From a virus (lineage: Duplodnaviria > Heunggongvirae > Uroviricota > Caudoviricetes), in IMG/VR virus record IMGVR_UViG_3300008120_000059, positions 1-64,000 of that record: 64,000 nucleotides of DNA; one strand, given 5' to 3'. The notes under the pieces are model-generated. The model was not told the origin of the DNA, did no database searches, and saw only the letters and a program-made list of their open reading frames with translations. The translations under genes and the position numbers were made by a program. Within the stretch, counting starts at the first letter, position 1; each line of letters starts with the position of its first letter. Below are positions 1 to 64,000 of this stretch, one piece after another.

Positions 1-170
1 GTAGTTGAAACACCCGAAGCAAAATATATTGCAACATGTGTTGGTTGTGGTAAGGTATCCAAAGCCCATCGTTTAAGAAGTAGGTCTTATTCATGTAGCA
101 ATTGTTCGGGTGGTAGTTACAACCCAAAGTACAAATTGGAGTTCAGACCAAACCCCATATTCACAGGGGG

Positions 171-240
171 GATTTAGTTTGGCGACAAAGTTGAAAAAAA
201 ATTTGGTATAAAAGAAAAATTGTTATATCTTTGTAATACA
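171..240 (+). promoter_or_regulatory. Promoter cassette copy 1: GATTTAGTTTGGC motif plus Bacteroidetes-type -33 TTTG (202-205) and -7 TATCTTTG (226-233)
   Basis: Near-identical copies of the ~70 nt unit at 928-995 and 1317-1380; 20 nt spacer between TTTG and TAnnTTTG; ATG of ORF at 257. Confidence 0.55.
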
Positions 241-256
241 ATTAAATTAAAAAAGT

Positions 257-847
257 ATGGGATACACAACCGATTTCGAAGGTGGATTTGAATTCAGTCG
301 TCCACTTACTAGTGATGAAAAGAATTACATCACCAAGTTCAACAACACTCGTAGAATGAAACGAAATGTTGAGAAACTCTATGAGTTATTTAAGGGTGAA
401 CACGGAAACCCTTTTCTACCAAAAGAAGAAACCTACGGAAACGATGGTGAATACTTTGTTGGTGGTAATGGGTTCGCAGGTCAAGACAAGGATGATAGTA
501 TTGTCGATTACAATACACCTCCAGGTCAACTAGATTTTCTAACAACTAACTACAACGAAAGGTGGACACAAAATGATTTGAGAACACGAGAGGGTAAATG
601 TCAACCTGGTTTATGGTGTCAGTGGACTACGGATGAAAATGGAACTCATCTAATATGGGATGGTGGTGAGAAGTTTTACAACTACGTTGAGTGGTTGAAA
701 TATATCATCAATCATTTCTTTGAGAAGTGGGGTGTGAAATTAAATGGTGAGGTTTATTGGAAAGGCGAGGATGGTGAGGACATGGGTAAGATTGTTGTAA
801 AGGACAACTGGGTCACAGTAAAATACGCGAGGATTACTTATGATTGA
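257..847 (+). CDS. hypothetical protein (196 aa)
   Basis: Long ORF directly behind promoter cassette 1, followed by a strong rho-independent terminator; no recognizable domain. Confidence 0.6.
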   Translation: MGYTTDFEGGFEFSRPLTSDEKNYITKFNNTRRMKRNVEKLYELFKGEHGNPFLPKEETYGNDGEYFVGGNGFAGQDKDDSIVDYNTPPGQLDFLTTNYNERWTQNDLRTREGKCQPGLWCQWTTDENGTHLIWDGGEKFYNYVEWLKYIINHFFEKWGVKLNGEVYWKGEDGEDMGKIVVKDNWVTVKYARITYD

Positions 848-861
848 TTGGTTTAAGGAGA

Positions 862-892
862 GAACCCCACAGAAATGTGGGGTTTTTTATTA
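862..892 (+). terminator. rho-independent terminator (AACCCCACA-gaaa-TGTGGGGTT + T-run)
   Basis: Perfect 9 bp GC-rich stem followed by TTTTTTAT, immediately 3' of ORF 257..847. Confidence 0.7.
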
Positions 893-927
893 AAAACCTC
901 GTACACATATATTATGGGATGGACATT

Positions 928-995
928 GATTTAGGTTGGCAACAAAGTTGAAAATAAATTTGGTATAAAAGAAAAATTGTTATATCTTTGTATTA
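928..995 (+). promoter_or_regulatory. Promoter cassette copy 2 (GATTTAGGTTGGC; -33 TTTG 959-962; -7 TATCTTTG 983-990)
   Basis: Sequence repeat of 171-240; precedes ATG at 1011. Confidence 0.55.
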
Positions 996-1010
996 CTAAA
1001 ACATTTTATT

Positions 1011-1322
1011 ATGTACAAGAAAAAAATTCAAGACCTACAAGAGGAAATAATCAAAAAAATTAAAAACAAATGTTCGACCATTATTGGTGAGAACCAACAA
1101 ATCACATTTAGAAATGTGTTTGGAGTTTGGGTTACCGAAGGTATGTACGAAGATGATGGTAGAGTTCAATACGCGGCGTATGGAATATTACCTGATGGTA
1201 CTGTGATGTCGGAAAGTTTTGGTGATAGTATAGAACTCTCGTTAGTTGAATTGGACATATATGAACTCGCACACATCATAGACATCCTTGAGTCGGATGA
1301 CTTTACCGTCGAGGACATTTAG
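1011..1322 (+). CDS. hypothetical protein (103 aa)
   Basis: ORF behind promoter cassette 2; stop codon TAG embedded in the next ATTTAGTTTGGC motif. Confidence 0.55.
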   Translation: MYKKKIQDLQEEIIKKIKNKCSTIIGENQQITFRNVFGVWVTEGMYEDDGRVQYAAYGILPDGTVMSESFGDSIELSLVELDIYELAHIIDILESDDFTVEDI

Positions 1323-1380
1323 TTTGGCAACAAAGTTGAAAATAAATTTGGTATAAAAGAAAAATTGTTATATCTTTGTA
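1317..1380 (+). promoter_or_regulatory. Promoter cassette copy 3 (ATTTAGTTTGGC; -33 TTTG 1347-1350; -7 TATCTTTG 1371-1378)
   Basis: Sequence repeat of 171-240. Confidence 0.55.
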
Positions 1381-1382
1381 TT

Positions 1383-1685
1383 ATGAAAAAAGAAAAAGTA
1401 ATCCACTCGGTATCATCTCACTTGAGAGATAAGTCATATGAGATGAGAATTATTCAAAATGAGAATAATGTCAAATTGAAAATGACCTACGAAGCGTACA
1501 ACGCACAAGAAAGGTTTACAGGTGAACAATTCATCAATGGTAAATGGGAACACACATTTGGAATGTTGGATTTGGGTGTTCTACCTGATAAGTCAATCTA
1601 CGTGTGTAGTGAAGGAAAAAGAGAAGATAAGGCCGAAAAGTTATTTGGTCTTGGTACAAAATTGTTTAACATCTTAAATCAATAA
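1383..1685 (+). CDS. hypothetical protein (about 100 aa; start uncertain)
   Basis: ORF track starts at TTG 1365, which lies inside the promoter -7 box. First ATG is 1383 (near-leaderless); alternative ATG at 1443. Confidence 0.45.
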   Translation: MKKEKVIHSVSSHLRDKSYEMRIIQNENNVKLKMTYEAYNAQERFTGEQFINGKWEHTFGMLDLGVLPDKSIYVCSEGKREDKAEKLFGLGTKLFNILNQ

Positions 1686-1689
1686 TACA

Positions 1690-2235
1690 ATGGGATTAGA
1701 CATGTATCTCAAGAAGAAAACCTATGTGAAAAATTGGTCACATATGGAACCCGAACAACTTCACAAGGTGACAGTTAAGAAGGGTGGGAAAGTAGTTAAG
1801 GAAATTCAACCCGACAGAATTTCATCCATCGAGGAACAGGTGGCGTATTGGAGAAAGGACAACCACATCCACGCATGGTTTGTAAACAATGTACAGGACG
1901 GTGAGGACGATTGTGGTGAGTATTATGTAGACCGCGAAAAACTCAAAGAGTTGGTGGATACCTGTGGGAAAGTTAGAGCAACCCTGAAAAATTCTCCGAC
2001 GAAGAAGGTTCAGGTGAAAGTTGGTTGGCAAGGTGGTAAGGAATTGTATGAGGACATCGATGTCTACACCGACACCGAACTTGCGGAAGAACTACTACCA
2101 ACCCAAGCAGGTTTCTTTTTCGGGGGAACTGAATATGATGAGTGGTATCTAAAAGGTTTAGAAGATACCATCAAACAAATCACTCCCTTATTAGAGGAAA
2201 AGGAAGGAGATTTCTACTACCAATCATCCTGGTAA
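1690..2235 (+). CDS. hypothetical protein (181 aa)
   Basis: ORF 5 nt after the previous stop; followed by a hairpin (AAGAGGAT...ATCCTCTT) at 2245-2278. Confidence 0.6.
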   Translation: MGLDMYLKKKTYVKNWSHMEPEQLHKVTVKKGGKVVKEIQPDRISSIEEQVAYWRKDNHIHAWFVNNVQDGEDDCGEYYVDREKLKELVDTCGKVRATLKNSPTKKVQVKVGWQGGKELYEDIDVYTDTELAEELLPTQAGFFFGGTEYDEWYLKGLEDTIKQITPLLEEKEGDFYYQSSW

Positions 2236-2244
2236 AAAAATAAA

Positions 2245-2280
2245 AAGAGGATATCGTTTGGTAAAATGGTATCCTCTTTA
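2245..2280 (+). terminator. putative hairpin terminator
   Basis: 8 bp inverted repeat AAGAGGAT/ATCCTCTT with 18 nt loop; weak T-tract. Confidence 0.35.
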
Positions 2281-2318
2281 TACCTTTGTATTAATGAACA
2301 GCTTAAAATAGATAGATT

Positions 2319-2450
2319 ATGCCGAACTGGTGTCAAAACTCAATAACAATAACAGGTACTGAAGAGCAGATTGGTTTGCTCACTCGTATCCTTAATGATG
2401 TTCCAAAGTCCGAACCTGAAAAGTGTATCGTGTTTGAGTATTACACAAGA
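2319..2450 (+). CDS. N-terminal segment of a probably frameshifted gene (continues in the 2450..2743 frame)
   Basis: TAcCTTTG -7-like box at 2281-2288 upstream. First ~44 codons look protein-like, then become low-complexity while the overlapping frame 2450..2743 becomes protein-like. Confidence 0.3.
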
Positions 2451-2743
2451 TGTATGGTGTGGATGTGGAGTTGTTCTACTCGGAGGGTGGAAGTGATTTC
2501 TGTGGCAAAACAACCATTAATCAAAACGGAGTGGTTGAGGATGATTATGGTTATCTCGAAGGTAACTATCGTTTTGACGAAGAATACTTTTGGGAATCCC
2601 TTTTCCAAAATGAGATGGAATATGCAATCGATAACGAAACTAGTGTTGATGACTTCGTTGCACAATTCCCTTATGTGGATACGGAAGACGCAAAAGAAAT
2701 CCGTAGAATATACGAAGAAGAACTAAAGGAAAAAGTAAAATAA
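2450..2743 (+). CDS. hypothetical acidic protein (97 aa; possibly C-terminal part of the 2319 gene)
   Basis: Acidic, well-composed ORF overlapping the 3' part of ORF 2319..2726 in another frame. Confidence 0.45.
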   Translation: MYGVDVELFYSEGGSDFCGKTTINQNGVVEDDYGYLEGNYRFDEEYFWESLFQNEMEYAIDNETSVDDFVAQFPYVDTEDAKEIRRIYEEELKEKVK

Positions 2744-2749
2744 ATTCAT

Positions 2750-3010
2750 ATGGAAGATTTGAAAATATTATCGACAGCAGAACCTCAAGAAGAATTAACC
2801 TACCAAGAATGGGTAGACGCATTGAGAACTCAAGAGAATGTCATTGTTTCATCCAAATACCACGCAAGAACCATCGAGCAACGGATTAAAGTTGATGAAG
2901 CAATTCAAATGAAAAGAGAAATGGAAAACTCTGAAGTAAAATTTTCCGACGGGACAGCCGAACCCCGAATTTTGTTTGGCATGTTAAAATCTGTATTAAA
3001 CTTCTTTTAA
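2750..3010 (+). CDS. hypothetical protein (86 aa)
   Basis: ORF in tight plus-strand array. Confidence 0.5.
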   Translation: MEDLKILSTAEPQEELTYQEWVDALRTQENVIVSSKYHARTIEQRIKVDEAIQMKREMENSEVKFSDGTAEPRILFGMLKSVLNFF

Positions 3011-3015
3011 AGATT

Positions 3016-3495
3016 ATGGGACGAGTAAATAAAACAATCGAGGGTGTCTTCATTGACATCGTAGGGTCAAAGAGTGAACTGAGTTCATATGACCAATTCA
3101 TCAACCACGGTGATGGTAAGAAATATTCTAAGGAGCTTAAAGAGCTCACTGGTTTATATAAGAACTTAATCACTGAGAGTAAATTAACATTCGAAAAACT
3201 AGCATCACTCGAGGAGATTATAATCCAAATGAGAATTCGTGAGGACCTCAGTGATATCAAGTTGACTCAAGTTCGTGAGTACATCTACGCAAGGACTCCT
3301 TTCTACCGTAAGGATAAGAAGTCAAAAGATGTCCGTGTTATTGTCGACAAGATTGAGTTTCACCCTGAGGAGGATTTGGAGATTTTGTCTGGCGACAAGG
3401 AGTTCATGACCAAAGCCAAGATGAAGTTAGCTCAGGCTATGGACCTCGAGATTGAGGAAAACATCCGAGTATTCAAATCAACATTTAAAAAGTAG
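3016..3495 (+). CDS. hypothetical protein (159 aa)
   Basis: ORF in tight plus-strand array. Confidence 0.55.
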   Translation: MGRVNKTIEGVFIDIVGSKSELSSYDQFINHGDGKKYSKELKELTGLYKNLITESKLTFEKLASLEEIIIQMRIREDLSDIKLTQVREYIYARTPFYRKDKKSKDVRVIVDKIEFHPEEDLEILSGDKEFMTKAKMKLAQAMDLEIEENIRVFKSTFKK

Positions 3496-3499
3496 AGGT

Positions 3500-3799
3500 A
3501 TGAAAACAGAAACAATTTCAACAGGTATTGGACTCTCAATTTACAAAGGTGATTGGGATGGAGCACAGTGGACACTTACTGGTTTCCCTAAAAAAGAAGC
3601 AATTGGTCACGACTACGACTCTGCCTATGACTTCGAGGACTGTGTCAAGAGAAACATCAATTGTAGTGGAATCGATTTTGACAGTGAGTATTGTCAGTTC
3701 TACGCATACGCAAAGACCAAAGCTCGTTTGGTGAGTTTTGCAAACCAAATCAAGAAACACTTTGAGAAAGCAAAGCAACTGAAGGAGGAGATGTACTGA
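3500..3799 (+). CDS. hypothetical protein (99 aa; start moved to ATG 3500)
   Basis: Track ORF 3452..3799 overlaps the upstream gene; internal ATG at 3500 lies 5 nt after the upstream stop. Confidence 0.5.
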   Translation: MKTETISTGIGLSIYKGDWDGAQWTLTGFPKKEAIGHDYDSAYDFEDCVKRNINCSGIDFDSEYCQFYAYAKTKARLVSFANQIKKHFEKAKQLKEEMY

Positions 3800-3942
3800 A
3801 TTTAGATTGGCAAAAATATTCTAGAAAAATTTGGAATATTCTAGTAAATGTATTAATTTTGAATATAGAACATTAAAAATCAATAGGTGTATGACAAACA
3901 AAATCAAATTAGGAACTGAGGTCGTGGGGTATCCGAAGTTCA

Positions 3943-4386
3943 ATGATACTTGTCATACACGAGGACCATAAAGACGACAAACTGGTTTGGAAAGATTATC
4001 CTGCAACCATCGGTGTCGACTCAGGTCAGTGTGGAATCTTCTCCAAAGAATCTTACCGTGACGACTCTATTACAGAACGAATCGGTTTGGGAGATGGTGA
4101 CATTTCATTCTTTGGTGTAACACCTTGGAAAGAAATGACCGAGGCCCGTGAGGAAGAACAAGGTGAAAAATGGTACATCAGTATGTGTTCTCGTACCTTG
4201 GGTGATAGTCGATACGGTGTGTATGACGAGGGAGTAGTTTCTTCATCTGGTTTTGGTGATGGTTCTTACACATTATATGTTGCAAAGAAAAGAGGAAAGA
4301 TTATTGCAATGTGTGTTGACTTCGCGGTGGAGGAAGACGAAGTAATTGATTTTGAATTTTTTCGTGATATCCATATTGAGAAGTAA
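3943..4386 (+). CDS. hypothetical protein (147 aa)
   Basis: ORF; start region is embedded in the 3' arm of an 11 bp inverted repeat (GTGTATGACAA / TTGTCATACAC). Confidence 0.5.
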   Translation: MILVIHEDHKDDKLVWKDYPATIGVDSGQCGIFSKESYRDDSITERIGLGDGDISFFGVTPWKEMTEAREEEQGEKWYISMCSRTLGDSRYGVYDEGVVSSSGFGDGSYTLYVAKKRGKIIAMCVDFAVEEDEVIDFEFFRDIHIEK

Positions 4387-4410
4387 TAAATTTTATTTAG
4401 ATTTGGAGTT

Positions 4411-4701
4411 ATGAAAAAAATATTATTTATATCAGCACTTGGATTAGTTGGTTGTGGAACCAATCGAACATATATCCAACACGGGGACAAGGCATTAGTA
4501 AGTGGACACAAAGTTTACTTTATCGATTGCAACATAACCCGAGAAGTAATTAAACCCCAATGGGATAAAGGTTCATATGGTGATACCATGAAGGTATACT
4601 TAGTGGATACACTGACATTTATGAATATGTGTAGAAAAGCATCACCATGTGGATGTTCACCAGCAGGAACAACCGCAAATAAAACTGTAACAAAAACTTA
4701 G
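4411..4701 (+). CDS. putative lipoprotein (96 aa)
   Basis: N-terminus MKKILFISALGLVGC: hydrophobic signal then Cys (lipobox-like). Confidence 0.5.
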   Translation: MKKILFISALGLVGCGTNRTYIQHGDKALVSGHKVYFIDCNITREVIKPQWDKGSYGDTMKVYLVDTLTFMNMCRKASPCGCSPAGTTANKTVTKT

Positions 4702-4705
4702 TATT

Positions 4706-5167
4706 ATGTTCAATACACAGAAACCTCAAGAACCGATTCACATATTCACCCCATCTCAGTGGTTGAATATTGGTTGGCTGGCCATGGTACCAGCAACTTA
4801 CTTCGTACACCCATATGCATGTGCATTGGCGGTAGTCATCTATATCTACAAATATTTCGAAGTAGATTGTTGGAGGTATGAATTCTATGATGACTGTGTA
4901 ATTGAACGAAAAGGGGTCTTCAGTGTGACTCGAGAATCTGTGAACTATTTCAGGATTAAATCTGTAATGGTCGACGAACCATTTTGGATGAGATTACTTG
5001 GACTGTCTGTTGTTCGAGTTATTACTTCAGAGCAATTTAAACAGCAACTAATATTTCAAGCCGTACCACACGGTGAAGGTATTCAAGCGTTTTTACAGCA
5101 CAACGCAAGAGTGGAGAGACAAAATATGGGAATTAGGGATTTTGATGTATTCAATACTCACCTGTAG
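4706..5167 (+). CDS. membrane protein with bacterial PH-like (YdbS/YdbT-type) domain (153 aa)
   Basis: Two N-terminal hydrophobic helices followed by a segment resembling bacterial PH domains. Confidence 0.4.
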   Translation: MFNTQKPQEPIHIFTPSQWLNIGWLAMVPATYFVHPYACALAVVIYIYKYFEVDCWRYEFYDDCVIERKGVFSVTRESVNYFRIKSVMVDEPFWMRLLGLSVVRVITSEQFKQQLIFQAVPHGEGIQAFLQHNARVERQNMGIRDFDVFNTHL

Positions 5168-5181
5168 CAATATTTAAAGTC

Positions 5182-5529
5182 ATGATAGTAGTAGAACCAC
5201 GGATTCAGGAACAGTTCATGAGCAGGGACAAGGTATACTTCACGGACCCTACCACAGGTGAAATAATAGAAGACACCATTACCGACGTTAATGACAACGT
5301 AGTGATGGGAAAGAAATTCAACTTGACTGATTTATATTGGAAGGGTGAGTTAAACGTATATAGGTTAGAGTGTCACATATGTGGATTCAGTATACCAGCA
5401 CCTCTATCGCAATTTCAGGTAGATGGAATAAAAGGTAAGCAGCAATTATTACCATCCACATGTGGTGTATGTTTAGAAGAGTCACGGTACCCTGATAACC
5501 CTGAGGAGGGAATCATACTGTGGATTTAG
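5182..5529 (+). CDS. hypothetical protein with CxxC...CxxC cluster (115 aa)
   Basis: ORF; Cys pairs CHIC ... CGVC suggest a zinc ribbon; stop TAG embedded in ATTTAGTTTGGC motif. Confidence 0.5.
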   Translation: MIVVEPRIQEQFMSRDKVYFTDPTTGEIIEDTITDVNDNVVMGKKFNLTDLYWKGELNVYRLECHICGFSIPAPLSQFQVDGIKGKQQLLPSTCGVCLEESRYPDNPEEGIILWI

Positions 5530-5618
5530 TTTGGCATTAGTTCTTTGAAAGATTTTTTTATAGGATTTGGTTTTTAGGATTTTCTTGTGTATATTTTATA
5601 TATCAAAATCAATATATT

Positions 5619-5888
5619 ATGGCAACAAAGAAGTCCACAACTAAAAAACCCGCCAGCAAACCAGCGGCGAAACCAGCTCCAGCCCCCAAAAAGGGTGGGA
5701 AGAAAGCAGTAGCAGCTCCGGCTATGAAAACAACCGTAAGTACTTACGTACCTGTTTCACACCACATCTACTATGATGGTTTCTCTTACCGTGTACGTGC
5801 TAGCGTTAACGGAACCCGTTACTCTCAGAACTTCTCCTCCAAGAAGAAAGCTTTCGAGTTCCGTAAGAGTATCTTGAGTAATATGTAA
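5619..5888 (+). CDS. Lys/Ala-rich DNA-binding protein with AP2-like (integrase Arm-type) DNA-binding fold
   Basis: N-terminal KKPASKPAAKPAPAPKKGGKK histone-H1-like tail. C-terminal YRVRASVNGTRYSQNFSSKKKAFEFRK resembles the AP2 / P4-integrase N-terminal DNA-binding motif. Promoter-like TTTG/TATATTTT upstream. Confidence 0.5.
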   Translation: MATKKSTTKKPASKPAAKPAPAPKKGGKKAVAAPAMKTTVSTYVPVSHHIYYDGFSYRVRASVNGTRYSQNFSSKKKAFEFRKSILSNM

Positions 5889-5913
5889 TAGACGACTCAA
5901 GTCTCTTAACCAA

Positions 5914-5950
5914 ATCCTGTGATTAACGTCACGGGATTTTTTTTTTAATG
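5914..5950 (+). terminator. rho-independent terminator (ATCCTGTGA..TCACGGGAT + T10)
   Basis: 9 bp stem with one G-U pair, followed by ten T residues 3' of ORF 5619..5888. Confidence 0.65.
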
Positions 5951-6165
5951 AGAATCCTGACGACGGGACCTGAGATGGTCAATTTAGTTTGGCGGAAAGG
6001 TTGTTTAGACAATTGATGTTGTAACAATAAATCCACCGATTTAGTTTGGCGGAATCAGAATCCTCAGAATCGTCCGACGGTACCGATTTTGTTTGGCACA
6101 AACTAACTAACACTTGTTAGTTCAGGGACCTGAGGAGGTCGATTTAGTTTGGCGGGGGAATGGTA
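5950..6165. repeat. iteron-like cluster: four copies of GATTTAGTTTGGCGG (5981, 6037, 6082 variant, 6148) plus longer repeats GGGACCTGAGRWGGTCRATTTAGTTTGGCGG and a palindrome AACTAACACTTGTTAGTT
   Basis: Direct repeats at about 45-65 nt spacing seen in sequence. Same core motif also at 171, 928, 1317, 3799 and 5524. Confidence 0.6.
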
Positions 6166-6978
6166 TTTATATGTAAAGTAAATGAGATGATTAAACTAAC
6201 AGAAACTTTAGAAGGTGATGATGTCCAAAAGTTTCACGACGCTTTACCACAAATAGGTGACTCACTTAAAGGACTGACCGATGGGACCATTACAATAAAA
6301 TATGTTGTAGCTGAAGACCCAACCCAAGGAACAATAGATGGTGTCCCTTTTATAAGTGAATGTCTATTGAAACTATTTGTTGATGTTAACAGGGTTTATC
6401 CTGAGATGATTAATGACATCTACATTTTGGTTGGCAGAAAAATTCAAGAGATTGGGTTCGGTGAATTTCCGTTCAAGTTAAGTATAAGGTCACTTCACCT
6501 TATTAACGGACCTTTAATTATTGATTTATTAGAAGAATCGTTTGACAGAAATTATACCAATCACCTCAGGTATGATAATCCAACAATACAGTACATTTTG
6601 TCTGGCCAATATTCCCTTGTATTACCTCAAGATGTATTACCTAAGTTTTTTGACCAAATGGATGAGTGGATAAAAATTTTAATAAAGAGAGCGACGGTGT
6701 ATTACACCGTATATAAAAAAGGAAAGATAGATGACCATGAGTATGAACTCGTAGACAACCCAGTTATTAGAGTTGTGGTACGCGGGAAAAAAGATATAAA
6801 AAATGAAAAAGATTTAATTCCGTTCATTGATTCAAAATTTAAAACCATAGATGGTATCGAAAAAGGTAGTCCCGATTTCCCCTATAACTTACAAGATAAT
6901 ATTATTGATAAGTTAGAAAAAAAGTTCAGGGAGAAACACAACGTAAGAATTTTTATTGACGACACGAGACGTGTATGA
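6160..6978 (+). CDS. hypothetical protein (272 aa; probable start at ATG 6187)
   Basis: Long ORF followed by terminator hairpin 6999-7030. Confidence 0.55.
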   Translation: MVFICKVNEMIKLTETLEGDDVQKFHDALPQIGDSLKGLTDGTITIKYVVAEDPTQGTIDGVPFISECLLKLFVDVNRVYPEMINDIYILVGRKIQEIGFGEFPFKLSIRSLHLINGPLIIDLLEESFDRNYTNHLRYDNPTIQYILSGQYSLVLPQDVLPKFFDQMDEWIKILIKRATVYYTVYKKGKIDDHEYELVDNPVIRVVVRGKKDIKNEKDLIPFIDSKFKTIDGIEKGSPDFPYNLQDNIIDKLEKKFREKHNVRIFIDDTRRV

Positions 6979-6998
6979 CATATATACGTATATACATT

Positions 6999-7030
6999 AA
7001 CCCCCTTGTATGACACTTGGGGGTTTTTTA
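6999..7030 (+). terminator. rho-independent terminator (CCCCC-ttgtatgacactt-GGGGG + TTTTTTAT)
   Basis: GC stem plus T-tract; loop contains the GTATGACA motif. Confidence 0.65.
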
Positions 7031-7229
7031 TTTACATCTGTTTTTCTGAAAATATAAAAATATAACTCTTATTTCGAACAAGGGTCAATCCCCTACTATG
7101 TCCCACAATTTCCCACTTTAATCCACTTTTATGGATTGTAATACGACCAGCGGGATTTCTTGTCATACATTCGTATATATCTGAGAAAAATTCCTTACGA
7201 CAAAAAATGTCTGGATTACAGGGTTAAAA

Positions 7230-7439
7230 TCAAGGGTTTTTTAACTCTTTCTGTATTACATTAGGGGTATCGTGGGTCAAAATCCTATCACTACTGTACA
7301 TCCAAACAGAGGGTAAACCACTATAATGACATACCTGTTTTTCTCTCTCTTCAACCAGTTTCTTCTTAACCGATTCGTCAAAATAAACCCCATCAGATTC
7401 CATATCCGAGAGTGGTCTGTACAGTATAAATTTTTTCAT
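7230..7439 (-). CDS. hypothetical protein (69 aa)
   Basis: ORF at the convergence zone; weak. Confidence 0.3.
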   Translation of the reverse strand: MKKFILYRPLSDMESDGVYFDESVKKKLVEEREKQVCHYSGLPSVWMYSSDRILTHDTPNVIQKELKNP

Positions 7440-7561
7440 ATAGATGTAACAACTATGGTTTCAAATTGTTTAAACCGATGTGGGTCTACCGCAGTAAACC
7501 ATACTTTCTACCTTCTGTTTTTTTAACCACCAAAGGTGGTTCATTAACTTTTTAATATACT

Positions 7562-7813
7562 TCATTTGTTATCCCTTATTATTCTTGTGATGATGTTTAT
7601 GAAACCATTTAGGTTAGACATATTATTAATAACCAAATCCAATTCCCATACATGAACATTCCAGTGTTCATCTTTAACCATGTCACTATCATCTGAAGTT
7701 AGATTAACATTATCTATATCCAAATTATAATAGTACCATGGTTCTGTTTGTCCTTCAAGATTCCCTTCAACCTTTTCAAAACCCAAATCAATTAAATTCT
7801 GTTCTGTAATCAT
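7562..7813 (-). CDS. hypothetical protein (83 aa)
   Basis: First member of a run of minus-strand ORFs with overlapping stop/start codons (7562-9703). Confidence 0.5.
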   Translation of the reverse strand: MITEQNLIDLGFEKVEGNLEGQTEPWYYYNLDIDNVNLTSDDSDMVKDEHWNVHVWELDLVINNMSNLNGFINIITRIIRDNK

Positions 7814-8178
7814 AACGTAATATGTTTTTTTATTATATCCATTATTTCTCTTGTGAGACTACCAGCGGTTTTTGTTCCATCAATATTCCAACGAATAATC
7901 AATTCTTCTATAGAACCATATAGAATGTTCTCTGTGTTCTTAATCCTCGCGTGTGGAACATCTTCCCCGTTTACACATTCTTCACCTTCCTTTTCCACAA
8001 ATACAGGAATGATATCAAAATCAACCATAGTATATTCCTTTAGTATATGACCATGATTCTTTACATCACCAGGGTGTAATGGGATTATTCCAATTTGGGT
8101 TGAATCGGTGGATGAGTTTATTTCATCATACCATCTTACCATCCAATTATTATTTTCTTTATACAGTATTCCTTTCAT
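7810..8178 (-). CDS. hypothetical protein (122 aa)
   Basis: 4 nt start/stop overlap with neighbours. Confidence 0.5.
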   Translation of the reverse strand: MKGILYKENNNWMVRWYDEINSSTDSTQIGIIPLHPGDVKNHGHILKEYTMVDFDIIPVFVEKEGEECVNGEDVPHARIKNTENILYGSIEELIIRWNIDGTKTAGSLTREIMDIIKKHITL

Positions 8179-8429
8179 TTCTTTACATGTATATCTTTAA
8201 ATGAATCTATACTAACAAATTCTTCATTAAGGTAATTTATTACATCCCTCATTGTTTGTGCTTCATTTTCTGAACCTCTTATACTTAGAGATAGTGCTCC
8301 TGATAGTATACTGGTAATTTGATTTAAAGTTATTTGAGGTTGGTCTGTAGGAGTTGAGAGATTATATATACATCTTCCATCTTTTATGGTTGTATCTATT
8401 ATTACTCTATATGTAATTTCGTTATTCAT
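8175..8429 (-). CDS. hypothetical protein (84 aa)
   Basis: Operon-like overlap with neighbours. Confidence 0.5.
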   Translation of the reverse strand: MNNEITYRVIIDTTIKDGRCIYNLSTPTDQPQITLNQITSILSGALSLSIRGSENEAQTMRDVINYLNEEFVSIDSFKDIHVKK

Positions 8430-8459
8430 ATTATTAGTTGGAACCCCAGTTATTGTTTT

Positions 8460-8813
8460 TTAGTTATTTTCATTAATTTCCCCCAGCGATTCGTTAATCA
8501 CTAAAAGTGTACCCAAAAACAAACGAATATAATCGTACATGTTTTCTATGTTACCTTCCACGTATTCATATGTATCCAATATCCTTTTAGCAAAATTAAC
8601 ATAGTCTTCCCTGTTTCCGTTTCTTTTAAAAGTCTCACCTTCCTCAATTACACGGGTTCCGTTATTATGACATATTTCCACGTGGGTATCAAATCGAAAA
8701 TCAGGGGACTCTTCAAAGAATCTTAATATAATAGTCATATCACCACGGCGAAGAATTTCACGGTGATTTTTATAGGTTATTCCCCTTAACAATGTAAAGT
8801 TAATTGTATCCAT
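8460..8813 (-). CDS. hypothetical protein (117 aa)
   Basis: ORF in array. Confidence 0.5.
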   Translation of the reverse strand: MDTINFTLLRGITYKNHREILRRGDMTIILRFFEESPDFRFDTHVEICHNNGTRVIEEGETFKRNGNREDYVNFAKRILDTYEYVEGNIENMYDYIRLFLGTLLVINESLGEINENN

Positions 8814-9295
8814 TAATGATGATGCAATAATTCTTGGTAAACCTTTCCGTTTAATATATCTTTCTTCAACGCTTTATTCTCAGAATCACATATGATGAAT
8901 CCCATATCCGTTCTGAATATTCTTAAGTACTTTAGATACCAACCATCGCGATAGGTTTCCAATGAGAAATACCTCCATTCACCCTCACCACCAGATTCTT
9001 CGTAGTATCTTTCCAGTAATGTGGTTAGTTCATCCTTGGTCCAAAAGAAATGTGGGTATTTGTTTATGGTAGAAATATCAGGATGTCCTTCATCATTCCA
9101 ATGATATCCCACATGGAAATCCCTTGTATCCACATTAAACTTATTGTTCTTTGGACAATCCCAATCAATGTCTTTGAAGAATACCCATTTATCTTGTGGT
9201 TCCATATTATTTATTTTTTCCATTAAAATGAACCTCGGGCACCGGAACCGGGAATTTTTTCCACTATAACGACGTTTTTTGAAAATATTTTCCAC
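8813..9295 (-). CDS. hypothetical protein (160 aa)
   Basis: ORF in array; 1 nt overlap with neighbours. Confidence 0.5.
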   Translation of the reverse strand: MENIFKKRRYSGKNSRFRCPRFILMEKINNMEPQDKWVFFKDIDWDCPKNNKFNVDTRDFHVGYHWNDEGHPDISTINKYPHFFWTKDELTTLLERYYEESGGEGEWRYFSLETYRDGWYLKYLRIFRTDMGFIICDSENKALKKDILNGKVYQELLHHH

Positions 9296-9486
9296 TATCG
9301 GTGGTCTTCTATTTGTTTGATGATTGAAAAGTTTATGGGGAAATAGTTCTCATCACCATCCTCGGTCTGTAAAAAATAATGGTTTCTACCTACCTCGAAT
9401 TTAACCACATCGTATATTGTGTACTCAGCCCAATACTGTGTGGTTGCCGATTGTAATAAAACTTTTATGTTATAGTGTTTAAGCAT
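9295..9486 (-). CDS. hypothetical protein (63 aa)
   Basis: ORF in array. Confidence 0.45.
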   Translation of the reverse strand: MLKHYNIKVLLQSATTQYWAEYTIYDVVKFEVGRNHYFLQTEDGDENYFPINFSIIKQIEDHR

Positions 9487-9487
9487 A

Positions 9488-9703
9488 TTATGATTCGTTT
9501 GTATTTTTTTCCCTTACTTCTATGTACCTGTGTAAAATGATAAGACCGAGTAAACTGATAACGAAAGAAATGGTTGGAATATTTGAAATGATAAGTAAAC
9601 CAAGACATATCCCATAAAGAAAATCATTCCATCTTCTACGCAATAGGGATACTAAGATATAGAATCCGTACATTATTGATATTAAGATGGTGATGATAGC
9701 CAT
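9488..9703 (-). CDS. small membrane protein (71 aa, 2 predicted TM helices)
   Basis: Two long hydrophobic stretches. Confidence 0.45.
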   Translation of the reverse strand: MAIITILISIMYGFYILVSLLRRRWNDFLYGICLGLLIISNIPTISFVISLLGLIILHRYIEVREKNTNES

Positions 9704-9904
9704 GTCCTTTTGTTTTTAACAAAAATAACCAATTAATTTGAATATTCCAAAAAATCTTAATTATTTTCTCGTAAGGTATTGTTTAATTGTTCTAAAGAGT
9801 TGTTCAATTGAATCAAACTGTAATTGTAATTCTCCATGACTCTGGCTAAACTTTCTATGGTCATTCTTAAACTTACCAACGGGTCGGCATATCCCCTTAA
9901 TAAT

Positions 9905-10126
9905 TTAAAATCCTCCATCTTCGTTCTCCATATGTTTGAGATAGTCCTCGATAAAATTATCTACAATTCCCGACGACCTTTTGGTTTCAGGTACTGGTTG
10001 GTTGTTCAATCTTGATTCGTAGTAACGAATGATTTCTGATACACTTACACCAGACCTTACACAACCATCCAACAGATTTGTGAATCGGTTTTTGGTGTCA
10101 TTTAATGCTTGTTCTTTTTGTGTCAT
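9905..10126 (-). CDS. hypothetical protein (73 aa)
   Basis: ORF. Confidence 0.4.
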   Translation of the reverse strand: MTQKEQALNDTKNRFTNLLDGCVRSGVSVSEIIRYYESRLNNQPVPETKRSSGIVDNFIEDYLKHMENEDGGF

Positions 10127-10316
10127 GTTCTATTACTTTTGGTTCCTGTATTCCTTTTTCTTTTAAATGTTGGATTGCCATTTCCACCGTTTCGTGTTTT
10201 CTGTAAGGAGGATTTGGTAATAACCCACAACCTTCCTTATATACAAAAACATTTTTCTGACAACCGAATGTAATAATCTTTTCCATATTGATTTTTATCC
10301 ATTGGTTACACCACAC
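10098..10316 (-). CDS. hypothetical protein (72 aa)
   Basis: ORF overlapping neighbours. Confidence 0.4.
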   Translation of the reverse strand: MWCNQWIKINMEKIITFGCQKNVFVYKEGCGLLPNPPYRKHETVEMAIQHLKEKGIQEPKVIEHDTKRTSIK

Positions 10317-10516
10317 TTGTGTTTGTGTTCAACATACCACATTATTCTAAAAGTACCCAAAACAAAAAAGTATGTATCAAATTCATTTATCTCATCGGTT
10401 GATTTACAAATCCCCGTGTGATATGCCGGTATTTTGGTCTCGATACTTTTAGCCGACTTAGGAAAAGTATTAAACGCAATACTATATCTCTTTGTTAGTT
10501 TGAATGATTTATACAT
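10295..10516 (-). CDS. hypothetical protein (73 aa)
   Basis: ORF. Confidence 0.4.
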   Translation of the reverse strand: MYKSFKLTKRYSIAFNTFPKSAKSIETKIPAYHTGICKSTDEINEFDTYFFVLGTFRIMWYVEHKHKCGVTNG

Positions 10517-10517
10517 A

Positions 10518-10697
10518 TTATTCTAATTTACTGTTAAACAATTCTATGGCCTTCTCTTTATCTTTTTCTTGAAAGATGTTATCAATAATAAACTTGGCTT
10601 CTTCCATTGTGCACTTATCTTCAATGACATCAATGTATGTTTCTACATCAACACCCAATTCCCCCGCCATAAGTTCATCCATCAAATCATGAAACAT
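10518..10697 (-). CDS. small acidic protein (59 aa; below ORF-track cutoff)
   Basis: Read from reverse strand: MFHDLMDELMAGELGVDVETYIDVIEDKCTMEEAKFIIDNIFQEKDKEKAIELFNSKLE; tightly packed between neighbours. Confidence 0.4.
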   Translation of the reverse strand: MFHDLMDELMAGELGVDVETYIDVIEDKCTMEEAKFIIDNIFQEKDKEKAIELFNSKLE

Positions 10698-10698
10698 A

Positions 10699-10887
10699 TT
10701 ACTCTGATTTAGTTTCTATACCGTTTTTCCAATCTTTCCAATTATCAAAATCTTTCAGTTTTTCATAATGGTCATCTTCCATTTTTCTTGCTTCGTTTAG
10801 TATATCGTCATAAATTCCACTATACCTCGTATCCAATTGAAGTTTGGTGATTAACCAATTTACCGGTGTTAGTTTTTCGTTACTCAT
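10699..10887 (-). CDS. hypothetical protein (62 aa)
   Basis: ORF. Confidence 0.4.
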   Translation of the reverse strand: MSNEKLTPVNWLITKLQLDTRYSGIYDDILNEARKMEDDHYEKLKDFDNWKDWKNGIETKSE

Positions 10888-11722
10888 TTGTATTTTTTAA
10901 TCTTTTTATTATATCGGTCATTCTTGTAAACATTTCCATACCCACAGGGATGGATAAGAGGGAAACCAAAAATTGATTTATATAAGAATACATTGCAATG
11001 GCTTCACCTTGTGTTAGTTTCACATTTTCGTGAGTGAAAATGATTAATGATAAAACCAAGAAGATGGTCTTTACCATATTGAGTGAAGTCCAATTCTTTC
11101 CTTGTAGGGTGGATGCTGAAATCCAAATCCTTCTTCTCCTTTTAAAGAATGAATCAATCAAACCTCTATCGTTTGTGTTGAGCACATCCATTTTCTTTTC
11201 GTGTTGGTTGTGACTAATTTTTGTGGACTGAGCAATCTTACCGTAGAACTTCCATACAATAAAACAAATGAACGGAGCACATAACAATACAATAAAACCA
11301 GTAACCACGTGGGACATGAATATAAAAAACAATGTTCCAATTATGGAAAGTATTGACATTATATAATAGTGTATGTGGTGTTCCAAGAAATCCACAATAC
11401 TATGTGCTAAATCCGTTCTACCCAACCTCGTTGAGACATCCGAATCCTCTGAACTATCCAAATAGTTAAACACAATATCATTGTAGATAGATGTGTAAAT
11501 CTTGGTGTCAAATACCATACGTTTATAAATGAAAAAATTGGAGAGAGATTCTATTAAAAGAAAAACCCCAATCCAATAATACTCCTTATTCAATAAACCA
11601 TCTATTGATTTACCCAACACATAGGGTTCAACCAAGAAAATGATTTGTGCAATAAAGATGTAGAAGTATATTAATAATAATGACCTCTTATATTTTTCAA
11701 TAATTTTATAAACGTACCGCAA
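10880..11722 (-). CDS. polytopic membrane protein, ABC-exporter transmembrane-domain-like (280 aa, no ATPase domain)
   Basis: About 5-6 hydrophobic helices; N-terminal region resembles type I ABC exporter TMDs; no Walker motifs present or adjacent. Confidence 0.45.
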   Translation of the reverse strand: MRYVYKIIEKYKRSLLLIYFYIFIAQIIFLVEPYVLGKSIDGLLNKEYYWIGVFLLIESLSNFFIYKRMVFDTKIYTSIYNDIVFNYLDSSEDSDVSTRLGRTDLAHSIVDFLEHHIHYYIMSILSIIGTLFFIFMSHVVTGFIVLLCAPFICFIVWKFYGKIAQSTKISHNQHEKKMDVLNTNDRGLIDSFFKRRRRIWISASTLQGKNWTSLNMVKTIFLVLSLIIFTHENVKLTQGEAIAMYSYINQFLVSLLSIPVGMEMFTRMTDIIKRLKNTNE

Positions 11723-11852
11723 AGTGAAATGAGATTTATTTTATTCTTTATCAAAATAAGTTGTGAATAGTGATAACAACGCAATACAAACGCATAAACC
11801 GATTACGATTATTCCAACTACTTGTGCTACTGGATGTAAATTTTCCATAATA

Positions 11853-12548
11853 TTAACAATTAACTCTTACTTTGTAGGTTTTTTCGACATCGTTAGTCAT
11901 ATTACCCATAATCAAAATATACATTTTTTCATTTGGAATACCAAATAACGATTTAATATCACTATCGGTTGGATAAACTTCCAATTCATCCACACCAATA
12001 AACTTGACATTATCGATGAGTTCTCTCATCTCATATAATGACAAATGAACACCGTGAACAACAATGAAGTGTTTATTGGGATAAGTGTACTCACCATTTT
12101 CTTCTTCACCACATTCTACCTTACCTTCCCCATCACAGTCATCACATTCGGTTTCGTGTCCACAACAATTACACTCAACAGTCCCGTGTCCATCACATTG
12201 ATAACATTCCTTATATTTTTTGTCAAACTCAGGAATCATCTTGATGTCTTCATAAACTTTTTCAAGGTCAGATACTTTAATTCTCCCGAATGGTTTTGAA
12301 TCACCTTCATAAAATTTACGAAACTCAAACATGACAGGTTGGGCGTTGACACCATTACCTTTGCTGTGGTCATGTATGTTTTCATTATTAATGTAGTCGA
12401 CATCATGAAACCACAACGCTTTGTATGAGTTGGTTGAAACTACCCACCCATTTTCATAACAAACAGGTTTCATGATTGGGTCTCTCCAATCATCTTTTGA
12501 CGACCAAGATTCTACGAACCTTACGTAATTTGGATTTTCTTTTATCAT
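11853..12548 (-). CDS. protein with DnaJ-type CxxCxGxG zinc-finger repeats (231 aa)
   Basis: CDGHGTVEC / CCGHETEC / CDGEGKVEC repeats. Confidence 0.5.
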   Translation of the reverse strand: MIKENPNYVRFVESWSSKDDWRDPIMKPVCYENGWVVSTNSYKALWFHDVDYINNENIHDHSKGNGVNAQPVMFEFRKFYEGDSKPFGRIKVSDLEKVYEDIKMIPEFDKKYKECYQCDGHGTVECNCCGHETECDDCDGEGKVECGEEENGEYTYPNKHFIVVHGVHLSLYEMRELIDNVKFIGVDELEVYPTDSDIKSLFGIPNEKMYILIMGNMTNDVEKTYKVRVNC

Positions 12549-12549
12549 A

Positions 12550-13197
12550 TTAATCTAATGAATTTGGTAAATAAAGTAGTGTGGGGTTTTTCTTTTGAAT
12601 ATCTAATTCAGGGTATCTCTCCTTAAACTTCATCACATCAAATTTTTTGGTAATTAAGTGGTGTCCGTTCTTTGTTGGGATTACAGCCTCAACCTTTGGT
12701 CCCACCTTGTAACCAATTGGAACACCGGCTTCATCAAATTCAACTTCAGTAAATGGTTTACATTCATATTCAATAAATGCAACCATCATTGGACTCATCT
12801 CTTTTACATCATCAACATCCACTATCCAACGTTTCTCCTGTGTCTTTAACTGACCAACAACGCTATCAAATAATCCTTTCTGATTATGTTGTCCATTCTG
12901 AATACGTTGAGCGAGGTCAACCATCATATTCAATGAAACATCAAAGTGATTTTGTTTTTGAACGTGGATGTATGCCCTCGCCTTAAACATCTCACACAGT
13001 TGTTTAATCTCATCGTACCTACGTTCAAGATGTTCGATACTTTCAATACAGTAAGTCTTAATTGTTCTCACCGATTGGTGATTATCTCTCTCCCCTTCGG
13101 GTTGGTCTTTCTTTCGTTTGAAAATGTAGAGCATATAGAAGTCACCCTCGTTTTCGAAGTTGAGTAATGACTTAACTAATTCTATATTATCTATCAT
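12550..13197 (-). CDS. hypothetical protein (215 aa)
   Basis: ORF abutting neighbours; no confident domain. Confidence 0.55.
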   Translation of the reverse strand: MIDNIELVKSLLNFENEGDFYMLYIFKRKKDQPEGERDNHQSVRTIKTYCIESIEHLERRYDEIKQLCEMFKARAYIHVQKQNHFDVSLNMMVDLAQRIQNGQHNQKGLFDSVVGQLKTQEKRWIVDVDDVKEMSPMMVAFIEYECKPFTEVEFDEAGVPIGYKVGPKVEAVIPTKNGHHLITKKFDVMKFKERYPELDIQKKNPTLLYLPNSLD

Positions 13198-13466
13198 TAC
13201 AGAGACTGTACTTTTTTCATAATCTCTGTAACTTGTTCAGGTTCTAAATAACCAAGGACATCGCTGGTTATTGGTGTTTCGTAGGTGAGGTCACCATTTT
13301 TATCTAAGACCGCAAGTTCATACAAACCATCCTTACCACCGTAGGAGTATGTGTGAGAAACGACAGATACCCCGTATCCATTATCAAATTGTGTACGTAC
13401 CTTTTTACCAACCATAAATGGGGATTCATCGATTTGTTCGAATTCTAAATCGTTAAATGTTTTCAT
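13197..13466 (-). CDS. hypothetical protein (89 aa)
   Basis: ORF. Confidence 0.5.
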   Translation of the reverse strand: MKTFNDLEFEQIDESPFMVGKKVRTQFDNGYGVSVVSHTYSYGGKDGLYELAVLDKNGDLTYETPITSDVLGYLEPEQVTEIMKKVQSL

Positions 13467-13481
13467 ATAATTAAATTAGTT

Positions 13482-13760
13482 TTATTCTGCAAGAATTGCT
13501 TCGTCAAACATACTACCATCCTCTCTTTGTTTTGTAACAATTTGAGCGTTTACTCTTACACCTGAAGAGTAAAATTCCGACATCCATTTAGATTTTGGAA
13601 TTGATTCCTCATTAACAGGTATTTCTGTATATTCATCGTCGAACATTAAGATGTATCTAAAGAACCATCGGTCTTTAAATTTGTAAATTGTACCAGTGCA
13701 CATAGTTTCTTTCTCTAAGTTGTTTGATTTGTATATTCTCATAGTTTGGTTTTCCTTCAC
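13482..13760 (-). CDS. hypothetical protein (92 aa)
   Basis: ORF. Confidence 0.5.
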   Translation of the reverse strand: MKENQTMRIYKSNNLEKETMCTGTIYKFKDRWFFRYILMFDDEYTEIPVNEESIPKSKWMSEFYSSGVRVNAQIVTKQREDGSMFDEAILAE

Positions 13761-13835
13761 CTATTAAGTATTATCAAAGTCACAATAATTACGATAATAC
13801 CAATTAATGACCAAAAAGCCATTTTTTCACTAAAT

Positions 13836-14102
13836 TCAATTTGTTCCTTCCTCTTTCCTTGGTTGTCCATTGTATGTAGTTTTAGGTGTTTCAATCTCCC
13901 AATACCCCACGATGAAGTATTGATTACGACCAACAGGAGAAACTTCATACTTTTTTCCACGAGCAATGGATGCATTAGTCACAACACAGTCCATTTGTTT
14001 GTATAAAACCCGTTGACCTATATAAAATGTGTTCATAGATACATAAAGATTAAAAATCCAAATCCTATACCTGCTAAGAAGTACACCAAGTTGTTCAACC
14101 AA
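13836..14102 (-). CDS. hypothetical protein (88 aa), possibly continuing by frameshift into the hydrophobic tail of ORF 13757..13975
   Basis: Two overlapping frames both look coding; the downstream frame ends in a TM helix. Confidence 0.4.
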   Translation of the reverse strand: MVEQLGVLLSRYRIWIFNLYVSMNTFYIGQRVLYKQMDCVVTNASIARGKKYEVSPVGRNQYFIVGYWEIETPKTTYNGQPRKEEGTN

Positions 14103-14214
14103 AAGGGATATCTTTCCATAATCACATTTTTCTTCAAATATAAAAATTTTTTTGTGAAATCCAAAAAAATCACAAAAAAAAACACCCTAATTTATCCAAC
14201 TTTCAGGTGTTATG

Positions 14215-14400
14215 GTTGTCCCCGTTGCCGGGTTAGGAATAGACTTACAGGGGCACGTTGTTCTTTATCACCCTTTTGGTATTCCCCGCGGATAGTCAGT
14301 CCGAATAAGACGTTGTCTTATTATCAGTCCTCTACGGTTATCACACCGTTTCTCATCATGTGAGGCACACTATCCGATGATTAATCGGAACGTTTCTTTA
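14215..14400. ncRNA. candidate structured RNA in GC-rich intergenic island (orientation unknown)
   Basis: Local GC well above flanking AT-rich DNA; no ORF; hairpins AATAAGAC-gtt-GTCTTATT (14303-14321) and CCGAT-gatta-ATCGG (14383-14397); SacII palindrome; no canonical tRNA T-loop. Confidence 0.25.
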
Positions 14401-14714
14401 GATATTCTTTTCTTGTTCTATATTCCCCTACTTTGTAACCAGCGAGAAACCAAAGAGAGAATCCTATGTATACTAAAATAACTGTCATAATTAATTTTGA
14501 TACAAATATAATGTATATTTTTTAATATGCAAAAATATTTTAATTTTTTTTGAAGTGTCTTTTACTACCTTCACAAATATTGTCTTTGGAAACGTCCCAT
14601 ATGTTTTTTTGAACCATATGACAAGCGTGTGATTTACCCATTCGTTTAGAAAAATGGATGATGGTGTCATTATTATTATTTCTGACAACCCATGGACATT
14701 CCTTACAAGGTGAA

Positions 14715-15299
14715 CTAGTTTTCTTCAAATTTAAAAATGTCTACCTGAGAGGATTTACCCCAGTTGTCCAAAAAATCAGAGGGTTCCATGGATTCACCCT
14801 TAAAAAATATTCTATCGATGTAATCCCAGTCCCCATCAGGAAAGTCGACAGAACCGTGACAGTAGGTAAAATCTTCAATGGTTGGAACCGTTTCAGATTC
14901 AATTTCATATTCCCAAATACCACCTTTGTTTTCGTCAACACTCACATAGATATTTTCACCCTTTTCCATTGGGAATGCTCGGTGTGAAATATAATCATCC
15001 CAATCCTCATTCACTGAAGAGATTGTTTGAATATCTTCAATACCAAAAGATAGTACGTTGTTACCATTTTCATCTTCAAGTTCAAAGGTCATTGTTTGGT
15101 TATCCAATGCTTTGTTTACGTGAAAGATGTCACCATCGTAAATGTCAATATCTAAACTTTCCAAGTCAAATCTAGTTTCCCAAAGTTCATCGTACTCTTT
15201 TTCTTCTTTTAAGAGTTCAATTTGTTCAACCTGTTCGTCAGTGAGTTTTTTACCGATAAACTCGGCGCTCCATCCATAAGTTTTTAGCGTATACTTCAT
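14715..15299 (-). CDS. hypothetical acidic protein (194 aa)
   Basis: ORF; D/E-rich. Confidence 0.5.
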   Translation of the reverse strand: MKYTLKTYGWSAEFIGKKLTDEQVEQIELLKEEKEYDELWETRFDLESLDIDIYDGDIFHVNKALDNQTMTFELEDENGNNVLSFGIEDIQTISSVNEDWDDYISHRAFPMEKGENIYVSVDENKGGIWEYEIESETVPTIEDFTYCHGSVDFPDGDWDYIDRIFFKGESMEPSDFLDNWGKSSQVDIFKFEEN

Positions 15300-15301
15300 G
15301 T

Positions 15302-15598
15302 TTATCTTATTAATTTTACTGTTGGTATTAAAAAATCATCATAATGTTTATGAGATAAAATATCCCATGAACTTGGATGTCTTTCCTTGAATATTTCTTG
15401 TCTTTCCAAAAGTGACAGTGGTAAGGTACAATCCTCACCGAACATATACCAAAGTTCATAATCATTGATTATCCTTTGTGCAAATTCAGTAAGACTCTTG
15501 ATTTTTACTTCTCTCAGGTATTCCCTATTTATACCTAAGTTATCATACCACTTGATATATTCTTGGTATGCTTCTTTGACTTTTTTGTGTACCACCAT
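15302..15598 (-). CDS. hypothetical protein (98 aa)
   Basis: ORF. Confidence 0.5.
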   Translation of the reverse strand: MVVHKKVKEAYQEYIKWYDNLGINREYLREVKIKSLTEFAQRIINDYELWYMFGEDCTLPLSLLERQEIFKERHPSSWDILSHKHYDDFLIPTVKLIR

Positions 15599-15610
15599 AC
15601 AAAGATAATA

Positions 15611-15919
15611 TTAAAATTGTTGTGTTCTACCGATAAATCTTTTCGCCATCTCAACCCTAACTTCACCATTCTCCCTGTCAAATATTGGAGGTTCTACAAA
15701 TTCACCCGACCTACTTTTTAAACGGTAGTATAGATTAGTTTCTTCATATTCATAGAACTGATTTTTGTTTAGGTATTTTTTTAAATCTAATATCTCCTTA
15801 TCACTACAACCTTTTGAAATCAACACCATCAACATTCTATCACAGAATGCAATAGATACTAAATTCCACTTGTAGTGTGGTTGTAAATACTCGTATACCT
15901 CAATGTTGGTGTGAAGCAT
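15611..15919 (-). CDS. hypothetical protein (102 aa)
   Basis: ORF. Confidence 0.5.
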   Translation of the reverse strand: MLHTNIEVYEYLQPHYKWNLVSIAFCDRMLMVLISKGCSDKEILDLKKYLNKNQFYEYEETNLYYRLKSRSGEFVEPPIFDRENGEVRVEMAKRFIGRTQQF

Positions 15920-16045
15920 AGTGATTTATTTTTTTCGGATGTTTTCATTGATTGCATACAAAAGTATGCAAATGATAAATAATAAAAGTACAATCATGAG
16001 TCAATATTAAGAAGAATATTTTAAATTTCAAAATTTTTTTTGAAA

Positions 16046-16783
16046 TCACCAATAACCAATATCTTTTTTGAAATATTCTTCGTTTTCCCTATTCAAAAAG
16101 GACTTAATGATTAGTTTAATCATTCCCAAATACCCCATTTTCTTGAATCTACGGTCATCTTGACCAACGTAATGTTCGGATATTTTAAACTTTTTTGAAT
16201 TGTATTTCCTACTTAAACCATAGTCTTCACTGTGTTGGTATTCCTCATTAAATTTACCTAATTCTCTAAATTTATCAGTTTTTGTCAAGAAAAAGGTACC
16301 AACAGCGAATGGACTGAATTTACTAATAATATTATTAACGGAATTAAAACAAACGAATACCAATTTGGACTTCCAATTTTTAGATGTTGATTTTATTTTA
16401 CATGTCATCAAATCCAAATCTTCCAAAATCATTTCCTCAATACAGTCGTGAATTGTAATTGAATTGAAGAATTGGATGTCAGCATCCACAAATAAAACAT
16501 ATTCAGTATTAACCAAATCACTCCCTAAATTTCTTGCTTCACCAACTTTACCACCGTCAATCATTTCTATCTTAAGTCTATCAGAGTACATCATAGACAT
16601 ATTATTGATAATCGCCCTTGTTCGGTCTGTTGAATGGTTATCAGCAATGATTACTCTTGTACCATCAATTAAAACTTGTTTGTGTATTGAGTCGAGAGTC
16701 TTCTTAATATACTTGTCTTCATTGTAACATGGAATTACAATGGTTAGTTTGTTTTTTATTTTTGTTGGTTTATAAAGTGGCAT
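16046..16783 (-). CDS. glycosyltransferase family 2 (GT-A fold)
   Basis: IVIPCYNEDKYI...HKQ start, ADNHSTD and FVDADI (DxD-like) motifs typical of GT2. Confidence 0.7.
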   Translation of the reverse strand: MPLYKPTKIKNKLTIVIPCYNEDKYIKKTLDSIHKQVLIDGTRVIIADNHSTDRTRAIINNMSMMYSDRLKIEMIDGGKVGEARNLGSDLVNTEYVLFVDADIQFFNSITIHDCIEEMILEDLDLMTCKIKSTSKNWKSKLVFVCFNSVNNIISKFSPFAVGTFFLTKTDKFRELGKFNEEYQHSEDYGLSRKYNSKKFKISEHYVGQDDRRFKKMGYLGMIKLIIKSFLNRENEEYFKKDIGYW

Positions 16784-17465
16784 ATCTCTGAAGTTTAAAA
16801 TCCCCGTTATGATGTATTATGTAAGTATTGTTTTCTATCCAATCCCCACAATTTAAATACCTCACACCCTCAATAATTTTATCTTCAGGATTGTGTATGT
16901 GACCACATATCACAGTGTCACACTCTCTTTTTTTTGCCTGTCTAACCAGTTCTACCTCAAAACTCGTAATAAATTTAACAGCCTCTTTAACACTGTCCTT
17001 TAAAAATTTAGAAAGGGACCTCTTATGTCCAAATTTTTTTAGAGTCCTATCTATAGAAATCGCAATATCGTAACCAATGGAACCTAAAATACCTAACCAT
17101 TTTAACTTAACCACACCATCATAAAGGTCTCCATGGGTAATAAATACATTACCATATTTGTATTCATTACAAATTTCAATGTTACCAAAAGATAAGTCCG
17201 TATATTGTCTTAAAAATTCATCATGATTACCAGTAACATAAATTACTTGAGTACCTCTTTTGGAATGTGATAATATTTTTCTTATCACATTGGTGTCGTT
17301 TTGTTTCCATCTGAACTTCCTCTGTAACATCCAACCATCTATGATATCACCAACTAAAAACAAATAAGTTGGTTCATATTTTTTTAGGACTTCAAGCACC
17401 ATTTCAGAATTACTACCCTTAGTACCAAGGTGAACATCTGAAATAAAAAGTGCATCTATTTTCAT
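16770..17465 (-). CDS. LpxH-family metallophosphoesterase (UDP-2,3-diacylglucosamine hydrolase-like)
   Basis: ISDVHLG, GDIIDGW, GNHDEF, GHIHNPE, CGDW motifs align with LpxH signature blocks; overlaps GT2 gene. Confidence 0.65.
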   Translation of the reverse strand: MKIDALFISDVHLGTKGSNSEMVLEVLKKYEPTYLFLVGDIIDGWMLQRKFRWKQNDTNVIRKILSHSKRGTQVIYVTGNHDEFLRQYTDLSFGNIEICNEYKYGNVFITHGDLYDGVVKLKWLGILGSIGYDIAISIDRTLKKFGHKRSLSKFLKDSVKEAVKFITSFEVELVRQAKKRECDTVICGHIHNPEDKIIEGVRYLNCGDWIENNTYIIHHNGDFKLQRYATL

Positions 17466-17490
17466 ATCTATAATTATCTCAATTAAATGA

Positions 17491-17955
17491 TTACAAATTT
17501 ATTTCTATGATTTGTCCTTTATCTCTTTTAAACAAAAATCTATAAATTTTTACAAACAAATGTATAATAGACATTTTAAATGCATATGTGAATCCGCTAC
17601 TGACATTTGTCAACCTATAAACGGTAATTAATAGTGAATCGTCAAAATGTCTTTTTAAAATAAAGTACCTATGATAACCATCAAAAATATAATTTTTGTT
17701 TGTTAGATAGATGTGACCCTTATTATAATCAAACCCTCTTTCTATTATATCTAATTCAATTTGTTTATGTATTGGTTTTAAATGAATTGATTTTACTCTT
17801 GTTTTAATTTCGGACATTGGTATTGTCTCTACTTTGACTTTAAAGCACCACCATTTATTACAAAAGAAATCACCGTCGTGCCTTTTTAACAATTCGGAAT
17901 TATATCTTCTATCAACAACTACTTTTATTTTTTCTAAAAAAGTCATATCCACCAT
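17491..17955 (-). CDS. ParB-like nuclease domain protein (154 aa)
   Basis: IFDGYHRY matches the DG(H/Q)HR signature of ParB/Srx-fold nuclease domains. Confidence 0.4.
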   Translation of the reverse strand: MVDMTFLEKIKVVVDRRYNSELLKRHDGDFFCNKWWCFKVKVETIPMSEIKTRVKSIHLKPIHKQIELDIIERGFDYNKGHIYLTNKNYIFDGYHRYFILKRHFDDSLLITVYRLTNVSSGFTYAFKMSIIHLFVKIYRFLFKRDKGQIIEINL

Positions 17956-18159
17956 TTATTCCCCTAACTCAAGATTATTTTTGCGTTTAGTCATTTCGTT
18001 AAAAACCTCAATTGACAAATTCGCCCTAAAATCATCTCTAGCACACTCATGGGGACTTAATTTTAAAAGTCTGTTCGCAACCTCATCTCTCCACTCGTGA
18101 AAGAATCCTTCATTAAAAGCCATCCATCCATAAAATTCGTGAGTTTCTGCGTTGTTCAT
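17956..18159 (-). CDS. hypothetical protein (67 aa)
   Basis: ORF. Confidence 0.35.
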   Translation of the reverse strand: MNNAETHEFYGWMAFNEGFFHEWRDEVANRLLKLSPHECARDDFRANLSIEVFNEMTKRKNNLELGE

Positions 18160-18170
18160 TTATTGTCGAT

Positions 18171-18350
18171 TTAAAATTTTGAGGCAATCATATACCCCAA
18201 ACAAAATGATGAGGTCACAGCAACCCAATAAAATAATGATTTAATTTTAAATGCTGTTCGATTGTGCTCTCCGTTTATGGTTGTTGCAGTTGCAAACAAC
18301 CAGGTTACAATTAGAAACAATATACCAAATGTTAATAAAACTATTTTCAT
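18171..18350 (-). CDS. small membrane protein (59 aa; below ORF-track cutoff)
   Basis: Reverse-strand ORF MKIVLLTFGILFLIVTWLFATATTINGEHNRTAFKIKSLFYWVAVTSSFCLGYMIASKF. Confidence 0.35.
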   Translation of the reverse strand: MKIVLLTFGILFLIVTWLFATATTINGEHNRTAFKIKSLFYWVAVTSSFCLGYMIASKF

Positions 18351-18388
18351 ACGTAAAGTATAAATATTTATCTTTATAAATCAAAATT

Positions 18389-18805
18389 ATGATACAAATA
18401 TCTCAAATCATTCTTCAAAACCCTGAAGGTAAATACTTGGTGTATTTAAGAGACAACAACCCAGATATCCCCTTTCCAAATCATTGGGACCTTATAGGTG
18501 GTCACGTTGAAAAAAGAGAAACACCATTAGAAGCGTTGAAAAGAGAAATGATAGAAGAAATTGAAACTGACTCGAGCAGTTTAGTTAGATTTTCTTTTTG
18601 GAAGAAGTATGTCTGTATTGAGGGTGATGTGTCCCCAAATATTAAATATATATTTCACGGTGTGATTGACAAACCTATTGAAGAAATTCCACTAAATGAG
18701 GGTCAGTATCTTAGATTTGTAACTCAAAGTGAGTTATCTGAATTAAATTTTGCAAACATTATGGGTAAGATAATGCAAGATTTCGTGAGAGAAAGATTTG
18801 GTTAG
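18389..18805 (+). CDS. NUDIX hydrolase
   Basis: Nudix box GGHVEKRETPLEALKREMIEEI (Gx5Ex7REUxEExGU). Confidence 0.7.
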   Translation: MIQISQIILQNPEGKYLVYLRDNNPDIPFPNHWDLIGGHVEKRETPLEALKREMIEEIETDSSSLVRFSFWKKYVCIEGDVSPNIKYIFHGVIDKPIEEIPLNEGQYLRFVTQSELSELNFANIMGKIMQDFVRERFG

Positions 18806-19341
18806 TATTTTAAAACTGTAAAATGAGACTCAAAGTTTTTTCTTGGAATCAAATACATATGTGACCTTTTCTCTTCAGGAATCAATACGTTAGTTCCAGC
18901 ATAAACCTCGTCACCACCTATCTTTACTTTGAAATTATTTTCTGAAATTAATTTTCTTAATTTATTAGTTTTAATCACCCAAATCTCTTTGATGTTCATA
19001 AAAACTATTACCCACAAATCTGATTTGGTTACCATTATTCCACTGTCCTTACCGTGCATCCTAAATTCAATACATAGGTTACCAGTATCTATACCGGGAA
19101 AATAGGCACCGTTTGGTAATGTTCTACCGGGTTGTACCCATTTGTCTTCTGTCTTGACTTCTGCAACCACATGGGTTTTAGTTGGGAAATTGAATATTAA
19201 ATCGAACTCTTTTAAATTACCATTTTCTTTTTCACTCTTCCCAACACAAATAGCATTGTATTCTCTTTCAAATACATCAATGACTACTTGTTCATTAGTT
19301 TGACCGATTTTTATATCTTCATGAAAATTCAGATTCCCCAT
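18802..19341 (-). CDS. hypothetical protein, possible PD-(D/E)xK nuclease (179 aa)
   Basis: FDLIF ... VAEVK arrangement resembles a D...ExK core; weak. Confidence 0.35.
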   Translation of the reverse strand: MGNLNFHEDIKIGQTNEQVVIDVFEREYNAICVGKSEKENGNLKEFDLIFNFPTKTHVVAEVKTEDKWVQPGRTLPNGAYFPGIDTGNLCIEFRMHGKDSGIMVTKSDLWVIVFMNIKEIWVIKTNKLRKLISENNFKVKIGGDEVYAGTNVLIPEEKRSHMYLIPRKNFESHFTVLKY

Positions 19342-19409
19342 CTTCGCTGGTTAAATACATTTTCTCATAGTGTTCCCACCATAAAATCTCTTCTTGTTCA
19401 GAAGTAAGT

Positions 19410-19637
19410 TTATTTTCCACAGGGACAATGTCCTGCGTGTGTGATTCCTGAACCATGACTTCTATCGATTATGAGATAAGTATGTCCCTTATGTTCCCAT
19501 TCAAAAACTCTGTATTCGGATTGATTACTAAGTTTAATAGTTTGGGGGTTATTCCTATCGTTTACAACTTGTTTTGTGTTTGGTTCAGAACATGATGTGA
19601 CGAGTAAAACAAATAAAATAATACTACTTAATCTCAT
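19410..19637 (-). CDS. lipoprotein (75 aa)
   Basis: MRLSSIILFVLLVTSCSEP signal/lipobox. Confidence 0.45.
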   Translation of the reverse strand: MRLSSIILFVLLVTSCSEPNTKQVVNDRNNPQTIKLSNQSEYRVFEWEHKGHTYLIIDRSHGSGITHAGHCPCGK

Positions 19638-20496
19638 CTAATTGAATTTCAATTTCTTGTTGTCCTTCTTTTACAACTTGACTACCGTCAGCCATTCTAT
19701 AATACTTAAACAAAACGTATTTATCGCCTTCGGTTGTTTTAAAATGTGTATGTTTGGTGTAAGGGTTTAGTTGAAAATCATGGTATAAATTTTTCCAAAT
19801 TACTCCATCTCCTTTTACAGGTTTTACACTTCTTTCAATTGAATTAAAAGTTAGATGTCCACCCTCAGTAATGTTATTCAATGATATTTGGACACTCCAC
19901 AATCTATTACCCATGTTTGTAAACAATTTGTCCTCCGATATTTGATTAGGTAGTAGAAAATCGTATTTTTCCTCATAATTGAATTCGGGTGTTATTTTTT
20001 GAATAAAAACATCTTCACCAAATGAATCTCGAATACCAATAACAGAATTGATTCTCTCATTTACTGTTTTATAAATCTCAGACTTTTTATCTAACTTATG
20101 AATCATGGGTGATTGCAAGTCCTTAGATTTTTTCTGTGAGTTTAATTTTTTGTCTGTAATCGATATCAAATCATCACATTCAATTAATGTTAATAATTCA
20201 GGGTAATGATAAATTTCAACTAAATTATTTTCAACTCTATAAGCTCTTGGGTTATCACATAGAGATTTATTGAACGGATAAAGTTCAACTTCGTAAGGTT
20301 GATTAAGGTTTTCCTGTGAATATTGTCTTTGCCAAATTAACGCGTTAGTTGGTTCAATTTCAAGTTCTCTTTTAATTAAATTGTAATCAAATCCATTATT
20401 AAGTAAAACATTAAAAATGGACTCTCTATCATATCCATTCACAATATTAGACCAAATCCATAGTTTCCATTCAGGAGTAAAAATTCTATTAATCAT
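19624..20496 (-). CDS. 2OG-Fe(II) oxygenase-like (prolyl 4-hydroxylase-type) protein
   Basis: C-terminal GGHLTF ... VKPVKGDGVIW ... HFKTTEGDKYVLFKY resembles the P4Hc jelly-roll motifs; HxD not clearly placed. Confidence 0.4.
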   Translation of the reverse strand: MINRIFTPEWKLWIWSNIVNGYDRESIFNVLLNNGFDYNLIKRELEIEPTNALIWQRQYSQENLNQPYEVELYPFNKSLCDNPRAYRVENNLVEIYHYPELLTLIECDDLISITDKKLNSQKKSKDLQSPMIHKLDKKSEIYKTVNERINSVIGIRDSFGEDVFIQKITPEFNYEEKYDFLLPNQISEDKLFTNMGNRLWSVQISLNNITEGGHLTFNSIERSVKPVKGDGVIWKNLYHDFQLNPYTKHTHFKTTEGDKYVLFKYYRMADGSQVVKEGQQEIEIQLDEIK

Positions 20497-20499
20497 ATT

Positions 20500-20754
20500 T
20501 TATTTTTTTATTTTTCTTTCGATTACATACACAGTATCACCTTTTTCATATGACCTGTACGATGTTATTTTCATTTCGGGGTTTTTTAGATACAATTTCC
20601 AATATGGAGTTGTTTGTAAAGTATTGTCACAACCAATTCCATGATATTCAACAGAATCAACAATACATGGGATTTTAGTGTCAGTATATTGTGTCTTGTA
20701 CTTGCAAGACATTAATATTAGACCCAAAAAAATTACAAATGTTAGATTTTTCAT
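20500..20754 (-). CDS. lipoprotein (84 aa)
   Basis: MKNLTFVIFLGLILMSCKYK signal/lipobox. Confidence 0.45.
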   Translation of the reverse strand: MKNLTFVIFLGLILMSCKYKTQYTDTKIPCIVDSVEYHGIGCDNTLQTTPYWKLYLKNPEMKITSYRSYEKGDTVYVIERKIKK

Positions 20755-20790
20755 ATTCTAAATATAAATGATTTTTTTGATAAAACAAAA

Positions 20791-21045
20791 TTAATCTTCA
20801 CAGAAACAATTGTTTCTTGAAAGAGCGATTAACTTGATGTGTTTTAAACATTCATTGTCGGCCCTAACTACCGCACCACACAAATCGTTATTCACAACAG
20901 ATTGAACGAAACTACCCCCAATGGGTCCAACCCCATCTCTTGTTCTCATTACCGATACAATGATGTTGATGATGTGTTCACTAACATCATCTTGTCCATA
21001 CCTCTTTACGAAGTCTTTTGCTGCACTATATAATTTTTCTTCCAT
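20791..21045 (-). CDS. hypothetical protein (84 aa)
   Basis: ORF. Confidence 0.4.
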   Translation of the reverse strand: MEEKLYSAAKDFVKRYGQDDVSEHIINIIVSVMRTRDGVGPIGGSFVQSVVNNDLCGAVVRADNECLKHIKLIALSRNNCFCED

Positions 21046-21048
21046 ATT

Positions 21049-21273
21049 TTAAACATTCCATGATGCCAACATTTGTCCTATATCATCATTCCTGTCCCTA
21101 CCGTCGGCTTTAAAATTATCATCATCCAGTGTAATATTTTTTGTGATTGTAATAATTCCTTTTTTTATCGCATCACATGGTTTTCTGTTACATGGACAAA
21201 TTCTATATTCGAATGAGGTGTTAATACCACATCTCACACATTCATAATAATCTTTTGTGGTTGTTGTTATCAT
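21049..21273 (-). CDS. zinc-ribbon protein (74 aa)
   Basis: CVRCG ... CPCNRKPC cysteine pairs. Confidence 0.4.
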   Translation of the reverse strand: MITTTTKDYYECVRCGINTSFEYRICPCNRKPCDAIKKGIITITKNITLDDDNFKADGRDRNDDIGQMLASWNV

Positions 21274-21281
21274 TATTAGAA

Positions 21282-21767
21282 TTAGTTGTCAAACCAAAAG
21301 ACAACTCTAAAACCATTCTCTTTAATCGTATACCTCTTTTGGTCATCATTTGTTATCCAAAATTCTTCTTTAAACCTATTGTCCATAGAGTCAACAAAAT
21401 ATTTTAAGTTCTCAACGATTTCTTCATTATCTGAATTATTGTACAGATAATCTTTGAGTTCTTTTAAGGTGTAGTAAGAAGCTGTATGGACCATATCACC
21501 TCTTTCATATTCCTTTCTTGTTGTCTCAGTCACATCCTCAGGTAAACCCCTTGGGTCCGCAATCGGGTCCATTGAACCTCTGACCTCCGCAAGAATTGAG
21601 AATAAATCATAATTTCTTCCCCAATAAAAAGCAACGTGGTCGTACTCCCTTTCGGAATCGTTCATTCCAAAATGTGGATTTATTTGCCAATGGTCAACAT
21701 TGACCCATTTATTTTCACCATTTACTGAAGTGTATTTTTCCAAATACACATGAATATCACATCCCAT
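21282..21767 (-). CDS. hypothetical protein (161 aa)
   Basis: ORF downstream of helicase. Confidence 0.5.
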   Translation of the reverse strand: MGCDIHVYLEKYTSVNGENKWVNVDHWQINPHFGMNDSEREYDHVAFYWGRNYDLFSILAEVRGSMDPIADPRGLPEDVTETTRKEYERGDMVHTASYYTLKELKDYLYNNSDNEEIVENLKYFVDSMDNRFKEEFWITNDDQKRYTIKENGFRVVFWFDN

Positions 21768-21803
21768 GATTCAAATATAATTAATAATTTTTAAAATGTC
21801 AAT

Positions 21804-23717
21804 TTAGTACTGAGATATCTTACCCAATTTAGTAACCTTGTTTCCCCTAAATTCTGAGTGTTCCTTTATTATGCCGTAAAAAGACACCTTTGAATTAATT
21901 GAAACGCTCTTATGTAAATTAGTTGTTAGGTATTCAGTATTAATTTCACCAAATTTAGAAAATATGTTACCATTTTTGTCAACCAAATCATAGACAGTTG
22001 TTGGCCCATAAAGACCATTCACGGTTCTAATATCGGTAACAGTTAGTTCAAAATAAATTTTCATACCAGGACTACCGACAAATTTACTCACCTTTAATTT
22101 GGATTCGTCAATGTCCCTTGATTTGTGGTTAACAAATGCATCAAAGTCGGTTACAAATCCTAAAGTGGTTTTGGCTCTTGTGTAAGCAACGTATTCTAAA
22201 TTTTTTTCTTGTTCAATTTGCCATGGTAAGGTTGCAAATTTCGATGGAAATAATTCTGGGTGGATAATAAAAACCCTTTCTGATTCAAGACCTTTAGATT
22301 TATGTACGTTACTCAAGCATATTCCACTTTTTTTATCATCTGAAAAGATATCATCGATTTTCTTTACAACAATTGCGGGGTCATCTATCCCGTGGGATAA
22401 CGCTTCTATTACTTGTATCTTTTCACCAAATAGAATTACTTGGTTATCCTCTAACGCTTCACTTCTTTTCATTGTGTGATTTGTCATTGTTTTTTCAATC
22501 AACTTTTCTTTGTCCTTAAGAAGACAACATATTACGTTTGTCATGTTATATTCTTCATTCTTCTTGTTGCAAGAAAGTATCATGGTTTTCAAAGACTTAC
22601 CAATATCAGAACCAATTATATAAGATTTTTTACCTTCACTTAATAATTTGATACACAATGAGACAACCGGAAATGTATTTCTACACAAAACCATGTCCCC
22701 ATCCATAATATCTTTATAGGAGAAGTTTTCAATTACTCTACCTGACCTATTTTTAGAATGAGCAATGATTGCTGGATTTATGTGTCGAACCAAATTTAAA
22801 ATCTCAGGCGAGACTCTATATGTAAAAGACAATGGTAATTCAACCGTGTTTGGTAGTTCTTTCAATTTTTGATATGACTCATGGTCAGCACCTGCAAAAC
22901 CATATATCGCTTGTTTAGGGTCACCTACAGCAATGAATCTACCACCATCAGGTTTCATTGCTTTTTGCATCAATAAACGGTGACAAGAATTCAAATCTTG
23001 ACATTCGTCTATAAAAACAAAATCGTAATTATCTCCCGAATGGTTCAAAATGATTGGTAAAGAAATCATGTCGGTATAATCGAGAACCTTTAGATAAGAC
23101 ATACCCAATTTAGACAGATACCATGCGGCAGTGGATTCACCATCTTGATTGTTCACAGAATGAAACTCTGCAATTTTATTTATCTCACCAACACCAATTG
23201 GTTTGATATCAAAATTTACTAAATGTTGTCTCGATAAATTACACAGAGTTACAACATCGGTAACAAATTTATACCTGTCAATATTCTCACCTTGAACAGA
23301 ATCATGGATGCCTTGAATGTACTTGTTTTGTTCTTCGTTGAATCCGTATTTGTCTAAACTATCGGGTTTTTCACCACTGTAAAAATTAATGATGTCCCAA
23401 AAAAGATTTCGATACTTTAAACTTTTTTCGTCAACACCACAATCATAGTTATTCCTCATGATTGTGTAACCGAAACCATGGACCGTTTTGACATCAATGT
23501 TCTTATTTTCGGGAATCCTTCTTTTTAATTCATCTCGTATACTAACATTGAATGCCAAAAACAATACTGATTTATCATCAGGTATTAAGTCCAAAGCTTT
23601 TAATAGTGTCGTCGTTTTACCACTACCAGCAACAGCAGAAACTACTGCGTTTCGAGTATCTTTTAAAATAAAATTGAAAATATCTTTTTGATATTTGCTG
23701 GGTGTAAATTTAGACAT
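21804..23717 (-). CDS. UvrD/Rep/PcrA-family superfamily 1 DNA helicase with ~100 aa C-terminal extension
   Basis: Walker A AVAGSGKTTTLLKA near N-terminus, DECQD-like FIDECQDL box, helicase motifs across 540 aa; extra C-terminal domain. Confidence 0.8.
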   Translation of the reverse strand: MSKFTPSKYQKDIFNFILKDTRNAVVSAVAGSGKTTTLLKALDLIPDDKSVLFLAFNVSIRDELKRRIPENKNIDVKTVHGFGYTIMRNNYDCGVDEKSLKYRNLFWDIINFYSGEKPDSLDKYGFNEEQNKYIQGIHDSVQGENIDRYKFVTDVVTLCNLSRQHLVNFDIKPIGVGEINKIAEFHSVNNQDGESTAAWYLSKLGMSYLKVLDYTDMISLPIILNHSGDNYDFVFIDECQDLNSCHRLLMQKAMKPDGGRFIAVGDPKQAIYGFAGADHESYQKLKELPNTVELPLSFTYRVSPEILNLVRHINPAIIAHSKNRSGRVIENFSYKDIMDGDMVLCRNTFPVVSLCIKLLSEGKKSYIIGSDIGKSLKTMILSCNKKNEEYNMTNVICCLLKDKEKLIEKTMTNHTMKRSEALEDNQVILFGEKIQVIEALSHGIDDPAIVVKKIDDIFSDDKKSGICLSNVHKSKGLESERVFIIHPELFPSKFATLPWQIEQEKNLEYVAYTRAKTTLGFVTDFDAFVNHKSRDIDESKLKVSKFVGSPGMKIYFELTVTDIRTVNGLYGPTTVYDLVDKNGNIFSKFGEINTEYLTTNLHKSVSINSKVSFYGIIKEHSEFRGNKVTKLGKISQY

Positions 23718-23718
23718 A

Positions 23719-23937
23719 TTACTTTTCGATAAACATGTTTGTATTTGAAATTGGTACTCTTAAAACAGGAATATTTTTTTCATCTCCATCCAATTTCTTC
23801 ATGACTTCATAGTAACCACTGTCACTTATTCTAACAGTTGGTGCATCTGTAATCATTTCTAATAATTTTGAAGATTCTTTTGGACCTTCGTAAAGCTTAA
23901 CTTCTTTTGTTGTTGTGTTAAAAATTAATGTTTGCAT
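23719..23937 (-). CDS. hypothetical protein (72 aa)
   Basis: ORF. Confidence 0.4.
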   Translation of the reverse strand: MQTLIFNTTTKEVKLYEGPKESSKLLEMITDAPTVRISDSGYYEVMKKLDGDEKNIPVLRVPISNTNMFIEK

Positions 23938-23943
23938 TTTTAT

Positions 23944-25053
23944 TTATTTTATGTTTAGTAAATATTTTTTAAATAATTCGTGCTCAACTGACACGCAGAT
24001 TCTAGAATATGATGACCATAAGTCCTTATCGTGATAAACAAACTTATCAAGACCAACAGCACCGATTCTATGTTGAAATAAGTAATCTTCCGATTTATTT
24101 ATAACCGCGAAGATACCTAATGGTTGACCACCTTGGTAAATTTCTTCAACCAGTAGGTTTTTCTCTTTTAGGTAATTTACATTCTTAAAGATATTATTAG
24201 TTGTTATATTTTTAAATTGTTCTAATGAACTTCTTCCTTCGGGTGTGGTTAAAACTTTCTCAATAATCATTTGAGATGGGGAACATACGGCATTGAATTC
24301 ATAAAGTAAACGAATGTTTAATTCTGAATTAAAATCCTTGTCCTTACAAAAAATGAAACCCATTCTTAAACCCGATAAACCTACCCATTTTGAAAAAGAT
24401 TCGGTGATAATAACATTATCAAGATGGGCAACTTTATCAAAGAAATCATCTTCATAAAATAACTTACGGTATGGTGAATCAAATATTATAATCGCACCTG
24501 TCATCGATATCTCATAAATCTTTCTGAAAAGAATGTTGTCATCTATTTTTACACCTGTAGGATTATTTGGGTCACAAATAAAAATACAAGATGATTCACT
24601 AAAATTGGATGCTTCTAAAGATTCTAATGATTCATAAAATGAAAAAGACTTTTGTCTAATTGTTGCCATTTTAGAATAAGAACCCCAATAAAATTTTGGG
24701 AAATAAATATTTTCTACATTTAATAATTGGATAACCAAATCTAACGCAGGCATACCACCTGGTGTGATTGCAATATTATTGATGAAATTAGGTGAATTTG
24801 CAAATGAAGGAAAATATTCTGAAACGATAGAATGTCTAAATGTTTCAATACCCAAGTTAGGTGCATATACTTGAAACTCTTTTGAGTTAAAATCAATTTG
24901 TTTCATAACTCCCGTCAAATCGATTTCCGTAACAGCGTTTACACCTCTATTTAATTCGAGATATGAATTACCTGATTCTTTTGCCGCCCTTTTAACTTTC
25001 TGACCAATCCCTACTATCGAAGAGAAGGTTGCATTCGATATATTTACTTTCAT
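23944..25053 (-). CDS. PLP-dependent aminotransferase, class I/II fold
   Basis: ITESFSKWVGLSGLRMGF (SFSK Lys motif), FDSPY (DxAY-like) block; 369 aa. Confidence 0.65.
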   Translation of the reverse strand: MKVNISNATFSSIVGIGQKVKRAAKESGNSYLELNRGVNAVTEIDLTGVMKQIDFNSKEFQVYAPNLGIETFRHSIVSEYFPSFANSPNFINNIAITPGGMPALDLVIQLLNVENIYFPKFYWGSYSKMATIRQKSFSFYESLESLEASNFSESSCIFICDPNNPTGVKIDDNILFRKIYEISMTGAIIIFDSPYRKLFYEDDFFDKVAHLDNVIITESFSKWVGLSGLRMGFIFCKDKDFNSELNIRLLYEFNAVCSPSQMIIEKVLTTPEGRSSLEQFKNITTNNIFKNVNYLKEKNLLVEEIYQGGQPLGIFAVINKSEDYLFQHRIGAVGLDKFVYHDKDLWSSYSRICVSVEHELFKKYLLNIK

Positions 25054-25125
25054 TATATTCTAAGTTAGTCTGTACTTACCACTAACAAAATATAATAAAA
25101 AGAAATCGTATTTCCAAAAATTAAT

Positions 25126-25150
25126 AAAAAAAAATCCCCTTTCGGGGATT
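25126..25150 (-). terminator. rho-independent terminator (ATCCCC-tttc-GGGGAT with A/T runs; bidirectional potential)
   Basis: Hairpin flanked by A9 and T-tract immediately 3' of ORF 25154..25510. Confidence 0.6.
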
Positions 25151-25153
25151 AAA

Positions 25154-25510
25154 TTAATATGGATTTTCAAATGTCAACGAGTCTAAGGACTCATCTATTT
25201 TGGAATTATACCACCCATTTATCCAACATTTTGTGGTATCACCAATTTTGGCGGGTTTATTGGTTAGTATTGTGACACCATTTTCAAATGTTATATGATA
25301 TTGATTTTGGAATATTTCTTCACAGGATACTACCGGTACAGGATACCACTCTTTTTCGCTCCTTGGTATAACTTCCTCACTTATTTCTTCCTCAACTATA
25401 TTTTCATCTGTAATATAGTTATGTATCTTTTCTTTATTAAAATGAAGAATACCAGTGAAAATTATGACCGTTATAAACGCCAAAAGAATCCTGACTTGTT
25501 TTATATCCAT
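25154..25510 (-). CDS. membrane-anchored hypothetical protein (118 aa)
   Basis: N-terminal hydrophobic helix. Confidence 0.45.
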   Translation of the reverse strand: MDIKQVRILLAFITVIIFTGILHFNKEKIHNYITDENIVEEEISEEVIPRSEKEWYPVPVVSCEEIFQNQYHITFENGVTILTNKPAKIGDTTKCWINGWYNSKIDESLDSLTFENPY

Positions 25511-25512
25511 GA

Positions 25513-25997
25513 TTAAAATTTTTCTTTTAATTTTTCAGTTTGAATTATGTCTTTCAATAATTTAACATACCCTTCACCCGCTTCGGCGTAGGTATTTGAT
25601 AAATACAAATAGTATTCATTTTCAGTATTAATCTGACCAAGGTATTGTTGATTCTAACTGTCGCCTGTTTCATACCAAACAGATTATTATTTTCCTTGAA
25701 AACTTGACTTTTGTAATGTCCCGTCTCAGCAATGGCTTGAGCCATAACAATATGTGGAAATTTAACGTTTAATCTTTTTAGTTCTGATACAAACTTATCC
25801 TCTGAAAATTTATTTTTTTCTTTTTCTAATGAAATTACGATTAATTCTTTTTCGTAACTGTCCAAACTTTTAAACCGTATAAAACGACCTAAAATAAATG
25901 AAGAGATTACCAAAACAATTACAACCGACAACGCGATTTTTACTTTTTTCCAATCCTTTTTCCAAAGGAGTAGAGAGTTATCATATTTGTAAAACAT
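25513..25997 (-). pseudogene. mannosyl-glycoprotein endo-beta-N-acetylglucosaminidase domain protein, frameshifted (or sequencing error)
   Basis: AQAIAETGHYKSQVFKENNNLFGMK matches the glucosaminidase block. The expected C-terminal block YAEAGEGYVKLLKDII is open in a different frame (25513-25630), which is entered after a TAG stop. Confidence 0.55.
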
Positions 25998-26038
25998 AAT
26001 TTTAGTGTTTGAGTGTTAGACAATTATTGTTCCAAAAT

Positions 26039-26419
26039 TTAACTTTTCGTAAAATGGTCCACGACCATTCTTGCACTTGAGTAGTTTGTAGCTAATGCCA
26101 CTTCGTGCACATCACAAACCCTCATTAACATTTGTACATCAGGTTCGTGCGGGTGTTTATCCAATGGGTCCCTAAAAAATATAACCGCATCGATTTCTTT
26201 TCTCGAGACCATTGCAGCAATTTCCGCGTCTCCACCCATTGGTCCTGAATTGACTTGTTCAACCTTTGTAACACCAGCAAACATTATTCTTTTACCTGTC
26301 GTACCCGTTGCAACAATATCAACATCGGTTCGATTAAAAAAATCTAATCGTTTCATTACAAAGGCAACCATGTCCGCCTTCTTACCGTCGTGTGCTATGA
26401 GTGCTATTTTCATAATCAA
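26039..26419 (-). CDS. mgsA: methylglyoxal synthase
   Basis: IALIAHDGKK, ATGTTG, SGPMGGD, IDAVIFFRDPL, PHEPDV blocks align with bacterial MgsA along the full 126 aa. Confidence 0.8.
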   Translation of the reverse strand: MIMKIALIAHDGKKADMVAFVMKRLDFFNRTDVDIVATGTTGKRIMFAGVTKVEQVNSGPMGGDAEIAAMVSRKEIDAVIFFRDPLDKHPHEPDVQMLMRVCDVHEVALATNYSSARMVVDHFTKS

Positions 26420-26883
26420 AAAATAAACAACCTACCCCCAATCATAAACTGAGGTTTATCGGTTTGATAAAAACTTAAAGTTAAGTACAAGGGATATGAT
26501 AATTTCAAATTTGCAGCGGTCTTCAATATAATTTGATTACCACCATCAACAGATAAACCCGCCCCACCTGTTAAAATTAACCATTTATAATCTTTATTTG
26601 TGTAAACGTAATTTAAAACAACATAAATTTCTTCAGGTCTACCATTGATTGTTAAAGTATTGGGGTTAAATAAATTTAATTCGGCCATCAATTTACCATA
26701 ACCAATTCCAATAAAGGCATTTGTTTTTTCTTTGGAGAATTCGTAACCCGCGGAATAATATGATGAATTACCTCTAGGACCATAAGATAATCCATAATTG
26801 AATATTCTTTGGGGTACTCTTAACCCTTGTGCCCATGTGTTGTTCATCAACAGCATACAAAATATCATTAAGAATTTTTTCAT
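26416..26883 (-). CDS. outer-membrane beta-barrel-like protein with signal peptide (155 aa)
   Basis: Signal peptide ...NNTWAQ; alternating amphipathic strands; C-terminal ...GGRLFIF ending in Phe typical of OMP barrels; 4 nt overlap with mgsA. Confidence 0.45.
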   Translation of the reverse strand: MKKFLMIFCMLLMNNTWAQGLRVPQRIFNYGLSYGPRGNSSYYSAGYEFSKEKTNAFIGIGYGKLMAELNLFNPNTLTINGRPEEIYVVLNYVYTNKDYKWLILTGGAGLSVDGGNQIILKTAANLKLSYPLYLTLSFYQTDKPQFMIGGRLFIF

Positions 26884-26947
26884 TTTTTATGATTTACATA
26901 CAAATATATTACTAGTATTTGAGATATCCAAATTTTTTTTCAAAAAA

Positions 26948-26975
26948 AAGAGGGACCGAAATCCCTCCTTACAAA
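26948..26975 (-). terminator. rho-independent terminator (GAGGGA-ccgaaa-TCCCTC)
   Basis: Hairpin with T-tract on the minus strand directly 3' of ORF 26993..28033. Confidence 0.55.
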
Positions 26976-26992
26976 TTTAGATTTGATTGTAA

Positions 26993-28033
26993 TTAAATTC
27001 TCCTCAAGGTGGCATTTTCATTGTCATAGGTTCCTCGTAAGATTTCTCTCGGTCCTTCCGACATCATTCCACTTGTCTCGTACGCCCTTTCTTCCACAAC
27101 CGCTTCAACATCACGTTCAACTACCCATTCTCTCTCTTCTCTTATATCCACATTTCTCATATCCATATCAGCTTCACCCATTGGGGATTCCATATCCGTT
27201 GGTTCTGGTAGTACCTCCATTTTGGTAAACTCTTTCAGTAACACATCCTCTTTGATTCTATCTTCTTCAGTCAACAAAGAGTTGTTGGTTACTGGGTTTT
27301 CACTAACTTCATTTTTAATGACACCCAATATAAAATCAGGTAAACCACTTTCTAATGAATCGATACGAGAATCAATTTGATTCCAAAAAGAAAATTCAGG
27401 GTCTGAGTCGAGTGATTTAAAGCAACCAACTTTTAATCCTGTTAATTTATTAATCACATAAATAAGGATACCTCTTTTGGAGTATCTTAGGAAATAATCC
27501 GGGTTATTCTCAGACGACGTACACCATTTTGTTGATGACCCATATTTCTTTGAGGCGTAAAACGTTAAAGGTCTTAAAACAATCCACTCATCTGAAGTGA
27601 ACAATGTGTGAATTTGTTTTTCCAAATCTTTCTCGAAAGCTTTAATCTCAGCGAGACTAGTCGCCGTCATTACATCGTCAAAAGATTTAAATTTAGATAA
27701 GTCATTATCTTGAATCAATCCTCTTTCATTGTAATCACAAAATTTTTGGAATGTTTTTAAATCTGAAAAATTAAAACTCTGTTCCAAAAATCTGTAAGAG
27801 CTAAAAATTTGAAATGGGGTCATTCCTTTAAAGTGGTCATCTGTAATTCCAAATTCTCTTTTTAGATTCTCACGAACTTCATTGACGTACATGTCTAAAT
27901 GTTTCGTGTTTTTTGAAAGTCGAATTAAAAATTCGATGTACTTAGATTTACCCTCAGGGCAAAAGATTTGAAAGACATCAACCATATTTATGTTGTTGTC
28001 AGGATTTTGTTTTAGTTCTTTGATTCGTGACAT
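26993..28033 (-). CDS. hypothetical protein with acidic C-terminal region (346 aa)
   Basis: Long ORF, no recognizable domain. Confidence 0.55.
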   Translation of the reverse strand: MSRIKELKQNPDNNINMVDVFQIFCPEGKSKYIEFLIRLSKNTKHLDMYVNEVRENLKREFGITDDHFKGMTPFQIFSSYRFLEQSFNFSDLKTFQKFCDYNERGLIQDNDLSKFKSFDDVMTATSLAEIKAFEKDLEKQIHTLFTSDEWIVLRPLTFYASKKYGSSTKWCTSSENNPDYFLRYSKRGILIYVINKLTGLKVGCFKSLDSDPEFSFWNQIDSRIDSLESGLPDFILGVIKNEVSENPVTNNSLLTEEDRIKEDVLLKEFTKMEVLPEPTDMESPMGEADMDMRNVDIREEREWVVERDVEAVVEERAYETSGMMSEGPREILRGTYDNENATLRRI

Positions 28034-28052
28034 ATTGTTTTAATTTAGTTTA

Positions 28053-28721
28053 TTAATAAAATTTACGTAACATTTGAACCACGTCCCAAGCGTCCTCAAG
28101 AGCGGTGTGAGCGACTTCTCCGTCAATTCCAGCACGTTCTTTACATTTTTTAAGACTTGGAATTGCGTTATCCTCATCCCATATACAATACAAAACGGAA
28201 GGGTCAATAATTCTTTGTCTGATTTTTATGAGTTTTTTCCACCACGGTAATTCTTCCAAGAACAATTTATCAAAGGTTCCAAAATTTTTACCGGCAACAT
28301 TAATTGTAAGTGATGGTGTGTGATTGTTAAAAGCCGGTATCATTGTTCCATTGACATTTCTAACATGATTATTTAGAAATGATGAATTTGGGTAGATACC
28401 ATTTAAGAATAAAAAGTCATAGAATTTTTGTGCCAGTTCATTTTCTTCCAAAAATACATAATCACTATGATGTTCCAAGTTTGCCCTATCCTCTTCGTTA
28501 CCTTCTTTATATTCACCAATTAATGATATGATTTCTTTGTTCATGGAAATCGCTCTCGGTGAACCGGTAATTTGGTTTTGAAGTACGATGGCGTTAAACT
28601 TTGGTAATTTCTCGTATGGTAATTTATTAGTGGTGTCTTCTATGATAGCACCAAAAGACAACACACTATTGTTTAACGGTTCGAGACCTGAAGTCTCAAT
28701 GTCTATTGATACATATATCAT
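28053..28721 (-). CDS. DEDDh-family 3'-5' exonuclease (oligoribonuclease/RNase T-like)
   Basis: Exo I DIETSGLEP, Exo III HTALEDAWDV (H-x4-D) motifs. Confidence 0.65.
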   Translation of the reverse strand: MIYVSIDIETSGLEPLNNSVLSFGAIIEDTTNKLPYEKLPKFNAIVLQNQITGSPRAISMNKEIISLIGEYKEGNEEDRANLEHHSDYVFLEENELAQKFYDFLFLNGIYPNSSFLNNHVRNVNGTMIPAFNNHTPSLTINVAGKNFGTFDKLFLEELPWWKKLIKIRQRIIDPSVLYCIWDEDNAIPSLKKCKERAGIDGEVAHTALEDAWDVVQMLRKFY

Positions 28722-28909
28722 CGGTCAAGTGCTTTTACAACTACAACAATCATGATGACAATAAAGATGAGGGCAAACCCACCCCATAGTGGTGCGGTCA
28801 CCCACCACCACGACCAATCAATAACACCAGTAAGTTTAAGTGTCATAAAAATTAAAAACATCAGACCGAAGAATCCCACTCCTCCTGATGACGAACTATT
28901 TTCTGCCAT
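28718..28909 (-). CDS. small membrane protein (63 aa, 2 TM)
   Basis: Two hydrophobic helices, Trp-rich linker. Confidence 0.4.
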   Translation of the reverse strand: MAENSSSSGGVGFFGLMFLIFMTLKLTGVIDWSWWWVTAPLWGGFALIFIVIMIVVVVKALDR

Positions 28910-29388
28910 TAGTGTAAATTATATTTTTCTTTTAATATTTTGATTGTTTCTTCCGCGGAAGTATGAAGAATACCTTCACCACCGTTTTCATTCCAACCGT
29001 CTATAGTATCTTTCCTATCGTCGATTAATATTGTGTATGGAGCCGCGAAATCTTTTTTATGTTTAGCACTTCTTAATATTAAAGCAACACCGGGTAACTC
29101 CCTGTTTACCCATTCCATTTTCCCAATACGGGATTCAACTTGTCTTGATGGTGCAGATAAAAGGGTTGGATTATACTTGGAAATGTGTTCCCACAAAATG
29201 TGACCGTCAGGTTCAATCCATTTCAAATTGACCCAAAAATCATATCCCGCCTTTTCTATTGGTGCCCAAAATTGTGAGTCGTTACGATGTTCGTCTTTGT
29301 TCAAATCAATACCAGTAAGGTCTTTATAACCTTGGTTGAAATCTATTAAGACCCCATCTAAATCACAAAAAATAGTATACTTTGTCAT
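28909..29388 (-). CDS. 5'(3')-deoxyribonucleotidase (NT5C-family HAD phosphatase)
   Basis: FCDLDGVLIDF (DxDGV) motif and overall similarity to NT5C-type phage nucleotidases. Confidence 0.65.
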   Translation of the reverse strand: MTKYTIFCDLDGVLIDFNQGYKDLTGIDLNKDEHRNDSQFWAPIEKAGYDFWVNLKWIEPDGHILWEHISKYNPTLLSAPSRQVESRIGKMEWVNRELPGVALILRSAKHKKDFAAPYTILIDDRKDTIDGWNENGGEGILHTSAEETIKILKEKYNLH

Positions 29389-29452
29389 TTGAAATACTTC
29401 TATGACAAGTATAAGAATAAATTTTTAAAATAAAAAATTTTAAAGAGTAATT

Positions 29453-29791
29453 TTAATAATCATCATTGTCAGAATCCTCAACAAAATCATTGTAGTAGGT
29501 GTCTTCCTCTTCTTCTGTGAGTTCTTCCCCCTCGAATTCATCTATCTCCAATTCAGCGTACAAGGCCTCGTAGACCATATCTTCTGTTAACCAAGTTGGT
29601 AATTCATCAACTTCGTTGTTTGGTTCATATGATTTAATATCAACCTCATTGTTATCCATAAATAAATTATCATCTTCATCTGAATCATCTTTATTTATGT
29701 ATTCATAGGTTACGAATAATTCAAATTCCTCGTCAGTGTCTGGATGAAAAACAGTAATTACTCGAGTATTTAATCCTTTTTTGTTTGCCAT
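29453..29791 (-). CDS. highly acidic protein (112 aa)
   Basis: About 35% D/E with runs DSDEDDN, EEEED. Confidence 0.5.
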   Translation of the reverse strand: MANKKGLNTRVITVFHPDTDEEFELFVTYEYINKDDSDEDDNLFMDNNEVDIKSYEPNNEVDELPTWLTEDMVYEALYAELEIDEFEGEELTEEEEDTYYNDFVEDSDNDDY

Positions 29792-29817
29792 TTTAATTAT
29801 GAAATATTTATTATTAT

Positions 29818-30318
29818 ATGTTTAAGTATATATCTGAAATATTATCAAAATTCACACAGAGACAAAGAATTGTTGCTCTGTCAATTTTGTTATTTTCAAT
29901 TATAATTATCTCGGTTGGACCCAAAATCACTGAGTCTTTAACATATAATGACGAAGAACTGAAATTAAGGATAGAATCCCAAAACAATCAGATTGTACAA
30001 CTAAACAATAGAATTGATGAGTTAAACAACCAAGTAATAGAAAATCAAAGAGAGTGTACCAATGAAATGGTTAAAAGGGAAAATGAGATATTAACTATTA
30101 TAAGTGATATTGAAAACTATACCAATAAAATGAAAAACGAGACAAGAGTAGTAAACTCAATGTCTCGTAAAACCTATAATATTAATGATGATAGTTCCGT
30201 AAGAGTGATGGCGATGCTTCCTGAATCATCTAACACCACCACTATTATTAATAATAAAAGGGATGAGAAATTAATTGGGATGATAAGGAACTTGAAGAAA
30301 AAAGTTAAGGACCAATAA
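29818..30318 (+). CDS. membrane-anchored coiled-coil protein (166 aa)
   Basis: N-terminal TM helix then heptad-like Q/N/E-rich region. Confidence 0.5.
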   Translation: MFKYISEILSKFTQRQRIVALSILLFSIIIISVGPKITESLTYNDEELKLRIESQNNQIVQLNNRIDELNNQVIENQRECTNEMVKRENEILTIISDIENYTNKMKNETRVVNSMSRKTYNINDDSSVRVMAMLPESSNTTTIINNKRDEKLIGMIRNLKKKVKDQ

Positions 30319-30319
30319 T

Positions 30320-30553
30320 TTACTTGGTTGCAATTATTTCACCGGTTTCAACATCAGTTACGTATATTTTTCCATCGTCACCTTTACCAATAGCCACAGT
30401 TCTTTTTAATTCTTGTTCATCTTCGTACTCCTGAGCACCTGGTAATTCCTCGGGCTGTGCTTGAGTATCGAAATCATCAAACTCAGCTTCGTTGATTGTT
30501 CTTTTTACAATATTTTCTAAATCTTTGATTGATAATTTAACTACTTTTTTCAT
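30320..30553 (-). CDS. small acidic protein (77 aa)
   Basis: D/E rich ORF. Confidence 0.45.
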   Translation of the reverse strand: MKKVVKLSIKDLENIVKRTINEAEFDDFDTQAQPEELPGAQEYEDEQELKRTVAIGKGDDGKIYVTDVETGEIIATK

Positions 30554-30587
30554 TTTTTCTTTTATCTATAAATATCGTATGTAAACA

Positions 30588-30615
30588 AAAAACCCCTCTT
30601 TCGAGGGGTTCTTTT
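30588..30615. terminator. bidirectional rho-independent terminator (CCCCTC-tttcga-GAGGGG)
   Basis: GC stem with A-run 5' and T-run 3'. Confidence 0.6.
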
Positions 30616-31466
30616 TATTTAATACCTATCATCGTATTATTTTTGTCACCTAACATGGTTTCGGGTAACTTCCCATTCCATTTATTAATCCATTCAAGTT
30701 GTAGGAGTAAAGGTGTAATTGTTTGTTGTTTCATCCGATTGGCTTCGGATTCCGCTTTAGCCGCGGTCAACATTGCTTGAGCATTACCATTGGCGGTTGC
30801 AATTTTAATCTTGGCTTGAGCTTCCGCAGTTTTTACCTCATTTTCCGCCCTTAACGCTGCTTGGACCGCATTGTTCTTGGCTTCAATGGACTTCTTAAAT
30901 GTCTCAGGGTAAATCAAATTTGAGGTGAATTGGTTTATCACAAACCCTTCTTTTAAAAGTTGACTTTCCAATAGTTTACGAACCTCAACTTCAAACACCG
31001 CCCTATTCGAGATTAGTTCATCAGCAGTGTACTTATTTGTTGCTAAACGAAACGCGTCATATACTGCGGTCTTTAAAAATCCCTCCTCAATTTCAGGTAA
31101 TGACCTACGATACTTTGAAAATATTGTGGGTACTTTTTCTCTTTGAACCGAATAGTTCATAATTGGGGATACTTGAAACTCAGAACCGTCTTTTGAGTTT
31201 ACAACAAATGAATTATCAGATTCCTCAGTTTTCTTATACTCTTTGTGTTGAATATAGGTTGGGAATTCATAAATCTTTGTTGTGAAGGGGTTGTAGAATA
31301 CCATACCTGTACATTCGGTGACATCATCAACACCCTTTCCATCACCATATAGATTTACTTTTACACCGACGTGACCGGCGTCAATTCTCTCACAAGAGAA
31401 AAACAATAAGGTTAGGATAATGAATCCTAAAATTCCGAAAATTAATCGTTTCAAAAATGGTTCCAT
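30615..31466 (-). CDS. SPFH/band-7 (prohibitin/HflC-like) domain protein, membrane anchored
   Basis: N-terminal TM; GHVGVKVN...; Ala/Glu/Lys-rich coiled region typical of SPFH proteins. Confidence 0.65.
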   Translation of the reverse strand: MEPFLKRLIFGILGFIILTLLFFSCERIDAGHVGVKVNLYGDGKGVDDVTECTGMVFYNPFTTKIYEFPTYIQHKEYKKTEESDNSFVVNSKDGSEFQVSPIMNYSVQREKVPTIFSKYRRSLPEIEEGFLKTAVYDAFRLATNKYTADELISNRAVFEVEVRKLLESQLLKEGFVINQFTSNLIYPETFKKSIEAKNNAVQAALRAENEVKTAEAQAKIKIATANGNAQAMLTAAKAESEANRMKQQTITPLLLQLEWINKWNGKLPETMLGDKNNTMIGIK

Positions 31467-31469
31467 AAT

Positions 31470-31814
31470 TTATTTAGTTTGTTTTTTAATTTTAATTGTT
31501 GTTTTAGATTTTCTTTCTTTTTTGGTAACTTTCTTTGGATTATAATCCAATTCCGTCTCAGGTGTTTTATTTGGGTCCGGTGTGAAGAGTTCAAAAGGTT
31601 CATCATTAAAGTACATAAACCTAATATAAAAAACCGCAAACATTGCCGTACCCACCGAAAAAATCGCTGAGATTATGTTGATTATCGTATTTGCAACGGT
31701 TAATCCAGGAAAGATTAAAAATTGATAAGAAATTCCAATGAAGAAAAATACCAAAAAGGTAATCGTTGTTTTGGATTTTATAATATTGGTGAAGATTTTG
31801 TTTAACATGTTCAT
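31470..31814 (-). CDS. membrane protein (114 aa), possible SPFH partner
   Basis: Two TM helices; abuts SPFH gene. Confidence 0.45.
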   Translation of the reverse strand: MNMLNKIFTNIIKSKTTITFLVFFFIGISYQFLIFPGLTVANTIINIISAIFSVGTAMFAVFYIRFMYFNDEPFELFTPDPNKTPETELDYNPKKVTKKERKSKTTIKIKKQTK

Positions 31815-31852
31815 TAATTAAATTATATGAAATATTTTTTAAAGTAAAAAAT

Positions 31853-32524
31853 TTAACCTACAACATTTTTCATGTCGTCATTGTGATGGTCTATATCCCC
31901 CAATTCAGAACCAATCGGAACCTTCAACATTGGATTTAAAACCTCATGTACAAAGTCATATGGTCTGAACTCAGGGTGTCCATCCATACCAACATCCATT
32001 CTTCTCCCACCACTAACTTTTAAGTGGTTAGGTAAATGACAGTGTCCGTGTAAATGGATTCTACCCTTTCTCAGATTGTTCCACGAACTGATAGGATAAT
32101 GTAACATCTCGAATGAATGCCCTTGGTATTCAAGTCTATTGTAATGACTTACACTGGTAAATAAACTCTGACAATTCTCACGGTTTCTTTCAATGTGATG
32201 GTCATGGTTACCCAATAGGATGTGAATCTCTTGACAAACGATTCTATGTCTGAATTCCGCTATATTATCAAACCCACCGAATGACCAATCACCCAAGTGA
32301 ATCAAAACATCATCCTGTCCAACAACCTCATTGATGTTGTTTACAATCGCGGCGTTCATCTTATCAAGAGTTGCGAAGTCTCTCGTTTGATTAACGGGAA
32401 TACTACCGTCAGGCATTCTCCAATTAGTAATTCCTCTACATATATTAGTATGTGAGTAATGCGTGTCAGACGTTATCCAAACTTTTCTATTGTTATCTAT
32501 TCTTAACATATTAACTAAAATCAA
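31853..32524 (-). CDS. calcineurin-like metallophosphoesterase
   Basis: SDTHYSH, GDWSFGG, GNHDHH, GHCH motifs. Confidence 0.65.
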   Translation of the reverse strand: MILVNMLRIDNNRKVWITSDTHYSHTNICRGITNWRMPDGSIPVNQTRDFATLDKMNAAIVNNINEVVGQDDVLIHLGDWSFGGFDNIAEFRHRIVCQEIHILLGNHDHHIERNRENCQSLFTSVSHYNRLEYQGHSFEMLHYPISSWNNLRKGRIHLHGHCHLPNHLKVSGGRRMDVGMDGHPEFRPYDFVHEVLNPMLKVPIGSELGDIDHHNDDMKNVVG

Positions 32525-33038
32525 CTGATGTACTCACACGAAGTCCATCGATTATTAAATCATCATATTTTTCGTTGTCCATCCAAAACATTCCGTGGCC
32601 TTTCGACCTTTGGTCTCTCCTGTATTCTTCATTTACAACCCAACCATCTGGTTGACCCCACTCAAGAGCCATGGTGATAAACTCTTCAACATTCCATTCT
32701 TCACCATATTCATCCACAATTCTTCCTGAACGAATAAATGAAAGTAGTTCTTCTTTATTTGAATAATGTTTATTATTATGAAAATTCCAACAAAACTTCC
32801 ACCCACCACTTCTTTTACCTAAATGAATTGATGTACCATCTCTGAATATGTCCCAAGGGCTAACTATCTCCCAAGATTCTTTAAATGGGTCAATAAAGGG
32901 AAATCCACGTTCAATATCACTAGGTGACATTGTCATCTTTTCTATATCTCTTTGGAGACGTGATTTACGTGACTCCATTTCCTCTGCGGTCGGTATACGA
33001 TAATAATTTGTACCCATTTTAAAATTAATATGGGCCAA
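32511..33038 (-). CDS. hypothetical protein (175 aa)
   Basis: ORF; conserved-looking HLGKRSGGWKFCW block. Confidence 0.5.
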   Translation of the reverse strand: MAHINFKMGTNYYRIPTAEEMESRKSRLQRDIEKMTMSPSDIERGFPFIDPFKESWEIVSPWDIFRDGTSIHLGKRSGGWKFCWNFHNNKHYSNKEELLSFIRSGRIVDEYGEEWNVEEFITMALEWGQPDGWVVNEEYRRDQRSKGHGMFWMDNEKYDDLIIDGLRVSTSVDFS

Positions 33039-33077
33039 ATATATGAAATAATTTTGGATATACCAAAATATTGCAAA

Positions 33078-33104
33078 AAAAAATCCCGATTTCTCGGGAT
33101 TTAA
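33078..33104 (-). terminator. rho-independent terminator (ATCCCGA-tttc-TCGGGAT)
   Basis: Hairpin with T-tract on minus strand 3' of ORF 33117..34310. Confidence 0.6.
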
Positions 33105-33116
33105 TTTGGTTTTAAT

Positions 33117-34310
33117 TTATTTGACCACTTTTTGAACTATTCGACTCACCAATTTATTTTTTATTGATTCGTTAAGTTCATTTTGGTTTGGACCCCCAAC
33201 TTGGTATCTTTTTACTGTTGCGCTTTTAAGATTGTCTTTTGGATTTAATGATAAAATCTGTGTTTTTAAATCATTAATAACTTCCATTAACGCATCCACA
33301 ACTTGTTTATCGTTCATTACCGTATAATTATCATTGAATGTTGTTCCAGGTCTAAGTTGTGCGGTTGCAGATGATTGAATTAATTTATCATCGAGAAACC
33401 CACCTTTTAATCCACTTTCGCTTTCAAGTTTTTTACCTAACTTGGTTTGAGCTCTAGCGGTCCACGCAAAACTATTTTCACCAATTAATTCTCCTTTAAG
33501 TTCAAAATCCATTCTAACTGTAACGTCTATGTTTTTTTCCTCAAGACCATATGCGTCTAACATATATTTTGGTGTTTTACCAGCATATTGTTTCAACATT
33601 TTTTTGTCTGCTCTCCAGTTATTGTAATTTTTATTGTACTGACGAGCCATATAAAATGTTTTCATTTCATCAGTATCTTTACCCTGAACTCGAGCCACTG
33701 CCGATAATAAAAAATCCCTTACTGTTGGGTAAGCATTATAGTTATGTGTTGAGTATTCAATTAATTGATTTGTAAATTTACCATATTGGTCGACATTCTT
33801 TCTATCTCTAGCAACCACAGCAGGAATACTTCTTTTGTTAAGTTCTTGAACAAACGATTCGTCTTCAAAAGTATTTGCAATGATTGTGAATAGTCTTCTC
33901 TTAATTGTTTCTTGTTCTTTATATGTGTCACCTGTGGGTTTATATCCACCCTCAACATATTTTTCAATAGGTCTATGGTACTTTCCTCTCTTACAAGCGG
34001 CTAATTGTGGTTCTAAATTGTGGAGTTCTTTGATTTTTTCTAAGAATTCTTTGTTTGCATTTTTAAACGCTTCAAGTTCCTGACAATCTAATGGTACCAC
34101 TAATATCTCACCACCCTCTTGTAAGGTGGGGTTTGCAATCCAATAATCAGGGATATCTGTGTCATTATCTTCTTTGAAGAAAGGTTTATATTTTACTAGT
34201 TTACCTTTGTCATCCCTGACACCCTTTTGTTTGTATGCCATTTCCTCCACATCAGAGATATAAGATTCAGAAATGATACGTCTTAAATATTTTTCGGTTA
34301 ATTTATCCAT
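33117..34310 (-). CDS. hypothetical protein (397 aa)
   Basis: Long ORF, no recognizable domain. Confidence 0.55.
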   Translation of the reverse strand: MDKLTEKYLRRIISESYISDVEEMAYKQKGVRDDKGKLVKYKPFFKEDNDTDIPDYWIANPTLQEGGEILVVPLDCQELEAFKNANKEFLEKIKELHNLEPQLAACKRGKYHRPIEKYVEGGYKPTGDTYKEQETIKRRLFTIIANTFEDESFVQELNKRSIPAVVARDRKNVDQYGKFTNQLIEYSTHNYNAYPTVRDFLLSAVARVQGKDTDEMKTFYMARQYNKNYNNWRADKKMLKQYAGKTPKYMLDAYGLEEKNIDVTVRMDFELKGELIGENSFAWTARAQTKLGKKLESESGLKGGFLDDKLIQSSATAQLRPGTTFNDNYTVMNDKQVVDALMEVINDLKTQILSLNPKDNLKSATVKRYQVGGPNQNELNESIKNKLVSRIVQKVVK

Positions 34311-34353
34311 AGAAATAATTCTTTACATATAAATACAACCAAAAACAGAATTG

Positions 34354-34578
34354 TTAATACTTATCGGACAATCTTCTGACTTTTTCACCCAATTCCATAT
34401 CGTTTGGTGTATCCCTAATTAAATCAATTGGAACACATAAGTTTTTAGTCTCATCGGAACGATTACATTTCTCACACAATTGACCTAATCCCTCAACGTA
34501 ACCGTATCTCAAATCAATATGAGTTTCAAATTCATATGGTGTCTCAACACCACAAATTACACAGGTATCTTTTGCCAT
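34354..34578 (-). CDS. zinc-ribbon protein (74 aa)
   Basis: CVICG ... CEKC cysteine pairs. Confidence 0.45.
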   Translation of the reverse strand: MAKDTCVICGVETPYEFETHIDLRYGYVEGLGQLCEKCNRSDETKNLCVPIDLIRDTPNDMELGEKVRRLSDKY

Positions 34579-34633
34579 AACTTTTTGTTTTATGAAAAGA
34601 TATGAAAGAAAAAGAAAAAGTAAAATTAATTTT

Positions 34634-35962
34634 TTACGCTAAAGATTTGATTTTTGGACTGGCACCTCTTTCGTAACCATCTACAACTTTGGCAACCAAA
34701 GTACCAGTACCCCAAGTCTTAAGTGATTCACACTTAGCAATTTCCGCAGCACCAATATCATTTACCAAACCATCAACAATACAAGTATAAAGACCATTTC
34801 TCAATGTTTTGATGGTTGCTTTCATACCGTCTTCTAAAGATTTGTAATTTTTAACACCAACACTATTTGCGTTAGTGGAACCCGGTAAATCCCATGTGGT
34901 ATTAAATGGATTATATTTTCCACCCGAACCTTCTGACTGTCTCCAAGCGTATAAGAATTTTAAGTTTTCCTCACTTTCGGGTGCACCTAAATTTTCAAGT
35001 AGTTTTTTATAAAAATTGATGTCCGTTAAACCGTCAACATTGATTTGTGAATTTTTAGCCGCTTGGTCAAGGTATTGTTTTAACTCTTCGGATTTAACAC
35101 CTTTAGCTTTTAATAATTCCAATAACTTATTTAACATTTCAGGTGTGGCATTTTCAGAAGTACCACTACTAGAAGATGATTTACCACCATATTGTAAATG
35201 AAAATGACCACCAGTTGCGGCTTTGGTTGGATTGGTGTATTCATCTATGTATGAAAAATTACCATCACTACTTTTTGTTGAGTTGAGTAATTTTATAAAA
35301 TCGGAAGCGTTTTTTGAATTATATGGATTTAAAACCAAATCAATTGCATTTCCTTTGGTGTGTTGACTTACGTAATTTAAATTATGGTGGAATTTATCGT
35401 TACCTGCGGTTATGGTAACCTCAACATCAGGATTACTTTGACTGTACTTGTCAAGAATTTGACTAACAATATCTGTGAGTTTGTCATTAATAGAACCACC
35501 ACTGGTTAACTCATTACCTTTTTCGGTGTAACCTAAATCATCTAATTTATCTCTTAATGAATCGGCACTTTCTTTGATTACAGAATTATCTGATTTGAAT
35601 TTTCTAACAGCACTTGCGGTTTCAGGACCAAATAAACCATCAACACCAAATTTAGGTAACTCATAACCCAAGAGTATTAAACCAATTTGCATAGTTTCGA
35701 CACCTTTTTGATATTCCATAGAACCTCTTGGTTGTTCTGATAACCCACCCTGAGCTGCGGTATCTTCTAATGTCTTATAAAATTCTGCAACGTCAGGTGA
35801 AACTAAGTCCGCCTTTTTGGGGTCGTCTATTTTTTTTTCGTCTTTTTTACCTAACCCAATTTTACCCAATAAATCATCGATAAAATTTTCATTTACCATT
35901 GATTTACCGTAGGTAATTTCATGGATTCGTTGTAATTCTTCTTGTAGTGTGGGTTTTTTCAT
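34634..35962 (-). CDS. peptidoglycan hydrolase: PG-binding domain plus peptidase M15 (VanY/D-Ala-D-Ala carboxypeptidase-like)
   Basis: LGYELPKFGVDGLFGPETASAVRKFK (PG_binding_1-like); H..GNAIDLV and GGHFHLQYGG metal-binding blocks. Confidence 0.65.
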   Translation of the reverse strand: MKKPTLQEELQRIHEITYGKSMVNENFIDDLLGKIGLGKKDEKKIDDPKKADLVSPDVAEFYKTLEDTAAQGGLSEQPRGSMEYQKGVETMQIGLILLGYELPKFGVDGLFGPETASAVRKFKSDNSVIKESADSLRDKLDDLGYTEKGNELTSGGSINDKLTDIVSQILDKYSQSNPDVEVTITAGNDKFHHNLNYVSQHTKGNAIDLVLNPYNSKNASDFIKLLNSTKSSDGNFSYIDEYTNPTKAATGGHFHLQYGGKSSSSSGTSENATPEMLNKLLELLKAKGVKSEELKQYLDQAAKNSQINVDGLTDINFYKKLLENLGAPESEENLKFLYAWRQSEGSGGKYNPFNTTWDLPGSTNANSVGVKNYKSLEDGMKATIKTLRNGLYTCIVDGLVNDIGAAEIAKCESLKTWGTGTLVAKVVDGYERGASPKIKSLA

Positions 35963-36013
35963 TAAAACAATTCTATACTTAAATAAATATCCCTACGTTT
36001 AGAAACGGTGTAA

Positions 36014-36586
36014 TTAAGTAAGGTAATCGATAATCTTTTGTTTTATACCAGATTGTTTGATACCTAAAGTAGATGATGGAGTTAATACAAAATTATCTAA
36101 ACCCCAATCTTTCCAGTCCTCTCCATTTTTACCCATATCCAAATCATCAACAGAAACCCAATGAGTAACTTCAGGGTGGTCGTGTAAAAATTGTTTAATC
36201 TCGATAACGCGAGTCATCTCCAAATCCCATCTCGGTGACCAAACCCATACTTTATCATTATACCAATTACACTGACCTAAATTAGGTGTGAGAGCGATTG
36301 GTTTTTTAGAGATACCTTTTGATTCGTAGTATTCACCCATTTCTTCGAGATTTGCCCACCTCTTCCAATCAGATGACGTTACAATTTCCGCACCTGTTTT
36401 TTCGATGATTTGGTTTAATACCTTAACCGCTTTTTGATTGAAATTATCAAATCGGTATTCTAGTGGCATTTCTGATGTTGTCATAGATAATTTACGACCA
36501 CCCCATTTTTCTTGTTTCTTGAATCGACCACCCCATTCTGACGACAAACAAATTACACCGTCGTGGTCTAAAAATATAACTTTCAT
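36014..36586 (-). CDS. HAD-superfamily hydrolase-like protein
   Basis: N-terminal VIFLDHDGVI (DxDGV) motif. Confidence 0.5.
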   Translation of the reverse strand: MKVIFLDHDGVICLSSEWGGRFKKQEKWGGRKLSMTTSEMPLEYRFDNFNQKAVKVLNQIIEKTGAEIVTSSDWKRWANLEEMGEYYESKGISKKPIALTPNLGQCNWYNDKVWVWSPRWDLEMTRVIEIKQFLHDHPEVTHWVSVDDLDMGKNGEDWKDWGLDNFVLTPSSTLGIKQSGIKQKIIDYLT

Positions 36587-37269
36587 TTATTGAATCTTTT
36601 AAATATTTTAATAAAGTCTGACGAATATTTTTCATAGACAGAATCTTTCCATTCATGATGTTTACCTGTTGACATGTATGCTTGAATCTCGTCATCAATA
36701 ATCGTTTTGTCGTCAGAATATCCACCTTTAATTAAAACTTTTTTCAAATGTTCATAATCTCTATGATTAATATCTCCAATTAAATAATCGACCTCAACTT
36801 TGTATTGTGGGTTTGTATAATAAAATCCGTGAGCTATTTCATGATTCATTACACCACTTTTTACTTTATCAGCGCCGATAAGATACCAAGAATGTTGTTC
36901 ACCACGATTCTTTATTCTACACTCTCTTTCACAGTATTCAATAATTTCATACATAGTATAATCATATTGGGTTCGAGGTAAACCAAACGTATTTTTTGCC
37001 TCTAAAAGAACTTTCGAGGGTATATTATAACCAGTCCAATCGCTTGGATACGTAAAATGAGGTTTTTTATTTGTATCAATGTACAACTTCATGTATTGTT
37101 CTAAAGTGAAAAACTTACCTCTAATCTGTGGGTATGGAGATTCGTAAAATTCTTGGTATCTACAAAACAAGCTAGACCTATCATATTGGTTTTTAACGAT
37201 AACAGCAAATATGAAAGGTTTTATTTCTCTCACTTCACCTTCAATTAATGAATTTGAAATACGCATCAT
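36583..37269 (-). CDS. hypothetical protein with HExxH motif (possible zinc metallopeptidase)
   Basis: VMNHEIAHGFYY. Confidence 0.4.
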   Translation of the reverse strand: MMRISNSLIEGEVREIKPFIFAVIVKNQYDRSSLFCRYQEFYESPYPQIRGKFFTLEQYMKLYIDTNKKPHFTYPSDWTGYNIPSKVLLEAKNTFGLPRTQYDYTMYEIIEYCERECRIKNRGEQHSWYLIGADKVKSGVMNHEIAHGFYYTNPQYKVEVDYLIGDINHRDYEHLKKVLIKGGYSDDKTIIDDEIQAYMSTGKHHEWKDSVYEKYSSDFIKIFKRFNK

Positions 37270-37327
37270 TTTAAGATTTTTTAGTAAATATAACTATTTT
37301 TTTTCAAATTATCACTATATTTGACTT

Positions 37328-37795
37328 GTGAATATATTCTTTCTTGATAAAGATGTAAAAAAATGTGCCGAATATCATTGCGACAAACACGTTGTGAAAA
37401 TGATATTGGAAACTGCACAACTTTTGTGTGGGGCTCATCACATGACCGAACAAGTAACCGGTCAAGTACCGTACAAGTTGTCACATAAAAATCACCCGTG
37501 TTCAATATGGGTAAGAGAATCCTTGACAAACTATCTAATACTCTGTGAATTGGGTTTAGAACTTTGTAAAGAGTACACTTACCGTTATGGTAAACGTCAT
37601 AAATCTCAAGAAGTTATTGAGTGGTGTGTCACAAATAAATTAAAAATTTGTGACAAAGGTTTGACTACACCACCAAAAGCAATGCCAATAGAGTATAAAA
37701 CAGATTGTGTGATTGAATCTTACAGAAACTACTACAGGGGTGCAAAATCAAAATTCACAACATGGAAAAATAGAGATGTACCTCCTTGGTTTTAG
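37328..37795 (+). CDS. hypothetical protein (155 aa)
   Basis: Lone plus-strand ORF in the minus block. Confidence 0.45.
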   Translation: MNIFFLDKDVKKCAEYHCDKHVVKMILETAQLLCGAHHMTEQVTGQVPYKLSHKNHPCSIWVRESLTNYLILCELGLELCKEYTYRYGKRHKSQEVIEWCVTNKLKICDKGLTTPPKAMPIEYKTDCVIESYRNYYRGAKSKFTTWKNRDVPPWF

Positions 37796-37992
37796 TAGAA
37801 ATTTTGTTCGGTATGTTGTTTATTATCGTCCCAAGTATAATCATTATCTGATTCATAATTCTCCTGAATTATTTCATCATTTACAATTGGGTTATCTTCT
37901 TTAATGACCTGATTATTAATTTCTTTTGGACTTTTCATGAAAATAAATATTAAGGTCCGACAAAATATTTTGACCTCCAAAATTGATACCAT
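37792..37992 (-). CDS. hypothetical protein (66 aa)
   Basis: ORF. Confidence 0.3.
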   Translation of the reverse strand: MVSILEVKIFCRTLIFIFMKSPKEINNQVIKEDNPIVNDEIIQENYESDNDYTWDDNKQHTEQNFY

Positions 37993-38417
37993 TTTCTCTT
38001 TTGGATTGGTTTACATTTTGAGAACGGATTGTCCCCAAAATTTACTCTTCCTTGATATCTTGAAGATAAAACATTTAAAAATATTTCATGGTATTCAGGT
38101 GGTATAGTATTAAAGTCTGCCTTTATTTCAACTCGTAAAGAAACTGGTCCCTCATCGTGTTGAACTACCAAATAATCATTTAGGGTGATTATTGTTGATT
38201 TTCTAATATTAATCCATTCACCACTAATACCAATATCCTGATTGTTTTCATTTGATGGGTCAACAACTATCATCTCTTCTTCTTTTTGTGGTTCGACTTT
38301 TTGTTTTGTCTTATTCTGTCTCATTTGATAATATGTGGTCAAATTCTTCGGCAGCTTTTGGGTTTCTTTCATAGAACATATCATACGCCATCGCGAACCT
38401 ATTATATTCAGTTTCAA
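37950..38417 (-). CDS. hypothetical protein (155 aa)
   Basis: ORF. Confidence 0.45.
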   Translation of the reverse strand: MKLNIIGSRWRMICSMKETQKLPKNLTTYYQMRQNKTKQKVEPQKEEEMIVVDPSNENNQDIGISGEWINIRKSTIITLNDYLVVQHDEGPVSLRVEIKADFNTIPPEYHEIFLNVLSSRYQGRVNFGDNPFSKCKPIQKRKWYQFWRSKYFVGP

Positions 38418-38583
38418 ATAAAAATAGATAGGTTTGTAAACTATCCATTTCCTGTTTGGTTCTTGATAGTTCCGTTTTTAATTTATTTTCTCTATGTATG
38501 GATTTTTGGAGAAGAATACCCATAGAGATGGCAAACAACATGGTGAGTACCAAATAAAATTTGATATCTTGAATGAATTTCAT
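38311..38583 (-). CDS. small membrane-anchored protein (90 aa)
   Basis: N-terminal TM helix. Confidence 0.4.
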   Translation of the reverse strand: MKFIQDIKFYLVLTMLFAISMGILLQKSIHRENKLKTELSRTKQEMDSLQTYLFLFETEYNRFAMAYDMFYERNPKAAEEFDHILSNETE

Positions 38584-38824
38584 GGTTAATACAATTTAAA
38601 AGATTTCTTCCGCGATACCGAGTATCTCCGCCACAAAAAATAAAATTGCCGCAGTTTCTAAATTGGTAAAAAATAAGAAATAACAAGCCACGATTCTCAA
38701 ACCTGACTTGGCCAAACTTATATTGAAGTGAGAATTAGATTTTGATTCTTTTGGTTCCATGATTAAGGGGTTTTACCAACCAAATATAGAAAAGAAAAAT
38801 TTGATTTCCAAAAAAATCCTAAAA

Positions 38825-40228
38825 TTATTTTGAAATATATTCATATTTTTCTTTAGTCCATGTCATATTGGAATATTTCATCATTTTTTTTGATATTTCA
38901 TTTATTGCGGGATTGAAATAAGACTCAACAGGACTATTGGCCTTACCAAAAGACATTATCAAACTACCTTTTTTATATTCTAAATTAATCTTTGTTCGAT
39001 TACATTTCATGGAAAGATAGATATAGACCACACCTTTGCTGAATTGTTTAGACATACAATTTTTCATCATAAATCCTTCAGTGAAAAAATCCTCTTCGGT
39101 TTTGAGTATTTTGGTTTGAAAAACTTTATTGTCAATTATAATGTCAGATTCTATTTCATTTATGAACTCCTCATTAAATGAATATCTTGTTTTGTAACCC
39201 CTTTTAAAATGATTTTTTATGTTTTCAAATTTATTTAAAAGTAATTCTACAGAGTCGGAATCGCTCGCATTAAATTTACAGGGGATATTTTTGGATTCTA
39301 TGAATTCTCGAAGATTCATTAATTTGTTCACCAACTCAACAAAATTATCTTTATATAGGTTTGTGGTTTCCCAATCATTAATAACCTTGACCATCATGGA
39401 TTTTTCTTTATCATTTTTCAAAGTGTGGAATTTTCTGAAATTAGAATTACGTTTTACAATGTCGTGCCACTTAGTTTGTCTTAAATAATCAACGTAACCA
39501 TCACCAAAAAGTTTACATAGAAAGCTTAGACTTTTAATATTCACATCAAAGTTTTGTGGTTTATTTAATTCAGCAATCAAGTACTTTGATTTAATTCCAT
39601 ACGAATCTAAAATAGAAGGTAAAAATTTATTATCATTTAATTTTAACCATTTTTTCTGTGGATACTCTTGTTGAATTGTGGTGTAAACAGTATCATGGTA
39701 TTTTATATTTTTCTTTGATAAATGAAAATCAACTAACAAATCATATAGTGGATTAATATAGCATTTCTCTTGATAATTCTTTTCAATATTAAAATTTGAC
39801 TCAGATTGTATTTTGGATATTAAAATATTAATAATGTCCTGAATTGATTTATTATACCTTTTACCCCAATAATCTTTTCTCTTTTCACCCTTGTACATGC
39901 CGTTTTCTATTAGTGCAAGTATTGAATCAAAATTATTCTTCTTTCTATTATTTTTACTTCTACCTTTATCACCTTCACTCACTGAATAGTTTGATAATTG
40001 GTAGTAAGTATTTATGTCCCCGTTTTTTAAATTAACCGTGAACCCGTGATGGATGGTAAGGATGTTTTTTATTCCGTATCGTAAATAATCGAAAGAAAAA
40101 TCCGCGATATAGTGTATCAAACTATCATATTGATACAACTGTAATTCACAAATCGAAACCGAATTGTTCGTTTTGGATTTTTTGTTTTGATAATGTCTAA
40201 GTAACAAATCCATGTATAAAATATACAT
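38825..40228 (-). CDS. large Lys/Asn-rich protein, paralog A (467 aa)
   Basis: Shares SILDSYGI(K/N)SK, Cx-CxLxG-Y-YL and ILKxEE-EG-M-C blocks with adjacent ORF 40252..42087. Confidence 0.55.
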   Translation of the reverse strand: MYILYMDLLLRHYQNKKSKTNNSVSICELQLYQYDSLIHYIADFSFDYLRYGIKNILTIHHGFTVNLKNGDINTYYQLSNYSVSEGDKGRSKNNRKKNNFDSILALIENGMYKGEKRKDYWGKRYNKSIQDIINILISKIQSESNFNIEKNYQEKCYINPLYDLLVDFHLSKKNIKYHDTVYTTIQQEYPQKKWLKLNDNKFLPSILDSYGIKSKYLIAELNKPQNFDVNIKSLSFLCKLFGDGYVDYLRQTKWHDIVKRNSNFRKFHTLKNDKEKSMMVKVINDWETTNLYKDNFVELVNKLMNLREFIESKNIPCKFNASDSDSVELLLNKFENIKNHFKRGYKTRYSFNEEFINEIESDIIIDNKVFQTKILKTEEDFFTEGFMMKNCMSKQFSKGVVYIYLSMKCNRTKINLEYKKGSLIMSFGKANSPVESYFNPAINEISKKMMKYSNMTWTKEKYEYISK

Positions 40229-40251
40229 GGACTAAATTTAATTATGTAGTA

Positions 40252-42087
40252 TTAAAACTCTATGTCACCATTCATCAGTTGTTCAAATAAATCAGGTTCT
40301 CTTTGGTTGACTTCCTTCCCATTTATTTTAACTTTCACCTTTTTAATATCAATGTGGTTCAATAATCTTTGTGACGCAAATTTTCTAACTCTTTGTTTTA
40401 ATATTTCTAATGATTCACCAAAATACTCAGGTGGTAACTTATTACAAAAATGTCTCTCCTGAATACAGTCACCTGTTTTTTTGTTAAACTCACATGTTAC
40501 TCTATCTGAACCACCGTTGGTCCTCAATGAAATTATCATTGATGATTCTTTGTTTGCGTAACTGGCAACACAGTGGTGCATAAATGTACCCTCTTCCGAA
40601 TATTCTTCTTCTCTCTTTAATATCACAGGAGAAAAAATATGATTGTCGTTCTCAAATCGAGTCTTTATTTGTTCCTCCACTAATCTCACCATTCTGTTGT
40701 CATATTGATATTCGATTGACCAACCCTTTTTGATTAATGAACATGTCTTGGATAGTTCAATGTGCTCTGTATGAAAGTCCGTGTAATTTGTTGCCCTCAT
40801 TTTTATGTTAGGGTCAAATTCACGAATCTTTTCAATCATATCGAAGTGGTCTTTTATCAAAGTGTATATACCTCGAGTAACCGACGATACTGAATGGTCT
40901 CCTGCCGGTTTGGGAATCAGGGAATTTAAAATTTTAATGATATTTTCCCTATCAACATTATCAATAAACAGGTGTCGGTGGTGATTTTTAGCACCTCTCA
41001 ATTCAAGCGGTACCATAGAATGTGCATTACCATTATCTACCATAAAAAGATTAAAACATTCACTTTTCAAAGAACCGAGGTATTTTGGATAATCCTTTCC
41101 AAGTAAATCACACATACATGAAAACTCTTGTAAATTTAATTTTGGATTTTCATGGAAAAGTTTCAAGGTAAATTTTGAATTTATTCCGTAACTATCCAAA
41201 ATAGATTGCATTAATTTTCTCTGATTCTTTTTAAGGTATTTTTCAGTTGGGTAATGTATTTTAATAAGTGGTACAAAGTCGTTTGGTGTTTTTATTTTTT
41301 TCTTTTCCGCAAAGAATTCAATAAAACTAGTTATAAAAAAATGTTTATCAAATAAGTTTCCAACGTTAGTAGGTAAGTTTGGAATGTGATTTTTAATAAC
41401 ATTTACAAATTCGTGTTCATTAAATGTGTCATCAAATTCCTTAGCGATTTTAAGATTGTTACTAAACTCTTTTTTTAAATTGAAAAGACTGTTTGAACCC
41501 AACAAGATTTCTAACGTAGTAAATGAATTTTTTCTAAATCTTTTGGATTTTATCTTTCCAAAATTCATATCCCCAATCGTAAAATCTCCCTTCTGTAAAT
41601 CAATTGTTAACGTCATTACCTTGGAAGATTTACGGAAATATTTCCAATTAAAATCACGATATCTGGTATTCTTGTAACACCTTATGTAAAGTTTACCTTC
41701 TCTAAGTTCTATTGTTCTTTCAAATGTTACAATTTGTATTGATGAGAAAGGATTCCCATAATGTCTTTTTAAATGTTTTTCACTTGTTGTGTAACAAGGT
41801 TCTTTTGTCAATTTTATGAAAGAAACGTATTCTTTTTCTTTTTCACCATAAAAATATTTTGTCCTCGCACCCTTTGATGGTCTTGGTTCCAATTTTATGG
41901 TTTCAAATTTGGTATCCCTATTTACAACGGGCTCAAGTGTCTTAACCTGTTCAGTAAATAAAAAATCATCATCCAGTTCTTTACCATCAGATACAACAAT
42001 TGGTATTGGTCTATCTTCAGACAACATACAATTATCCCTAACTAAATCTATTCTGAAATAAGAAAATCTTTGTTTGATGAGTTGCAT
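40252..42087 (-). CDS. large Lys/Asn-rich protein, paralog B (611 aa)
   Basis: Paralog of 38825..40228; C-terminal EGTFMHHCVASY block. Confidence 0.55.
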   Translation of the reverse strand: MQLIKQRFSYFRIDLVRDNCMLSEDRPIPIVVSDGKELDDDFLFTEQVKTLEPVVNRDTKFETIKLEPRPSKGARTKYFYGEKEKEYVSFIKLTKEPCYTTSEKHLKRHYGNPFSSIQIVTFERTIELREGKLYIRCYKNTRYRDFNWKYFRKSSKVMTLTIDLQKGDFTIGDMNFGKIKSKRFRKNSFTTLEILLGSNSLFNLKKEFSNNLKIAKEFDDTFNEHEFVNVIKNHIPNLPTNVGNLFDKHFFITSFIEFFAEKKKIKTPNDFVPLIKIHYPTEKYLKKNQRKLMQSILDSYGINSKFTLKLFHENPKLNLQEFSCMCDLLGKDYPKYLGSLKSECFNLFMVDNGNAHSMVPLELRGAKNHHRHLFIDNVDRENIIKILNSLIPKPAGDHSVSSVTRGIYTLIKDHFDMIEKIREFDPNIKMRATNYTDFHTEHIELSKTCSLIKKGWSIEYQYDNRMVRLVEEQIKTRFENDNHIFSPVILKREEEYSEEGTFMHHCVASYANKESSMIISLRTNGGSDRVTCEFNKKTGDCIQERHFCNKLPPEYFGESLEILKQRVRKFASQRLLNHIDIKKVKVKINGKEVNQREPDLFEQLMNGDIEF

Positions 42088-42305
42088 TTTTGATATTTTT
42101 TACAAATATACCACTTTTTTAATGATATCCATATTTATTTTTATAAAATTATTAACATGGCAGCAGGAAAAAGTTCAAAAGGTAAATCATCAAACGCATC
42201 TATAAAGGTGAATTTTGGTAAAAGAAGATTAGGTAAAGCTAAAAAATCTTTTAATAAACACGATAAAAGTGAGAAAAACTACCGTGGACAGGGTAGGAGA
42301 ACTAA

Positions 42306-42617
42306 TTAAAAAATACTCCCCAATAACCCAATTAAAGTATAAGATAACTTATACCCTGTGAACGCACCCAATGCCGAAGGGATTGGGAAAACTATCAACT
42401 TACCTAAATCTGTAACGTACTTTGGTCGATTAACTATCCGACCCATGTAATAATAGTAGACAATATAACCGATAAGAACAGCAAAGTCGGTTCTTGTTGC
42501 AATAAAAACAACAAGTGTCGCTCCGATGAAACCGAAAGTAAAATTGTCTCTAATTCCTTCCCATATCTCATAAGTTGTAGCATTTTTATATTCTTTTACG
42601 ATTTTACGGAGCTTCAC
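42306..42617 (-). CDS. membrane protein (103 aa)
   Basis: Three hydrophobic helices. Confidence 0.45.
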   Translation of the reverse strand: MKLRKIVKEYKNATTYEIWEGIRDNFTFGFIGATLVVFIATRTDFAVLIGYIVYYYYMGRIVNRPKYVTDLGKLIVFPIPSALGAFTGYKLSYTLIGLLGSIF

Positions 42618-42636
42618 TTGTTGTTATTTTATGTTA

Positions 42637-44013
42637 TTACTTATCAGAATTCAAGTTACCTTGAATTGACCATGTGAAATCTAATTTAACATCATTCTTA
42701 AATAACGATGTGTCCATCATATCAATGTATTGATTTGTGGTGTATCCATTCTTACCCGTCATAGTCGACAATGCGTGACATGACATACAGTTTGTTTGCA
42801 TTCCATACACAAAATCAGGTCTGAATTTGTTTTGTAAACTGAAAACTTTTGGACCAAATCCACCCTCTAAATAAGGATTGAAAGCAAGTATCGGTCTAGC
42901 GTTGTTGTCAGAACCGCCACTCACAGGTTGATTCGGCCAAACCATTGCGTATGCTGTACTAACTGCGTAGTGTGAAGCGGCGCCTTTAAGTTCTTTAGGT
43001 CTAAGACCTGCTTCAAATTTAGAACTTGGTGAAGGAGGGTTAGACGGGTCAGGGCACCAAAAATAAGTTTGCCATGTCCAATTTTTAAATTCTTTTGTTG
43101 TTACGTGCATGGCTACCAACAACACATAGTCACCTTCGATAAATTGTCTACTTGGTGTAGTTCCAACGTCTTGGTGACTATTGAGATAGTCCGCACCTAC
43201 TCTATCAATTTTATAATTAATAAAATCATTTACGTTACAGGTCGCATCTTTAATTTGTTCCTCTGTGGGATTTGATGTTGTTACAGGTACTAACTTTTTA
43301 TTCGGTTCCTGTTTATTATTAACATCGGCGTAAACCCATTGTTGCCATTCATTATATCTATACGCTTTGGCCGGATTTGGTGATACCCAAACAGGTACTC
43401 TAATCAAACCGTTTTTACTTGGTACACCAGCATAATATGTTGGTTTGGTGGTGATTGAAGTATTAGGAAATTCAGGTACCGCACCAATTCCATCTTTTAC
43501 CAAATATTTGTTCAATGACGATTGATTAAATAATTTGTTTGATGTTGCAAAATGTGCCGCAGATGGGTCATAAGAAACTGTTTCCAACACAGTGAAGTTT
43601 GTGTCAATCTTTTGTCCCGCGAAAAGTTTACCATGTACAAATTGTTTCGGGATGTTAAGTTCAGTTCTGTTTGATTTTTCCATTGAACTTGAAACTTGAC
43701 CCTGTGCAGACATTGCAGATAGTTCTTGAACACCCATCCAAGTTTCAAAAACCAACAATGTTTGACCATTGTATTTTTGTTTTGTTGGTTGAGTAAGTCC
43801 AGCCCAAATACCCCACGCGTGATTTACAATACTGGTTGTATCTTGATTCTCTAACCATCCGTAAATTTTCGTAGAGTCTTCAGGAAAATTGAATCCCGAA
43901 ATACCTAAGTCCGTTGGGAACTCTTGTGGTTTAATTGTTTTACTCGTGTCAGAACATGAGTATACGATTGTAAACAATCCTAAAATTAATAATAGTGTTT
44001 TTGTAATTTTCAT
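42637..44013 (-). CDS. secreted lipoprotein with single CxxCH motif (458 aa)
   Basis: MKITKTLLLILGLFTIVYSCSD lipobox; NCMSCHA near C-terminus (heme c attachment consensus). Confidence 0.5.
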   Translation of the reverse strand: MKITKTLLLILGLFTIVYSCSDTSKTIKPQEFPTDLGISGFNFPEDSTKIYGWLENQDTTSIVNHAWGIWAGLTQPTKQKYNGQTLLVFETWMGVQELSAMSAQGQVSSSMEKSNRTELNIPKQFVHGKLFAGQKIDTNFTVLETVSYDPSAAHFATSNKLFNQSSLNKYLVKDGIGAVPEFPNTSITTKPTYYAGVPSKNGLIRVPVWVSPNPAKAYRYNEWQQWVYADVNNKQEPNKKLVPVTTSNPTEEQIKDATCNVNDFINYKIDRVGADYLNSHQDVGTTPSRQFIEGDYVLLVAMHVTTKEFKNWTWQTYFWCPDPSNPPSPSSKFEAGLRPKELKGAASHYAVSTAYAMVWPNQPVSGGSDNNARPILAFNPYLEGGFGPKVFSLQNKFRPDFVYGMQTNCMSCHALSTMTGKNGYTTNQYIDMMDTSLFKNDVKLDFTWSIQGNLNSDK

Positions 44014-44017
44014 TTTT

Positions 44018-44266
44018 TTATTTGTTTTTATTTTTATTTTCTATAACTATGAACTTATTTATTTCGTGAAGAACTTCGGCAGTATCATATCTTACACTAT
44101 AAACCACGTCCCATATTGTTCTATCATTATAAGAAGGGTGTAATCTTGATTGGGCCCATTTTTTGGCTTTATTAAAATCCTCTACTGACCATTTTACTGG
44201 TTCAACTATTGTTGGGGAATTTAAACGCCTAAGTTTCATCAATAGCAGTTTTAAAAATTTAATCAT
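44018..44266 (-). CDS. hypothetical protein (82 aa)
   Basis: ORF. Confidence 0.4.
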   Translation of the reverse strand: MIKFLKLLLMKLRRLNSPTIVEPVKWSVEDFNKAKKWAQSRLHPSYNDRTIWDVVYSVRYDTAEVLHEINKFIVIENKNKNK

Positions 44267-44438
44267 CTATATTTTTCAATTATCTGTTATGTTTTGGTGT
44301 ATAACCAATAACCAATTGATAACTAAACCAACCAATTATTAATTCATAATCACCATTTAACCAACTGTTATATGTTATTTTAACATATGGTAAAATATAA
44401 GATTGATATACAACTTTGTCAATACTTATTTTCATAGT

Positions 44439-45764
44439 TTAATTACTTAAGGGTGCTTTAATCGATGGGTGTGATTGATAATTTTCGATTTGAAAATCCT
44501 TATTTTCCAAATGAGTTATTAAAGATGAGTCTTCAGATAATGATTTATAAAATTCATCGGTCTTCATATGTTTTAGTTTGGGTAATTTATAAGGTTCTCT
44601 TGTGTATCGTGGTATTTTATATATCTCATAATATTCAGACATACCTCCACCAAATGGTGCTAAGTCTTTCAACGCACTTTTATAACCATTAGGACCCATC
44701 GCCTCTTTTAACATACCTTCTCTCTCTTCATGTGTATACTTTCTACCGATTTGTTCTCTTGCTTGTTCAACATGGTTACTATACAAATGAGTATCACCTA
44801 AATTACCAATCAACTCATCAGGTACCATATTTACTTCTTTAGCAATAATCTCAAGTAACAAACCGTAAGAAGCAATATTGAATGGTAGACCTAAGAATGT
44901 GTCTACTGAGCGTTGATTCCACATTAAAGAGATTGCTCGTTTAGGAACTCTTAAACTATCCATGTGAACATCGTGATAATCACTACTTTGATTTAAAGGG
45001 TCTTTTGTTGAGTTATAATAATTAATCCTTTCATCTAAACTCAACTCTCTCGTATAAACTTGAAATCCATAATGACAAGGTGGAAGAACCATTTGGTCCA
45101 GCTCTCCAACATTCCAAGCATTGACCATTAATCGTCTTGAGTCTGGATTTGTTTTAAGGTCGTTGATTAGGTTTGTGATTTGGTCTATTGAATTGTTTTG
45201 GTATTCTATTTTGACACCATACTTGGTAACATCTTCACCGATTTCAATTGCTTTTAGTACTCTGTGTTGGTCAGAACCTTTTACATCCTTTAAGTCGTAA
45301 TTAGTCACATTCTTTCTACCCCATCTTCTCCATTGCTTACCATACACAGGTCCGAGGTCACCCCACTTCTTAGCAAACTCATCATCGGTTTTTATTTTGT
45401 TGATGAATTCTTCTTTTGTTAATCGAAATCCTAACTCTAACATTTTTTCTTTTGACATATTAGGTAAGATTTTGGCATCTTCAATTAGATAGTTCTTATA
45501 CGCATCACCATCCCAAATATGACAATTGTTATCAACAAGGAACTTGATGTTTGTATCACCACGAAGGAACCATAACAATTCGGTTACCATCGTCTTCCAC
45601 GCCATTTTCTTGGTTGTAAGTAATGGAAACCCATCGGACATTTTATGACGGATTGTATAACCAAAAATAGATTTGGTTCCTGTACCTGTACGGTCTTTCT
45701 TTTCTACCCCATAATCTATAATAGTTTGGAGTAAGTCTGTGTATTGTTTATCTAATTTGTTCAT
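44439..45764 (-). CDS. thyA: thymidylate synthase (ThyA-type; or related dUMP hydroxymethylase) with three ~35 aa insertions and C-terminal extension
   Basis: DLGPVYGKQWR, SRRLMVNAWN, LPPCHYGFQVY, PFNIASYGLLLEIIA, GDTHLYSNH signature blocks; 441 aa vs about 265-320 typical. Confidence 0.8.
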   Translation of the reverse strand: MNKLDKQYTDLLQTIIDYGVEKKDRTGTGTKSIFGYTIRHKMSDGFPLLTTKKMAWKTMVTELLWFLRGDTNIKFLVDNNCHIWDGDAYKNYLIEDAKILPNMSKEKMLELGFRLTKEEFINKIKTDDEFAKKWGDLGPVYGKQWRRWGRKNVTNYDLKDVKGSDQHRVLKAIEIGEDVTKYGVKIEYQNNSIDQITNLINDLKTNPDSRRLMVNAWNVGELDQMVLPPCHYGFQVYTRELSLDERINYYNSTKDPLNQSSDYHDVHMDSLRVPKRAISLMWNQRSVDTFLGLPFNIASYGLLLEIIAKEVNMVPDELIGNLGDTHLYSNHVEQAREQIGRKYTHEEREGMLKEAMGPNGYKSALKDLAPFGGGMSEYYEIYKIPRYTREPYKLPKLKHMKTDEFYKSLSEDSSLITHLENKDFQIENYQSHPSIKAPLSN

Positions 45765-46378
45765 TACTCAAATGTTTGAATTTTTGCGTCTACTTCTTTT
45801 AATTCAGACCACGTTCCAAGATACGTAATCGCTCTGACTTTTCTATTATCAATCCACACATATTCTTGGTCATCTTTGATTCTTGGTTTGTCCATAACCA
45901 ATCCGTGATATTTAAAACCTTTTTCTTTTAACCATGTTTCGGTTACTTCACGGTCTTTACTTTCACGAGCGGTAAAAAATGTAATTACATTTCCCTCATC
46001 GTACCATTTGTTGATGATACCCAACGCGTTTGGGTAATGGTTAGCTGTCGGATAAAGATGTGAATCTTCATTTTTAATGTCGTCACAAATTGTCCCATCA
46101 ATATCAATCAGAAAAACCCGACTAACCATTTTTTGCGTTATTATGATGTCAGCAATTGTACTATGAAAAATATCATCGTACATTACTTGACAATTTGTTT
46201 TTAAAACATACTCGACTTCATCACCGTCTTTTACATCATATTTTCCGCTTTTTATTTTTTCTAAAGTTTCTTTTGATGCTTCAAAATTCTTTGATGAATC
46301 TTCAGAAACAATAAACCATCCTTCGACACTGTTAATAAGTTCGTCAGATTTTTTTTGATATATTAATTTACCTTTCAT
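45764..46378 (-). CDS. HAD-like phosphatase domain protein (204 aa)
   Basis: VFLIDIDGTICDD (DxDGT) motif in C-terminal half. Confidence 0.5.
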   Translation of the reverse strand: MKGKLIYQKKSDELINSVEGWFIVSEDSSKNFEASKETLEKIKSGKYDVKDGDEVEYVLKTNCQVMYDDIFHSTIADIIITQKMVSRVFLIDIDGTICDDIKNEDSHLYPTANHYPNALGIINKWYDEGNVITFFTARESKDREVTETWLKEKGFKYHGLVMDKPRIKDDQEYVWIDNRKVRAITYLGTWSELKEVDAKIQTFE

Positions 46379-46772
46379 TTCTAACCCATTTTCTATCTGA
46401 ATTTAATGTAAAAGCACCAATAAAATCGTCACCCCGATTCCAATCTTTTGGTGATAATAATGATAATGTATTTACACCATTAAAATTATATAAGTAATAT
46501 GTTTCACCAACAATTGGGTCAAAAGAAATTTTTGATTCCCAAACCATTATTGAATCCACATACTCTCTTTGAAGTTTTTCTATTGATTGAATGATTTCTT
46601 CTCTTTGACGATTAAAGACATCAATCATTTTTTTTGAGGACTCTTTTTTTACGAGACCCACATTAGGTAATTCAAATTTTGGCGAACCGATACTGGTAGG
46701 ATAATGCTTTCTATTAGCGTCGTACCCATTTGTTTCATCCCAAACAACAATATCAGGTTTCTTTTTATTCAT
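46368..46772 (-). CDS. hypothetical protein (134 aa)
   Basis: ORF. Confidence 0.45.
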   Translation of the reverse strand: MNKKKPDIVVWDETNGYDANRKHYPTSIGSPKFELPNVGLVKKESSKKMIDVFNRQREEIIQSIEKLQREYVDSIMVWESKISFDPIVGETYYLYNFNGVNTLSLLSPKDWNRGDDFIGAFTLNSDRKWVRNER

Positions 46773-46924
46773 CCTCCAAACCGTCCATTAAAGTTACGTC
46801 CCAATCTGAAAAATCGTCACCTAATTCCATACCCAATTTCAAATTTTCCAAAAAATTTTTTTCCCATTCCTCATAAGAAAGATTTGAGTTGGGATTTTGT
46901 TTAATGTAAATTTTATATTGTCTT

Positions 46925-47353
46925 TTAAGGGTTGACATCGTTTTGTTCAGAATCTCTTATGTCAATTAATTTTTGAATTCTACTCCTACCTTTTTCACCA
47001 ATTGGTACCGGATTACCTTCTTCATCAATCCTAACAAACCTTATGTTTGTTTTCAAGATGACAATTTGGTTACCTGTGTAAACATTATGTGCTCTTGCTT
47101 CCATATACAAGGTAACTGAAGTATTCCCTAATTTACTTGGTGACCCGTAAATTTTAATCAACTGACCCTCTTTGGCTGGTTTTTCAAAAAAACATTTATC
47201 AATTGATACGGTAACTAATCTTGGTGAATCACACAATTGCATGGAGTATCCCGCAGCCGCCGCGTCAATCCACGCTAAAAGTTTTCCACCGAATAAATTT
47301 CCGTGGAATCCTAAATCCGACTTTTTTATGGGGTGTGAATTCAAAAATTCCAT
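46925..47353 (-). CDS. hotdog-fold acyl-CoA thioesterase (YciA-like)
   Basis: GNLFGGKLLAWIDAAAAGYSM block. Confidence 0.6.
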   Translation of the reverse strand: MEFLNSHPIKKSDLGFHGNLFGGKLLAWIDAAAAGYSMQLCDSPRLVTVSIDKCFFEKPAKEGQLIKIYGSPSKLGNTSVTLYMEARAHNVYTGNQIVILKTNIRFVRIDEEGNPVPIGEKGRSRIQKLIDIRDSEQNDVNP

Positions 47354-47523
47354 TACTCAAAAGTTATTTGTTCTCTAATAATGTATTCTTTTAATGCGTT
47401 TTCCGCTTCTATTTTAGTTGCAAAAACCCCAATAGTTTGGTCAAATTCTGTTGGGTCGGACACACCAAATTGTCCGTTTAATGTTTCATAAATGAACGTA
47501 TCTAAAATTTGTTGACTTACCAT
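47353..47523 (-). CDS. small protein (56 aa; below ORF-track cutoff)
   Basis: Reverse-strand ORF MVSQQILDTFIYETLNGQFGVSDPTEFDQTIGVFATKIEAENALKEYIIREQITFE; TAATG overlap with thioesterase start. Confidence 0.4.
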   Translation of the reverse strand: MVSQQILDTFIYETLNGQFGVSDPTEFDQTIGVFATKIEAENALKEYIIREQITFE

Positions 47524-47530
47524 AATTAAT

Positions 47531-47695
47531 TTATATTTCTTGATTTTTATTTGATTCCGATTCTTGATTTATTGATTCAGAATTTTTAGTCTCTTGCATT
47601 TTCTTAAATAAATTCATCAATGTGGACTCTTCTCTCTTTAATCTTTGATTACGAGCTTGAACTTTTTTTCTATGTTCTTTGTCTTTTTTTCCCAT
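47531..47695 (-). CDS. small basic protein (54 aa; below ORF-track cutoff)
   Basis: Reverse-strand ORF MGKKDKEHRKKVQARNQRLKREESTLMNLFKKMQETKNSESINQESESNKNQEI. Confidence 0.35.
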   Translation of the reverse strand: MGKKDKEHRKKVQARNQRLKREESTLMNLFKKMQETKNSESINQESESNKNQEI

Positions 47696-47701
47696 GGTAT
47701 T

Positions 47702-48826
47702 TTATTCTTCTTCATCTTTTCGATAACTTTCCAAGAGTTCCTCCCCTGAAAGTGTACCGTATTTATTTACAATTTTTTCGGTGTCTATTTCAACATTCAT
47801 CATGTGATGAACATTATTTAATTCTTCGGCTAATGATAAACTATCACTAATCACTTTAACGATTTTATATGGGTCCGCGTGTGATGCTGGTCTCCTGTCT
47901 TCAAGATAACCCTTCCATGTCTCACCAACGGATTTTGGTACACGGATAGATGCACCTCTGTCTGAGACACCCCAACTAAATTTATCAATAGATTGTGTCT
48001 CAAAATGACCTGTTAATCTCAAATGGTTATCAGAACCATAAGAGTCAATATGTTCTTGTGTTCTTGATTCAAAAGACCTAAAAATTGCATTGAAGTATTG
48101 TTCACCACCCTCTTCTCTCATTTTTTGATTTGAGAAATTTGTATGTAAACCTGAACCGTTCCATTCTCCGTGGGTCATCGGTTTGGGATGTAACTCAATA
48201 GAACGACCATATTTCTCAGCAATTTTATGTAAAAAATATCTACTCATCCATAAATCATCAGAAGCGGCAATTTTACCTGTTGCAAAAATTTGGTATTCCC
48301 ATTGACCTAATGCAACCTCTGAATTGGTTCCCTCCACATTGATGTCATATTTTAAACACATGTTCAAATGTTCATCAGAAATATTTCGACCAACAATATG
48401 TCCACCTACACCACAATAATAAATTCCTTGACCGTCAATGATACCATTTCTTTCAAATCCAAGAATTGGATTATTATGTGAAGAACGAATAAAATATTCC
48501 TGTTCAAATCCAACCCAAAAATTTACATCTTCCTCACCTACTTTTGCTCTATGATTTGATGGATGAATTTCATTATTACCATCTAAAACCTCACATAATA
48601 CATATACTGTATCAAGTGAACTATTTGTATGATATAATTTTACTGGCTTAAGATAACAATCTGAAAAGTTACCTTCCGCTTGTTTAGTTGAGCTTCCGTC
48701 AAACCCCCAATTGGGGATGTGTTTCAATTCAAATGGTGCCGGTAGGTCCACAATTTTTATTTTACTTCTGAGATTTGGCTCAGGGGAATACCCATCAAGC
48801 CATACGTATTCTACTTTTGTTTTCAT
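47702..48826 (-). CDS. glutamine synthetase type II (eukaryote-like GSII)
   Basis: EYVWLDG, NWGFDGSST, GFEQEY, YYCGVG, TNSEVALGQWEYQI, WNGSGLHTNFS, GASIRVP blocks align along the full 374 aa. Confidence 0.8.
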   Translation of the reverse strand: MKTKVEYVWLDGYSPEPNLRSKIKIVDLPAPFELKHIPNWGFDGSSTKQAEGNFSDCYLKPVKLYHTNSSLDTVYVLCEVLDGNNEIHPSNHRAKVGEEDVNFWVGFEQEYFIRSSHNNPILGFERNGIIDGQGIYYCGVGGHIVGRNISDEHLNMCLKYDINVEGTNSEVALGQWEYQIFATGKIAASDDLWMSRYFLHKIAEKYGRSIELHPKPMTHGEWNGSGLHTNFSNQKMREEGGEQYFNAIFRSFESRTQEHIDSYGSDNHLRLTGHFETQSIDKFSWGVSDRGASIRVPKSVGETWKGYLEDRRPASHADPYKIVKVISDSLSLAEELNNVHHMMNVEIDTEKIVNKYGTLSGEELLESYRKDEEE

Positions 48827-49142
48827 TTTTTATAATATATGTTTTTCTGTATCTGAATACCGACCATAAAAATTAAGAATCTCAAAGCCAAACCCCAGCT
48901 TGGTGAGGTTGCACCGGTTTCAAAAAACGTGTCTTTACGGTAGTAAAATATGGGAGTTGGTAAAAGAAACCAATGGTATTTCTTTCTTATTACAAAAAAA
49001 TCCGTGATGTATTTCTTTTCTTTATTTGACATTTTTTTTCTTTTTTAAATAATCTAAAACTATATTGAATGAACCAAGAGAAATTATACCAAATCCAAAA
49101 TATTTTTCAATCTCGGGATTACTGGTGTTCATTCCGTATTTT

Positions 49143-49388
49143 TCAATTATGATTCCCGTCAGAATCATCAGTACGTAAATTATTGTCCTTATATTCATAT
49201 GTTTTTAAGTATTGAATTGTTTTATATAACGTGTGTGTTTCCCTCATGTTAAAAACACCGGAATAATGACCATGTTGTAAACCCATTTCAATAATTTGAA
49301 TTGCCATCTGTGGGTTTAAATTATCTAAAACCATTTCCAATTCATCATTATTGTCAAAATTTAATTGGTCGTTGAATAGTCCTTTCAT
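49143..49388 (-). CDS. hypothetical protein (81 aa)
   Basis: ORF. Confidence 0.4.
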   Translation of the reverse strand: MKGLFNDQLNFDNNDELEMVLDNLNPQMAIQIIEMGLQHGHYSGVFNMRETHTLYKTIQYLKTYEYKDNNLRTDDSDGNHN

Positions 49389-49412
49389 GATATTAAAATA
49401 TAGTAAACAAAT

Positions 49413-49808
49413 ATGATAAAGTCAAATATTTATAAAAATATGTCAGTGATTATTAATAATACAAAGTTCCCTGCGGAATACCTATCCGAACCTGAAGAAA
49501 TTAGTCAAGGTATGATGGGTAGAGATAATTTAAATGGTTGTATGGTTTTTAATATGGGTGGTGTTGGTCACCATTCTTTTTGGATGAAAAACTGTTTAAT
49601 ACCTTTGGATATTGTTTTTGTATTGAAAAATAGAATCAGTAAAATACATAGAAATTGTGAACCCGCTGGTCAAAATGAATTGAACCCAAAAAGATACACC
49701 GGCATAGGTGACCATGTTATTGAGTTTCCCGCCGGTGTTACTGATAAATTTAAAGAAGGTGACCGAGTTAATATGTATTTGGGAACACCTATGAATCCTG
49801 TCCGTTAA
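49413..49808 (+). CDS. DUF192-like protein (131 aa)
   Basis: IPLDIVFV ... block resembles DUF192/COG1430. Confidence 0.45.
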   Translation: MIKSNIYKNMSVIINNTKFPAEYLSEPEEISQGMMGRDNLNGCMVFNMGGVGHHSFWMKNCLIPLDIVFVLKNRISKIHRNCEPAGQNELNPKRYTGIGDHVIEFPAGVTDKFKEGDRVNMYLGTPMNPVR

Positions 49809-49810
49809 TT

Positions 49811-50665
49811 TTATTCTTCAAACATTACCAGTTGTTTCTTTTGGTTATCATAATCAATCAATCTCTGTTGAGATATCTTTGTGTAAGATTCTGATAACTC
49901 AAAACCAATATAATTTCTATTCAGCTTCTTAGCTGACAAAGCGGTGGTTCCACTTCCTGAAAAACAATCAACAATCAGGTCATTTTGATAGGAAAGTATT
50001 TTTATTGCTTTCATTGGGATGTCCATGGAGAATGTGGCTTTAGTTAAAGATTTTGTGTCGTTGAAGTATTTCCATTGACCAAAGACTAATTCCATGAATT
50101 CGTTTTTGTCTTTATCTGAATAAACCCTTTTGTTTTTAAAATTACCTTCCTCGTTTTCGACCTCAATCTGATTATAAGACCATTGAGATATACCTTTTTC
50201 TTTCTTTTTGTAATCTTTCTTATATGCAAGAATTACACATTCTTTTGGATTGTATATGTATGGTGATGATGGTGACATCCAAGAACCCCAAGCGGTTGTT
50301 TTAGAACGGTGTGGAGAATCCTCCTCTAAGTCCACAACACCAAAGAATCCAAAACCAATCTCTTTCATCATCTGCCAATATTCAGATACTAAGAAAATTC
50401 TCCCACCTCTTTCTCTAACGTTTATTTCATATGGTATATTCAAGGCAATTCTACCATCATCTTTTAATGTACGGTAAACTTCGGATAACCATTTCTTACA
50501 CCACTCAAAATACTCATCCATCGGAGCATCGTCTTTGTGCACATCATAACTAATACCGACATTGTACGGTGGACTCGTAACAAAGAGGTCTACAGTACCG
50601 TCATTTAACTCCTTAAACAGTTCTAAGCAGTCACCCTGATAAATTTTATTCATTTCCATTGACAA
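49811..50665 (-). CDS. DNA methyltransferase, beta-class amino-MTase (N4-cytosine/N6-adenine), SPPY motif
   Basis: Motif IV DLFVTSPPYN near N-terminus and motif I VDCFSGSGTT near C-terminus (beta permutation); no adjacent restriction endonuclease. Confidence 0.8.
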   Translation of the reverse strand: MSMEMNKIYQGDCLELFKELNDGTVDLFVTSPPYNVGISYDVHKDDAPMDEYFEWCKKWLSEVYRTLKDDGRIALNIPYEINVRERGGRIFLVSEYWQMMKEIGFGFFGVVDLEEDSPHRSKTTAWGSWMSPSSPYIYNPKECVILAYKKDYKKKEKGISQWSYNQIEVENEEGNFKNKRVYSDKDKNEFMELVFGQWKYFNDTKSLTKATFSMDIPMKAIKILSYQNDLIVDCFSGSGTTALSAKKLNRNYIGFELSESYTKISQQRLIDYDNQKKQLVMFEE

Positions 50666-50746
50666 ATTGTTTTCTATTTATTATTATTACAAAAGATAAC
50701 GAATAAAAAACAATAAACCAAAATATTTATAAAAAAACTTAAAATC

Positions 50747-50932
50747 ATGGGATGCGGATGTAAAAAAAGAAACCAACCTGTTAGTAATCAAACGGTAAAC
50801 ATTCAACTAACCGAAGGTGGTTCAACACCTCCACAGGAGATTACAATTATGGAACAACAACTTGACCAAATCATAAAAAAGGTTGAGGAGATTAACAATC
50901 AAACTAACGAAGAAAACACAGAAGGACAATAA
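50747..50932 (+). CDS. hypothetical protein (61 aa)
   Basis: ORF; first plus-strand gene after divergent region. Confidence 0.35.
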   Translation: MGCGCKKRNQPVSNQTVNIQLTEGGSTPPQEITIMEQQLDQIIKKVEEINNQTNEENTEGQ

Positions 50933-51008
50933 ATTGTATCGGACAGTCTAATAAATTGTCCGATATTTTTTGTCTTTTATAATATATATAAATTTATATA
51001 CTTATATT

Positions 51009-51209
51009 ATGCCTAAACAACAAACAAAACTAACCAGCGTTAACATCATAGATGATGTTTATAAAAGATTTAAGATAAAAAGTGTAGATGGTTCAATCAA
51101 TCTACAAAAATTAGTAAACCGAGCTCTTGACCTATATAACACTAGAGAAGATTTTAGAAAACAAATTGATAATCACAACGGTCTTGCACCAAACGGTTCC
51201 AAATTTTAA
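51009..51209 (+). CDS. hypothetical protein (66 aa; start moved to ATG 51009)
   Basis: Internal ATG gives MPKQQTKLTS... Confidence 0.4.
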   Translation: MPKQQTKLTSVNIIDDVYKRFKIKSVDGSINLQKLVNRALDLYNTREDFRKQIDNHNGLAPNGSKF

Positions 51210-51258
51210 GTTGTGAATTTTATTTCTTATATTATCATCAATATTTTAAAACAAAAAA

Positions 51259-52716
51259 ATGATTACAATAGGTTACAGTACAAGAGAGTCCAACCCAAAA
51301 TTTCAAGAATATTTAAAAAAAACTTGTGGACACCCCAAAGTTCAAGTTATTGAAAAAGTAAACAATGGTGAAAAAAGTCTTTCACAAACTTACAATGAAA
51401 TTATTCAAGAGTCGATTCATGATATTGTCGTACTTTGTCATGATGACATTTACTTTAATACGACTTCGTGGGGTAGAAAATTAGTCAAACATTTTGAAGA
51501 ATCTGACTACGGGATTCTCGGTGTTGCCGGTACAACCAATATTCATGAGAGTGGTAGGTGGTGGACAGATAATACCAAAATGGTTGGTATTGTTAATCAT
51601 GAAAATGAGGGTAAAAAATGGGAATCGAGATATGCAAATGGAATCCCAAATTCAATTCACGAAGTTTGTTTAGTGGATGGTTTATTCATTGGAATCCACA
51701 AAAACAGAATAAAACACACTTTTGATGAGTCAGTACCGGGTTTTCATTTTTATGATATGGTATTCTGTACTAGCAATCACTTAAGTGAGGTAAACATCGG
51801 TGTTATATACAACATAAGAATCACTCACAAATCAATCGGAATGACCAATGATTCTTGGGAAAAGAATAGGGAATTTTACATTGAAAAATTTAAAGAGAAC
51901 CTACCAATTAATATAACACCAAAAATTGATTATGACATAACCAAACCAAAACAGTTTAAAGATAAATTTAATTTAATAGTTCAAACATCAAACGATAATG
52001 AAAATTTAATTCAGTTTTTTGAAAACATAAAAAAATTACCAGTGTTTGATAGTTTACAGATTTCACTCATCTCGACGGATACCAATATAGACAATATTAG
52101 AGAATTTGAATCTGAAAATATTAAAATTTACGAGGGTTTTTTTGATACATTAAATAAAAACTTATCAGTACTGAAATGGGATGAATCGTTTATGGAATCA
52201 AAAACAGATTTGTTATTTTTCAGTAATGATACTGTTACCGTATTGAACGACGTTTTCTCAAGTATGTATTCAATATTTAAGAGTGAAAAAAATACTTTTG
52301 GGTGCGTCTTTCCTACAGTATTAGAAAACGACCGAACAATTTTTTCAAATGGATTGGATATAGTTCAAAACAACGAACAGTTCAATTTAATTTTTAAAAA
52401 CAAATCATCTTTTTTCAATATTTTACACGGACACTTTCCAAACAATTTTGGTAGTATTAGTGACTTTTTTGCCACTACATCTACAAATTTAAAAATGATT
52501 GATTGGTTTGATATTAATTTAGAAACATCAATTTATAACTTAGATTTTGCGTTGAAAACTTTACTTAAAAAACGTAAAACATTCATTGACACAAACAGTG
52601 TGGTAATGATTGATATGGCATCAAAATTTGAAAAGGTTGATGTTGAATTAAAACAAGTCTTAGGTCAGTACATAAACTCACCTGAAATTAGAAAAAATAT
52701 CAAACAATTAAGATGA
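51259..52716 (+). CDS. two-domain putative glycosyltransferase (485 aa); N-terminal GT-A-like
   Basis: N-terminal Rossmann-like region with VVLCHDD (DxD-like); first gene of glycan island. Confidence 0.5.
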   Translation: MITIGYSTRESNPKFQEYLKKTCGHPKVQVIEKVNNGEKSLSQTYNEIIQESIHDIVVLCHDDIYFNTTSWGRKLVKHFEESDYGILGVAGTTNIHESGRWWTDNTKMVGIVNHENEGKKWESRYANGIPNSIHEVCLVDGLFIGIHKNRIKHTFDESVPGFHFYDMVFCTSNHLSEVNIGVIYNIRITHKSIGMTNDSWEKNREFYIEKFKENLPINITPKIDYDITKPKQFKDKFNLIVQTSNDNENLIQFFENIKKLPVFDSLQISLISTDTNIDNIREFESENIKIYEGFFDTLNKNLSVLKWDESFMESKTDLLFFSNDTVTVLNDVFSSMYSIFKSEKNTFGCVFPTVLENDRTIFSNGLDIVQNNEQFNLIFKNKSSFFNILHGHFPNNFGSISDFFATTSTNLKMIDWFDINLETSIYNLDFALKTLLKKRKTFIDTNSVVMIDMASKFEKVDVELKQVLGQYINSPEIRKNIKQLR

Positions 52717-53492
52717 TAAAAATTGTATCGGGATTTACAGAAAAAGGTGGTTCTACCACTTTTTTTATAAACTTAACAAATTTCTTAAATGAAAATGGTA
52801 TTGATTGCACATTTTACGGTAATCAGAATTACCATTTAGACAAATGTAAATCAGGGAACATTGAAAAAGATTTAAAGTATGAATCTGATGATATTGTAAT
52901 TACCCATTTTTTACAACTACAGGAAAGACCACCTGTTAAAAAAGTTATTTTGTCTTGTCATGAAAAATGGTGGTTCCCTGTTGGTAAAATTAAACAGTAT
53001 TGGGACCTGTGCGTGTTTTTACATGAAGAGCATCGAAAATATCACTCGGATTACAGGGGTGATTATGTAATAATACCAAACATCAAAGAAAATTTAATTA
53101 TTTCAAATAAAGAGCTGGTAAGAAATATTGCAGGAATTATTGGTACAATTGAAGACAGAAAACAGACCCATGTGTCAATACAAAGAGCATTAAAAGACAG
53201 GTGTGAAAAAATCTATTTGTTCGGTCACATCGGTGACCAAAACTATTTTGACAAATTGGTAAAACCTTTAATGAATCCAAGAGTAATTCATTACGGTCAC
53301 ACCACCAATAAACAAGAAATGTACGATATGATTGGTAAGGTATATCACTCATCAAAGGGTGAGGTTGCTTGTTTGGTTAAAGATGAATGTTATTTAACCG
53401 GTACAGAGTTTTATGGTAATGAAGAGACTATGAATGAAGTTTCTAAATTAAGTAACGAAGAGATATTAACACTTTGGAAAAACATATTTTAA
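52713..53492 (+). CDS. compact GT-B-like putative glycosyltransferase (259 aa)
   Basis: GGSTTFFINLTNFLNENG N-terminal and ...YHSSKGE... C-terminal blocks; weak. Confidence 0.4.
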   Translation: MIKIVSGFTEKGGSTTFFINLTNFLNENGIDCTFYGNQNYHLDKCKSGNIEKDLKYESDDIVITHFLQLQERPPVKKVILSCHEKWWFPVGKIKQYWDLCVFLHEEHRKYHSDYRGDYVIIPNIKENLIISNKELVRNIAGIIGTIEDRKQTHVSIQRALKDRCEKIYLFGHIGDQNYFDKLVKPLMNPRVIHYGHTTNKQEMYDMIGKVYHSSKGEVACLVKDECYLTGTEFYGNEETMNEVSKLSNEEILTLWKNIF

Positions 53493-53493
53493 A

Positions 53494-54216
53494 ATGAAGA
53501 TACACGCACATATACTGTCATGGAATGAAGAAAAAATATTACCATTCACATTGGATTACTATAGTACAATCTGTGAAAAAATATTCATATACGATAATAT
53601 GTCAACGGACTCCTCTGATGAGATTTATAAGAGGTACCCAAAAGTTGAGGTTATTAAATGGGATAGTGGTAATGAAATAAATGAAATTAATTACGTAAAC
53701 ATTAAATCCGAAGAGTATAAAAAAAGAAGTAGAGGTCAGGGTGTTGATTGGGTTATAGTTTGTGACTGTGATGAGTTTATATACCATGAAAATCTTATGG
53801 ATAAACTTCAAGAGTACAAAGAAATGGGTATAACCGTCCCAAGAATAGACGGTCACGACATGGTTAGTACTGAATTTCCAATATACGACGGTGAATTCAT
53901 TACAACAAAAATTAAAACAGGTTCACAAACGTATGAACCAATGTGTAAAAATATAATTTTTCATCCTGATTTAGATATAAAATACGGCATTGGTGGTCAC
54001 AGTTTTAATTCTGTTGATGGTAAATTTTCGGATGAGCGGGAAATAAAACTTCTTCACTATAAATTCTTGGGTAAAGACTACGTGAAGAACATTTACATTT
54101 CAAGAGCAAAGAGATTGTCATCGTTCAATAAACAACATAAATTCGGTGAACATTATTTTAATTTACCATTCAATTACATGGACAGCATGTTAAAAGAAAA
54201 TTATCAAGTTATATGA
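53494..54216 (+). CDS. GT-A-fold glycosyltransferase (Glyco_tranf_2_4-like)
   Basis: ILSWNEEKILPFTLDYY ... IYDNMSTDSSDEI ... CDCDEF. Confidence 0.5.
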   Translation: MKIHAHILSWNEEKILPFTLDYYSTICEKIFIYDNMSTDSSDEIYKRYPKVEVIKWDSGNEINEINYVNIKSEEYKKRSRGQGVDWVIVCDCDEFIYHENLMDKLQEYKEMGITVPRIDGHDMVSTEFPIYDGEFITTKIKTGSQTYEPMCKNIIFHPDLDIKYGIGGHSFNSVDGKFSDEREIKLLHYKFLGKDYVKNIYISRAKRLSSFNKQHKFGEHYFNLPFNYMDSMLKENYQVI

Positions 54217-55034
54217 GGAAAATACTTATATCGGATTTTACCATTAAAGAAGTACCTCACGGTGGTTCTGAATGGGTGAATCAAGTTTTAATTGATAGAT
54301 TTAATCTTGAGTTTGAATATTCAAACCAAGTCAAGTCATTTGATTACAACGCCCTGTATATTATATCAAATATTTCTTTGATGAACCCAAACTTGGTTAA
54401 TCAAATACAAAATTTGAACTACGTCATTATTGAAAACGATTATAAAATATGTGCAAGTAGACACCCATGGAGATATACCGACAACATAATTCCGATTGAG
54501 GAAAGAACCAACTATTCTCTTTACCGGAATGCAAAAGCGGTATTTGTTCAAACAACCGACCACATGAACGTTTATCTTAAAAACGATGTTGTTGCTAATT
54601 TTATAAATCTGAATAGTTCGATATGGTCAAATGAGGACTTAGAATTATTGAGGAATTTAAATAAATCCAACAATGTTAAAAACGACAAATATTCTGTTTA
54701 CTATACAAATAATTGGATAAAGAACACCCAAGGTAGTCTGAAGTATTGTTCTGAAAATAAATTACCGGTCCATATTCTTAAAGAATCTAAAGACAGAGTT
54801 GAATTTTTAAGTAATATGGCCAAATGTAAAGGTATTGTGTTTTTCCCGATAGCAAGAGAAACTTTTTGTAGACTGGTTGTTGAGGCAAAATGTTTAGGTT
54901 TGGAAGTAATAACGACACAAAATTATGGTGCAAGTTTAGAAGAATGGTTTAATAGGTTATCAGGTGATGAATTAATTGATTTCTTAGAAACTAACACTTT
55001 AAAAAATTTAGAAATCATTTCAACTTATATATGA
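54213..55034 (+). CDS. GT-B-like (GT4-type) putative glycosyltransferase (273 aa)
   Basis: C-terminal ETFCRLVVEAKCLGLEVITT resembles the GT4 E-x7-E region. Confidence 0.4.
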   Translation: MRKILISDFTIKEVPHGGSEWVNQVLIDRFNLEFEYSNQVKSFDYNALYIISNISLMNPNLVNQIQNLNYVIIENDYKICASRHPWRYTDNIIPIEERTNYSLYRNAKAVFVQTTDHMNVYLKNDVVANFINLNSSIWSNEDLELLRNLNKSNNVKNDKYSVYYTNNWIKNTQGSLKYCSENKLPVHILKESKDRVEFLSNMAKCKGIVFFPIARETFCRLVVEAKCLGLEVITTQNYGASLEEWFNRLSGDELIDFLETNTLKNLEIISTYI

Positions 55035-56023
55035 TATTATTTTGTTACGGCACAAGACCTGAGTATATTAAAATAAAAAAATTAATAGAAATGTGTGGGG
55101 AAAGTATTCCCCATAAAATTTTATATGTTACCCAACACAAAGATATTGTATTGGGTGATTTTGATTATAAATTATCCATTGATGATACGTGTGAAAATAG
55201 ATTGGATAGTATTATGTCATCCGTATTTTTAAATTTTAAAAAAGAATTTTTGGAAGGGGTTACACATATACTTATCCAAGGGGACACCGCAACCGCTCTT
55301 TCATTATCCCTAATAGGATTACACCATAAAAAAGAAGTGATTCATTTAGAAGCGGGATTACGGACATATGACTACAATCACCCTTACCCCGAAGAAATGT
55401 ATCGGCAGTTAATTAGTAGAATTTCAAACTATAATCTTTGCCCAACAGAAAGTAACAAGATGAACTTAGAAAATGAAAAAGTTCAGGGTAAAAATTTTGT
55501 AGTTGGCAATACCGTATTAGATAATCTTAATAAAGAAAATATTACATACGAAAATAAAGTCTTAATCACTTTACATAGAAGAGAGAATCATGAGATGATG
55601 TCGGAGTGGTTTGATGTTATCAATCGATTAGCAAAGAATAATCCTGAATTAAAATTCATTCTTCCAATACACCCAAACCCAAACGTCATAAAACACAAAC
55701 ATATATTGACACATGTTGATGTTATTGAACCATTAACCCATGATAAATTTATTGAGGAATTCAAATCCTGTAAATTACTAATTTCAGATAGTGGGGGTGT
55801 TCAAGAAGAGGCGTCGTTCCTAAATAAGAAAGTTATTGTATGTAGAGAAAAAACTGAGAGACCTGAGTCCTTGGGTAAAACGTCTTTTATATGTAAAAAA
55901 CCCATTGACTTAGAAGGTATTTTTTACGATATTATTAACGATTTCCAAACAGAATATGATTGTCCTTTTGGTGATGGTAATTCTTGTGAAAGAATCATTG
56001 AAATATTTAGAAAAATTGTATGA
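55031..56023 (+). CDS. UDP-N-acetylglucosamine 2-epimerase (non-hydrolysing, WecB/MnaA-like)
   Basis: GTRPEYIK, HLEAGLRTYD, ITLHRREN, HPNPNV, SDSGGVQEEA, PFGDGNSCERI blocks align with WecB along the full length. Confidence 0.75.
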   Translation: MILFCYGTRPEYIKIKKLIEMCGESIPHKILYVTQHKDIVLGDFDYKLSIDDTCENRLDSIMSSVFLNFKKEFLEGVTHILIQGDTATALSLSLIGLHHKKEVIHLEAGLRTYDYNHPYPEEMYRQLISRISNYNLCPTESNKMNLENEKVQGKNFVVGNTVLDNLNKENITYENKVLITLHRRENHEMMSEWFDVINRLAKNNPELKFILPIHPNPNVIKHKHILTHVDVIEPLTHDKFIEEFKSCKLLISDSGGVQEEASFLNKKVIVCREKTERPESLGKTSFICKKPIDLEGIFYDIINDFQTEYDCPFGDGNSCERIIEIFRKIV

Positions 56024-56748
56024 GTATAACGGTAATATTAAATGGGTATAAAAGACCACATGTTCTCCAAAAACAATTGGAATCAATTAGAAATCAAAGT
56101 GTCCAACCCGAATCAATTTTATTTTGGCAAAATTCTGGTTCTCAATTTGATGAGGGACTAACCAAAGATTTAATTCACGCATCTTGTAATAGTAATTTAG
56201 GTGTGTGGGCAAGATTTGCATTTGCTTTAAATGCCAACACAGAATATATTTGTGTTTTTGATGATGACACAATACCGGGTAAACTATGGTTAGAAAACTG
56301 TCTAAACACCATGAAAATTCAAGAAGGTTTATTAGGAACTATCGGTGTAAAATTTCACACAAAAAACTCTTATTGGCCAGCAACAAGAGTCGGTTGGGAC
56401 CAACCTAACGAAGAAATTGAAAAGGTCGACATTGTTGGTCACTCGTGGTTCTTTAAAAGAGAATGGTTATCGATATTTTGGAGAGAATTACCTGAAATCA
56501 ATCAGAGTAAATTAGTTGGTGAGGATATGCACTTTTCATATACATTACAGAAATACGCAAATATCGGAACTTACGTTCCTCCCCATCCTAAAGAAAATAG
56601 AGAAATGTGGGGTAGTATACCAGAATATGCATGGGAACATGGAACTGATTCCAACGCAATTTCCGTAAATCATTCAAATATGAATTTAATGGGTGAAGTT
56701 TACCGTGGGTATGTAAATAAAGGATTTAAGACAATATTAAATGATTGA
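56020..56748 (+). CDS. GT-A-fold glycosyltransferase (242 aa)
   Basis: ITVILNGYKRPHVLQKQLESIRNQ ... VFDDDTIPG (DxD). Confidence 0.5.
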   Translation: MSITVILNGYKRPHVLQKQLESIRNQSVQPESILFWQNSGSQFDEGLTKDLIHASCNSNLGVWARFAFALNANTEYICVFDDDTIPGKLWLENCLNTMKIQEGLLGTIGVKFHTKNSYWPATRVGWDQPNEEIEKVDIVGHSWFFKREWLSIFWRELPEINQSKLVGEDMHFSYTLQKYANIGTYVPPHPKENREMWGSIPEYAWEHGTDSNAISVNHSNMNLMGEVYRGYVNKGFKTILND

Positions 56749-57460
56749 AAAGTATATTGAAGATTTTAATTCGTTTTGGGAAAAGATAGATAGTCGAACT
56801 AACTTTTCTTTTGTTAGATATGCCGATGGTGAAGTGATGTTAATGAATAATTCACCGATAGAAAAGAATACACAAGCGTATCAAAACGATAAATGGTTTT
56901 CGAGTGGGGGACAAACCAAATTAGGTGTGGATTTAAATGAATGTATAGGGTTGAACGACCCAAATTTTTATTTTGCAATATCCTCCAAAACTGATAGTAT
57001 TAGAGACTATAATTTTTTATATGATAGAATACAAAATAAATCAAACATTACATTTGCTAACCTATGGATTAACGCAAATTACAAAGAAAATATATCAAGA
57101 ATAAGAAATATAAATCGAGATGTTGTTTTAATTTGTAATGAAAATTGTGATTTAAAAAACATACCATTTAGTGTATCAGAATTTGTACCGTTCCCTAATG
57201 ATTGTGTAAACTATTGGGAAGAACATAGAGATTCGTTTTTAGAAAAAATATACAATGTTTCTTCAAAATATAAAGATACTTTATTTATCGTATGTTGTGG
57301 ACCAACATCTGCTGTTATCATAAAACATATGTTTACAAATAATAGTAATAACACTTATATTGATTTTGGTTCCGCATTAGATGTATTCATACATAATAAA
57401 ATAACTAGACCATACATGTATGAAGGGTCACAATATCATAATCACATATCAAAATTTTAA
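56741..57460 (+). CDS. hypothetical protein in glycan island (239 aa)
   Basis: ORF with overlapping start. Confidence 0.45.
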   Translation: MIEKYIEDFNSFWEKIDSRTNFSFVRYADGEVMLMNNSPIEKNTQAYQNDKWFSSGGQTKLGVDLNECIGLNDPNFYFAISSKTDSIRDYNFLYDRIQNKSNITFANLWINANYKENISRIRNINRDVVLICNENCDLKNIPFSVSEFVPFPNDCVNYWEEHRDSFLEKIYNVSSKYKDTLFIVCCGPTSAVIIKHMFTNNSNNTYIDFGSALDVFIHNKITRPYMYEGSQYHNHISKF

Positions 57461-57466
57461 TTCAGT

Positions 57467-58057
57467 ATGAATAATGATTTTTGTGTCATAGTACAAGGAC
57501 CTTCAGACTACGTTAAAGAATTAAAAAACGCTTGGACTGGTTATGATTTGATTTGGTCAACATGGCAAGGTGAAGAATCAAAATACGATACTAATGATGT
57601 TGTCTTATTCAACAGTATTCCACACGATAGGGGTGTACAAAATATAGCACTACAAAAAATATCAACTTTGAATGGAATAATGAAAGCCAAAGAAATAGGT
57701 TACAACAGAGTCCTTAAATGGAGAAGTGATTTACTACCATCTAATGCAAATAGATTAGTTTCCACATTTAAAAAAGAGTGTGTAAATTTTTTGACTTGGC
57801 ATAATGAAGGAAAATATTTTGTTGATTATTTTGTGGAGGGTGAAATAGATACGGTGTTTGATATTTGGAATGTATCTACCATACACGATGAGTATTCGGA
57901 AAAAATAATCACGGAAAATATAATATCACTTAACTATAAAAATATAAACTTTATGGGTGGCGAATTAAGTAATGATAATGAAATTTTTTGGTTAAAACGA
58001 AATATTAATTTGTCCACATATAAAGACGCACCATGTTATAGTATGGTGGTGATTTAA
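57467..58057 (+). CDS. hypothetical protein in glycan island (196 aa)
   Basis: ORF. Confidence 0.45.
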   Translation: MNNDFCVIVQGPSDYVKELKNAWTGYDLIWSTWQGEESKYDTNDVVLFNSIPHDRGVQNIALQKISTLNGIMKAKEIGYNRVLKWRSDLLPSNANRLVSTFKKECVNFLTWHNEGKYFVDYFVEGEIDTVFDIWNVSTIHDEYSEKIITENIISLNYKNINFMGGELSNDNEIFWLKRNINLSTYKDAPCYSMVVI

Positions 58058-58068
58058 AAATTATAAAA

Positions 58069-58803
58069 ATGATAGATAATTCAAAATTTATTGACGACGC
58101 ATTTACTCAAGATGAATTAAATAGGGGTGCCTTTACCGATTTGAATGGTAGATGTCCATTATGGACAACAAAAATGATTAATGTTATAAAAGATAAAATT
58201 GACTTTAATGATGTCAACACAATATTAGATATTGGGTCAAGAGATGGTTGCCAAAGTTTAGAGTTAAATAGATGGTTTCCACATGCTAAAATATATGCGT
58301 TTGAACCAGTAAAAGAAAACTACGAATTTACAGTTAAGAACGTTGAGAAAATTAATAACATAAAAGTTTACCAATACGCAATAAACAATTACAACGGTAA
58401 AACTAAATTTTACGAAGTTTATAATGGAAATGTGGGTGCCAGTTCTTTATTACAGACAACAAACCACTGGCGTTCATCTCAGTGGGCCCAAAAGGAAACT
58501 GAGGTTGACTGTATTGTTCTTAGTGATTGGTTAAAAGAAAATGATATTAAAAGTGTTGATTTGATTTGGATGGATGTTCAAGGTGCAGAAAATATCGTAT
58601 TAGACTCTCTAAAAGAATATTTAAATGATGTAAAAATAATAACCACCGAAGTAGGGTTACAGGAATTATATCGTGGTTCTACAAGTAAATCTGAACTAGA
58701 TGAAAAACTAAATAGGTTTATACCAATAGACGAGTCGCCAGAATCTTCAAACACAGAAATGGATGTGGTTTATATCAACAAAAATTTAACACCTTATGGA
58801 TAA
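58069..58803 (+). CDS. FkbM-family SAM-dependent methyltransferase
   Basis: ILDIGSRDGCQSLEL ... AFEP ... IWMDVQGAE blocks. Confidence 0.6.
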   Translation: MIDNSKFIDDAFTQDELNRGAFTDLNGRCPLWTTKMINVIKDKIDFNDVNTILDIGSRDGCQSLELNRWFPHAKIYAFEPVKENYEFTVKNVEKINNIKVYQYAINNYNGKTKFYEVYNGNVGASSLLQTTNHWRSSQWAQKETEVDCIVLSDWLKENDIKSVDLIWMDVQGAENIVLDSLKEYLNDVKIITTEVGLQELYRGSTSKSELDEKLNRFIPIDESPESSNTEMDVVYINKNLTPYG

Positions 58804-59497
58804 TAAAATTTGTTACGTTACTTATACAAATTCAAAATGTTCAGATATTTTGGATATGTTCTTGTTAGAACAAAAAAAGTACACAAACTTACCGATGTAT
58901 TTTATTACAGATGTAATGATACCCGAGCAAATTTGTTTTTTATATGAAAATCAAGAACCTTATTATGAATCATGGTTAAAGTGTTTATCTTCAATACCAT
59001 ATGACTATTTTATATACTTACAAGAAGACTTTATTCTTTATAACAATGTCAGTCATGATAAAATTTTTAATTACCTCGATTTTTTACATGATAACCAAGA
59101 ATATTCGTTCATTAGATTGTTAAAATCGGGGTCTGTTAAAGATAAAAAAATTTATGAGACCTTATATGAAATAGAATCCGACAATAAAGATATATTTTCT
59201 ATGCAACCAACTATTTGGAAAAAAGATGATTACATTAAAATCATGAAAGGTACCAAAAATAATATGTGGTTAGAGAATGAAACATATAGAAATTTTATGA
59301 TAGAAAACAACATCAAAGGTTTATATCATTACGATGGTGAAAACAAAAGGGGGTTGAATCATTTTGATAGTTCTGTTTATCCATATATAGCAACGGCTTT
59401 AGTTAGAGGTAAATGGAATTTATCTGAATACCCTAATGAACTCTCTCCATTAATAAATGAATATGAAATAAACGTAAATGTTCGGGGGATACATTAA
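58796..59497 (+). CDS. hypothetical protein in glycan island (233 aa)
   Basis: ORF. Confidence 0.45.
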   Translation: MDNKICYVTYTNSKCSDILDMFLLEQKKYTNLPMYFITDVMIPEQICFLYENQEPYYESWLKCLSSIPYDYFIYLQEDFILYNNVSHDKIFNYLDFLHDNQEYSFIRLLKSGSVKDKKIYETLYEIESDNKDIFSMQPTIWKKDDYIKIMKGTKNNMWLENETYRNFMIENNIKGLYHYDGENKRGLNHFDSSVYPYIATALVRGKWNLSEYPNELSPLINEYEINVNVRGIH

Positions 59498-59499
59498 TA

Positions 59500-60174
59500 A
59501 TGAAAATTGTTCTATCTTTTTACACCAACAATAAATTTAGTAACACCGTTCAAAAATTAATCGGATATTATAATTCACGTGGTTTCAATGATATCCGAGG
59601 ATTTAAATCTGAAGATGTTAAGAAAGGTATTTTTTATGAAAACCATAAAGAAATATTAGATTGTGAAACGGGTGATGGATTTTGGTTGTGGAAACCAAAA
59701 ATTATTTTAGATATTTTGAATGAATTAGAAGATGGGGATGCATTAATTTATACCGATGCCGGTGATTTAGTTGATGTTGATTATAATACGATTGCAAATT
59801 ATTTGAAAGATAATGATTATTATTTTACAAATTGGAATGGAAATCGTTGGCCTCAAAAAATATGTACAAAAAGAGACTGTTTTATCTTGATGGATTGTGA
59901 TGAAGAAAAGTTTCATGAAACACCACAGATGGAAGCAGGATTTATCATCATTAAAAAAACCAAACAAATGATGGAATTTGTTCACGATTATTTTAAGTAT
60001 TGTAGTATTAAACAGATAGTTGACAATGAACCAAATCAAATTGGTGAGAATTTTCCAAATTGGCAATTCCATAGAAATGACCAAAGTATATTAACTAACT
60101 TGGTTGTGAAACATAATTTAAAATTTGATTATTGTCTCGATTATAGAATAAAATACAACGTATATATACCATGA
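59500..60174 (+). CDS. hypothetical protein in glycan island (224 aa)
   Basis: ORF. Confidence 0.45.
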   Translation: MKIVLSFYTNNKFSNTVQKLIGYYNSRGFNDIRGFKSEDVKKGIFYENHKEILDCETGDGFWLWKPKIILDILNELEDGDALIYTDAGDLVDVDYNTIANYLKDNDYYFTNWNGNRWPQKICTKRDCFILMDCDEEKFHETPQMEAGFIIIKKTKQMMEFVHDYFKYCSIKQIVDNEPNQIGENFPNWQFHRNDQSILTNLVVKHNLKFDYCLDYRIKYNVYIP

Positions 60175-60932
60175 AATTTATTGCATTAAATTATAATTAT
60201 GACTTAAATAAAATGTCCCAAATCGGTCGGAAATGGGCGTTTGATGTCTACAAAAATAAAGAGTTTATATCTGATTATTCATCAGCATCTTATGCTTCAT
60301 TTATTGATAAGAATAGAAAAAGTATTTTACATCTTTATACTGATGATGTTGAGGGTATGAAAGAAAAAATGAACAAGTATAACATTGACCAAGACAGAAT
60401 TATTTATATTGATTACACGGAACAACTTACCAAATACAATGAAAGTCTTAATTATAGTTTTACAGTTTTAAATGATTTTATTAATTATGCAAAATCAGAA
60501 ACTGAGTACACTGTAAAAATCGATAATGATTTATTTTTTCATTCGGAATTACCACAAATTGATGATAATTCTATTATGGTTTGGAAGTATGAAAGAATCG
60601 TTAGGAATGGTGACCCGAGATGGGGTGAAATAAAAATATGTAAACAGGTTACAAATGATTTAGATTTTAAAATTTATAATTTAGGTATTTTTGGGTTGCC
60701 CGCGGATTACAATATTCACCAAGCAAAAAAAATTATGGAAGATATGATATCGGTAGACATTTCAGATGTGACTGATACAGACTCGAAGATTTATCATTGT
60801 TGTGAGCAAACGGCAAATAATTGGATTTTTCACAAAGAAAATTATAACGTGATTGAAACGTATAATTATGTTGACCACCTGTTTGATAGAAAAGGTGATT
60901 GTATAGAATTATCAAAATATCTTTTAAAATGA
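60171..60932 (+). CDS. hypothetical protein in glycan island (253 aa)
   Basis: ORF. Confidence 0.45.
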   Translation: MKFIALNYNYDLNKMSQIGRKWAFDVYKNKEFISDYSSASYASFIDKNRKSILHLYTDDVEGMKEKMNKYNIDQDRIIYIDYTEQLTKYNESLNYSFTVLNDFINYAKSETEYTVKIDNDLFFHSELPQIDDNSIMVWKYERIVRNGDPRWGEIKICKQVTNDLDFKIYNLGIFGLPADYNIHQAKKIMEDMISVDISDVTDTDSKIYHCCEQTANNWIFHKENYNVIETYNYVDHLFDRKGDCIELSKYLLK

Positions 60933-61696
60933 AAACATCAGTAGTATTGACAATTCACAACAAGGAATTCTTAATGAACCAAGTGGTGAGTAACTTGGTA
61001 AATAATTTATCAGAACTGAATGACCAGATTGTAATAGTTTTTGATGGTTGTACAGATAATAGTGAAGGTATTGTTCGTGACAATTTAAAGAGAGTTAGTA
61101 ATAAAAAAATTGATTACCTGTATGCCGACAATGTTTTTGAAACCAAAGCAAATAATATTGGTCTAAAGTCTGTTATAAATGATTATGTGGTCTTAATCCA
61201 AGATGATATGGTTGTCACAGAAAAAGATTTTGATAAGAGGATGTTGGAACCGTTCATAAAATATAGTGATGTGTTCGCTGTAACATCTTTTGTTGCTCAC
61301 AATAACATCTATAATGAACAAACAAAACAAATAAATTACATCGATATTGCACATAAAGATAACTCATCAAGAGATATTTTTTATGCTAGAGAATATGGTA
61401 ACAGAGGTCCACTAATGTACAACTATAATGACGTGGTCAAATTAAATTTTTTAGACGAATATTTTTCACCCCAAAATTATGATGATATGGATATGTCCAT
61501 GAGAGCATTCAAAGAACTCGGAAAAGTGTCAGGTTTATATACGATAGATTATATTTCCGAACCTGGATGGGGGACCACTAGACAAAAAAATCAATCATTA
61601 CATAATAATTTAGTTTACGTAAACGCAGCAAAAATACTTGAAAAACACAGGGATTTATTGTATAATAAAGACAAATATAAAGAGGATAGAGAATGA
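60929..61696 (+). CDS. glycosyltransferase family 2 (start moved to ATG 60929, ATGA overlap)
   Basis: MKTSVVLTIHNKE ... VFDGCTDNS ... IQDDM. Confidence 0.6.
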   Translation: MKTSVVLTIHNKEFLMNQVVSNLVNNLSELNDQIVIVFDGCTDNSEGIVRDNLKRVSNKKIDYLYADNVFETKANNIGLKSVINDYVVLIQDDMVVTEKDFDKRMLEPFIKYSDVFAVTSFVAHNNIYNEQTKQINYIDIAHKDNSSRDIFYAREYGNRGPLMYNYNDVVKLNFLDEYFSPQNYDDMDMSMRAFKELGKVSGLYTIDYISEPGWGTTRQKNQSLHNNLVYVNAAKILEKHRDLLYNKDKYKEDRE

Positions 61697-62310
61697 ATAA
61701 TATAGAGCTAAAGACATTTATGATTAATCATAATGTTAATATCCATGGTGTGATTCACGTTGGTGCACATTTTGGTCAAGAAGATGAAGTTTATAAGGAA
61801 TTGGGTATTTCAAACAGAATATACTTTGAACCTCTATCGTCTAATTTTGAGACCTTAAAAGAAAAAATAGATGATGACGCAATTTTAGTTAAACTGGCGT
61901 TAGGTAATGAAAAGAGAAAAGTTTCTATGTTTGTAGAATCCTTTAATAAAGGTATGTCATCCTCAATATTAGAACCGAAATTACATTCTGTTCAATTTCC
62001 TCATATCGTTTTTGATTCTGTAGAAGAAGTTGAAATGGATAGATTGGATGATTTAAATTACGATTTTTCAAAATACAACATGATGAATATCGATGTTCAA
62101 GGTTTTGAATTAGAGGTTCTCAAAGGTTCCGTGAATACATTAATCAACATTGACTACGTTATTGTAGAAATAAACAGAGCCGAATTATATAAAGGTTGTC
62201 CACACTTTGATGAAATAAACAATTGGATGACACATCATGGGTTTACCTGTGTTGAACAATTTTGGTGGGGTAATAATTTTGGTGAGGGATTTTTTAAAAA
62301 AATAAAATGA
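61693..62310 (+). CDS. FkbM-family SAM-dependent methyltransferase (second copy)
   Basis: HVGAHFGQE ... YFEP ... NIDVQGFELEVLKG. Confidence 0.6.
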   Translation: MNNIELKTFMINHNVNIHGVIHVGAHFGQEDEVYKELGISNRIYFEPLSSNFETLKEKIDDDAILVKLALGNEKRKVSMFVESFNKGMSSSILEPKLHSVQFPHIVFDSVEEVEMDRLDDLNYDFSKYNMMNIDVQGFELEVLKGSVNTLINIDYVIVEINRAELYKGCPHFDEINNWMTHHGFTCVEQFWWGNNFGEGFFKKIK

Positions 62311-63368
62311 AACGAGTATTAGTATTGGGTGGTGGCGGATTTATTGGTGGTCACCTAGCAAAAAGATTAAAAAATGAAGGAAACTACGTAAGAGTAGTTG
62401 ATATAAAAAGACACGAATATTTTGATGAGAAAGACTTTTGTGACGAATTCTTAATATATGACCTTACGGACCCAAAAAACGTATCATCAGTAATGAGATT
62501 AGAAGAATTAAATGGTACGATATTACCGTTTAATTATTACAAACAACCATATTCAACTGAGGTCCCATTTGATGAGGTTTATCAATTAGCTGCCGATATG
62601 GGTGGTGCTGGTTACATCTTCACTGGTGAAAATGACGCGAATGTTATGCACAATTCTGCAATGATAAATTTAAATGTTGTAAATGAATCAGTGAAGACAA
62701 AAGTTAAGAAGATTTTTTATTCATCATCGGCATGTATGTATCCTGAACACAATCAATTAGACCCTAACAACCCAAATTGTGAAGAATCATCAGCATATCC
62801 CGCGAATCCTGATTCAGAATATGGTTGGGAAAAACTTTTTTCGGAAAGGTTGTACTTGGCTTTTCACAGAAATCACGGTTTGGATGTTCGAATTGCTAGA
62901 TTTCATAACATATTTGGTCCATATGGTACGTGGAAAGGTGGTAAAGAAAAAGCACCAGCAGCTATGTGTAGAAAAGTTGCCGAAATGTTAGACGGTGGAG
63001 AAATTGAAGTTTGGGGTGATGGTCAACAGACTCGTTCATTCTTATATGTGGATGAATGTGTTGAAGCGGTTTTAAGACTAATGAGACAAGACTCTTTTTT
63101 GGGTCCTGTAAACATTGGTTCTGAAGAGAAAGTAACAATTAATGATTTGGCTCAAATGGCTATAGATATTTCAGGTAAAGAAATTTATATCAGAAATATT
63201 GGTGGGGAAGAATTTAAACAGAAGTATGGATATAAATGTCCTGTTGGTGTGAGGGGAAGAAATTCAGACAATAAATTATACCACGAAAAAATAGGTTGGG
63301 TTGTTAGTGAACCTCTGTTCTATGGAATGGAAAAAACCTATAAATGGATTAATAGTTTAGTTAAATAA
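62307..63368 (+). CDS. GDP-mannose 3,5-epimerase (GME)-like NAD-dependent epimerase
   Basis: VLGGGGFIGGHLAKRLK (GxxGxxG); LAADMGG; FYSSSACMYPE; RFHNIFGPYGTWKGGKEKAPAAMCRK; WGDGQQTRSF; VRGRNSDN; near full-length collinearity with plant GME. Confidence 0.75.
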   Translation: MKRVLVLGGGGFIGGHLAKRLKNEGNYVRVVDIKRHEYFDEKDFCDEFLIYDLTDPKNVSSVMRLEELNGTILPFNYYKQPYSTEVPFDEVYQLAADMGGAGYIFTGENDANVMHNSAMINLNVVNESVKTKVKKIFYSSSACMYPEHNQLDPNNPNCEESSAYPANPDSEYGWEKLFSERLYLAFHRNHGLDVRIARFHNIFGPYGTWKGGKEKAPAAMCRKVAEMLDGGEIEVWGDGQQTRSFLYVDECVEAVLRLMRQDSFLGPVNIGSEEKVTINDLAQMAIDISGKEIYIRNIGGEEFKQKYGYKCPVGVRGRNSDNKLYHEKIGWVVSEPLFYGMEKTYKWINSLVK

Positions 63369-63400
63369 AAAAGGGGGTTATTGACCCCCTTCTTTTTTTT
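63368..63400. terminator. bidirectional rho-independent terminator (AAGGGGG-ttattga-CCCCCTT)
   Basis: GC stem flanked by A6 and T8 between convergent genes. Confidence 0.7.
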
Positions 63401-63671
63401 CAATGTATTTTAATATAATTGCTAACGCCTCGTCGTCCCCATTAAAATCTTTTTCGGGACAAAAAAAGGGTCCTTTACCAGTGTCGTCTTTTTTAATGTA
63501 AAAGGCGGGTAAATATTCATTACCCGTTTGTTCAATTACTTTATTCCAAATCTCTTTATTCTTACCAACTTCAACTTCTCGGTAAGGTAATGATTCTTTT
63601 TGGAGTCTCTCTTTTAATCTTTTACAACCTCCACAACCCTCAAGTGTAAATAGAAGTAATTCATTCGCCAT
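63378..63671 (-). CDS. glutaredoxin-like thioredoxin-fold protein (CGGC active site)
   Basis: LFTLEGCGGCKRLKERL N-terminal CxxC in a ~97 aa Grx-like frame. Confidence 0.55.
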   Translation of the reverse strand: MANELLLFTLEGCGGCKRLKERLQKESLPYREVEVGKNKEIWNKVIEQTGNEYLPAFYIKKDDTGKGPFFCPEKDFNGDDEALAIILKYIEKKEGGQ

Positions 63672-63672
63672 A

Positions 63673-63978
63673 TTATAAAGTGTTTAATATTTCTTTGTAA
63701 AAAGAATCGGGTCTAACACCTGATGTTCTTGATACTTCGTTATTACCATTAAATATCATTACCGTTGGTACTGAACGTACCCCATATTCTTGAGAACCTG
63801 ACATTTCAGAATCAACATTAACCTTGACGAATTTAACATCAGGGTATTCGTGTTGTAGTAAATCTAATTTTGGTAATAACATTTTACATGGTCCACACCA
63901 TTCAGCGTAAAAGTCGGCAAGAACTTTCTCACCGTTTTGTTTCATTTCATTTAGTTTTTCAACTGTTACTAATTCCAT
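63673..63978 (-). CDS. thioredoxin
   Basis: WCGPCK active site, 101 aa. Confidence 0.8.
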   Translation of the reverse strand: MELVTVEKLNEMKQNGEKVLADFYAEWCGPCKMLLPKLDLLQHEYPDVKFVKVNVDSEMSGSQEYGVRSVPTVMIFNGNNEVSRTSGVRPDSFYKEILNTL

Positions 63979-64000
63979 TTTTCTTTAATTTTAAAATCCT

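Follow-up and report, generated by a model that had tools for sequence, protein, structure and literature searches.

The four short direct repeats at 5950–6165 of the window (the whole 64,000-nucleotide stretch of phage DNA that was analysed) are best explained, with a probability of about 0.5, as a putative protein-binding regulatory array of a block-wide regulon, a reading drawn from sequence comparison. A 12–13 bp asymmetric site, GATTTAGTTTGGC (motif-1), would be recognised in double-stranded DNA by a sequence-specific protein, and the four repeats would represent a high-density cluster of a site that is otherwise scattered through one co-directional block of small genes. This plus-strand block is presumably where a large Bacteroidota phage keeps its early or host-takeover genes, and we infer that a protein binds at motif-1 and thereby affects transcription. 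The genes of the window lie on the plus strand up to 6978, on the minus strand to about 50.7 kb and then on the plus strand again, and the array is located about 0.8 kb ahead of the convergence point of two gene blocks, at the distal end of the plus-strand block. The features of the locus are listed in Table 1.

With at most one mismatch allowed, eight matches to motif-1 were detected in the 64-kb window (171, 928, 1316, 5523, 5981, 6038, 6085 and 6141) versus 0.11 expected from dinucleotide shuffles, and none of 100 shuffles gave eight matches; all eight lie on the plus strand and within the first 6.2 kb of the window. The 12-mer search, also with at most one mismatch, returned ten copies in 1–6200 and none in the other 57.8 kb. 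The four co-oriented copies that the preliminary description had reported for 5950–6165 were observed at 5981–6153, with starts 57, 47 and 56 bp apart, in agreement with the spacing of 45–65 bp it had given; those at 6038 and 6141 are exact, and those at 5981 (AATTTAGTTTGGC) and 6085 (GATTTTGTTTGGC) each carry one mismatch. The longer repeat said to hold two of the copies was likewise recovered, as two 31-nt segments (5965–5995 and 6125–6155) that are 90% identical, together with the perfect 8+8 palindrome AACTAACA-CT-TGTTAGTT at 6105–6122. The stretch, described as free of ORFs, harbors one 44-aa minus-strand ORF as its only ORF. The copies at 171, 928 and 1316 each lead a promoter cassette, as had been proposed for the 13-mer, and its overlap with the stop codons of preceding genes holds at 1316 (TAG of ORF 1011..1322) and at 5523 (TAG of ORF 5182..5529) but not at 3799, where the copy (AATTTAGATTGGC) has two mismatches and has a single base in common with the TGA stop. 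The array gives no tandem-repeat call in Tandem Repeats Finder at 5950–6165, because its units are too diverged outside the core. A CRISPR-like array was also considered and rejected, as the conserved core measures 13–16 nt versus the repeats of at least about 23 nt that are needed, and the spacers have words in common, both among themselves and with the spacers of other genomes.

Table 1. Positions of motif-1 copies, promoters, genes and associated elements in the first 7 kb of the window.
Feature	Position	Strand	Description
Promoter cassette 1	171..240	+	motif-1, 18 nt, TTTG, 20 nt, TATCTTTG
Promoter cassette 2	928..997	+	layout as in cassette 1
Promoter cassette 3	1316..1385	+	layout as in cassette 1; motif holds the stop of ORF 1011..1322
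Motif-1 copy AATTTTGTTTGGC	2968..2980	+	3' end of ORF 2750..3010
Coding-embedded motif-1 copy GATTTTGTCTGGC	3381..3393	+	inside ORF 3016..3495; segment encodes EILSGDKEFM
Promoter cassette 4	3799..3870	+	degenerate motif-1, 18 nt, TTTG, then TAATTTTG
Motif-1 copy, exact	5523..5535	+	heads the promoter of the 89-aa gene; holds the TAG stop of ORF 5182..5529
Promoter of the 89-aa gene, Bacteroidota-type	5566..5597	+	TTTG 5566–5569, 20 nt, TAnnTTTT (TATATTTT at 5590–5597)
89-aa protein gene	5619..5888	+	Lys/Ala/Pro-rich tail and 45-aa domain
Intrinsic-terminator-like hairpin and T-run	5912..5949	+	12-pair stem 5912–5939, then T10
Array unit 1	5965..5997	+	G+C-rich flank GGGACCTGAGATGGTC and core AATTTAGTTTGGCGG
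Near-palindromic box TGTTGTAACA	6017..6026	no strand	between units 1 and 2
Array unit 2 core GATTTAGTTTGGCGG	6038..6052	+	exact motif-1
Array unit 3 core GATTTTGTTTGGC	6085..6097	+	one-mismatch motif-1
Palindrome AACTAACA-CT-TGTTAGTT	6105..6122	no strand	perfect 8+8
Array unit 4	6125..6155	+	GGGACCTGAGGAGGTC and core GATTTAGTTTGGCGG
TATTTATA-TGTAAAG box	6164..6178	+	candidate second-class promoter of the downstream gene
Downstream gene	6187..6978	+	264 aa if read from the likely start; kept behind the array in most lineages

The gene next to the array encodes a protein of 89 aa, whose promoter was found with a relaxed promoter pattern, and the motif-1 copy at 5523 ends 30 nt ahead of its TTTG (5566–5569), a layout of motif-1 and promoter also present in six relatives (L053, L056, L057, L058, L059 and L060). 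Past the gene, a terminator-like hairpin that is invariant in five relatives separates it from the array; this hairpin (5912–5939) was absent from the preliminary description. Within the array, the near-palindromic box TGTTGTAACA occurs 129–147 nt past the end of the gene in four of 38 non-redundant loci (the window, L056, L057 and L049), and an inverted repeat is kept at the site of the palindrome in L103 and L053, with its centre changed or its arms shifted. The TATTTATA-N2-TAAAG box is conserved after the last unit, ahead of the homologous gene in relatives, and the same box also precedes minus-strand genes at 34310, 30553 and 35962, which makes it probable that the downstream gene has a promoter of another class. 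The start of this gene is probably 6187 and not 6160, as homologues begin at MIKLTE, and the start at 6187 gives a spacer of 5889–6186. The 264-aa product has 110 database homologues and no Pfam or PDB sequence match, and its medium-confidence model gave generic ferredoxin-like fold matches only. Upstream, the cassettes at 171, 928 and 1316 are three nearly identical 70-bp segments, and the copy at 2968 lies 35 nt before the next start codon without a promoter, at a position kept in L053, L054, L055 and L056.

No close cultured relative was detected by megablast against the phage collection, and tblastn with the 89-aa protein gave no matches there. Judged by its sequence the phage is not crAss-like, its helicase being at best 36% identical to those of large Bacteroides (DAC) phages. 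The 89-aa protein has 120 homologues, all unannotated, and a pattern scan of viral contigs gave 49 related loci, many of them on contigs of 180–335 kb, by which the window is placed in a family of uncultured Bacteroidota-type jumbo phages. A weak clue to the host comes from three small MAG contigs in the genome-contig scan (Bacteroidota; Schleiferiaceae; one binned as Chlamydiota). No tRNA was found in the window, and the gene content of the plus-strand block is mosaic between relatives.

In nine relatives, 5–13 motif-1 copies were counted per locus, almost all on the plus strand and all in the plus-strand block that ends at the array, and no copy occurs in the 10 kb of minus-strand genes past the array in the window or in any of the nine. 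Motif-1 is dispersed across the whole plus-strand gene block, over at least 10 kb including promoters; the count and positional analysis that the preliminary description had proposed showed a motif that is clustered and not evenly spread, and at the same time block-wide and not confined to one spot. The distant lineages checked possess their own motif variants (ATATTGTCTGGCA, TTTACTGGGG, ATTATGACYGGCC and TTTACTGGAG) with the same block-wide use; for these, the search for the top 9-mer was too noisy and a 12-mer search with at most two mismatches was used in its place. The L088 motif, TGCCAAAGAATAT, corresponds to ATATTCTTTGGCA in inverted form, and the array there appears inverted relative to the gene. 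Homologues of the coding-embedded copy (3381 in the window) carry each lineage's own variant, and dispersed 12-mers that change in concert speak for a trans-acting reader.

In most of the 49 loci, arrays stand on both sides of the small gene, one before its promoter and one past its terminator; the two arrays together hold about five copies, which are differently split before and after the gene, such as 1+4 in the window, 3+2 in L044 and L059, 4+1 in L054 and L039, and 2+3 in L055. The unit length across lineages is modally 45–48 bp, with a minority of 52–59 bp. The modal spacing of 45–48 bp corresponds to about 4.4 helical turns, which would turn neighbouring sites to different sides of the helix, an arrangement that simple cooperative binding does not readily account for. 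G+C-rich flank words are common to units (GGGACC, CTGAGATGGT and CAGGTGACCCCGGAATC), and in nine of the 15 array units that hold GGGACC, among 51 units examined, the word stands 17 nt ahead of the core. Near relatives differ by entire units and by drift in the flanks, and cores and terminator are invariant; unit 2 is missing in full from L053, indicating that units come and go as single blocks.

The relation of motif-1 to promoters was assessed with a strict promoter pattern, TTTG, about 20 nt and TAnnTTTG, which we take to be the Bacteroidota primary-sigma promoter, scored when it started at most 60 nt downstream of motif-1. Such a promoter follows 23 of 99 motif-1 copies versus 4.4% of random positions in the same blocks, and the distances from motif-1 to TTTG cluster at 8–9, 17–19 and 29–30 nt, counts that are not independent, as many represent paralogous or orthologous cassettes. 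For the relaxed promoter of the 89-aa gene, the distance from the motif is 28–32 nt to the -33 TTG and 27–31 nt to TTTG in the window and six relatives. The offset steps of about one helical turn suggest a protein on one DNA face relative to RNA polymerase. No strict promoter follows the other 76 of the 99 copies, and in the plus-strand block the majority of strict promoters are without a motif-1 copy within 60 nt, indicating that motif-1 is not merely a part of the promoter; host-type promoters in the minus-strand block also have no motif-1, by which the motif appears specific to one promoter class. As in an operator regulon, the sites hold set positions relative to promoters and are limited to the plus-strand block. 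The alternative of a transcription-factor binding array, also offered in the preliminary description, therefore gains from the promoter position, the restriction to one block, the conserved layout and the lineage-specific evolution of the motif.

These observations can be assembled into a regulon in which a single copy that precedes the -33 element by 9, 18 or 30 nt, on one helix face, would place a protein where it could touch RNA polymerase and raise or lower the activity of the promoter class. At the distal block end, arrays with units of about 46–57 bp flank the AP2/arm-type-like gene and immediately precede a gene whose promoter is of another type. There the arrays might load many copies of the factor, and this loading would provide feedback on the small gene together with control of the boundary between gene classes.

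The same promoter geometry can be read in terms of the host, with motif-1 as a site for a host factor, either an RNA polymerase contact (UP-element-like or a -33-like TTTGG) or a Chi-like signal, and the variants of different lineages reflecting different hosts. The core ends in TTTGG and resembles the ATTTGG -33 elements of the same cassettes, its offsets to -33 are about one helical turn apart, the strand bias in the block is strict, and the variation of the motif does not follow the phage AP2-like protein, all of which fit such a factor. The reading is nonetheless improbable, as host-type promoters elsewhere in the genome lack motif-1, promoter-less arrays and conserved coding-embedded copies are unexpected for a polymerase element, and the inverted pairs clash with an orientation-dependent Chi-like signal. 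Comparably poor odds are given to the view that the copies are remnants of mobile promoter cassettes or of recombination boundaries that mediate gene shuffling, with no dedicated binder. The near identity of the three 70-bp cassettes at 171, 928 and 1316, the location of the motif at gene boundaries where it overlaps stop codons, and the mosaic plus-strand block with its gain and loss of whole units would all be expected of such remnants; however, a core of 12–13 bp is too short for homologous exchange, cores are invariant where flanks drift, array units have no promoters, and one lineage-specific variant occupies every copy, including those embedded in coding sequence, which again suggests a reader in trans.

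Sites in double-stranded DNA, as the regulon reading has them, are favoured by the apparently inverted array of L088, the placement of the array between a terminator and a promoter-like box, and the lack of an Rfam match. The few minus-strand motif-1 copies are the second arms of inverted pairs located between a terminator and the next promoter. In 32 non-redundant inverted pairs, the agreement of the arms at variable positions was 9, 14 and 11 observed versus 8.7, 13.3 and 11.8 for independent sites, and arms that agree only as independent sites indicate that the pairing is not selected. A hairpin function of the inverted motif pairs was rejected, since the arms do not co-vary. An RNA-level signal, that is a processing site, a site for an RNA-binding protein or a part of a terminator or antiterminator, is quite improbable. 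Nearly all copies are intergenic and on the sense strand, weak dsRBD matches (Pfam dsrm) occur in 12 of 35 family members with a best E of 0.005, and the spacer folds better than shuffles (z = -4.4), as an RNA signal would have it. The dsrm matches, however, are below the Pfam cut-off and AP2/arm domains head the fold searches, the terminator and the palindrome account for the low folding energy, compensatory pairing is lacking in the inverted pairs, a strong terminator stands before the array and the next promoter-like box after it, the array of L088 is apparently antisense, and the window gives no Rfam match at the gathering score or even at an E of 1.

The replication origin that the preliminary description had proposed for the array would be of the iteron type, with the flanked gene encoding an origin-binding protein, in the manner in which repA or repE is bracketed in P1 or F. 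Direct repeats do stand on either side of the gene for a small DNA-binding protein, and their copy number differs between relatives. None of the AT-rich element, the DnaA boxes, the initiator gene and the skew minimum was found, however: GC content in 100-nt windows over 5900–6150 is 0.41–0.45 versus about 0.33 around it, leaving no AT-rich unwinding element; the DnaA box TTATCCACA with at most one mismatch gives 33 matches versus 31.6 expected in the window, with none in 5700–6300; neither adjacent gene is initiator-like (Rep-type); and the cumulative GC-skew minimum, which the preliminary description had suggested looking for at this place, lies at about 51 kb in this window, where the array instead falls at a local maximum of about 6–7 kb. 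GC skew follows gene strand throughout the window, and the maximum at the array results from convergent transcription. The spacing of 47–57 bp is moreover irregular and not helically regular, the core of 13–16 nt is shorter than iterons of about 17–22 bp, and the motif stands at promoters scattered over 10 kb or more. An origin at the array is for these reasons very improbable. If an origin or another DNA-level element is located nearby, the junction at 6970–7265 is a better candidate than the array. This AT-rich junction, which inverted GTATKACA boxes flank, combines two GTATGACA boxes on the plus strand and two GTATKACA boxes on the minus strand with a terminator and an AT-rich run that does not vary, and is conserved beyond the surrounding coding genes, with 75% mean column identity among genomes whose small proteins are 62–93% identical; no RNA covariation was detected in this junction.

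The 89-aa protein adjacent to the array comprises a disordered Lys/Ala/Pro-rich N-terminal tail, in keeping with the histone-H1-like, Lys/Ala-rich character noted earlier, and a highly conserved 45-aa domain. The AF2 model of residues 41–89 contains strands at 44–47, 50–52, 57–63 and 66–72 and a helix at 75–87, with pLDDT of 86–95 (means of 10-residue blocks), and displays an antiparallel beta-sheet packed on a C-terminal helix, as expected of an AP2/arm-type domain. Two fold searches returned AP2 and integrase arm-type domains as best matches (including 3jtz, 3rmp and 1bb8) with weak scores, Foldseek placing two arm-type domains on top at an E of about 0.5. No Pfam or PHROG match was obtained for the protein, the family profile has no PDB sequence match, and the family gave no HMM match to AP2 or arm-binding families, with sub-threshold dsrm only. 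The AP2/arm-type assignment of the preliminary description is thus carried by a confident model and by two fold searches at weak scores and finds no match among sequence profiles; we regard it as a reasonable guess from the predicted fold.

The assumption that this protein reads motif-1 gained no support from covariation of domain and motif. Genomes with the common ATTTAGTTTGGC have domain identities as low as 28/42, and lineages that are identical in 35–36 of 42 domain positions use different motifs (TTTACTGGGG vs ATTATGACYGGCC). A second motif, GTAT(G/T)ACA (GTATKACA), is identical across all lineages. It occurs on the plus strand at a density of 0.5–2.3 per kb from -10 to +2 kb around the 89-aa gene, with none in about 300 kb of sequence past that point, and it often abuts motif-1 or forms an array after the gene, as in L088. 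The adjacent protein is in consequence a tentative candidate for the reader of motif-1, somewhat short of an even chance, as GTAT(G/T)ACA fits a conserved domain better and may, judging from the sequences, be the real target of the protein. A search of the literature found nothing specific on the system or on GTATGACA.

The basic tail of this protein also enters into an architectural alternative, in which the arrays, the dispersed copies and the protein would form a nucleoprotein that marks or insulates the segment, with variants that silence the block after takeover, serve as a centromere-like handle, or pause DNA entry as at the first-step-transfer boundary of T5. The location of the arrays at the distal block end, about 0.8 kb short of the convergence, would suit a boundary, as would the histone-H1-like tail, the abrupt end of both block-specific motifs at the block end, the conservation of the adjacent junction at the DNA level, and a modal unit of 45–48 bp in all lineages, even in the apparently inverted array. 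The repeats of sopC measure 43 bp, which recalls these 45–48 bp units. Such an element is unlikely, as no partition NTPase (ParA, ParM or TubZ-like) or other recognisable partner was found among the neighbours and the phasing to promoters would be superfluous in the model.

As a regulon, the locus can be compared with several known systems. In the crAss-like phage phi14:2 of Cellulophaga baltica, middle promoters are tripartite, with a third conserved block upstream of the -35/-10-like elements, and no promoter-less block arrays, inverted pairs or flanking of a DNA-binding gene were reported (bioRxiv 10.1101/2020.03.07.982082). Both are Bacteroidota phages in which one class of host-polymerase promoters has an extra upstream block, a likeness of layout; promoter-less arrays and the gene of a DNA-binding protein flanked by the motif, as in the window, are not reported for phi14:2. 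By analogy, the tripartite promoter may be regarded as the nearest precedent in a Bacteroidota phage. The C1 operators of P1 are asymmetric sites of about 17 bp, scattered and some of them paired. C1 is the repressor of a temperate phage, a large helical protein, and acts through these operators on many operons as well as on its own expression. Motif-1 is similarly an asymmetric site at many places in a large phage genome, some of them paired, whereas here the candidate regulator is a beta-sheet domain of 45 aa, the sites are found upstream of -33 and not over the promoter, and arrays of 46–57 bp units are present. Integrase arm-type domains (lambda, Tn916, HPI, P4-like) are among the closest folds to the domain of the 89-aa protein, and monomers of arm-binding domains of tyrosine integrases contact several direct repeats, each about 10 bp long, over a stretch of a few hundred bp; unlike arm sites, the sites here extend over a 10-kb block, with no recombinase catalytic domain and no attachment-site context.

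In P1 incC-repA-incA and F ori2-repE-incC, the initiator gene is located between repeat arrays, with a promoter beside the upstream array. The window shares with them the gene of a DNA-binding protein between direct-repeat arrays and differs in having no winged-helix Rep, DnaA boxes or AT-rich region, units of 46–57 bp versus about 19–22 bp in helical register, and a motif dispersed at promoters; the likeness to an iteron replicon is limited to this bracketing of a gene, every other feature of an origin that was tested having failed. The PeSL cassettes of T4-type phages are repeated early promoters at gene boundaries in a mosaic block of small genes. Repeated promoter cassettes at gene boundaries and a mosaic block are also observed here, but the conserved part is a short core upstream of the promoter that is also promoter-less, in arrays and inside genes, and that evolves in concert within each lineage. 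For a plasmid or phage centromere of the parC, sopC or tubC type, the array and the small DNA-binding protein are present and the partition NTPase was not found. By analogy, the locus would work most like a dispersed-operator regulon with an autoregulated hub.

To our knowledge, almost nothing is known about the timing of gene expression in large uncultured Bacteroidota phages. The tempting but unsupported annotation of an origin is removed by the present analysis, which offers as handles a short DNA word by which one gene class is set apart in dozens of genomes, another word common to all lineages, and a new, widespread family of tiny AP2/arm-fold proteins between arrays of both words. It is also conceivable, if unlikely, that the two words, one evolving with each lineage and one common to all, and the arrays with a 46-bp period around the gene of the histone-tailed AP2-like protein form not a set of ordinary operators but a chromatin-like or boundary structure, which would turn a whole genome segment on or off or stage how it enters or is handled; in phages, AP2/arm-fold proteins that stand free would in that case organise the genome at the level of segments. 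If the link between protein and motif holds, phages without a cultured host would gain a testable regulator–operator pair, an example would be at hand of an arm-type domain that stands free and serves outside recombination, and annotation of this gene class in metagenomes would have a sequence rule to go by.

A second motif, GTAT(G/T)ACA, was specific to the block of + strand genes, and its sequence was identical across all lineages, namely the window and the homologous loci L053-L101 on contigs of relatives. Among 35 non-redundant loci, its density ranged from 0.5 to 2.3/kb on the + strand between -10 and +2 kb around the small gene for the AP2/arm-type-like protein, with 0 copies in the following ~8 kb of each locus. 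GTAT(G/T)ACA often directly adjoined motif-1, the 13-nt core of the array, as TTTGGC-GTATGACA, and a 7-copy array of it was located 3' of the small gene in L088. The positions of the copies in the window and of the other features are listed in the table.

Inverted arrangements were also observed in the block. A perfect 10-bp inverted pair, TGTATGACAA ... TTGTCATACA, with arms 53 nt apart, occupies positions 3888-3960 of the window and brackets the start codon of the ORF 3943..4386; it may function as paired operators or as a stem that masks translation. In the relatives, motif-1 itself was often present as an inverted pair in the intergenic spacers of the block, flanked by a terminator on one side and by an A-rich run preceding the next promoter on the other, with a loop of either 3-4 nt or ~35 nt, the latter containing TTGATTTTATT; no motif-1 inverted pair was seen in the 6.2 kb of this block that the window covers.

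Array DNA can enter coding sequence, as the zinc-ribbon-like gene reads through array units in L059 (9600-9830; the same contig as L011), acquiring an acidic Gly/Pro-rich tail. In the window, this zinc-ribbon-like gene (5182-5535) lies 5' of the small gene and stops within the first motif-1 copy.

The TATTTATA-N2-TAAAG box probably represents a second promoter class, middle or late. It also precedes minus-strand genes that start at 34310, 30553 and 35962, and a gene for a peptidoglycan-binding protein is among the several minus-strand genes with this box. The + and minus gene blocks converge at 6970-7265, where conservation is at the DNA level, with a mean column identity of 75% and extended stretches free of variation, GAAAATATAAAAATATAAC and GATTGTAATACGACCAGC among them, common to genomes in which the identity of the small proteins is only 62-93%. 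Neither RNA covariation nor an Rfam match was found for this junction, which is possibly an origin, packaging or boundary element. Just past the junction, the near relative L103 carries an IS605 OrfB/Cas12f-like TnpB gene in the minus-strand block (10369-11799), and no such gene was present at the corresponding place in the window.

Coordinates of motifs, boxes and genes in the window and in homologous loci of relatives (L-numbers)
Feature	Sequence	Position	Strand	Remark
GTAT(G/T)ACA copies	window	3889(+), 3951(-), 6973(+), 7008(+), 7144(-), 7168(-), 7253(+)		
Motif-1 inverted pairs	L053	1447		
Motif-1 inverted pairs	L054	2227, 3172		
Motif-1 inverted pairs	L059	2665		
Motif-1 inverted pairs	L070	452, 3541, 3961		
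TATTTATA-N2-TAAAG box	window	6164-6178		ahead of gene that follows array
Junction	window	6970-7265		two + boxes, terminator, AT-rich run, two minus boxes
Aminotransferase	window	23944-25053		
Thymidylate-synthase-like protein	window	44439-45764		441 aa
Glutamine-synthetase-like protein	window	47702-48826		
Run of about a dozen genes	window	51259-63368	+	first gene a glycosyltransferase

Where the relatives L046, L102 and L103 harbor a single gene of 201-204 aa with a DUF1281_C match, the window has two ORFs, 2319..2726 and 2450..2743, that overlap in different reading frames, an arrangement suggestive of a frameshift, pseudogene or sequencing error. The thymidylate-synthase-like protein is long for its family, its Pfam match covering ~340 residues vs 227 profile positions. 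Together with the aminotransferase, the glutamine-synthetase-like protein and the glycosyltransferase-led run, it suggests DNA hypermodification or glycan synthesis.

Follow-up and report, generated by a model that had tools for sequence, protein, structure and literature searches.

A tandem pair of PcfJ-like genes, conserved across related viral loci, with a predicted hairpin over the start codon of the second gene

Introduction

What are the two large proteins encoded side by side by ORF-B and ORF-A of a tailed-phage genome, and could they work together? The two genes lie in a 64,000-nucleotide stretch of viral DNA (positions 1 to 64,000 of IMG/VR record IMGVR_UViG_3300008120_000059), which was analysed whole and is called the window here. 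A preliminary description, made from the sequence alone, had read them as tandem, Lys/Asn-rich paralogues that share a C-terminal Cys/His block suggestive of metal or nucleic-acid binding, had assigned them to no described family, and had proposed them as candidates for an arms race with the host. We asked how the two proteins are related, to which family they belong, how the pair is organized and conserved, and which of several readings of its function best fits these data. The family that emerged, the PcfJ-like proteins, is widespread on conjugative plasmids (pCF10 and the IncI2 mcr-1 plasmids), Bacteroidales integrative and conjugative elements (ICEs) and phages, and the literature that we searched reports no function for its members.

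Results

Both ORFs were found on the minus strand of the window (Table 1), and both products are rich in Lys and Asn (13.1% and 10.3% in ORF-A, 10.8% and 6.9% in ORF-B). A pairwise alignment, which the preliminary description had named as one check, revealed that their similarity is conserved in blocks and is not an effect of composition. Composition-adjusted BLASTP gave 24% identity over ~460 residues (E = 1e-19), the Smith-Waterman score was 277 versus 50.8 ± 7.2 for 300 shuffles (z = 31), and hhalign joined the two family profiles over 390 columns with a probability of 99.9% (E = 7e-35). The quoted blocks were all recovered, namely SILDSYGIKSKY / SILDSYGINSKF, LCKLFGDGYVDYL / MCDLLGKDYPKYL and EGFMMKNCMSKQF / EEGTFMHHCVASY, and the first of them, in the middle of the proteins, is the best-conserved stretch between the ORF-A and ORF-B families. 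A helix-hairpin-helix was considered for this SILDSYGIKSK block and rejected, as none was returned when 21 middle-block segments were run against Pfam (E ≤ 10) or in a PDB profile search. Among the 48 proteins of the window, ORF-A and ORF-B are the sole paralogous pair and the only PcfJ-like ORFs.

The size first given for ORF-B, 611 amino acids (aa), stands. The 467 aa given for ORF-A is the length of its longest ORF, but translation most probably starts at the second ATG (M6, position 40213, MDLLL) and yields 462 aa, since M6, D7 and L8 are nearly invariant in orthologues and public gene calls choose this start. The first ATG (40228) falls inside the 5' arm of a palindrome.

Table 1. Positions in the window of the two genes, their conserved blocks and the putative control elements
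Feature	Coordinates	Strand	Description
Bacteroidota-type -7 promoter box TATATTTG	42103..42110	(-)	15 nt 5' of ORF-B start
ORF-B	40252..42087	(-)	611 aa, full-length PcfJ-like protein, intact family signature
ORF-B middle block SILDSYGINSKF, common to both proteins	41170..41205	(-)	
C-terminal PcfJ domain of ORF-B	40426..40839	(-)	Residues 417-554; Pfam match, translation checked
ORF-B signature block EEGTFMHHCVASY	40558..40596	(-)	Residues 498-510
B-A junction element	40207..40251	(-)	38-nt spacer 40214-40251 containing TACTACATAAT; predicted 12-bp hairpin 40207-40233
ORF-A	38825..40213	(-)	462 aa from conserved start; 467 aa (38825-40228) from first ATG; divergent PcfJ-like paralogue
ORF-A middle block SILDSYGIKSKY, common to both proteins	39581..39616	(-)	
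ORF-A degenerate signature EGFMMKNCMSKQF	39041..39079	(-)	Residues 384-396, 467-aa numbering

Profile searches supplied a described family, which the preliminary description had been unable to assign. ORF-B scored 43.9 bits (E = 2.7e-11) on Pfam PF14284 (PcfJ-like), whose gathering cutoff is 25 bits for the whole-protein score; residues 417 to 554 cover profile positions 5 to 141 of 147, and we place ORF-B in this family on that match. Relatives are already named "PcfJ-like protein" in NCBI, and PF14284 is present in all of the >200 full-length ORF-B homologues. When searched against 1.84 billion representatives, the ORF-B profile returned 330 clusters (50% identity) at E ≤ 1e-30, and the best 150 matches were solely full-length B-type proteins. 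ORF-A had no match in Pfam (E ≤ 1), PHROG, NCBIfam or PADLOC, and none of its >300 homologues (462 to 470 aa) has a Pfam match. It is a divergent PcfJ-like subfamily that none of the profile libraries tried recognizes, and it joins the family via ORF-B, through the profile comparison given above. Against the single pCF10 PcfJ sequence, hhalign gave E = 3.8e-4 for the ORF-B family but a probability of 36% (97 columns), and E = 0.026 with a probability of 1.9% for the ORF-A family. NCBIfam and PADLOC scans of the pair gave no usable match (PADLOC none at E ≤ 1), and PHROG matches fell in two families without known function.

AlphaFold2 models (pLDDT 83.3 for ORF-B and 89.9 for ORF-A) place the predicted elements of the two proteins in the same order, with a shared architecture of an N-terminal antiparallel β-sheet, a helical middle and a C-terminal α/β PcfJ domain. 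A Foldseek search of BFVD with the ORF-B model gave 13 matches at E < 1e-3, of which 8 are named PcfJ-like and the others are unnamed, uncharacterized, or LP65 Orf137. The alignments span 460 to 650 columns, with E values from 2e-25 to 1e-4 and sequence identities of 8 to 20%. Because they run along the whole length, the entire multidomain architecture, beyond the Pfam domain, is common to ORF-B and phage PcfJ-like proteins. ORF-A and ORF-B are full-length members of the PcfJ-like superfamily. Searches of 50,697 GenBank phage records (INPHARED), with each protein by tblastn and with the region at the nucleotide level, gave no match. Four long, distant relatives (921, 652, 614 and 568 aa) had no fused domains when scanned with Pfam, and a search with the C-terminal profile of plasmid and ICE PcfJ proteins returned only short fragments with PF14284 alone.

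The C-terminal Cys/His block, singled out early on, proved to be the most diagnostic part of the pair. ORF-B keeps the signature E-G-x-x-M-H-H-C-V ... E ... Q ... N, together with the DH and EH helices. In the C-terminal domain of 80 further orthologues, E441, H442, E499, G500, M503, H504, H505, C506 and V507 are unchanged in every sequence, as are Y510, S516, S520, R522, R529, T531, E533, Q543 and N549; H505-C506-V507 is invariant in 67 orthologues and in these 80. The HCV motif, a feature in the Pfam description of PF14284, also occurs in the PcfJ of pCF10, in those of Bacteroidales and in others, and is present in ORF-B and absent from ORF-A. There, NCM (N390-C391-M392, invariant) stands in its place; E384, M388, K389, N390, C391 and Q395 are identical in 77 of 78 further orthologues, the remaining row being a gap. 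The sites that match ORF-B E533 and Q543 hold Gln in 75 and 74 of the 78, respectively, and equivalents of H414, H442 and H505 are missing, which leaves C391 as the sole one of the conserved Cys/His residues in the C-terminal module. The replacements in ORF-A are near-isosteric and are invariant in their turn (H505 to Asn; E533 to Gln in most orthologues). The 78 ORF-A and the 80 ORF-B orthologues have separate sets of invariant residues.

One potential explanation for this pattern is a metal site. ORF-B would then depend on a metal such as zinc, as an enzyme or as a nucleic-acid binder, with a site made of H414, H442, H504, H505 and C506, and ORF-A would be metal free. These five are the His/Cys residues invariant in 80 of 80 ORF-B orthologues; H505, C506 and, in part, H442 are common to ORF-B and plasmid PcfJ proteins, and the joint loss of H414, H442 and H505 in ORF-A is what would be expected if they formed one site. 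However, an adjacent His-Cys is not classical chelating geometry, the other Cys and His residues vary (C532 and C548 to Ser; H546 to Tyr or Ser), and a single Cys is universal in the superfamily-wide comparison. Moreover, neither Pfam nor NCBIfam gave a zinc-finger, HNH, deaminase or other metal-site profile match, and no structural neighbor was found. We regard a metal site as an unlikely reading.

A diverged known enzyme fold in the C-terminal module seems improbable. A restriction-endonuclease-like PD-(D/E)xK nuclease has an α-β-β-β-α-β core with D...(D/E)xK, to which E...E...Q-x-(R/K) could correspond here. The predicted topology of ORF-B is compatible, but the motif reads E...Q-x-(R/K/Q/Y) and the structural neighbors include no nuclease. 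For a GNAT-like acyltransferase, a strong structural match together with the acetyl-CoA loop Q/R-x-x-G-x-G/A was not found. PDB profile searches with the full ORF-B family, the middle block and the superfamily C-terminal profile gave nothing meaningful, structure comparison found no solved structure that resembles either protein, and the pair matched no characterized enzyme or binding domain in fold or sequence.

We then looked at the DNA around the two genes. In Bacteroidetes, a promoter consensus has been described, Shine-Dalgarno sequences are lacking, and initiation is sensitive to structure around the start codon (PMC6847099). We applied this consensus, TAnnTTTG, to a phage that probably infects Bacteroidota. 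Of 53 distinct sequences upstream of ORF-B, 51 have the box ending 14 to 26 nt before the gene starts, versus 0.025 expected. A scan of the region for sigma-70 promoters and terminators gave nothing above background. The spacer between the genes is of near-constant length (~36 nt; 35 to 38 nt in 61 of 69 loci), and alignment of the junction points to a covariation-supported RNA hairpin that would sequester the ORF-A start codon, which lies in its 3' arm. The alignment contains 10 consensus pairs, 97.3% paired, 5 of them with compensatory changes, a level that 0 of 500 shuffles reached. In five sequences, a change of ATG to GTG is paired with one of CCAT to CCAC. Thirteen alignment cells hold G-U versus one with A-C, an excess that favors an RNA of the sense strand, and the junction window folds at -14.1 kcal/mol (z = -2.97).

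A covariance model of the junction matched this junction only in 759 kb searched, and Rfam holds no match for the hairpin. One further match (36 bits), in locus L065, was considered as the mark of a displaced A gene and rejected; on reading, it is an ordinary terminator-like hairpin. ACTACAYAAT, a motif that shows no enrichment in the rest of the window, is therefore no general phage promoter. Since the hairpin begins ~15 to 20 nt past the ORF-B stop codon, its unwinding by a terminating ribosome is not assured, and it could act as a weak attenuator.

How are PcfJ genes arranged in other elements? On pCF10, the PcfK and PcfJ genes overlap, and six genome loci, most of them from Bacteroidales (L009, L010, L012, L013, L014 and L017), have PcfK directly 5' of PcfJ. 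IncI2 plasmids have a topB-pcfJ arrangement (PMC13431907), which we also found in L016. Taken together, the PcfJ genes of conjugative elements adjoin PcfK/AcrIIA9, primase-like genes, ssb or topoisomerase III, and AcrIIA9, an anti-CRISPR protein, carries a PcfK domain (PMC6739104). No PcfK homologue (PF14058) was detectable in the window, including next to the PcfJ-like genes. The one candidate, at 16770-17465, which tblastn and HMM searches picked up weakly, proved to encode a calcineurin-like phosphoesterase. Profile comparison of PcfK with ORF-B showed no similarity (probability, 0.2%), which rules out PcfK as a relative of the ORF-B N-terminal extension.

Of 80 related viral contigs (IMG/VR) of up to 335 kb, 78 retain the order B then A, and the pair also occurs in contigs of 301 to 351 kb at 37 to 44% identity. 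The clade is one of very large phages, probably of Bacteroidota. Genes near the pair encode thymidylate synthase, a DenV-like glycosylase, HAD phosphatases, a DNA methylase and a helicase. Median identities in the same loci are 38% for ORF-B, 45% for ORF-A and 51% for thymidylate synthase, so that the enzyme has diverged to nearly the same degree as the two proteins. The duplication is older than the radiation of the phage clade, and the pair is an old, conserved bicistronic unit. In locus L065, ORF-B is present and no ORF-A lies within 6.9 kb, which suggests that B may work alone.

These data bear on the idea that the genes are independent, fast-diverging duplicates that serve as host-interaction, anti-defense or counter-defense factors. 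In its favor, plasmid members of the family adjoin PcfK/AcrIIA9 and lie near ArdA and ssb, PcfJ-like domains are occasional targets of diversity-generating retroelements (DGRs) (PMC5758913), and a host-type promoter before B fits early expression. However, the duplication predates the clade, with presence, order and spacing fixed in all but two of the 80 loci; divergence is no faster than that of neighboring housekeeping-type genes; each copy holds dozens of invariant residues; and PADLOC gave no match. The proposed survey of copy number across related loci found no variation, with two copies per locus and two in the window. We consider an arms race driven by such duplicates unlikely, although the pair may still have an anti-defense or host-interaction role, given that plasmid PcfJ adjoins PcfK/AcrIIA9.

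That the pair encodes virion or injected proteins of a giant phage is very improbable: both proteins are large with extended β-sheet N-terminal domains, and paralogous structural protein pairs are common in large phages, but the family also resides on elements that form no virions (conjugative plasmids and ICEs), its neighbors here serve nucleotide metabolism and DNA repair, the pair has a promoter of the host vegetative type, and no PHROG structural category matched.

Discussion

Our preferred reading, to which we give a probability of about one half, is that the pair forms a coexpressed two-subunit module acting on DNA or host defense, in which B has an intact site and A is a partner with a degenerate one. 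The two proteins would function jointly, and a hetero-oligomer is the likeliest form. To judge from conservation patterns, the working pocket for catalysis or ligand binding would lie in B, and A would be a partner of the pseudo-enzyme type that keeps its structure. The hairpin would set or gate the amount of A relative to B; Bacteroidota lack Shine-Dalgarno sequences and initiation needs an unstructured start region. More speculatively, the module might act on DNA or host defense during establishment of the element in a newly entered cell, by analogy with the PcfJ genes of conjugative elements and their neighbors.

The relatives behind the analogy with establishment and anti-defense genes are distant, at ~25 to 30% identity over ~90 residues, and the association is one of guilt by neighborhood.

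A more far-reaching version would hold that the PcfJ superfamily consists of Cys/His-dependent enzymes with which plasmids, ICEs and phages establish themselves in a new host, and that the phage form is an obligate heteromer in which B is the active enzyme, A, a pseudo-enzyme paralogue, replaces PcfK/AcrIIA9, and the hairpin sets the stoichiometry. We think this is a long shot.

The result so far is a corrected annotation with testable leads; the system is of no new kind, and its family is a named one. New here are the promoter box before B and the start-codon hairpin, and the observation that plasmid and ICE PcfJ genes sit beside PcfK or topoisomerase III instead. The phage clade offers a diverse family, with the 330 clusters noted above, that comes in fixed pairs, one copy of which has already had its signature "mutated" by evolution. 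These natural changes in ORF-A make H414, H442, H505 and E533 the residues worth testing. If the more far-reaching version holds, the pair would be a defined two-gene system with built-in "mutant" information on PcfJ function; if the PcfK/AcrIIA9 neighborhood is a functional link, the pair could join the anti-defense and establishment toolkit of giant phages. The junction hairpin, which is small, would serve as a simple model of translational control in Bacteroidota.

How does the pair compare with known systems? Bacillus phage Shbh1 A0A142F1B5, Lactobacillus phage LP65 Orf137 and the uncultured Caudovirales protein A0A6J5LA76 resemble ORF-B over 460 to 650 columns, and differ from it in that just 8 to 20% of residues are identical. 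Enterococcus faecalis pCF10 PcfJ shares with ORF-B the signature EG..(M/L).HCV ... (T/L)xE ... Q ... N, and in Bacteroidales PcfJ, as in pCF10 PcfJ, EG..(M/L).HCV aligns with EEGTFMHHCVASY. Like ORF-B, these proteins are borne on mobile elements, are 430 to 610 aa long and have the domain at the C terminus (residues 253 to 411 of the 427- to 431-aa Bacteroidales proteins); identity between pCF10 PcfJ and ORF-B is ~25% over ~95 residues, and the N terminus of ORF-B is ~160 residues longer. ORF-A departs from PF14284 members, as it has no match to the Pfam model and has NCM for HCV.

In organization, the PcfK-PcfJ genes of conjugative plasmids and Bacteroidales ICEs are like B-A: two genes on one strand, tightly spaced, with a fixed partner for PcfJ. 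PcfK precedes PcfJ, whereas here the partner follows, and PcfK is a protein of 134 to 258 aa, whereas the phage partner is a 462-aa PcfJ paralogue. As in enzyme/pseudo-enzyme paralogue pairs in general, one copy retains every signature residue and the other has invariant, conservative ("dead") changes, His to Asn and Glu to Gln. As in start-codon-sequestering hairpins in general, the downstream start codon at this junction, as read from sequence, would be base paired in a conserved stem.

Tandem paralogues on the minus strand

The upstream gene of the pair, ORF-B, and its downstream paralogue, ORF-A, lie on the minus strand where the preliminary description had placed them (see table), and the sequence blocks it quoted were found in both proteins. 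BLASTP with composition adjustment aligned the two over ~460 residues at 24% identity (E 1e-19), and their Smith-Waterman score was 277 versus 50.8 ± 7.2 for 300 shuffles of ORF-B (z = 31). Comparison of family profiles built from 67 ORF-B and 63 ORF-A homologues aligned 390 columns with 99.9% probability (E 7e-35). These data uphold the proposed paralogy and rule out a similarity that is compositional only. The window holds exactly two PcfJ-like ORFs, and no further paralogue of either was found among its other proteins. The true start of ORF-A is most probably the second ATG (40213, MDLLL), which gives 462 aa, because this start is conserved in orthologues and is chosen in public gene calls; residue numbers here follow the 467-aa ORF.

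Coordinates of the paralogue pair, its regulatory elements and selected window genes
Feature	Position	Strand	Remark
ORF-A	38825-40228	-	467 aa as longest ORF
B-A junction element, spacer and hairpin	40207-40251	-	same junction in related loci L004 and L019-L098
ORF-B	40252-42087	-	611 aa
Bacteroidota -7 promoter box TATATTTG	42103-42110	-	15 nt upstream of ORF-B start
50-aa ORF, very basic (MAAGKSSKGKSSNASIKVNFGKRRLGKAKK...)	42157-42309	+	divergent from ORF-B
Thymidylate synthase	44439-45764	-	unusually long, 441 aa
N6/N4 DNA methylase	49811-50665		

ORF-B is PcfJ-like and ORF-A is a divergent subfamily

Although the preliminary description could not place the pair in a described family, residues 417-554 of ORF-B match Pfam PF14284 (PcfJ-like) at 43.9 bits versus a cut-off of 25, and one full-length homologue is named "PcfJ-like protein" by NCBI. 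PF14284 is also precomputed in all listed full-length ORF-B homologues except one 437-aa entry. Profile matches to the B family comprised 330 clusters (50% identity) at E ≤ 1e-30 and 1175 at E ≤ 1e-3. ORF-A had no match in Pfam, PHROGs, NCBIfam or PADLOC and is a divergent subfamily reached through ORF-B alone. The C terminus of PcfJ from plasmid pCF10 aligns with both families via EG..(M/L).HCV, (T/L)xE(F/Y), Q and N.

AlphaFold gave confident models of ORF-B (pLDDT 83.3, pTM 0.68) and ORF-A (pLDDT 89.9, pTM 0.75), both predicted to run from a long antiparallel beta-sheet through a helical middle to a C-terminal alpha/beta module. Foldseek searches of predicted viral structures with the ORF-B model returned mostly PcfJ-like targets (E 2e-25 to 1e-4), with matches in Bacillus phage Shbh1, Lactobacillus phage LP65 and uncultured phages. 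Because these alignments span 460-650 columns, the model indicates that ORF-B is PcfJ-like in its whole architecture, beyond the Pfam domain.

Across 80 further B orthologues, D413, H414, E441, H442, E499, G500, M503, H504, H505 and C506 were invariant (80/80), as were V507, Y510, S516, S520, R522, R529, T531, E533, Q543 and N549. ORF-A orthologues retain E384, G385, M388, C391, G421 and N431 and have invariant residues of their own (K389, Q395, N415 and K429); the DH and EH pairs are absent from them, N390 replaces H505, and Q usually replaces E533. The core common to B, A and the PcfJ of plasmids and integrative elements (ICE) is L...EG..M..C...(E/Q)...Q...N. The His-to-Asn and Glu-to-Gln changes in A are near-isosteric and may be of the type that non-catalytic paralogues of enzymes show. 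The C-terminal block may bind metal or nucleic acid, as the preliminary description suggested.

The pair is fixed in gene order

The duplicates had been put forward as candidate arms-race factors. We surveyed 80 IMG/VR loci with a B gene at 34-77% identity to ORF-B, and B was followed by A on the same strand in 78 of them. One exception was cut by a contig end; the other (IMGVR_UViG_3300020731_000027, B at 6659-8635) has different genes and no A within 6.9 kb downstream, and is the only related locus of that kind. The same order was found in 301-kb and 351-kb contigs of other sources. At the same loci, B and A had median identities to the window proteins of 38% and 45%, respectively, while thymidylate synthase reached 51% and a 228-aa neighbor 50%. 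Because this divergence is near that of the two neighbors, the pair evolves like ordinary conserved phage genes, and these comparisons argue for an old and fixed pair rather than an arms-race duplication.

A short Chthonomonadaceae MAG contig (DATGJU010000111.1) carries two PcfJ-like ORFs 1.7 kb apart (1452-3293, 614 aa; 4975-6678, 568 aa), both with the HCV signature; PcfJ paralogue pairs therefore exist outside the phage clade without a degenerate-site copy.

A conserved hairpin covers the ORF-A start codon

In 61 of 69 loci, the B stop and the conserved A start were 35-38 nt apart (~36 nt; 38 nt in the window). The spacer consensus is TAA-CTACACAAT-n-TAAAT, followed by a perfect hairpin, AAATCCATATATA-TTT-TATATATGGATTT, which is 10-17 bp long across loci and holds the A start codon inside its 3' arm. 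Among 40 distinct sequences, 97.3% of cells pair, 5 of 10 hairpin pairs show compensatory double changes (18 cells), and in five sequences a change of ATG to GTG is matched by CCAT to CCAC. These pairing and covariation values were reached by 0 of 500 shuffles, and slid controls paired at 19-47%. Since G-U cells (13) far exceed A-C cells (1), the pattern points to a sense-strand RNA structure, not DNA. The window hairpin (40233-40207) has a folding energy of -14.1 kcal/mol (z -2.97). A covariance model gave one strong match per locus, always at the junction, over 759 kb that included loci outside model building; the linear spacer motif was not enriched elsewhere, and Rfam had no match at the junction. 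Bacteroidetes lack Shine-Dalgarno sequences and tune initiation by structure around the start codon (PMC6847099), so the conserved stem would be expected to limit or gate translation of A relative to B.

Of 53 distinct sequences upstream of B, 51 (0.025 expected) contain TAnnTTTG, the Bacteroidota -7 promoter consensus (PMC6847099), with its end 14-26 nt from the B start. This suggests that the host belongs to the Bacteroidota and that its RNA polymerase carries out transcription. The start of the divergent 50-aa ORF, ATGGCAAA (other strand, TTTGCCAT), is found again in most related loci, and a gene of 43-68 aa is called there in five of them (L001-L005). This ORF overlaps a terminator-like hairpin predicted on the opposite strand (42279-42296).

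The window derives from very large uncultured phages

Metagenomic contigs, the longest of them 288 kb, encode an identical ORF-A protein, and both genes have relatives on IMG/VR viral contigs and in other assemblies, at lengths of 245-351 kb. Full-length relatives were absent from 185,579 species-representative bacterial and archaeal genomes and from GenBank phages. Given these large contigs and absences, the source is an uncultured clade of very large phages. We infer a Bacteroidota host from the promoter box, a Por_Secre_tail gene in a related contig and one homologue labelled by NCBI as coming from a Bacteroidota MAG.

The window encodes a helicase, thymidylate synthase, DenV-like glycosylase, HAD phosphatases, N6/N4 DNA methylase and a glutamine-synthetase-like gene, along with numerous PHROG families without a known function. 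Its thymidylate synthase matches Pfam in two stretches, the last ending near residue 344, and would therefore have an insertion and a ~90-residue C-terminal extension; the relative in locus L004 has 379 aa. An auxiliary cluster (45764-48826, minus strand) encodes a HAD/LNS2-like phosphatase, DUF2452, a 4HBT thioesterase and the glutamine-synthetase-like protein (374 aa). Just downstream of the pair (36014-37795) are a HAD_SAK_2 protein, whose domain is found in RNA-repair "Swiss army knife" proteins, the conserved 228-aa protein, which has no known function, and the divergently oriented DenV-like pyrimidine-dimer glycosylase (phrog_624); the first two genes still lie near the pair in distant relatives. 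On the plus strand, 15 ORFs of 196-485 aa are closely packed within 51259-63368, and many overlap the next one by a few bases. One matches phrog_29538 (unknown function), and a single weakly similar pair was found among them (58069-58803 and 61693-62310, E 7e-5).

Proposed role and comparison with other PcfJ loci

ORF-B and ORF-A are the two cistrons of one unit and encode homologous PcfJ-type proteins; a host-type promoter precedes the first, their spacing is fixed, and a hairpin covers the start codon of the second. We give about even odds (roughly 0.5) to a model in which the two products would act jointly, B bearing the functional pocket and A serving as a partner whose structure is conserved but whose site is degenerate, its dosage controlled by the junction hairpin. 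More speculative is the proposal, by analogy with the gene neighborhoods of plasmid PcfJ, that the module would act at an early stage of infection and target DNA or host defence.

No function was assigned to PcfJ-like proteins in the literature searched. In pCF10 (15874-17984), the gene upstream of pcfJ is annotated "Cas9 inhibitor AcrIIA9 family" and overlaps pcfJ by 10 nt; the Pfam PcfK domain is present in AcrIIA9 (PMC6739104). PcfK (PF14058) lies directly 5' of PcfJ in a Prevotella MAG, Heminiphilus faecis and four more genome loci. The two genes overlap or adjoin in conjugative elements of Bacillota and Bacteroidales (pCF10; L009, 6571-8273; L017, 6639-8360). In L009, genes for DUF6577 and an AbiEii toxin come next, and L017 has a reverse transcriptase two genes downstream. 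IncI2 mcr-1 plasmids have the order hha-topB-pcfJ (PMC13431907, PMC8594834), and a PcfJ-like gene adjoins topoisomerase III in a Burkholderiales MAG.

The findings on the pair overturn no expectations; they provide clear experimental handles on a widespread PcfJ-like family of unknown function. New here are a degenerate-site subfamily (A) outside all profile libraries tested, within a named but uncharacterised family, a junction hairpin without earlier description, and an obligate B-A arrangement in place of PcfK-PcfJ. PcfK was not found in the window. Whereas in conjugative elements the partner PcfK precedes PcfJ, in the phage clade the PcfJ paralogue A follows B.

Follow-up and report, generated by a model that had tools for sequence, protein, structure and literature searches.

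The glutamine synthetase (GS) gene in the stretch of DNA analysed here (64,000 nucleotides, hereafter the window) is probably a competent phage auxiliary metabolic gene, derived from bacterial GlnII and acquired once by the ancestor of its clade, that supplies glutamine, with the neighbouring acyl-CoA thioesterase gene being a separate matter. GS as an auxiliary metabolic gene of phages is already known, and in this respect the finding is real but largely ordinary.

The gene block and its viral setting

The features are collected in Table 1, and the gene identities given there are established, as are the residue conservation, phylogenetic placement, distribution and synteny reported below. The four open reading frames singled out in the original prediction (thioesterase, o56, o54 and GS) lie where it placed them, all on the minus strand. 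It had also described TAATG overlaps between them; one is present at the o56/thioesterase junction, but GS and o54 are separated by a 6-nt gap and o54 and o56 by a 7-nt gap. On its other side, GS shares an ATGA stop/start overlap with a 69-aa ORF; 9 related loci have this ORF in the same place, with 59-80% identity. All of these genes belong to a minus-strand block of 14 genes at positions 44018-49388, with junctions from -56 to +13 nt, and the part running from the 57-aa ORF through the DUF2452 and HAD phosphatase genes to the thymidylate synthase gene has junctions from -14 to -1 nt. Tight packing is a trait of the entire block and not of GS, o54, o56 and the thioesterase specifically. When positions 44000-51300 were scanned, no terminator-like site was found on the minus strand within the block; apart from this, the sigma-70 promoter scan (38 sites versus 35.6 expected) and the terminator scan (4 versus 3.4) were at chance level and are uninformative. 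A strict Bacteroidota promoter motif had zero minus-strand matches inside the block. The proposed co-transcription is plausible for the block, given its 14 tightly packed genes and the lack of a terminator on that strand.

Table 1 Features of the GS region and selected genes elsewhere in the window
Feature	Coordinates	Strand	Basis or remark
57-aa ORF, DUF2452, HAD phosphatase, thymidylate synthase (441 aa)	44439-46938	-	Pfam; downstream of thioesterase
Thioesterase, YciA/Acot7-type hotdog acyl-CoA	46925-47353	-	142 aa; Pfam 4HBT
o56, small protein	47353-47523	-	56 aa; conserved homologues, AF2 fold
o54, Lys/Glu-rich small ORF	47531-47695	-	54 aa; 2 related loci
Glutamine synthetase (GS), type II, GlnII-like	47702-48826	-	374 aa; Pfam, NCBIfam, PDB
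GS C-terminal tail, virus-clade-specific	47705-47824	-	residues about 335-374
69-aa ORF, immediately upstream of GS	48823-49032	-	position kept in relatives
DUF192 protein	49413-49808	+	Pfam DUF192 2.8e-18
N6/N4 DNA methyltransferase	49811-50665	-	Pfam N6_N4_Mtase 3e-36
WecB	55031-56023		identity confirmed

The evidence favours the Bacteroidetes viral element that had been proposed over a region inside a cellular genome. The same GS clade occurs on 142 IMG/VR contigs of up to 311 kb, a contig of 288 kb has an identical GS, and the gene order recurs in independent samples. The best helicase matches are Bacteroides, Chryseobacterium and Flavobacterium phages, several PHROG families match window ORFs, phage families flank GS on both sides, and both thymidylate synthase (ThyA) and the thioesterase show synteny and 63-72% identity with the isolated myovirus Flavobacterium phage immuto. 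The window is also dense in small ORFs and has no tRNA or rRNA. Of the clusters of GS homologues, more than 120 have at least 68% identity, on contigs of up to 321 kb, and the window's GS occurs on contigs of 245-321 kb and in freshwater-type samples. The carrier would be a large phage infecting Bacteroidota, probably Flavobacteriia, and GS, as a host-like gene on a viral genome with viral genes flanking it, appears to qualify as an auxiliary metabolic gene. It is extremely unlikely that the region is instead cellular, in which case GS would be a normal gene of a Bacteroidota host, on its chromosome, a plasmid or an island. Such a reading could appeal to the fact that no virion structural gene was identified within the 64 kb window, and to the closest "cellular" GS (62-64% identity), which lies on a contig (L083) filed under a Flavobacteriaceae MAG. 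However, with its small ORFs, a vWA protein and a CobS-like phage family, this contig is probably a mis-binned phage contig; cellular GSII enzymes are without the C-terminal tail of the viral clade; and the 142 viral contigs, the relationship to immuto, the phage-family matches of the helicase and many other ORFs, and the gene content of the window all speak against it.

Family, ancestry and tail of the glutamine synthetase

GSII enzymes consist of an N-terminal beta-grasp domain and a C-terminal catalytic domain. Both were detected above the curated Pfam cutoffs (Gln-synt_N, PF03951, 36.4 bits with a cutoff of 33.4; Gln-synt_C, PF00120, 62.9 bits with a cutoff of 24), and the gene was correctly called a GS. 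Among the NCBIfam models GlnII scored best (323 bits, against 47.5 for GlnA/GSI and 28.7 for GSIII), and in the PDB search GSII chains reached 244-279 bits, with Streptomyces coelicolor GlnII (4BAX, 279 bits) as the best match, and GSI chains at most 36 bits; GS is nearer to GSII than to either of the other two types. The score of 323 bits is below the GlnII equivalog cutoff (NF041605, 500 bits), which indicates a divergent clade and bars an automatic "equivalog" call, with GSII membership uncontradicted. The top Foldseek match of the AF2 model was again 4BAX (target TM-score 0.78), the model being a monomer of moderate confidence (mean pLDDT 74.8) that is weak at the active-site loops 129-140 and 274-293.

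Inactivating substitutions in catalytic residues were the counter-evidence that the original prediction had foreseen, and none occurs among the 21 mapped catalytic and ligand positions, which include D43, S46, E108, E110, Y137, E170, E177, N223, G224, H228, N230, S232, R270, E276, R290, R295, E309, R311 and R312. All 21 are invariant in 81/81 viral and 80/80 cellular sequences and in five solved GSII enzymes (human, yeast, fly, plant and Streptomyces). No residue is missing from the sites for metal, ATP, glutamate and ammonium; the roles follow UniProt P15104 and the structures of human and maize GS, and the ammonium pocket is shaped by D43, S46, Y137 and E276. Only three clade-specific changes, all conservative, were found at otherwise conserved columns, and the core is under purifying selection (dN/dS 0.06-0.16). 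GS is intact and, as far as residue conservation can indicate, should be a catalytically competent type II enzyme.

The description of GS as "eukaryote-type" has to be abandoned, since its identity is 53-57% to bacterial GSII compared with 41-43% to eukaryotic GSII. The alleged collinearity with eukaryotic GSII holds for the core but not for the N-terminus, which starts like bacterial GlnII; residue 3 pairs with 4BAX residue 4, and in eukaryotic chains the alignment begins only at residue 21-71. The phage enzyme has the family, fold and active site in common with human GLUL (2QC8/9OTP), yeast Gln1 (3FKY) and maize GS1a (2D3A), but it is without their 20-30-residue N-terminal extension, and the similar total length is a coincidence, because its 374 aa are due to the virus-specific C-terminal tail rather than to a eukaryote-like architecture. 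With bacterial GlnII (4BAX; NF041605) it shares the N-terminal start, the core of about 335 residues and the catalytic residues, although the identity is only 42-46% and the phage protein adds a tail of about 40 residues.

In a neighbour-joining tree that sampled only the 80 best cellular matches, and whose resolution does not extend to the donor lineage, the viral GS clade is monophyletic in 196/200 bootstraps and nested within bacterial GlnII, with eukaryotic GSII as outgroup (split in 200/200 bootstraps); the tree thus speaks against a eukaryotic branch. The surrounding GlnII radiation includes Bacteroidota (Zunongwangia, Gaoshiqia, Saprospiraceae and Flavobacteriaceae), and the gene is widespread in large aquatic phages, as already published, so that its presence on a Bacteroidetes virus is not unexpected, as had been thought. 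The viral clade and L083 are joined in 200/200 bootstraps; L083 was set aside as an unproven cellular Flavobacteriaceae source of GS, as the contig looks phage-like. The GC content is 0.351 for GS and 0.326 for the window, compared with 0.42-0.49 for Planctomycetes and Saprospiraceae GS loci, and the base composition of GS fits the phage. The huge phages LR756501/LR756503 (735 kb), LR745206 and LR756502 (about 640 kb) also encode bacterial-type GSII, but these are 45-55% identical to the window's GS, form separate branches and have no tail (331, 358 and 365 aa). All phage GS together formed a single clade in 0/200 bootstraps, indicating at least three separate acquisitions by large-phage lineages.

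The tail of about 40 residues is present in about 99% of the viral-clade GS and missing from cellular GSII, and the median GS length is 384 aa in viruses versus 337 aa in cells. L336, M343, L364, L365 and Y368 are near-invariant, the dN/dS of the tail is 0.14-0.46, and in the AF2 model it forms a helix continuation and two short helices. It is absent from the other phage GS lineages LR756501 and L083. A tail-only profile gave 46 matches among 1.84 billion representatives, each of them a C-terminal fragment of a GS, a chimeric gene call or a repeat, indicating that the tail is not a portable module; a module shared with other proteins was thereby ruled out. A description of a conserved helical GS tail restricted to this viral clade was not found in the available parts of the literature. 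The tail may stabilise the oligomer or serve an interaction specific to the phage.

The thioesterase and other neighbours

The hotdog thioesterase was also correctly recognised (PF03061, 4HBT, 1.1e-15, 58.2 bits with a cutoff of 20.6), and its PDB matches are 1VPM, 2GVH, 3D6L and YciA 1YLI. D13, FGG21-23 and D30 are invariant with the solved relatives, and both aspartates are kept throughout the phage clade and in three solved relatives. A catalytic aspartate is documented in YciA (Asp44) and Acot7 (Asp213), and in homomeric YciA mutagenesis identified the aspartate only (PMC2698920). The thioesterase has the conserved aspartate, with D13 or D30 as the candidate match to YciA Asp44. The "DTN" motif of the solved relatives is replaced by "DLG" ("SDLG") in all phage thioesterases, with Gly at the equivalent of Acot7 Asn24, and the score of 32.3 bits does not reach the YciA equivalog cutoff (NF007970, 162 bits). 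We place the protein in the YciA/Acot7 group only as far as superfamily or subfamily; it shares the 4HBT domain, the FGG motif, the Asp residues and a length of about 140 aa with YciA/Acot7/BH1999-type thioesterases (1YLI, 1VPM, 2Q2B).

Thioesterase homologues number 7,084, of which the top 120 clusters are at 82% identity or more. Phage copies of the same type lie beside ThyA in Flavobacterium phage immuto, where the protein is 63% identical to the window's, and in Xanthomonas phage XacN1. GS and the thioesterase had been presented as a pair, which the comparison does not bear out: only 4/80 viral loci have a thioesterase less than 6 kb from GS, it adjoins ThyA without GS in immuto and in the loci L166/L167, it has zero GS within 10 kb in these and in L168, and in huge phage LR756502 a distance of about 280 kb separates the two genes. 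The thioesterase would thus seem to be an independent phage gene that is more conserved than GS and usually partnered by thymidylate synthase, its position beside GS here being, to all appearance, a lineage-specific rearrangement.

As to the small ORFs, o56 has homologues in 32 protein clusters, with a length of exactly 56 aa in almost every case, 17 invariant columns and a dN/dS of 0.05-0.11, and its AF2 model is a compact alpha-beta3-alpha fold (mean pLDDT 93.3); we consider it a real gene for a small protein that is predicted to be folded. Fold searches gave a best E of 0.04, below significance, with a recurring theme of AP2/lambda Int N-terminal DNA-binding domains, a likeness that is weak but thematically consistent. 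For o54 there were zero matches in Pfam, NCBIfam and PHROG, and only 2 related loci have an intact counterpart in its place, of 59-61 aa (52-56% identity; dN/dS about 0.11 for the single measurable pair). It is probably a real but fast-evolving gene.

In most relatives, the slot filled here by o54 and o56 is held by a gene for a DUF3310 protein, which follows GS downstream in 68/79 viral loci, the median distance being 2 nt. This adjacent gene was lost in the sub-lineage of the window, where GS was retained; elsewhere in the window DUF3310 gave only marginal matches (E 0.001 or worse, 24-28 bits), so we treated it as absent. The N6/N4 DNA methyltransferase is within 6 kb of GS in 72/80 viral loci, though in rearranged gene order, and DUF192 is near GS in 39/80.

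A further proposal joined GS, o54, o56 and the thioesterase in a co-transcribed metabolic module whose glutamine would go into UDP-GlcNAc for the WecB/glycosyltransferase island. The tight packing on one strand, the single TAATG overlap and the lack of a terminator agree with it, WecB is confirmed, and the island does adjoin GS in the window's close relatives. However, it does so only there, and a homologue of the window's glycosyltransferase is missing within 6 kb of most GS loci. The packing extends to all 14 block genes, the thioesterase is as scattered as described above, o54 lies within 6 kb of GS in 2 loci and o56 in 9, and a GlmS-like amidotransferase was not seen among the window's larger ORFs. 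The comparative data appear to have largely refuted the module already; we consider it very unlikely, and the link of GS to the WecB glycosylation island is speculation.

Role of the phage enzyme

Moraphages, which are jumbo freshwater phages of Flavobacteriia, carry GS in 9/25 cases (PMC12619734), and the Huge Phage Genome Collection has 248 GS genes across 247 huge phages (bioRxiv 10.1101/2025.02.27.640493). According to the available parts of these two sources, these phages are likewise large (200-310 kb), aquatic and GS-encoding, with hosts predicted to be Bacteroidota/Flavobacteriia, as for the window; the GS type, GlnII origin, C-terminal tail and DUF3310/methyltransferase synteny are unstated in those parts.

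The enzymatic activity, expression timing and physiological role of the phage GS are what we infer from these comparisons. A single acquisition by the ancestor of a widespread aquatic large-phage lineage would have been followed by purifying selection. GS would be co-expressed in infection with thymidylate synthase, the HAD phosphatase and the DNA methyltransferase, and would convert glutamate, NH4+ and ATP to glutamine. It need not obey the nitrogen regulation that the host imposes on its own GS enzymes, and it could keep amide nitrogen available to the host amidotransferases that serve the synthesis of purines, pyrimidines, NAD and amino sugars. Neither glutamine amidotransferases (including GlmS-like ones) nor queuosine/7-deazaguanine genes were found among the window's larger ORFs, and with no phage-encoded glutamine consumer found in the window we assume that host enzymes are the sink for the extra glutamine.

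A simple model of more glutamine explains neither the conserved tail nor the persistence of DUF3310 and the methyltransferase near GS. The viral GS might instead have been neofunctionalised for a phage-specific process rather than bulk glutamine supply, for example in a DNA or nucleotide modification pathway, as a gamma-glutamyl ligase acting on a non-ammonia amine, or in a scaffold or regulatory role. The constrained tail unique to the clade, the close coupling to DUF3310, the retention of the methyltransferase despite reordering and the missed GlnII equivalog cutoff would all suit such a change. However, every ammonium-, glutamate-, ATP- and metal-site residue is invariant, the conserved neighbourhood may be mere backbone synteny of one phage lineage, the window's sub-lineage dropped the adjacent DUF3310 gene and retained GS, and other phage GS lineages (LR756501, L083) are tail-less, so we rate a new function as improbable. 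It is a little less doubtful, and still unlikely, that the tail and the near-obligate DUF3310 give the phage GS a property absent in cellular GSII and make it a rewired enzyme rather than an extra copy; if so, it could have another assembly state, be insensitive to host feedback or inactivating factors, or dock to a phage protein.

Our preferred reading remains a competent GlnII-derived enzyme that supplies glutamine. What is added here is the GlnII-like origin, the at least three acquisitions, the unique tail fixed in the lineage, and the independence of the thioesterase, which travels with thymidylate synthase; these details are concrete handles for biochemistry and leave the overall picture unchanged. 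With GS, large aquatic phages seem to step into the nitrogen assimilation of their hosts, which matters in nitrogen-limited lakes and oceans; this point is already published.

Gene layout and identity of the glutamine synthetase

The four minus-strand ORFs match the coordinates of the original prediction exactly, but the TAATG overlaps claimed for them exist only at the junction of the 56-aa ORF and the thioesterase gene, whereas glutamine synthetase (GS)/54-aa ORF and 54-aa ORF/56-aa ORF are separated by gaps of 6 and 7 nt. Apart from this minor correction, the observation is confirmed, and its interpretation is partly supported. Read directly, the GS start is joined by an overlapping ATGA to a 69-aa ORF upstream. 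Tight packing is not special to the four ORFs, because the minus-strand run of 14 consecutive genes from 49388 down to 42637 is equally compact (junctions of -56 to +13 nt). A scan of 44000-51300 showed no minus-strand terminator-like site.

Features of the window discussed in the text
Feature	Position	Strand	Remarks
TTTGGTATAAAAGAAAAATTGTTATATCTTTG, three identical copies	202-233, 959-990, 1347-1378	+	32 nt
2OG-Fe(II) oxygenase	19624-20496	-	weak match
Class I/II aminotransferase	23944-25053	-	6.7e-21
SPFH/Band 7 protein	30615-31466	-	3.9e-23
HAD_SAK_2 RNA-repair-type phosphatase	36014-36586	-	8.2e-21
Thymidylate synthase (ThyA)	44439-45764	-	441 aa
Thioesterase	46925-47353	-	142 aa; Pfam 4HBT, above curated cutoff
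56-aa ORF	47353-47523	-	56 aa
54-aa ORF	47531-47695	-	54 aa
GS	47702-48826	-	374 aa; Pfam Gln-synt_N and Gln-synt_C, above curated cutoffs
DUF192	49413-49808	+	
N6/N4 DNA methyltransferase	49811-50665	-	
Run of 14 tightly packed genes	51259-63368	+	
WecB, UDP-GlcNAc 2-epimerase	55031-56023	+	4e-60

The best NCBIfam model for GS is GlnII (323 bits, below the 500-bit equivalog cutoff), with GlnA at 47.5 and GSIII at 28.7 bits. Streptomyces coelicolor GlnII (4BAX) is the best solved relative at 279 bits; yeast Gln1 scores 274, animal and plant enzymes about 245-254, and GSI chains at most 36 bits. 4BAX is also the best match of the AF2 model (mean pLDDT 74.8; target-normalised TM-score 0.78). Residues were mapped in human GLUL numbering on an alignment of 81 viral, 80 cellular, and 5 solved GSII sequences, their roles being assigned after UniProt P15104 and structures of the human and maize enzymes. 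At each of the 21 positions mapped to the metal, ATP, glutamate, and ammonium sites (among them D43, E108, E110, E170, E177, H228, R290, R295, E309, and R311), the window GS has the identical residue and the 81 viral sequences show no variation, so the inactivating catalytic substitutions that had been named as a possible refutation do not occur at these positions. The viral clade differs by only three conservative substitutions in otherwise conserved columns, and the core dN/dS of 0.06-0.16 indicates purifying selection. The window GS is thus predicted, with strong support from its sequence, to be a working enzyme.

Origin, distribution, and C-terminal tail of the phage enzyme

The enzyme had been called eukaryote-type, but identity, N-terminus, and the phylogeny all place it closer to bacterial GSII. 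Over 327 core columns, the window GS is 64% identical to the GS of the contig SHWW01000027.1, 53-57% to bacterial and archaeal GSII, 45.5% to Streptomyces GlnII, and 41-43% to the yeast, fly, plant, and human enzymes. It starts where bacterial GlnII starts, whereas eukaryotic chains have 20-70 extra N-terminal residues. In neighbour-joining trees with the 80 best cellular matches, the viral sequences formed one clade in 196 of 200 bootstraps and joined SHWW01000027.1 in all 200, and the two together branched within the bacteria, eukaryotes being the outgroup. This 24.8 kb contig (“Flavobacteriaceae bacterium Baikal-deep-G76”) carries the closest GS outside IMG/VR, of 339 aa. It is nominally from a Flavobacteriaceae MAG but is probably a mis-binned phage fragment, since it has, besides GS and many small ORFs, genes for a CobS-like AAA ATPase (phrog_249) and a 732-aa vWA/CobT-like protein. 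The GS of 635-735 kb huge phages branch apart from the viral clade, and none of 200 bootstraps united all phage GS in one clade, implying at least three acquisitions. The locus 145789-154775 of the 735 kb huge phage LR756501.1 has a PPK2 polyphosphate kinase-like gene about 1.4 kb away from its GS.

Neither is the gene unexpected on a phage, as had been supposed. GSII occurs in Bacteroidota genomes (Zunongwangia, Gaoshiqia, Saprospiraceae, Flavobacteriaceae), more than 120 protein clusters match the window GS over full length at 68% identity or above, and the clade is found on 142 IMG/VR contigs of up to 311 kb. Of 25 moraphages, which are jumbo, mostly freshwater phages of up to 307 kb with predicted Flavobacteriia hosts, 9 encode GS (PMC12619734), and a preprint counts 248 GS genes in 247 huge phages, with 215 stemming from freshwater or marine habitats (bioRxiv 10.1101/2025.02.27.640493); PMC9083009 gives a summary of earlier virome studies. 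GS is best read as an auxiliary metabolic gene, but one that resembles bacterial GlnII, is widespread among large aquatic phages, and has already been published.

Viral GS proteins are longer than cellular ones (369-441 aa, median 384, vs 333-364 aa, median 337) owing to a C-terminal extension, residues about 335-371 of the window protein, which about 99% of viral sequences have and the cellular ones lack; the GS of SHWW01000027.1 has no tail either. The tail has near-invariant residues (L336, M343, L364, L365, Y368) and an acidic end, and AF2 models it with moderate confidence as a prolonged last core helix plus two short helices. Its dN/dS, where measurable, is 0.14-0.46, so it is constrained, but less than the core. 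A tail-only profile gave 46 matches among 1.84 billion representative proteins; inspection resolved them into C-terminal fragments of GS, chimeric gene calls, and repeats, so that the tail is confined to this GS clade. Four proteins (P0150, P0154, P0168, P0183) have the tail fused to unrelated N-terminal sequence, which probably results from frameshifts or mis-assembly.

Neighbours of GS, the thioesterase, and the small ORFs

We compared 80 viral loci with a 6 kb flank on each side of GS. An N6/N4 DNA methyltransferase is near GS in 72 and DUF192 in 39; they lie upstream of GS in the sub-lineage of the window but downstream of it in the majority one, the linkage being kept despite the change of order. 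A DUF3310 protein (PF11753, 1.1e-14; 72-99 aa, e.g. L023:7124-7405) lies directly downstream on the same strand in 68/79 loci (within L010-L082), with a median gap of 2 nt; some copies have an N-terminal Cys-rich extension (CxCN...GG.G.CQC). The 12 loci lacking an adjacent DUF3310 are exactly the closest relatives of the window, where the slot holds the 54-aa and/or 56-aa ORF, or a HAD gene in two loci, and no convincing copy was seen in the window. The DUF3310/methyltransferase association may reflect lineage synteny rather than functional coupling. In 30 majority loci, a SET-domain (lysine methyltransferase-like) protein is encoded about 1-4 kb downstream of GS (median about 467 aa; PF00856, 5e-10; e.g. 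L076:9712-11679).

The thioesterase matches YciA/Acot7/BH1999-type acyl-CoA hydrolases (1VPM, 2GVH, 3D6L, 1YLI), and D13, an FGG motif, and D30 are invariant with the solved relatives; in YciA/Acot7-type enzymes, the residue documented as catalytic is a conserved Asp (PMC2698920). Residues 13-15 are DLG in every phage member, including that of Flavobacterium phage vB_FspM_immuto, vs DTN in solved relatives, Gly replacing the equivalent of Acot7 Asn24. Homologues are numerous and highly conserved (7,084 matches; top 120 clusters at least 82% identical; contigs up to 312 kb). The recurrent partner gene is thymidylate synthase in immuto and two other thioesterase loci (L166, L167) and another gene of nucleotide metabolism, IMPDH/GuaC-like, in a third (L168), with no GS within 10 kb in any of these. 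PPK2 is found near the thioesterase in L168-L170, with a protein bearing the T9SS Por_Secre_tail domain, a Bacteroidota marker. The ThyA of the window is unusually long, and its Pfam model is matched in two stretches, implying a large insertion; the homologues of immuto and L166 are also about 420 aa.

The 56-aa ORF (near GS in 9/80 loci) is a real gene, with 32 clusters nearly all of exactly 56 aa, 17 invariant columns, and a dN/dS of 0.05-0.11. Its alpha-beta3-alpha model (mean pLDDT 93.3) found no significant match in fold searches; among the non-significant top matches, DNA-binding domains of AP2 and lambda-Int-N type turn up repeatedly, a likeness that may serve as a lead. The Lys/Glu-rich 54-aa ORF (2/80 loci) is intact in two relatives at 52-56% identity, with a dN/dS of about 0.11 in one pair, and is probably a real but fast-evolving gene.

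Phage context and possible role

The attribution to a viral element of Bacteroidetes held up well. The closest isolated relative is immuto (160 kb), whose ThyA is about 72% identical in nucleotides and whose thioesterase is 63% identical in amino acids, the order of the two genes being preserved; the 637-aa helicase of the window best matches Bacteroides, Chryseobacterium, and Flavobacterium phages, and many ORFs match PHROG families. The AT-rich window (GC 0.326) has 14 Bacteroidota-type promoter motifs (TTTG...TAnnTTTG) vs 6.7 expected, a number reached in 0/100 shuffles, and no tRNA was found in it. An independent 82.6 kb contig has the same gene order, and 36 contigs, of up to 288 kb, have an identical GS. 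The window therefore comes from a large phage of Bacteroidota, probably of jumbo size, and a cellular origin of the region is hardly credible. Each copy of the repeat TTTGGTATAAAAGAAAAATTGTTATATCTTTG fits the Bacteroidota -33/-7 promoter pattern; together they may form a set of repeated phage promoters for the small plus-strand genes that follow. Other host-like genes (aminotransferase, oxygenase, SPFH/Band 7, HAD_SAK_2) are also present.

The original prediction further tied GS to the thioesterase and to WecB of an island, the plus-strand run. WecB is confirmed, and the identical L002 locus has a glycosyltransferase there (Glyco_tranf_2_5); however, the island adjoins GS only in close relatives of the window. 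A functional tie to the thioesterase lacks comparative support: it is near GS in 4/80 loci, about 280 kb away in the huge phage LR756502, and elsewhere beside ThyA, so that the adjacency is a lineage-specific arrangement and a GS-thioesterase-WecB module is very improbable. Neofunctionalisation of GS, or a phage-specific role, is improbable to a lesser degree; the tail is peculiar to the viral enzyme, and the active site is intact. Glutamine supply is the best-supported reading: the phage GS would make glutamine in the infected cell, within an expression block for DNA and nucleotide metabolism, and would add an assimilation step free of host regulation, expression timing and physiological role being inferred. 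Three points count against its completeness: a search of the larger ORFs of the window found no phage enzyme that consumes glutamine, and this reading explains neither the tail nor the DUF3310/methyltransferase association. Phage GS itself is already known; the virus-specific tail, of which we found no description in the literature, is a modest addition to what is published on the phage enzymes.
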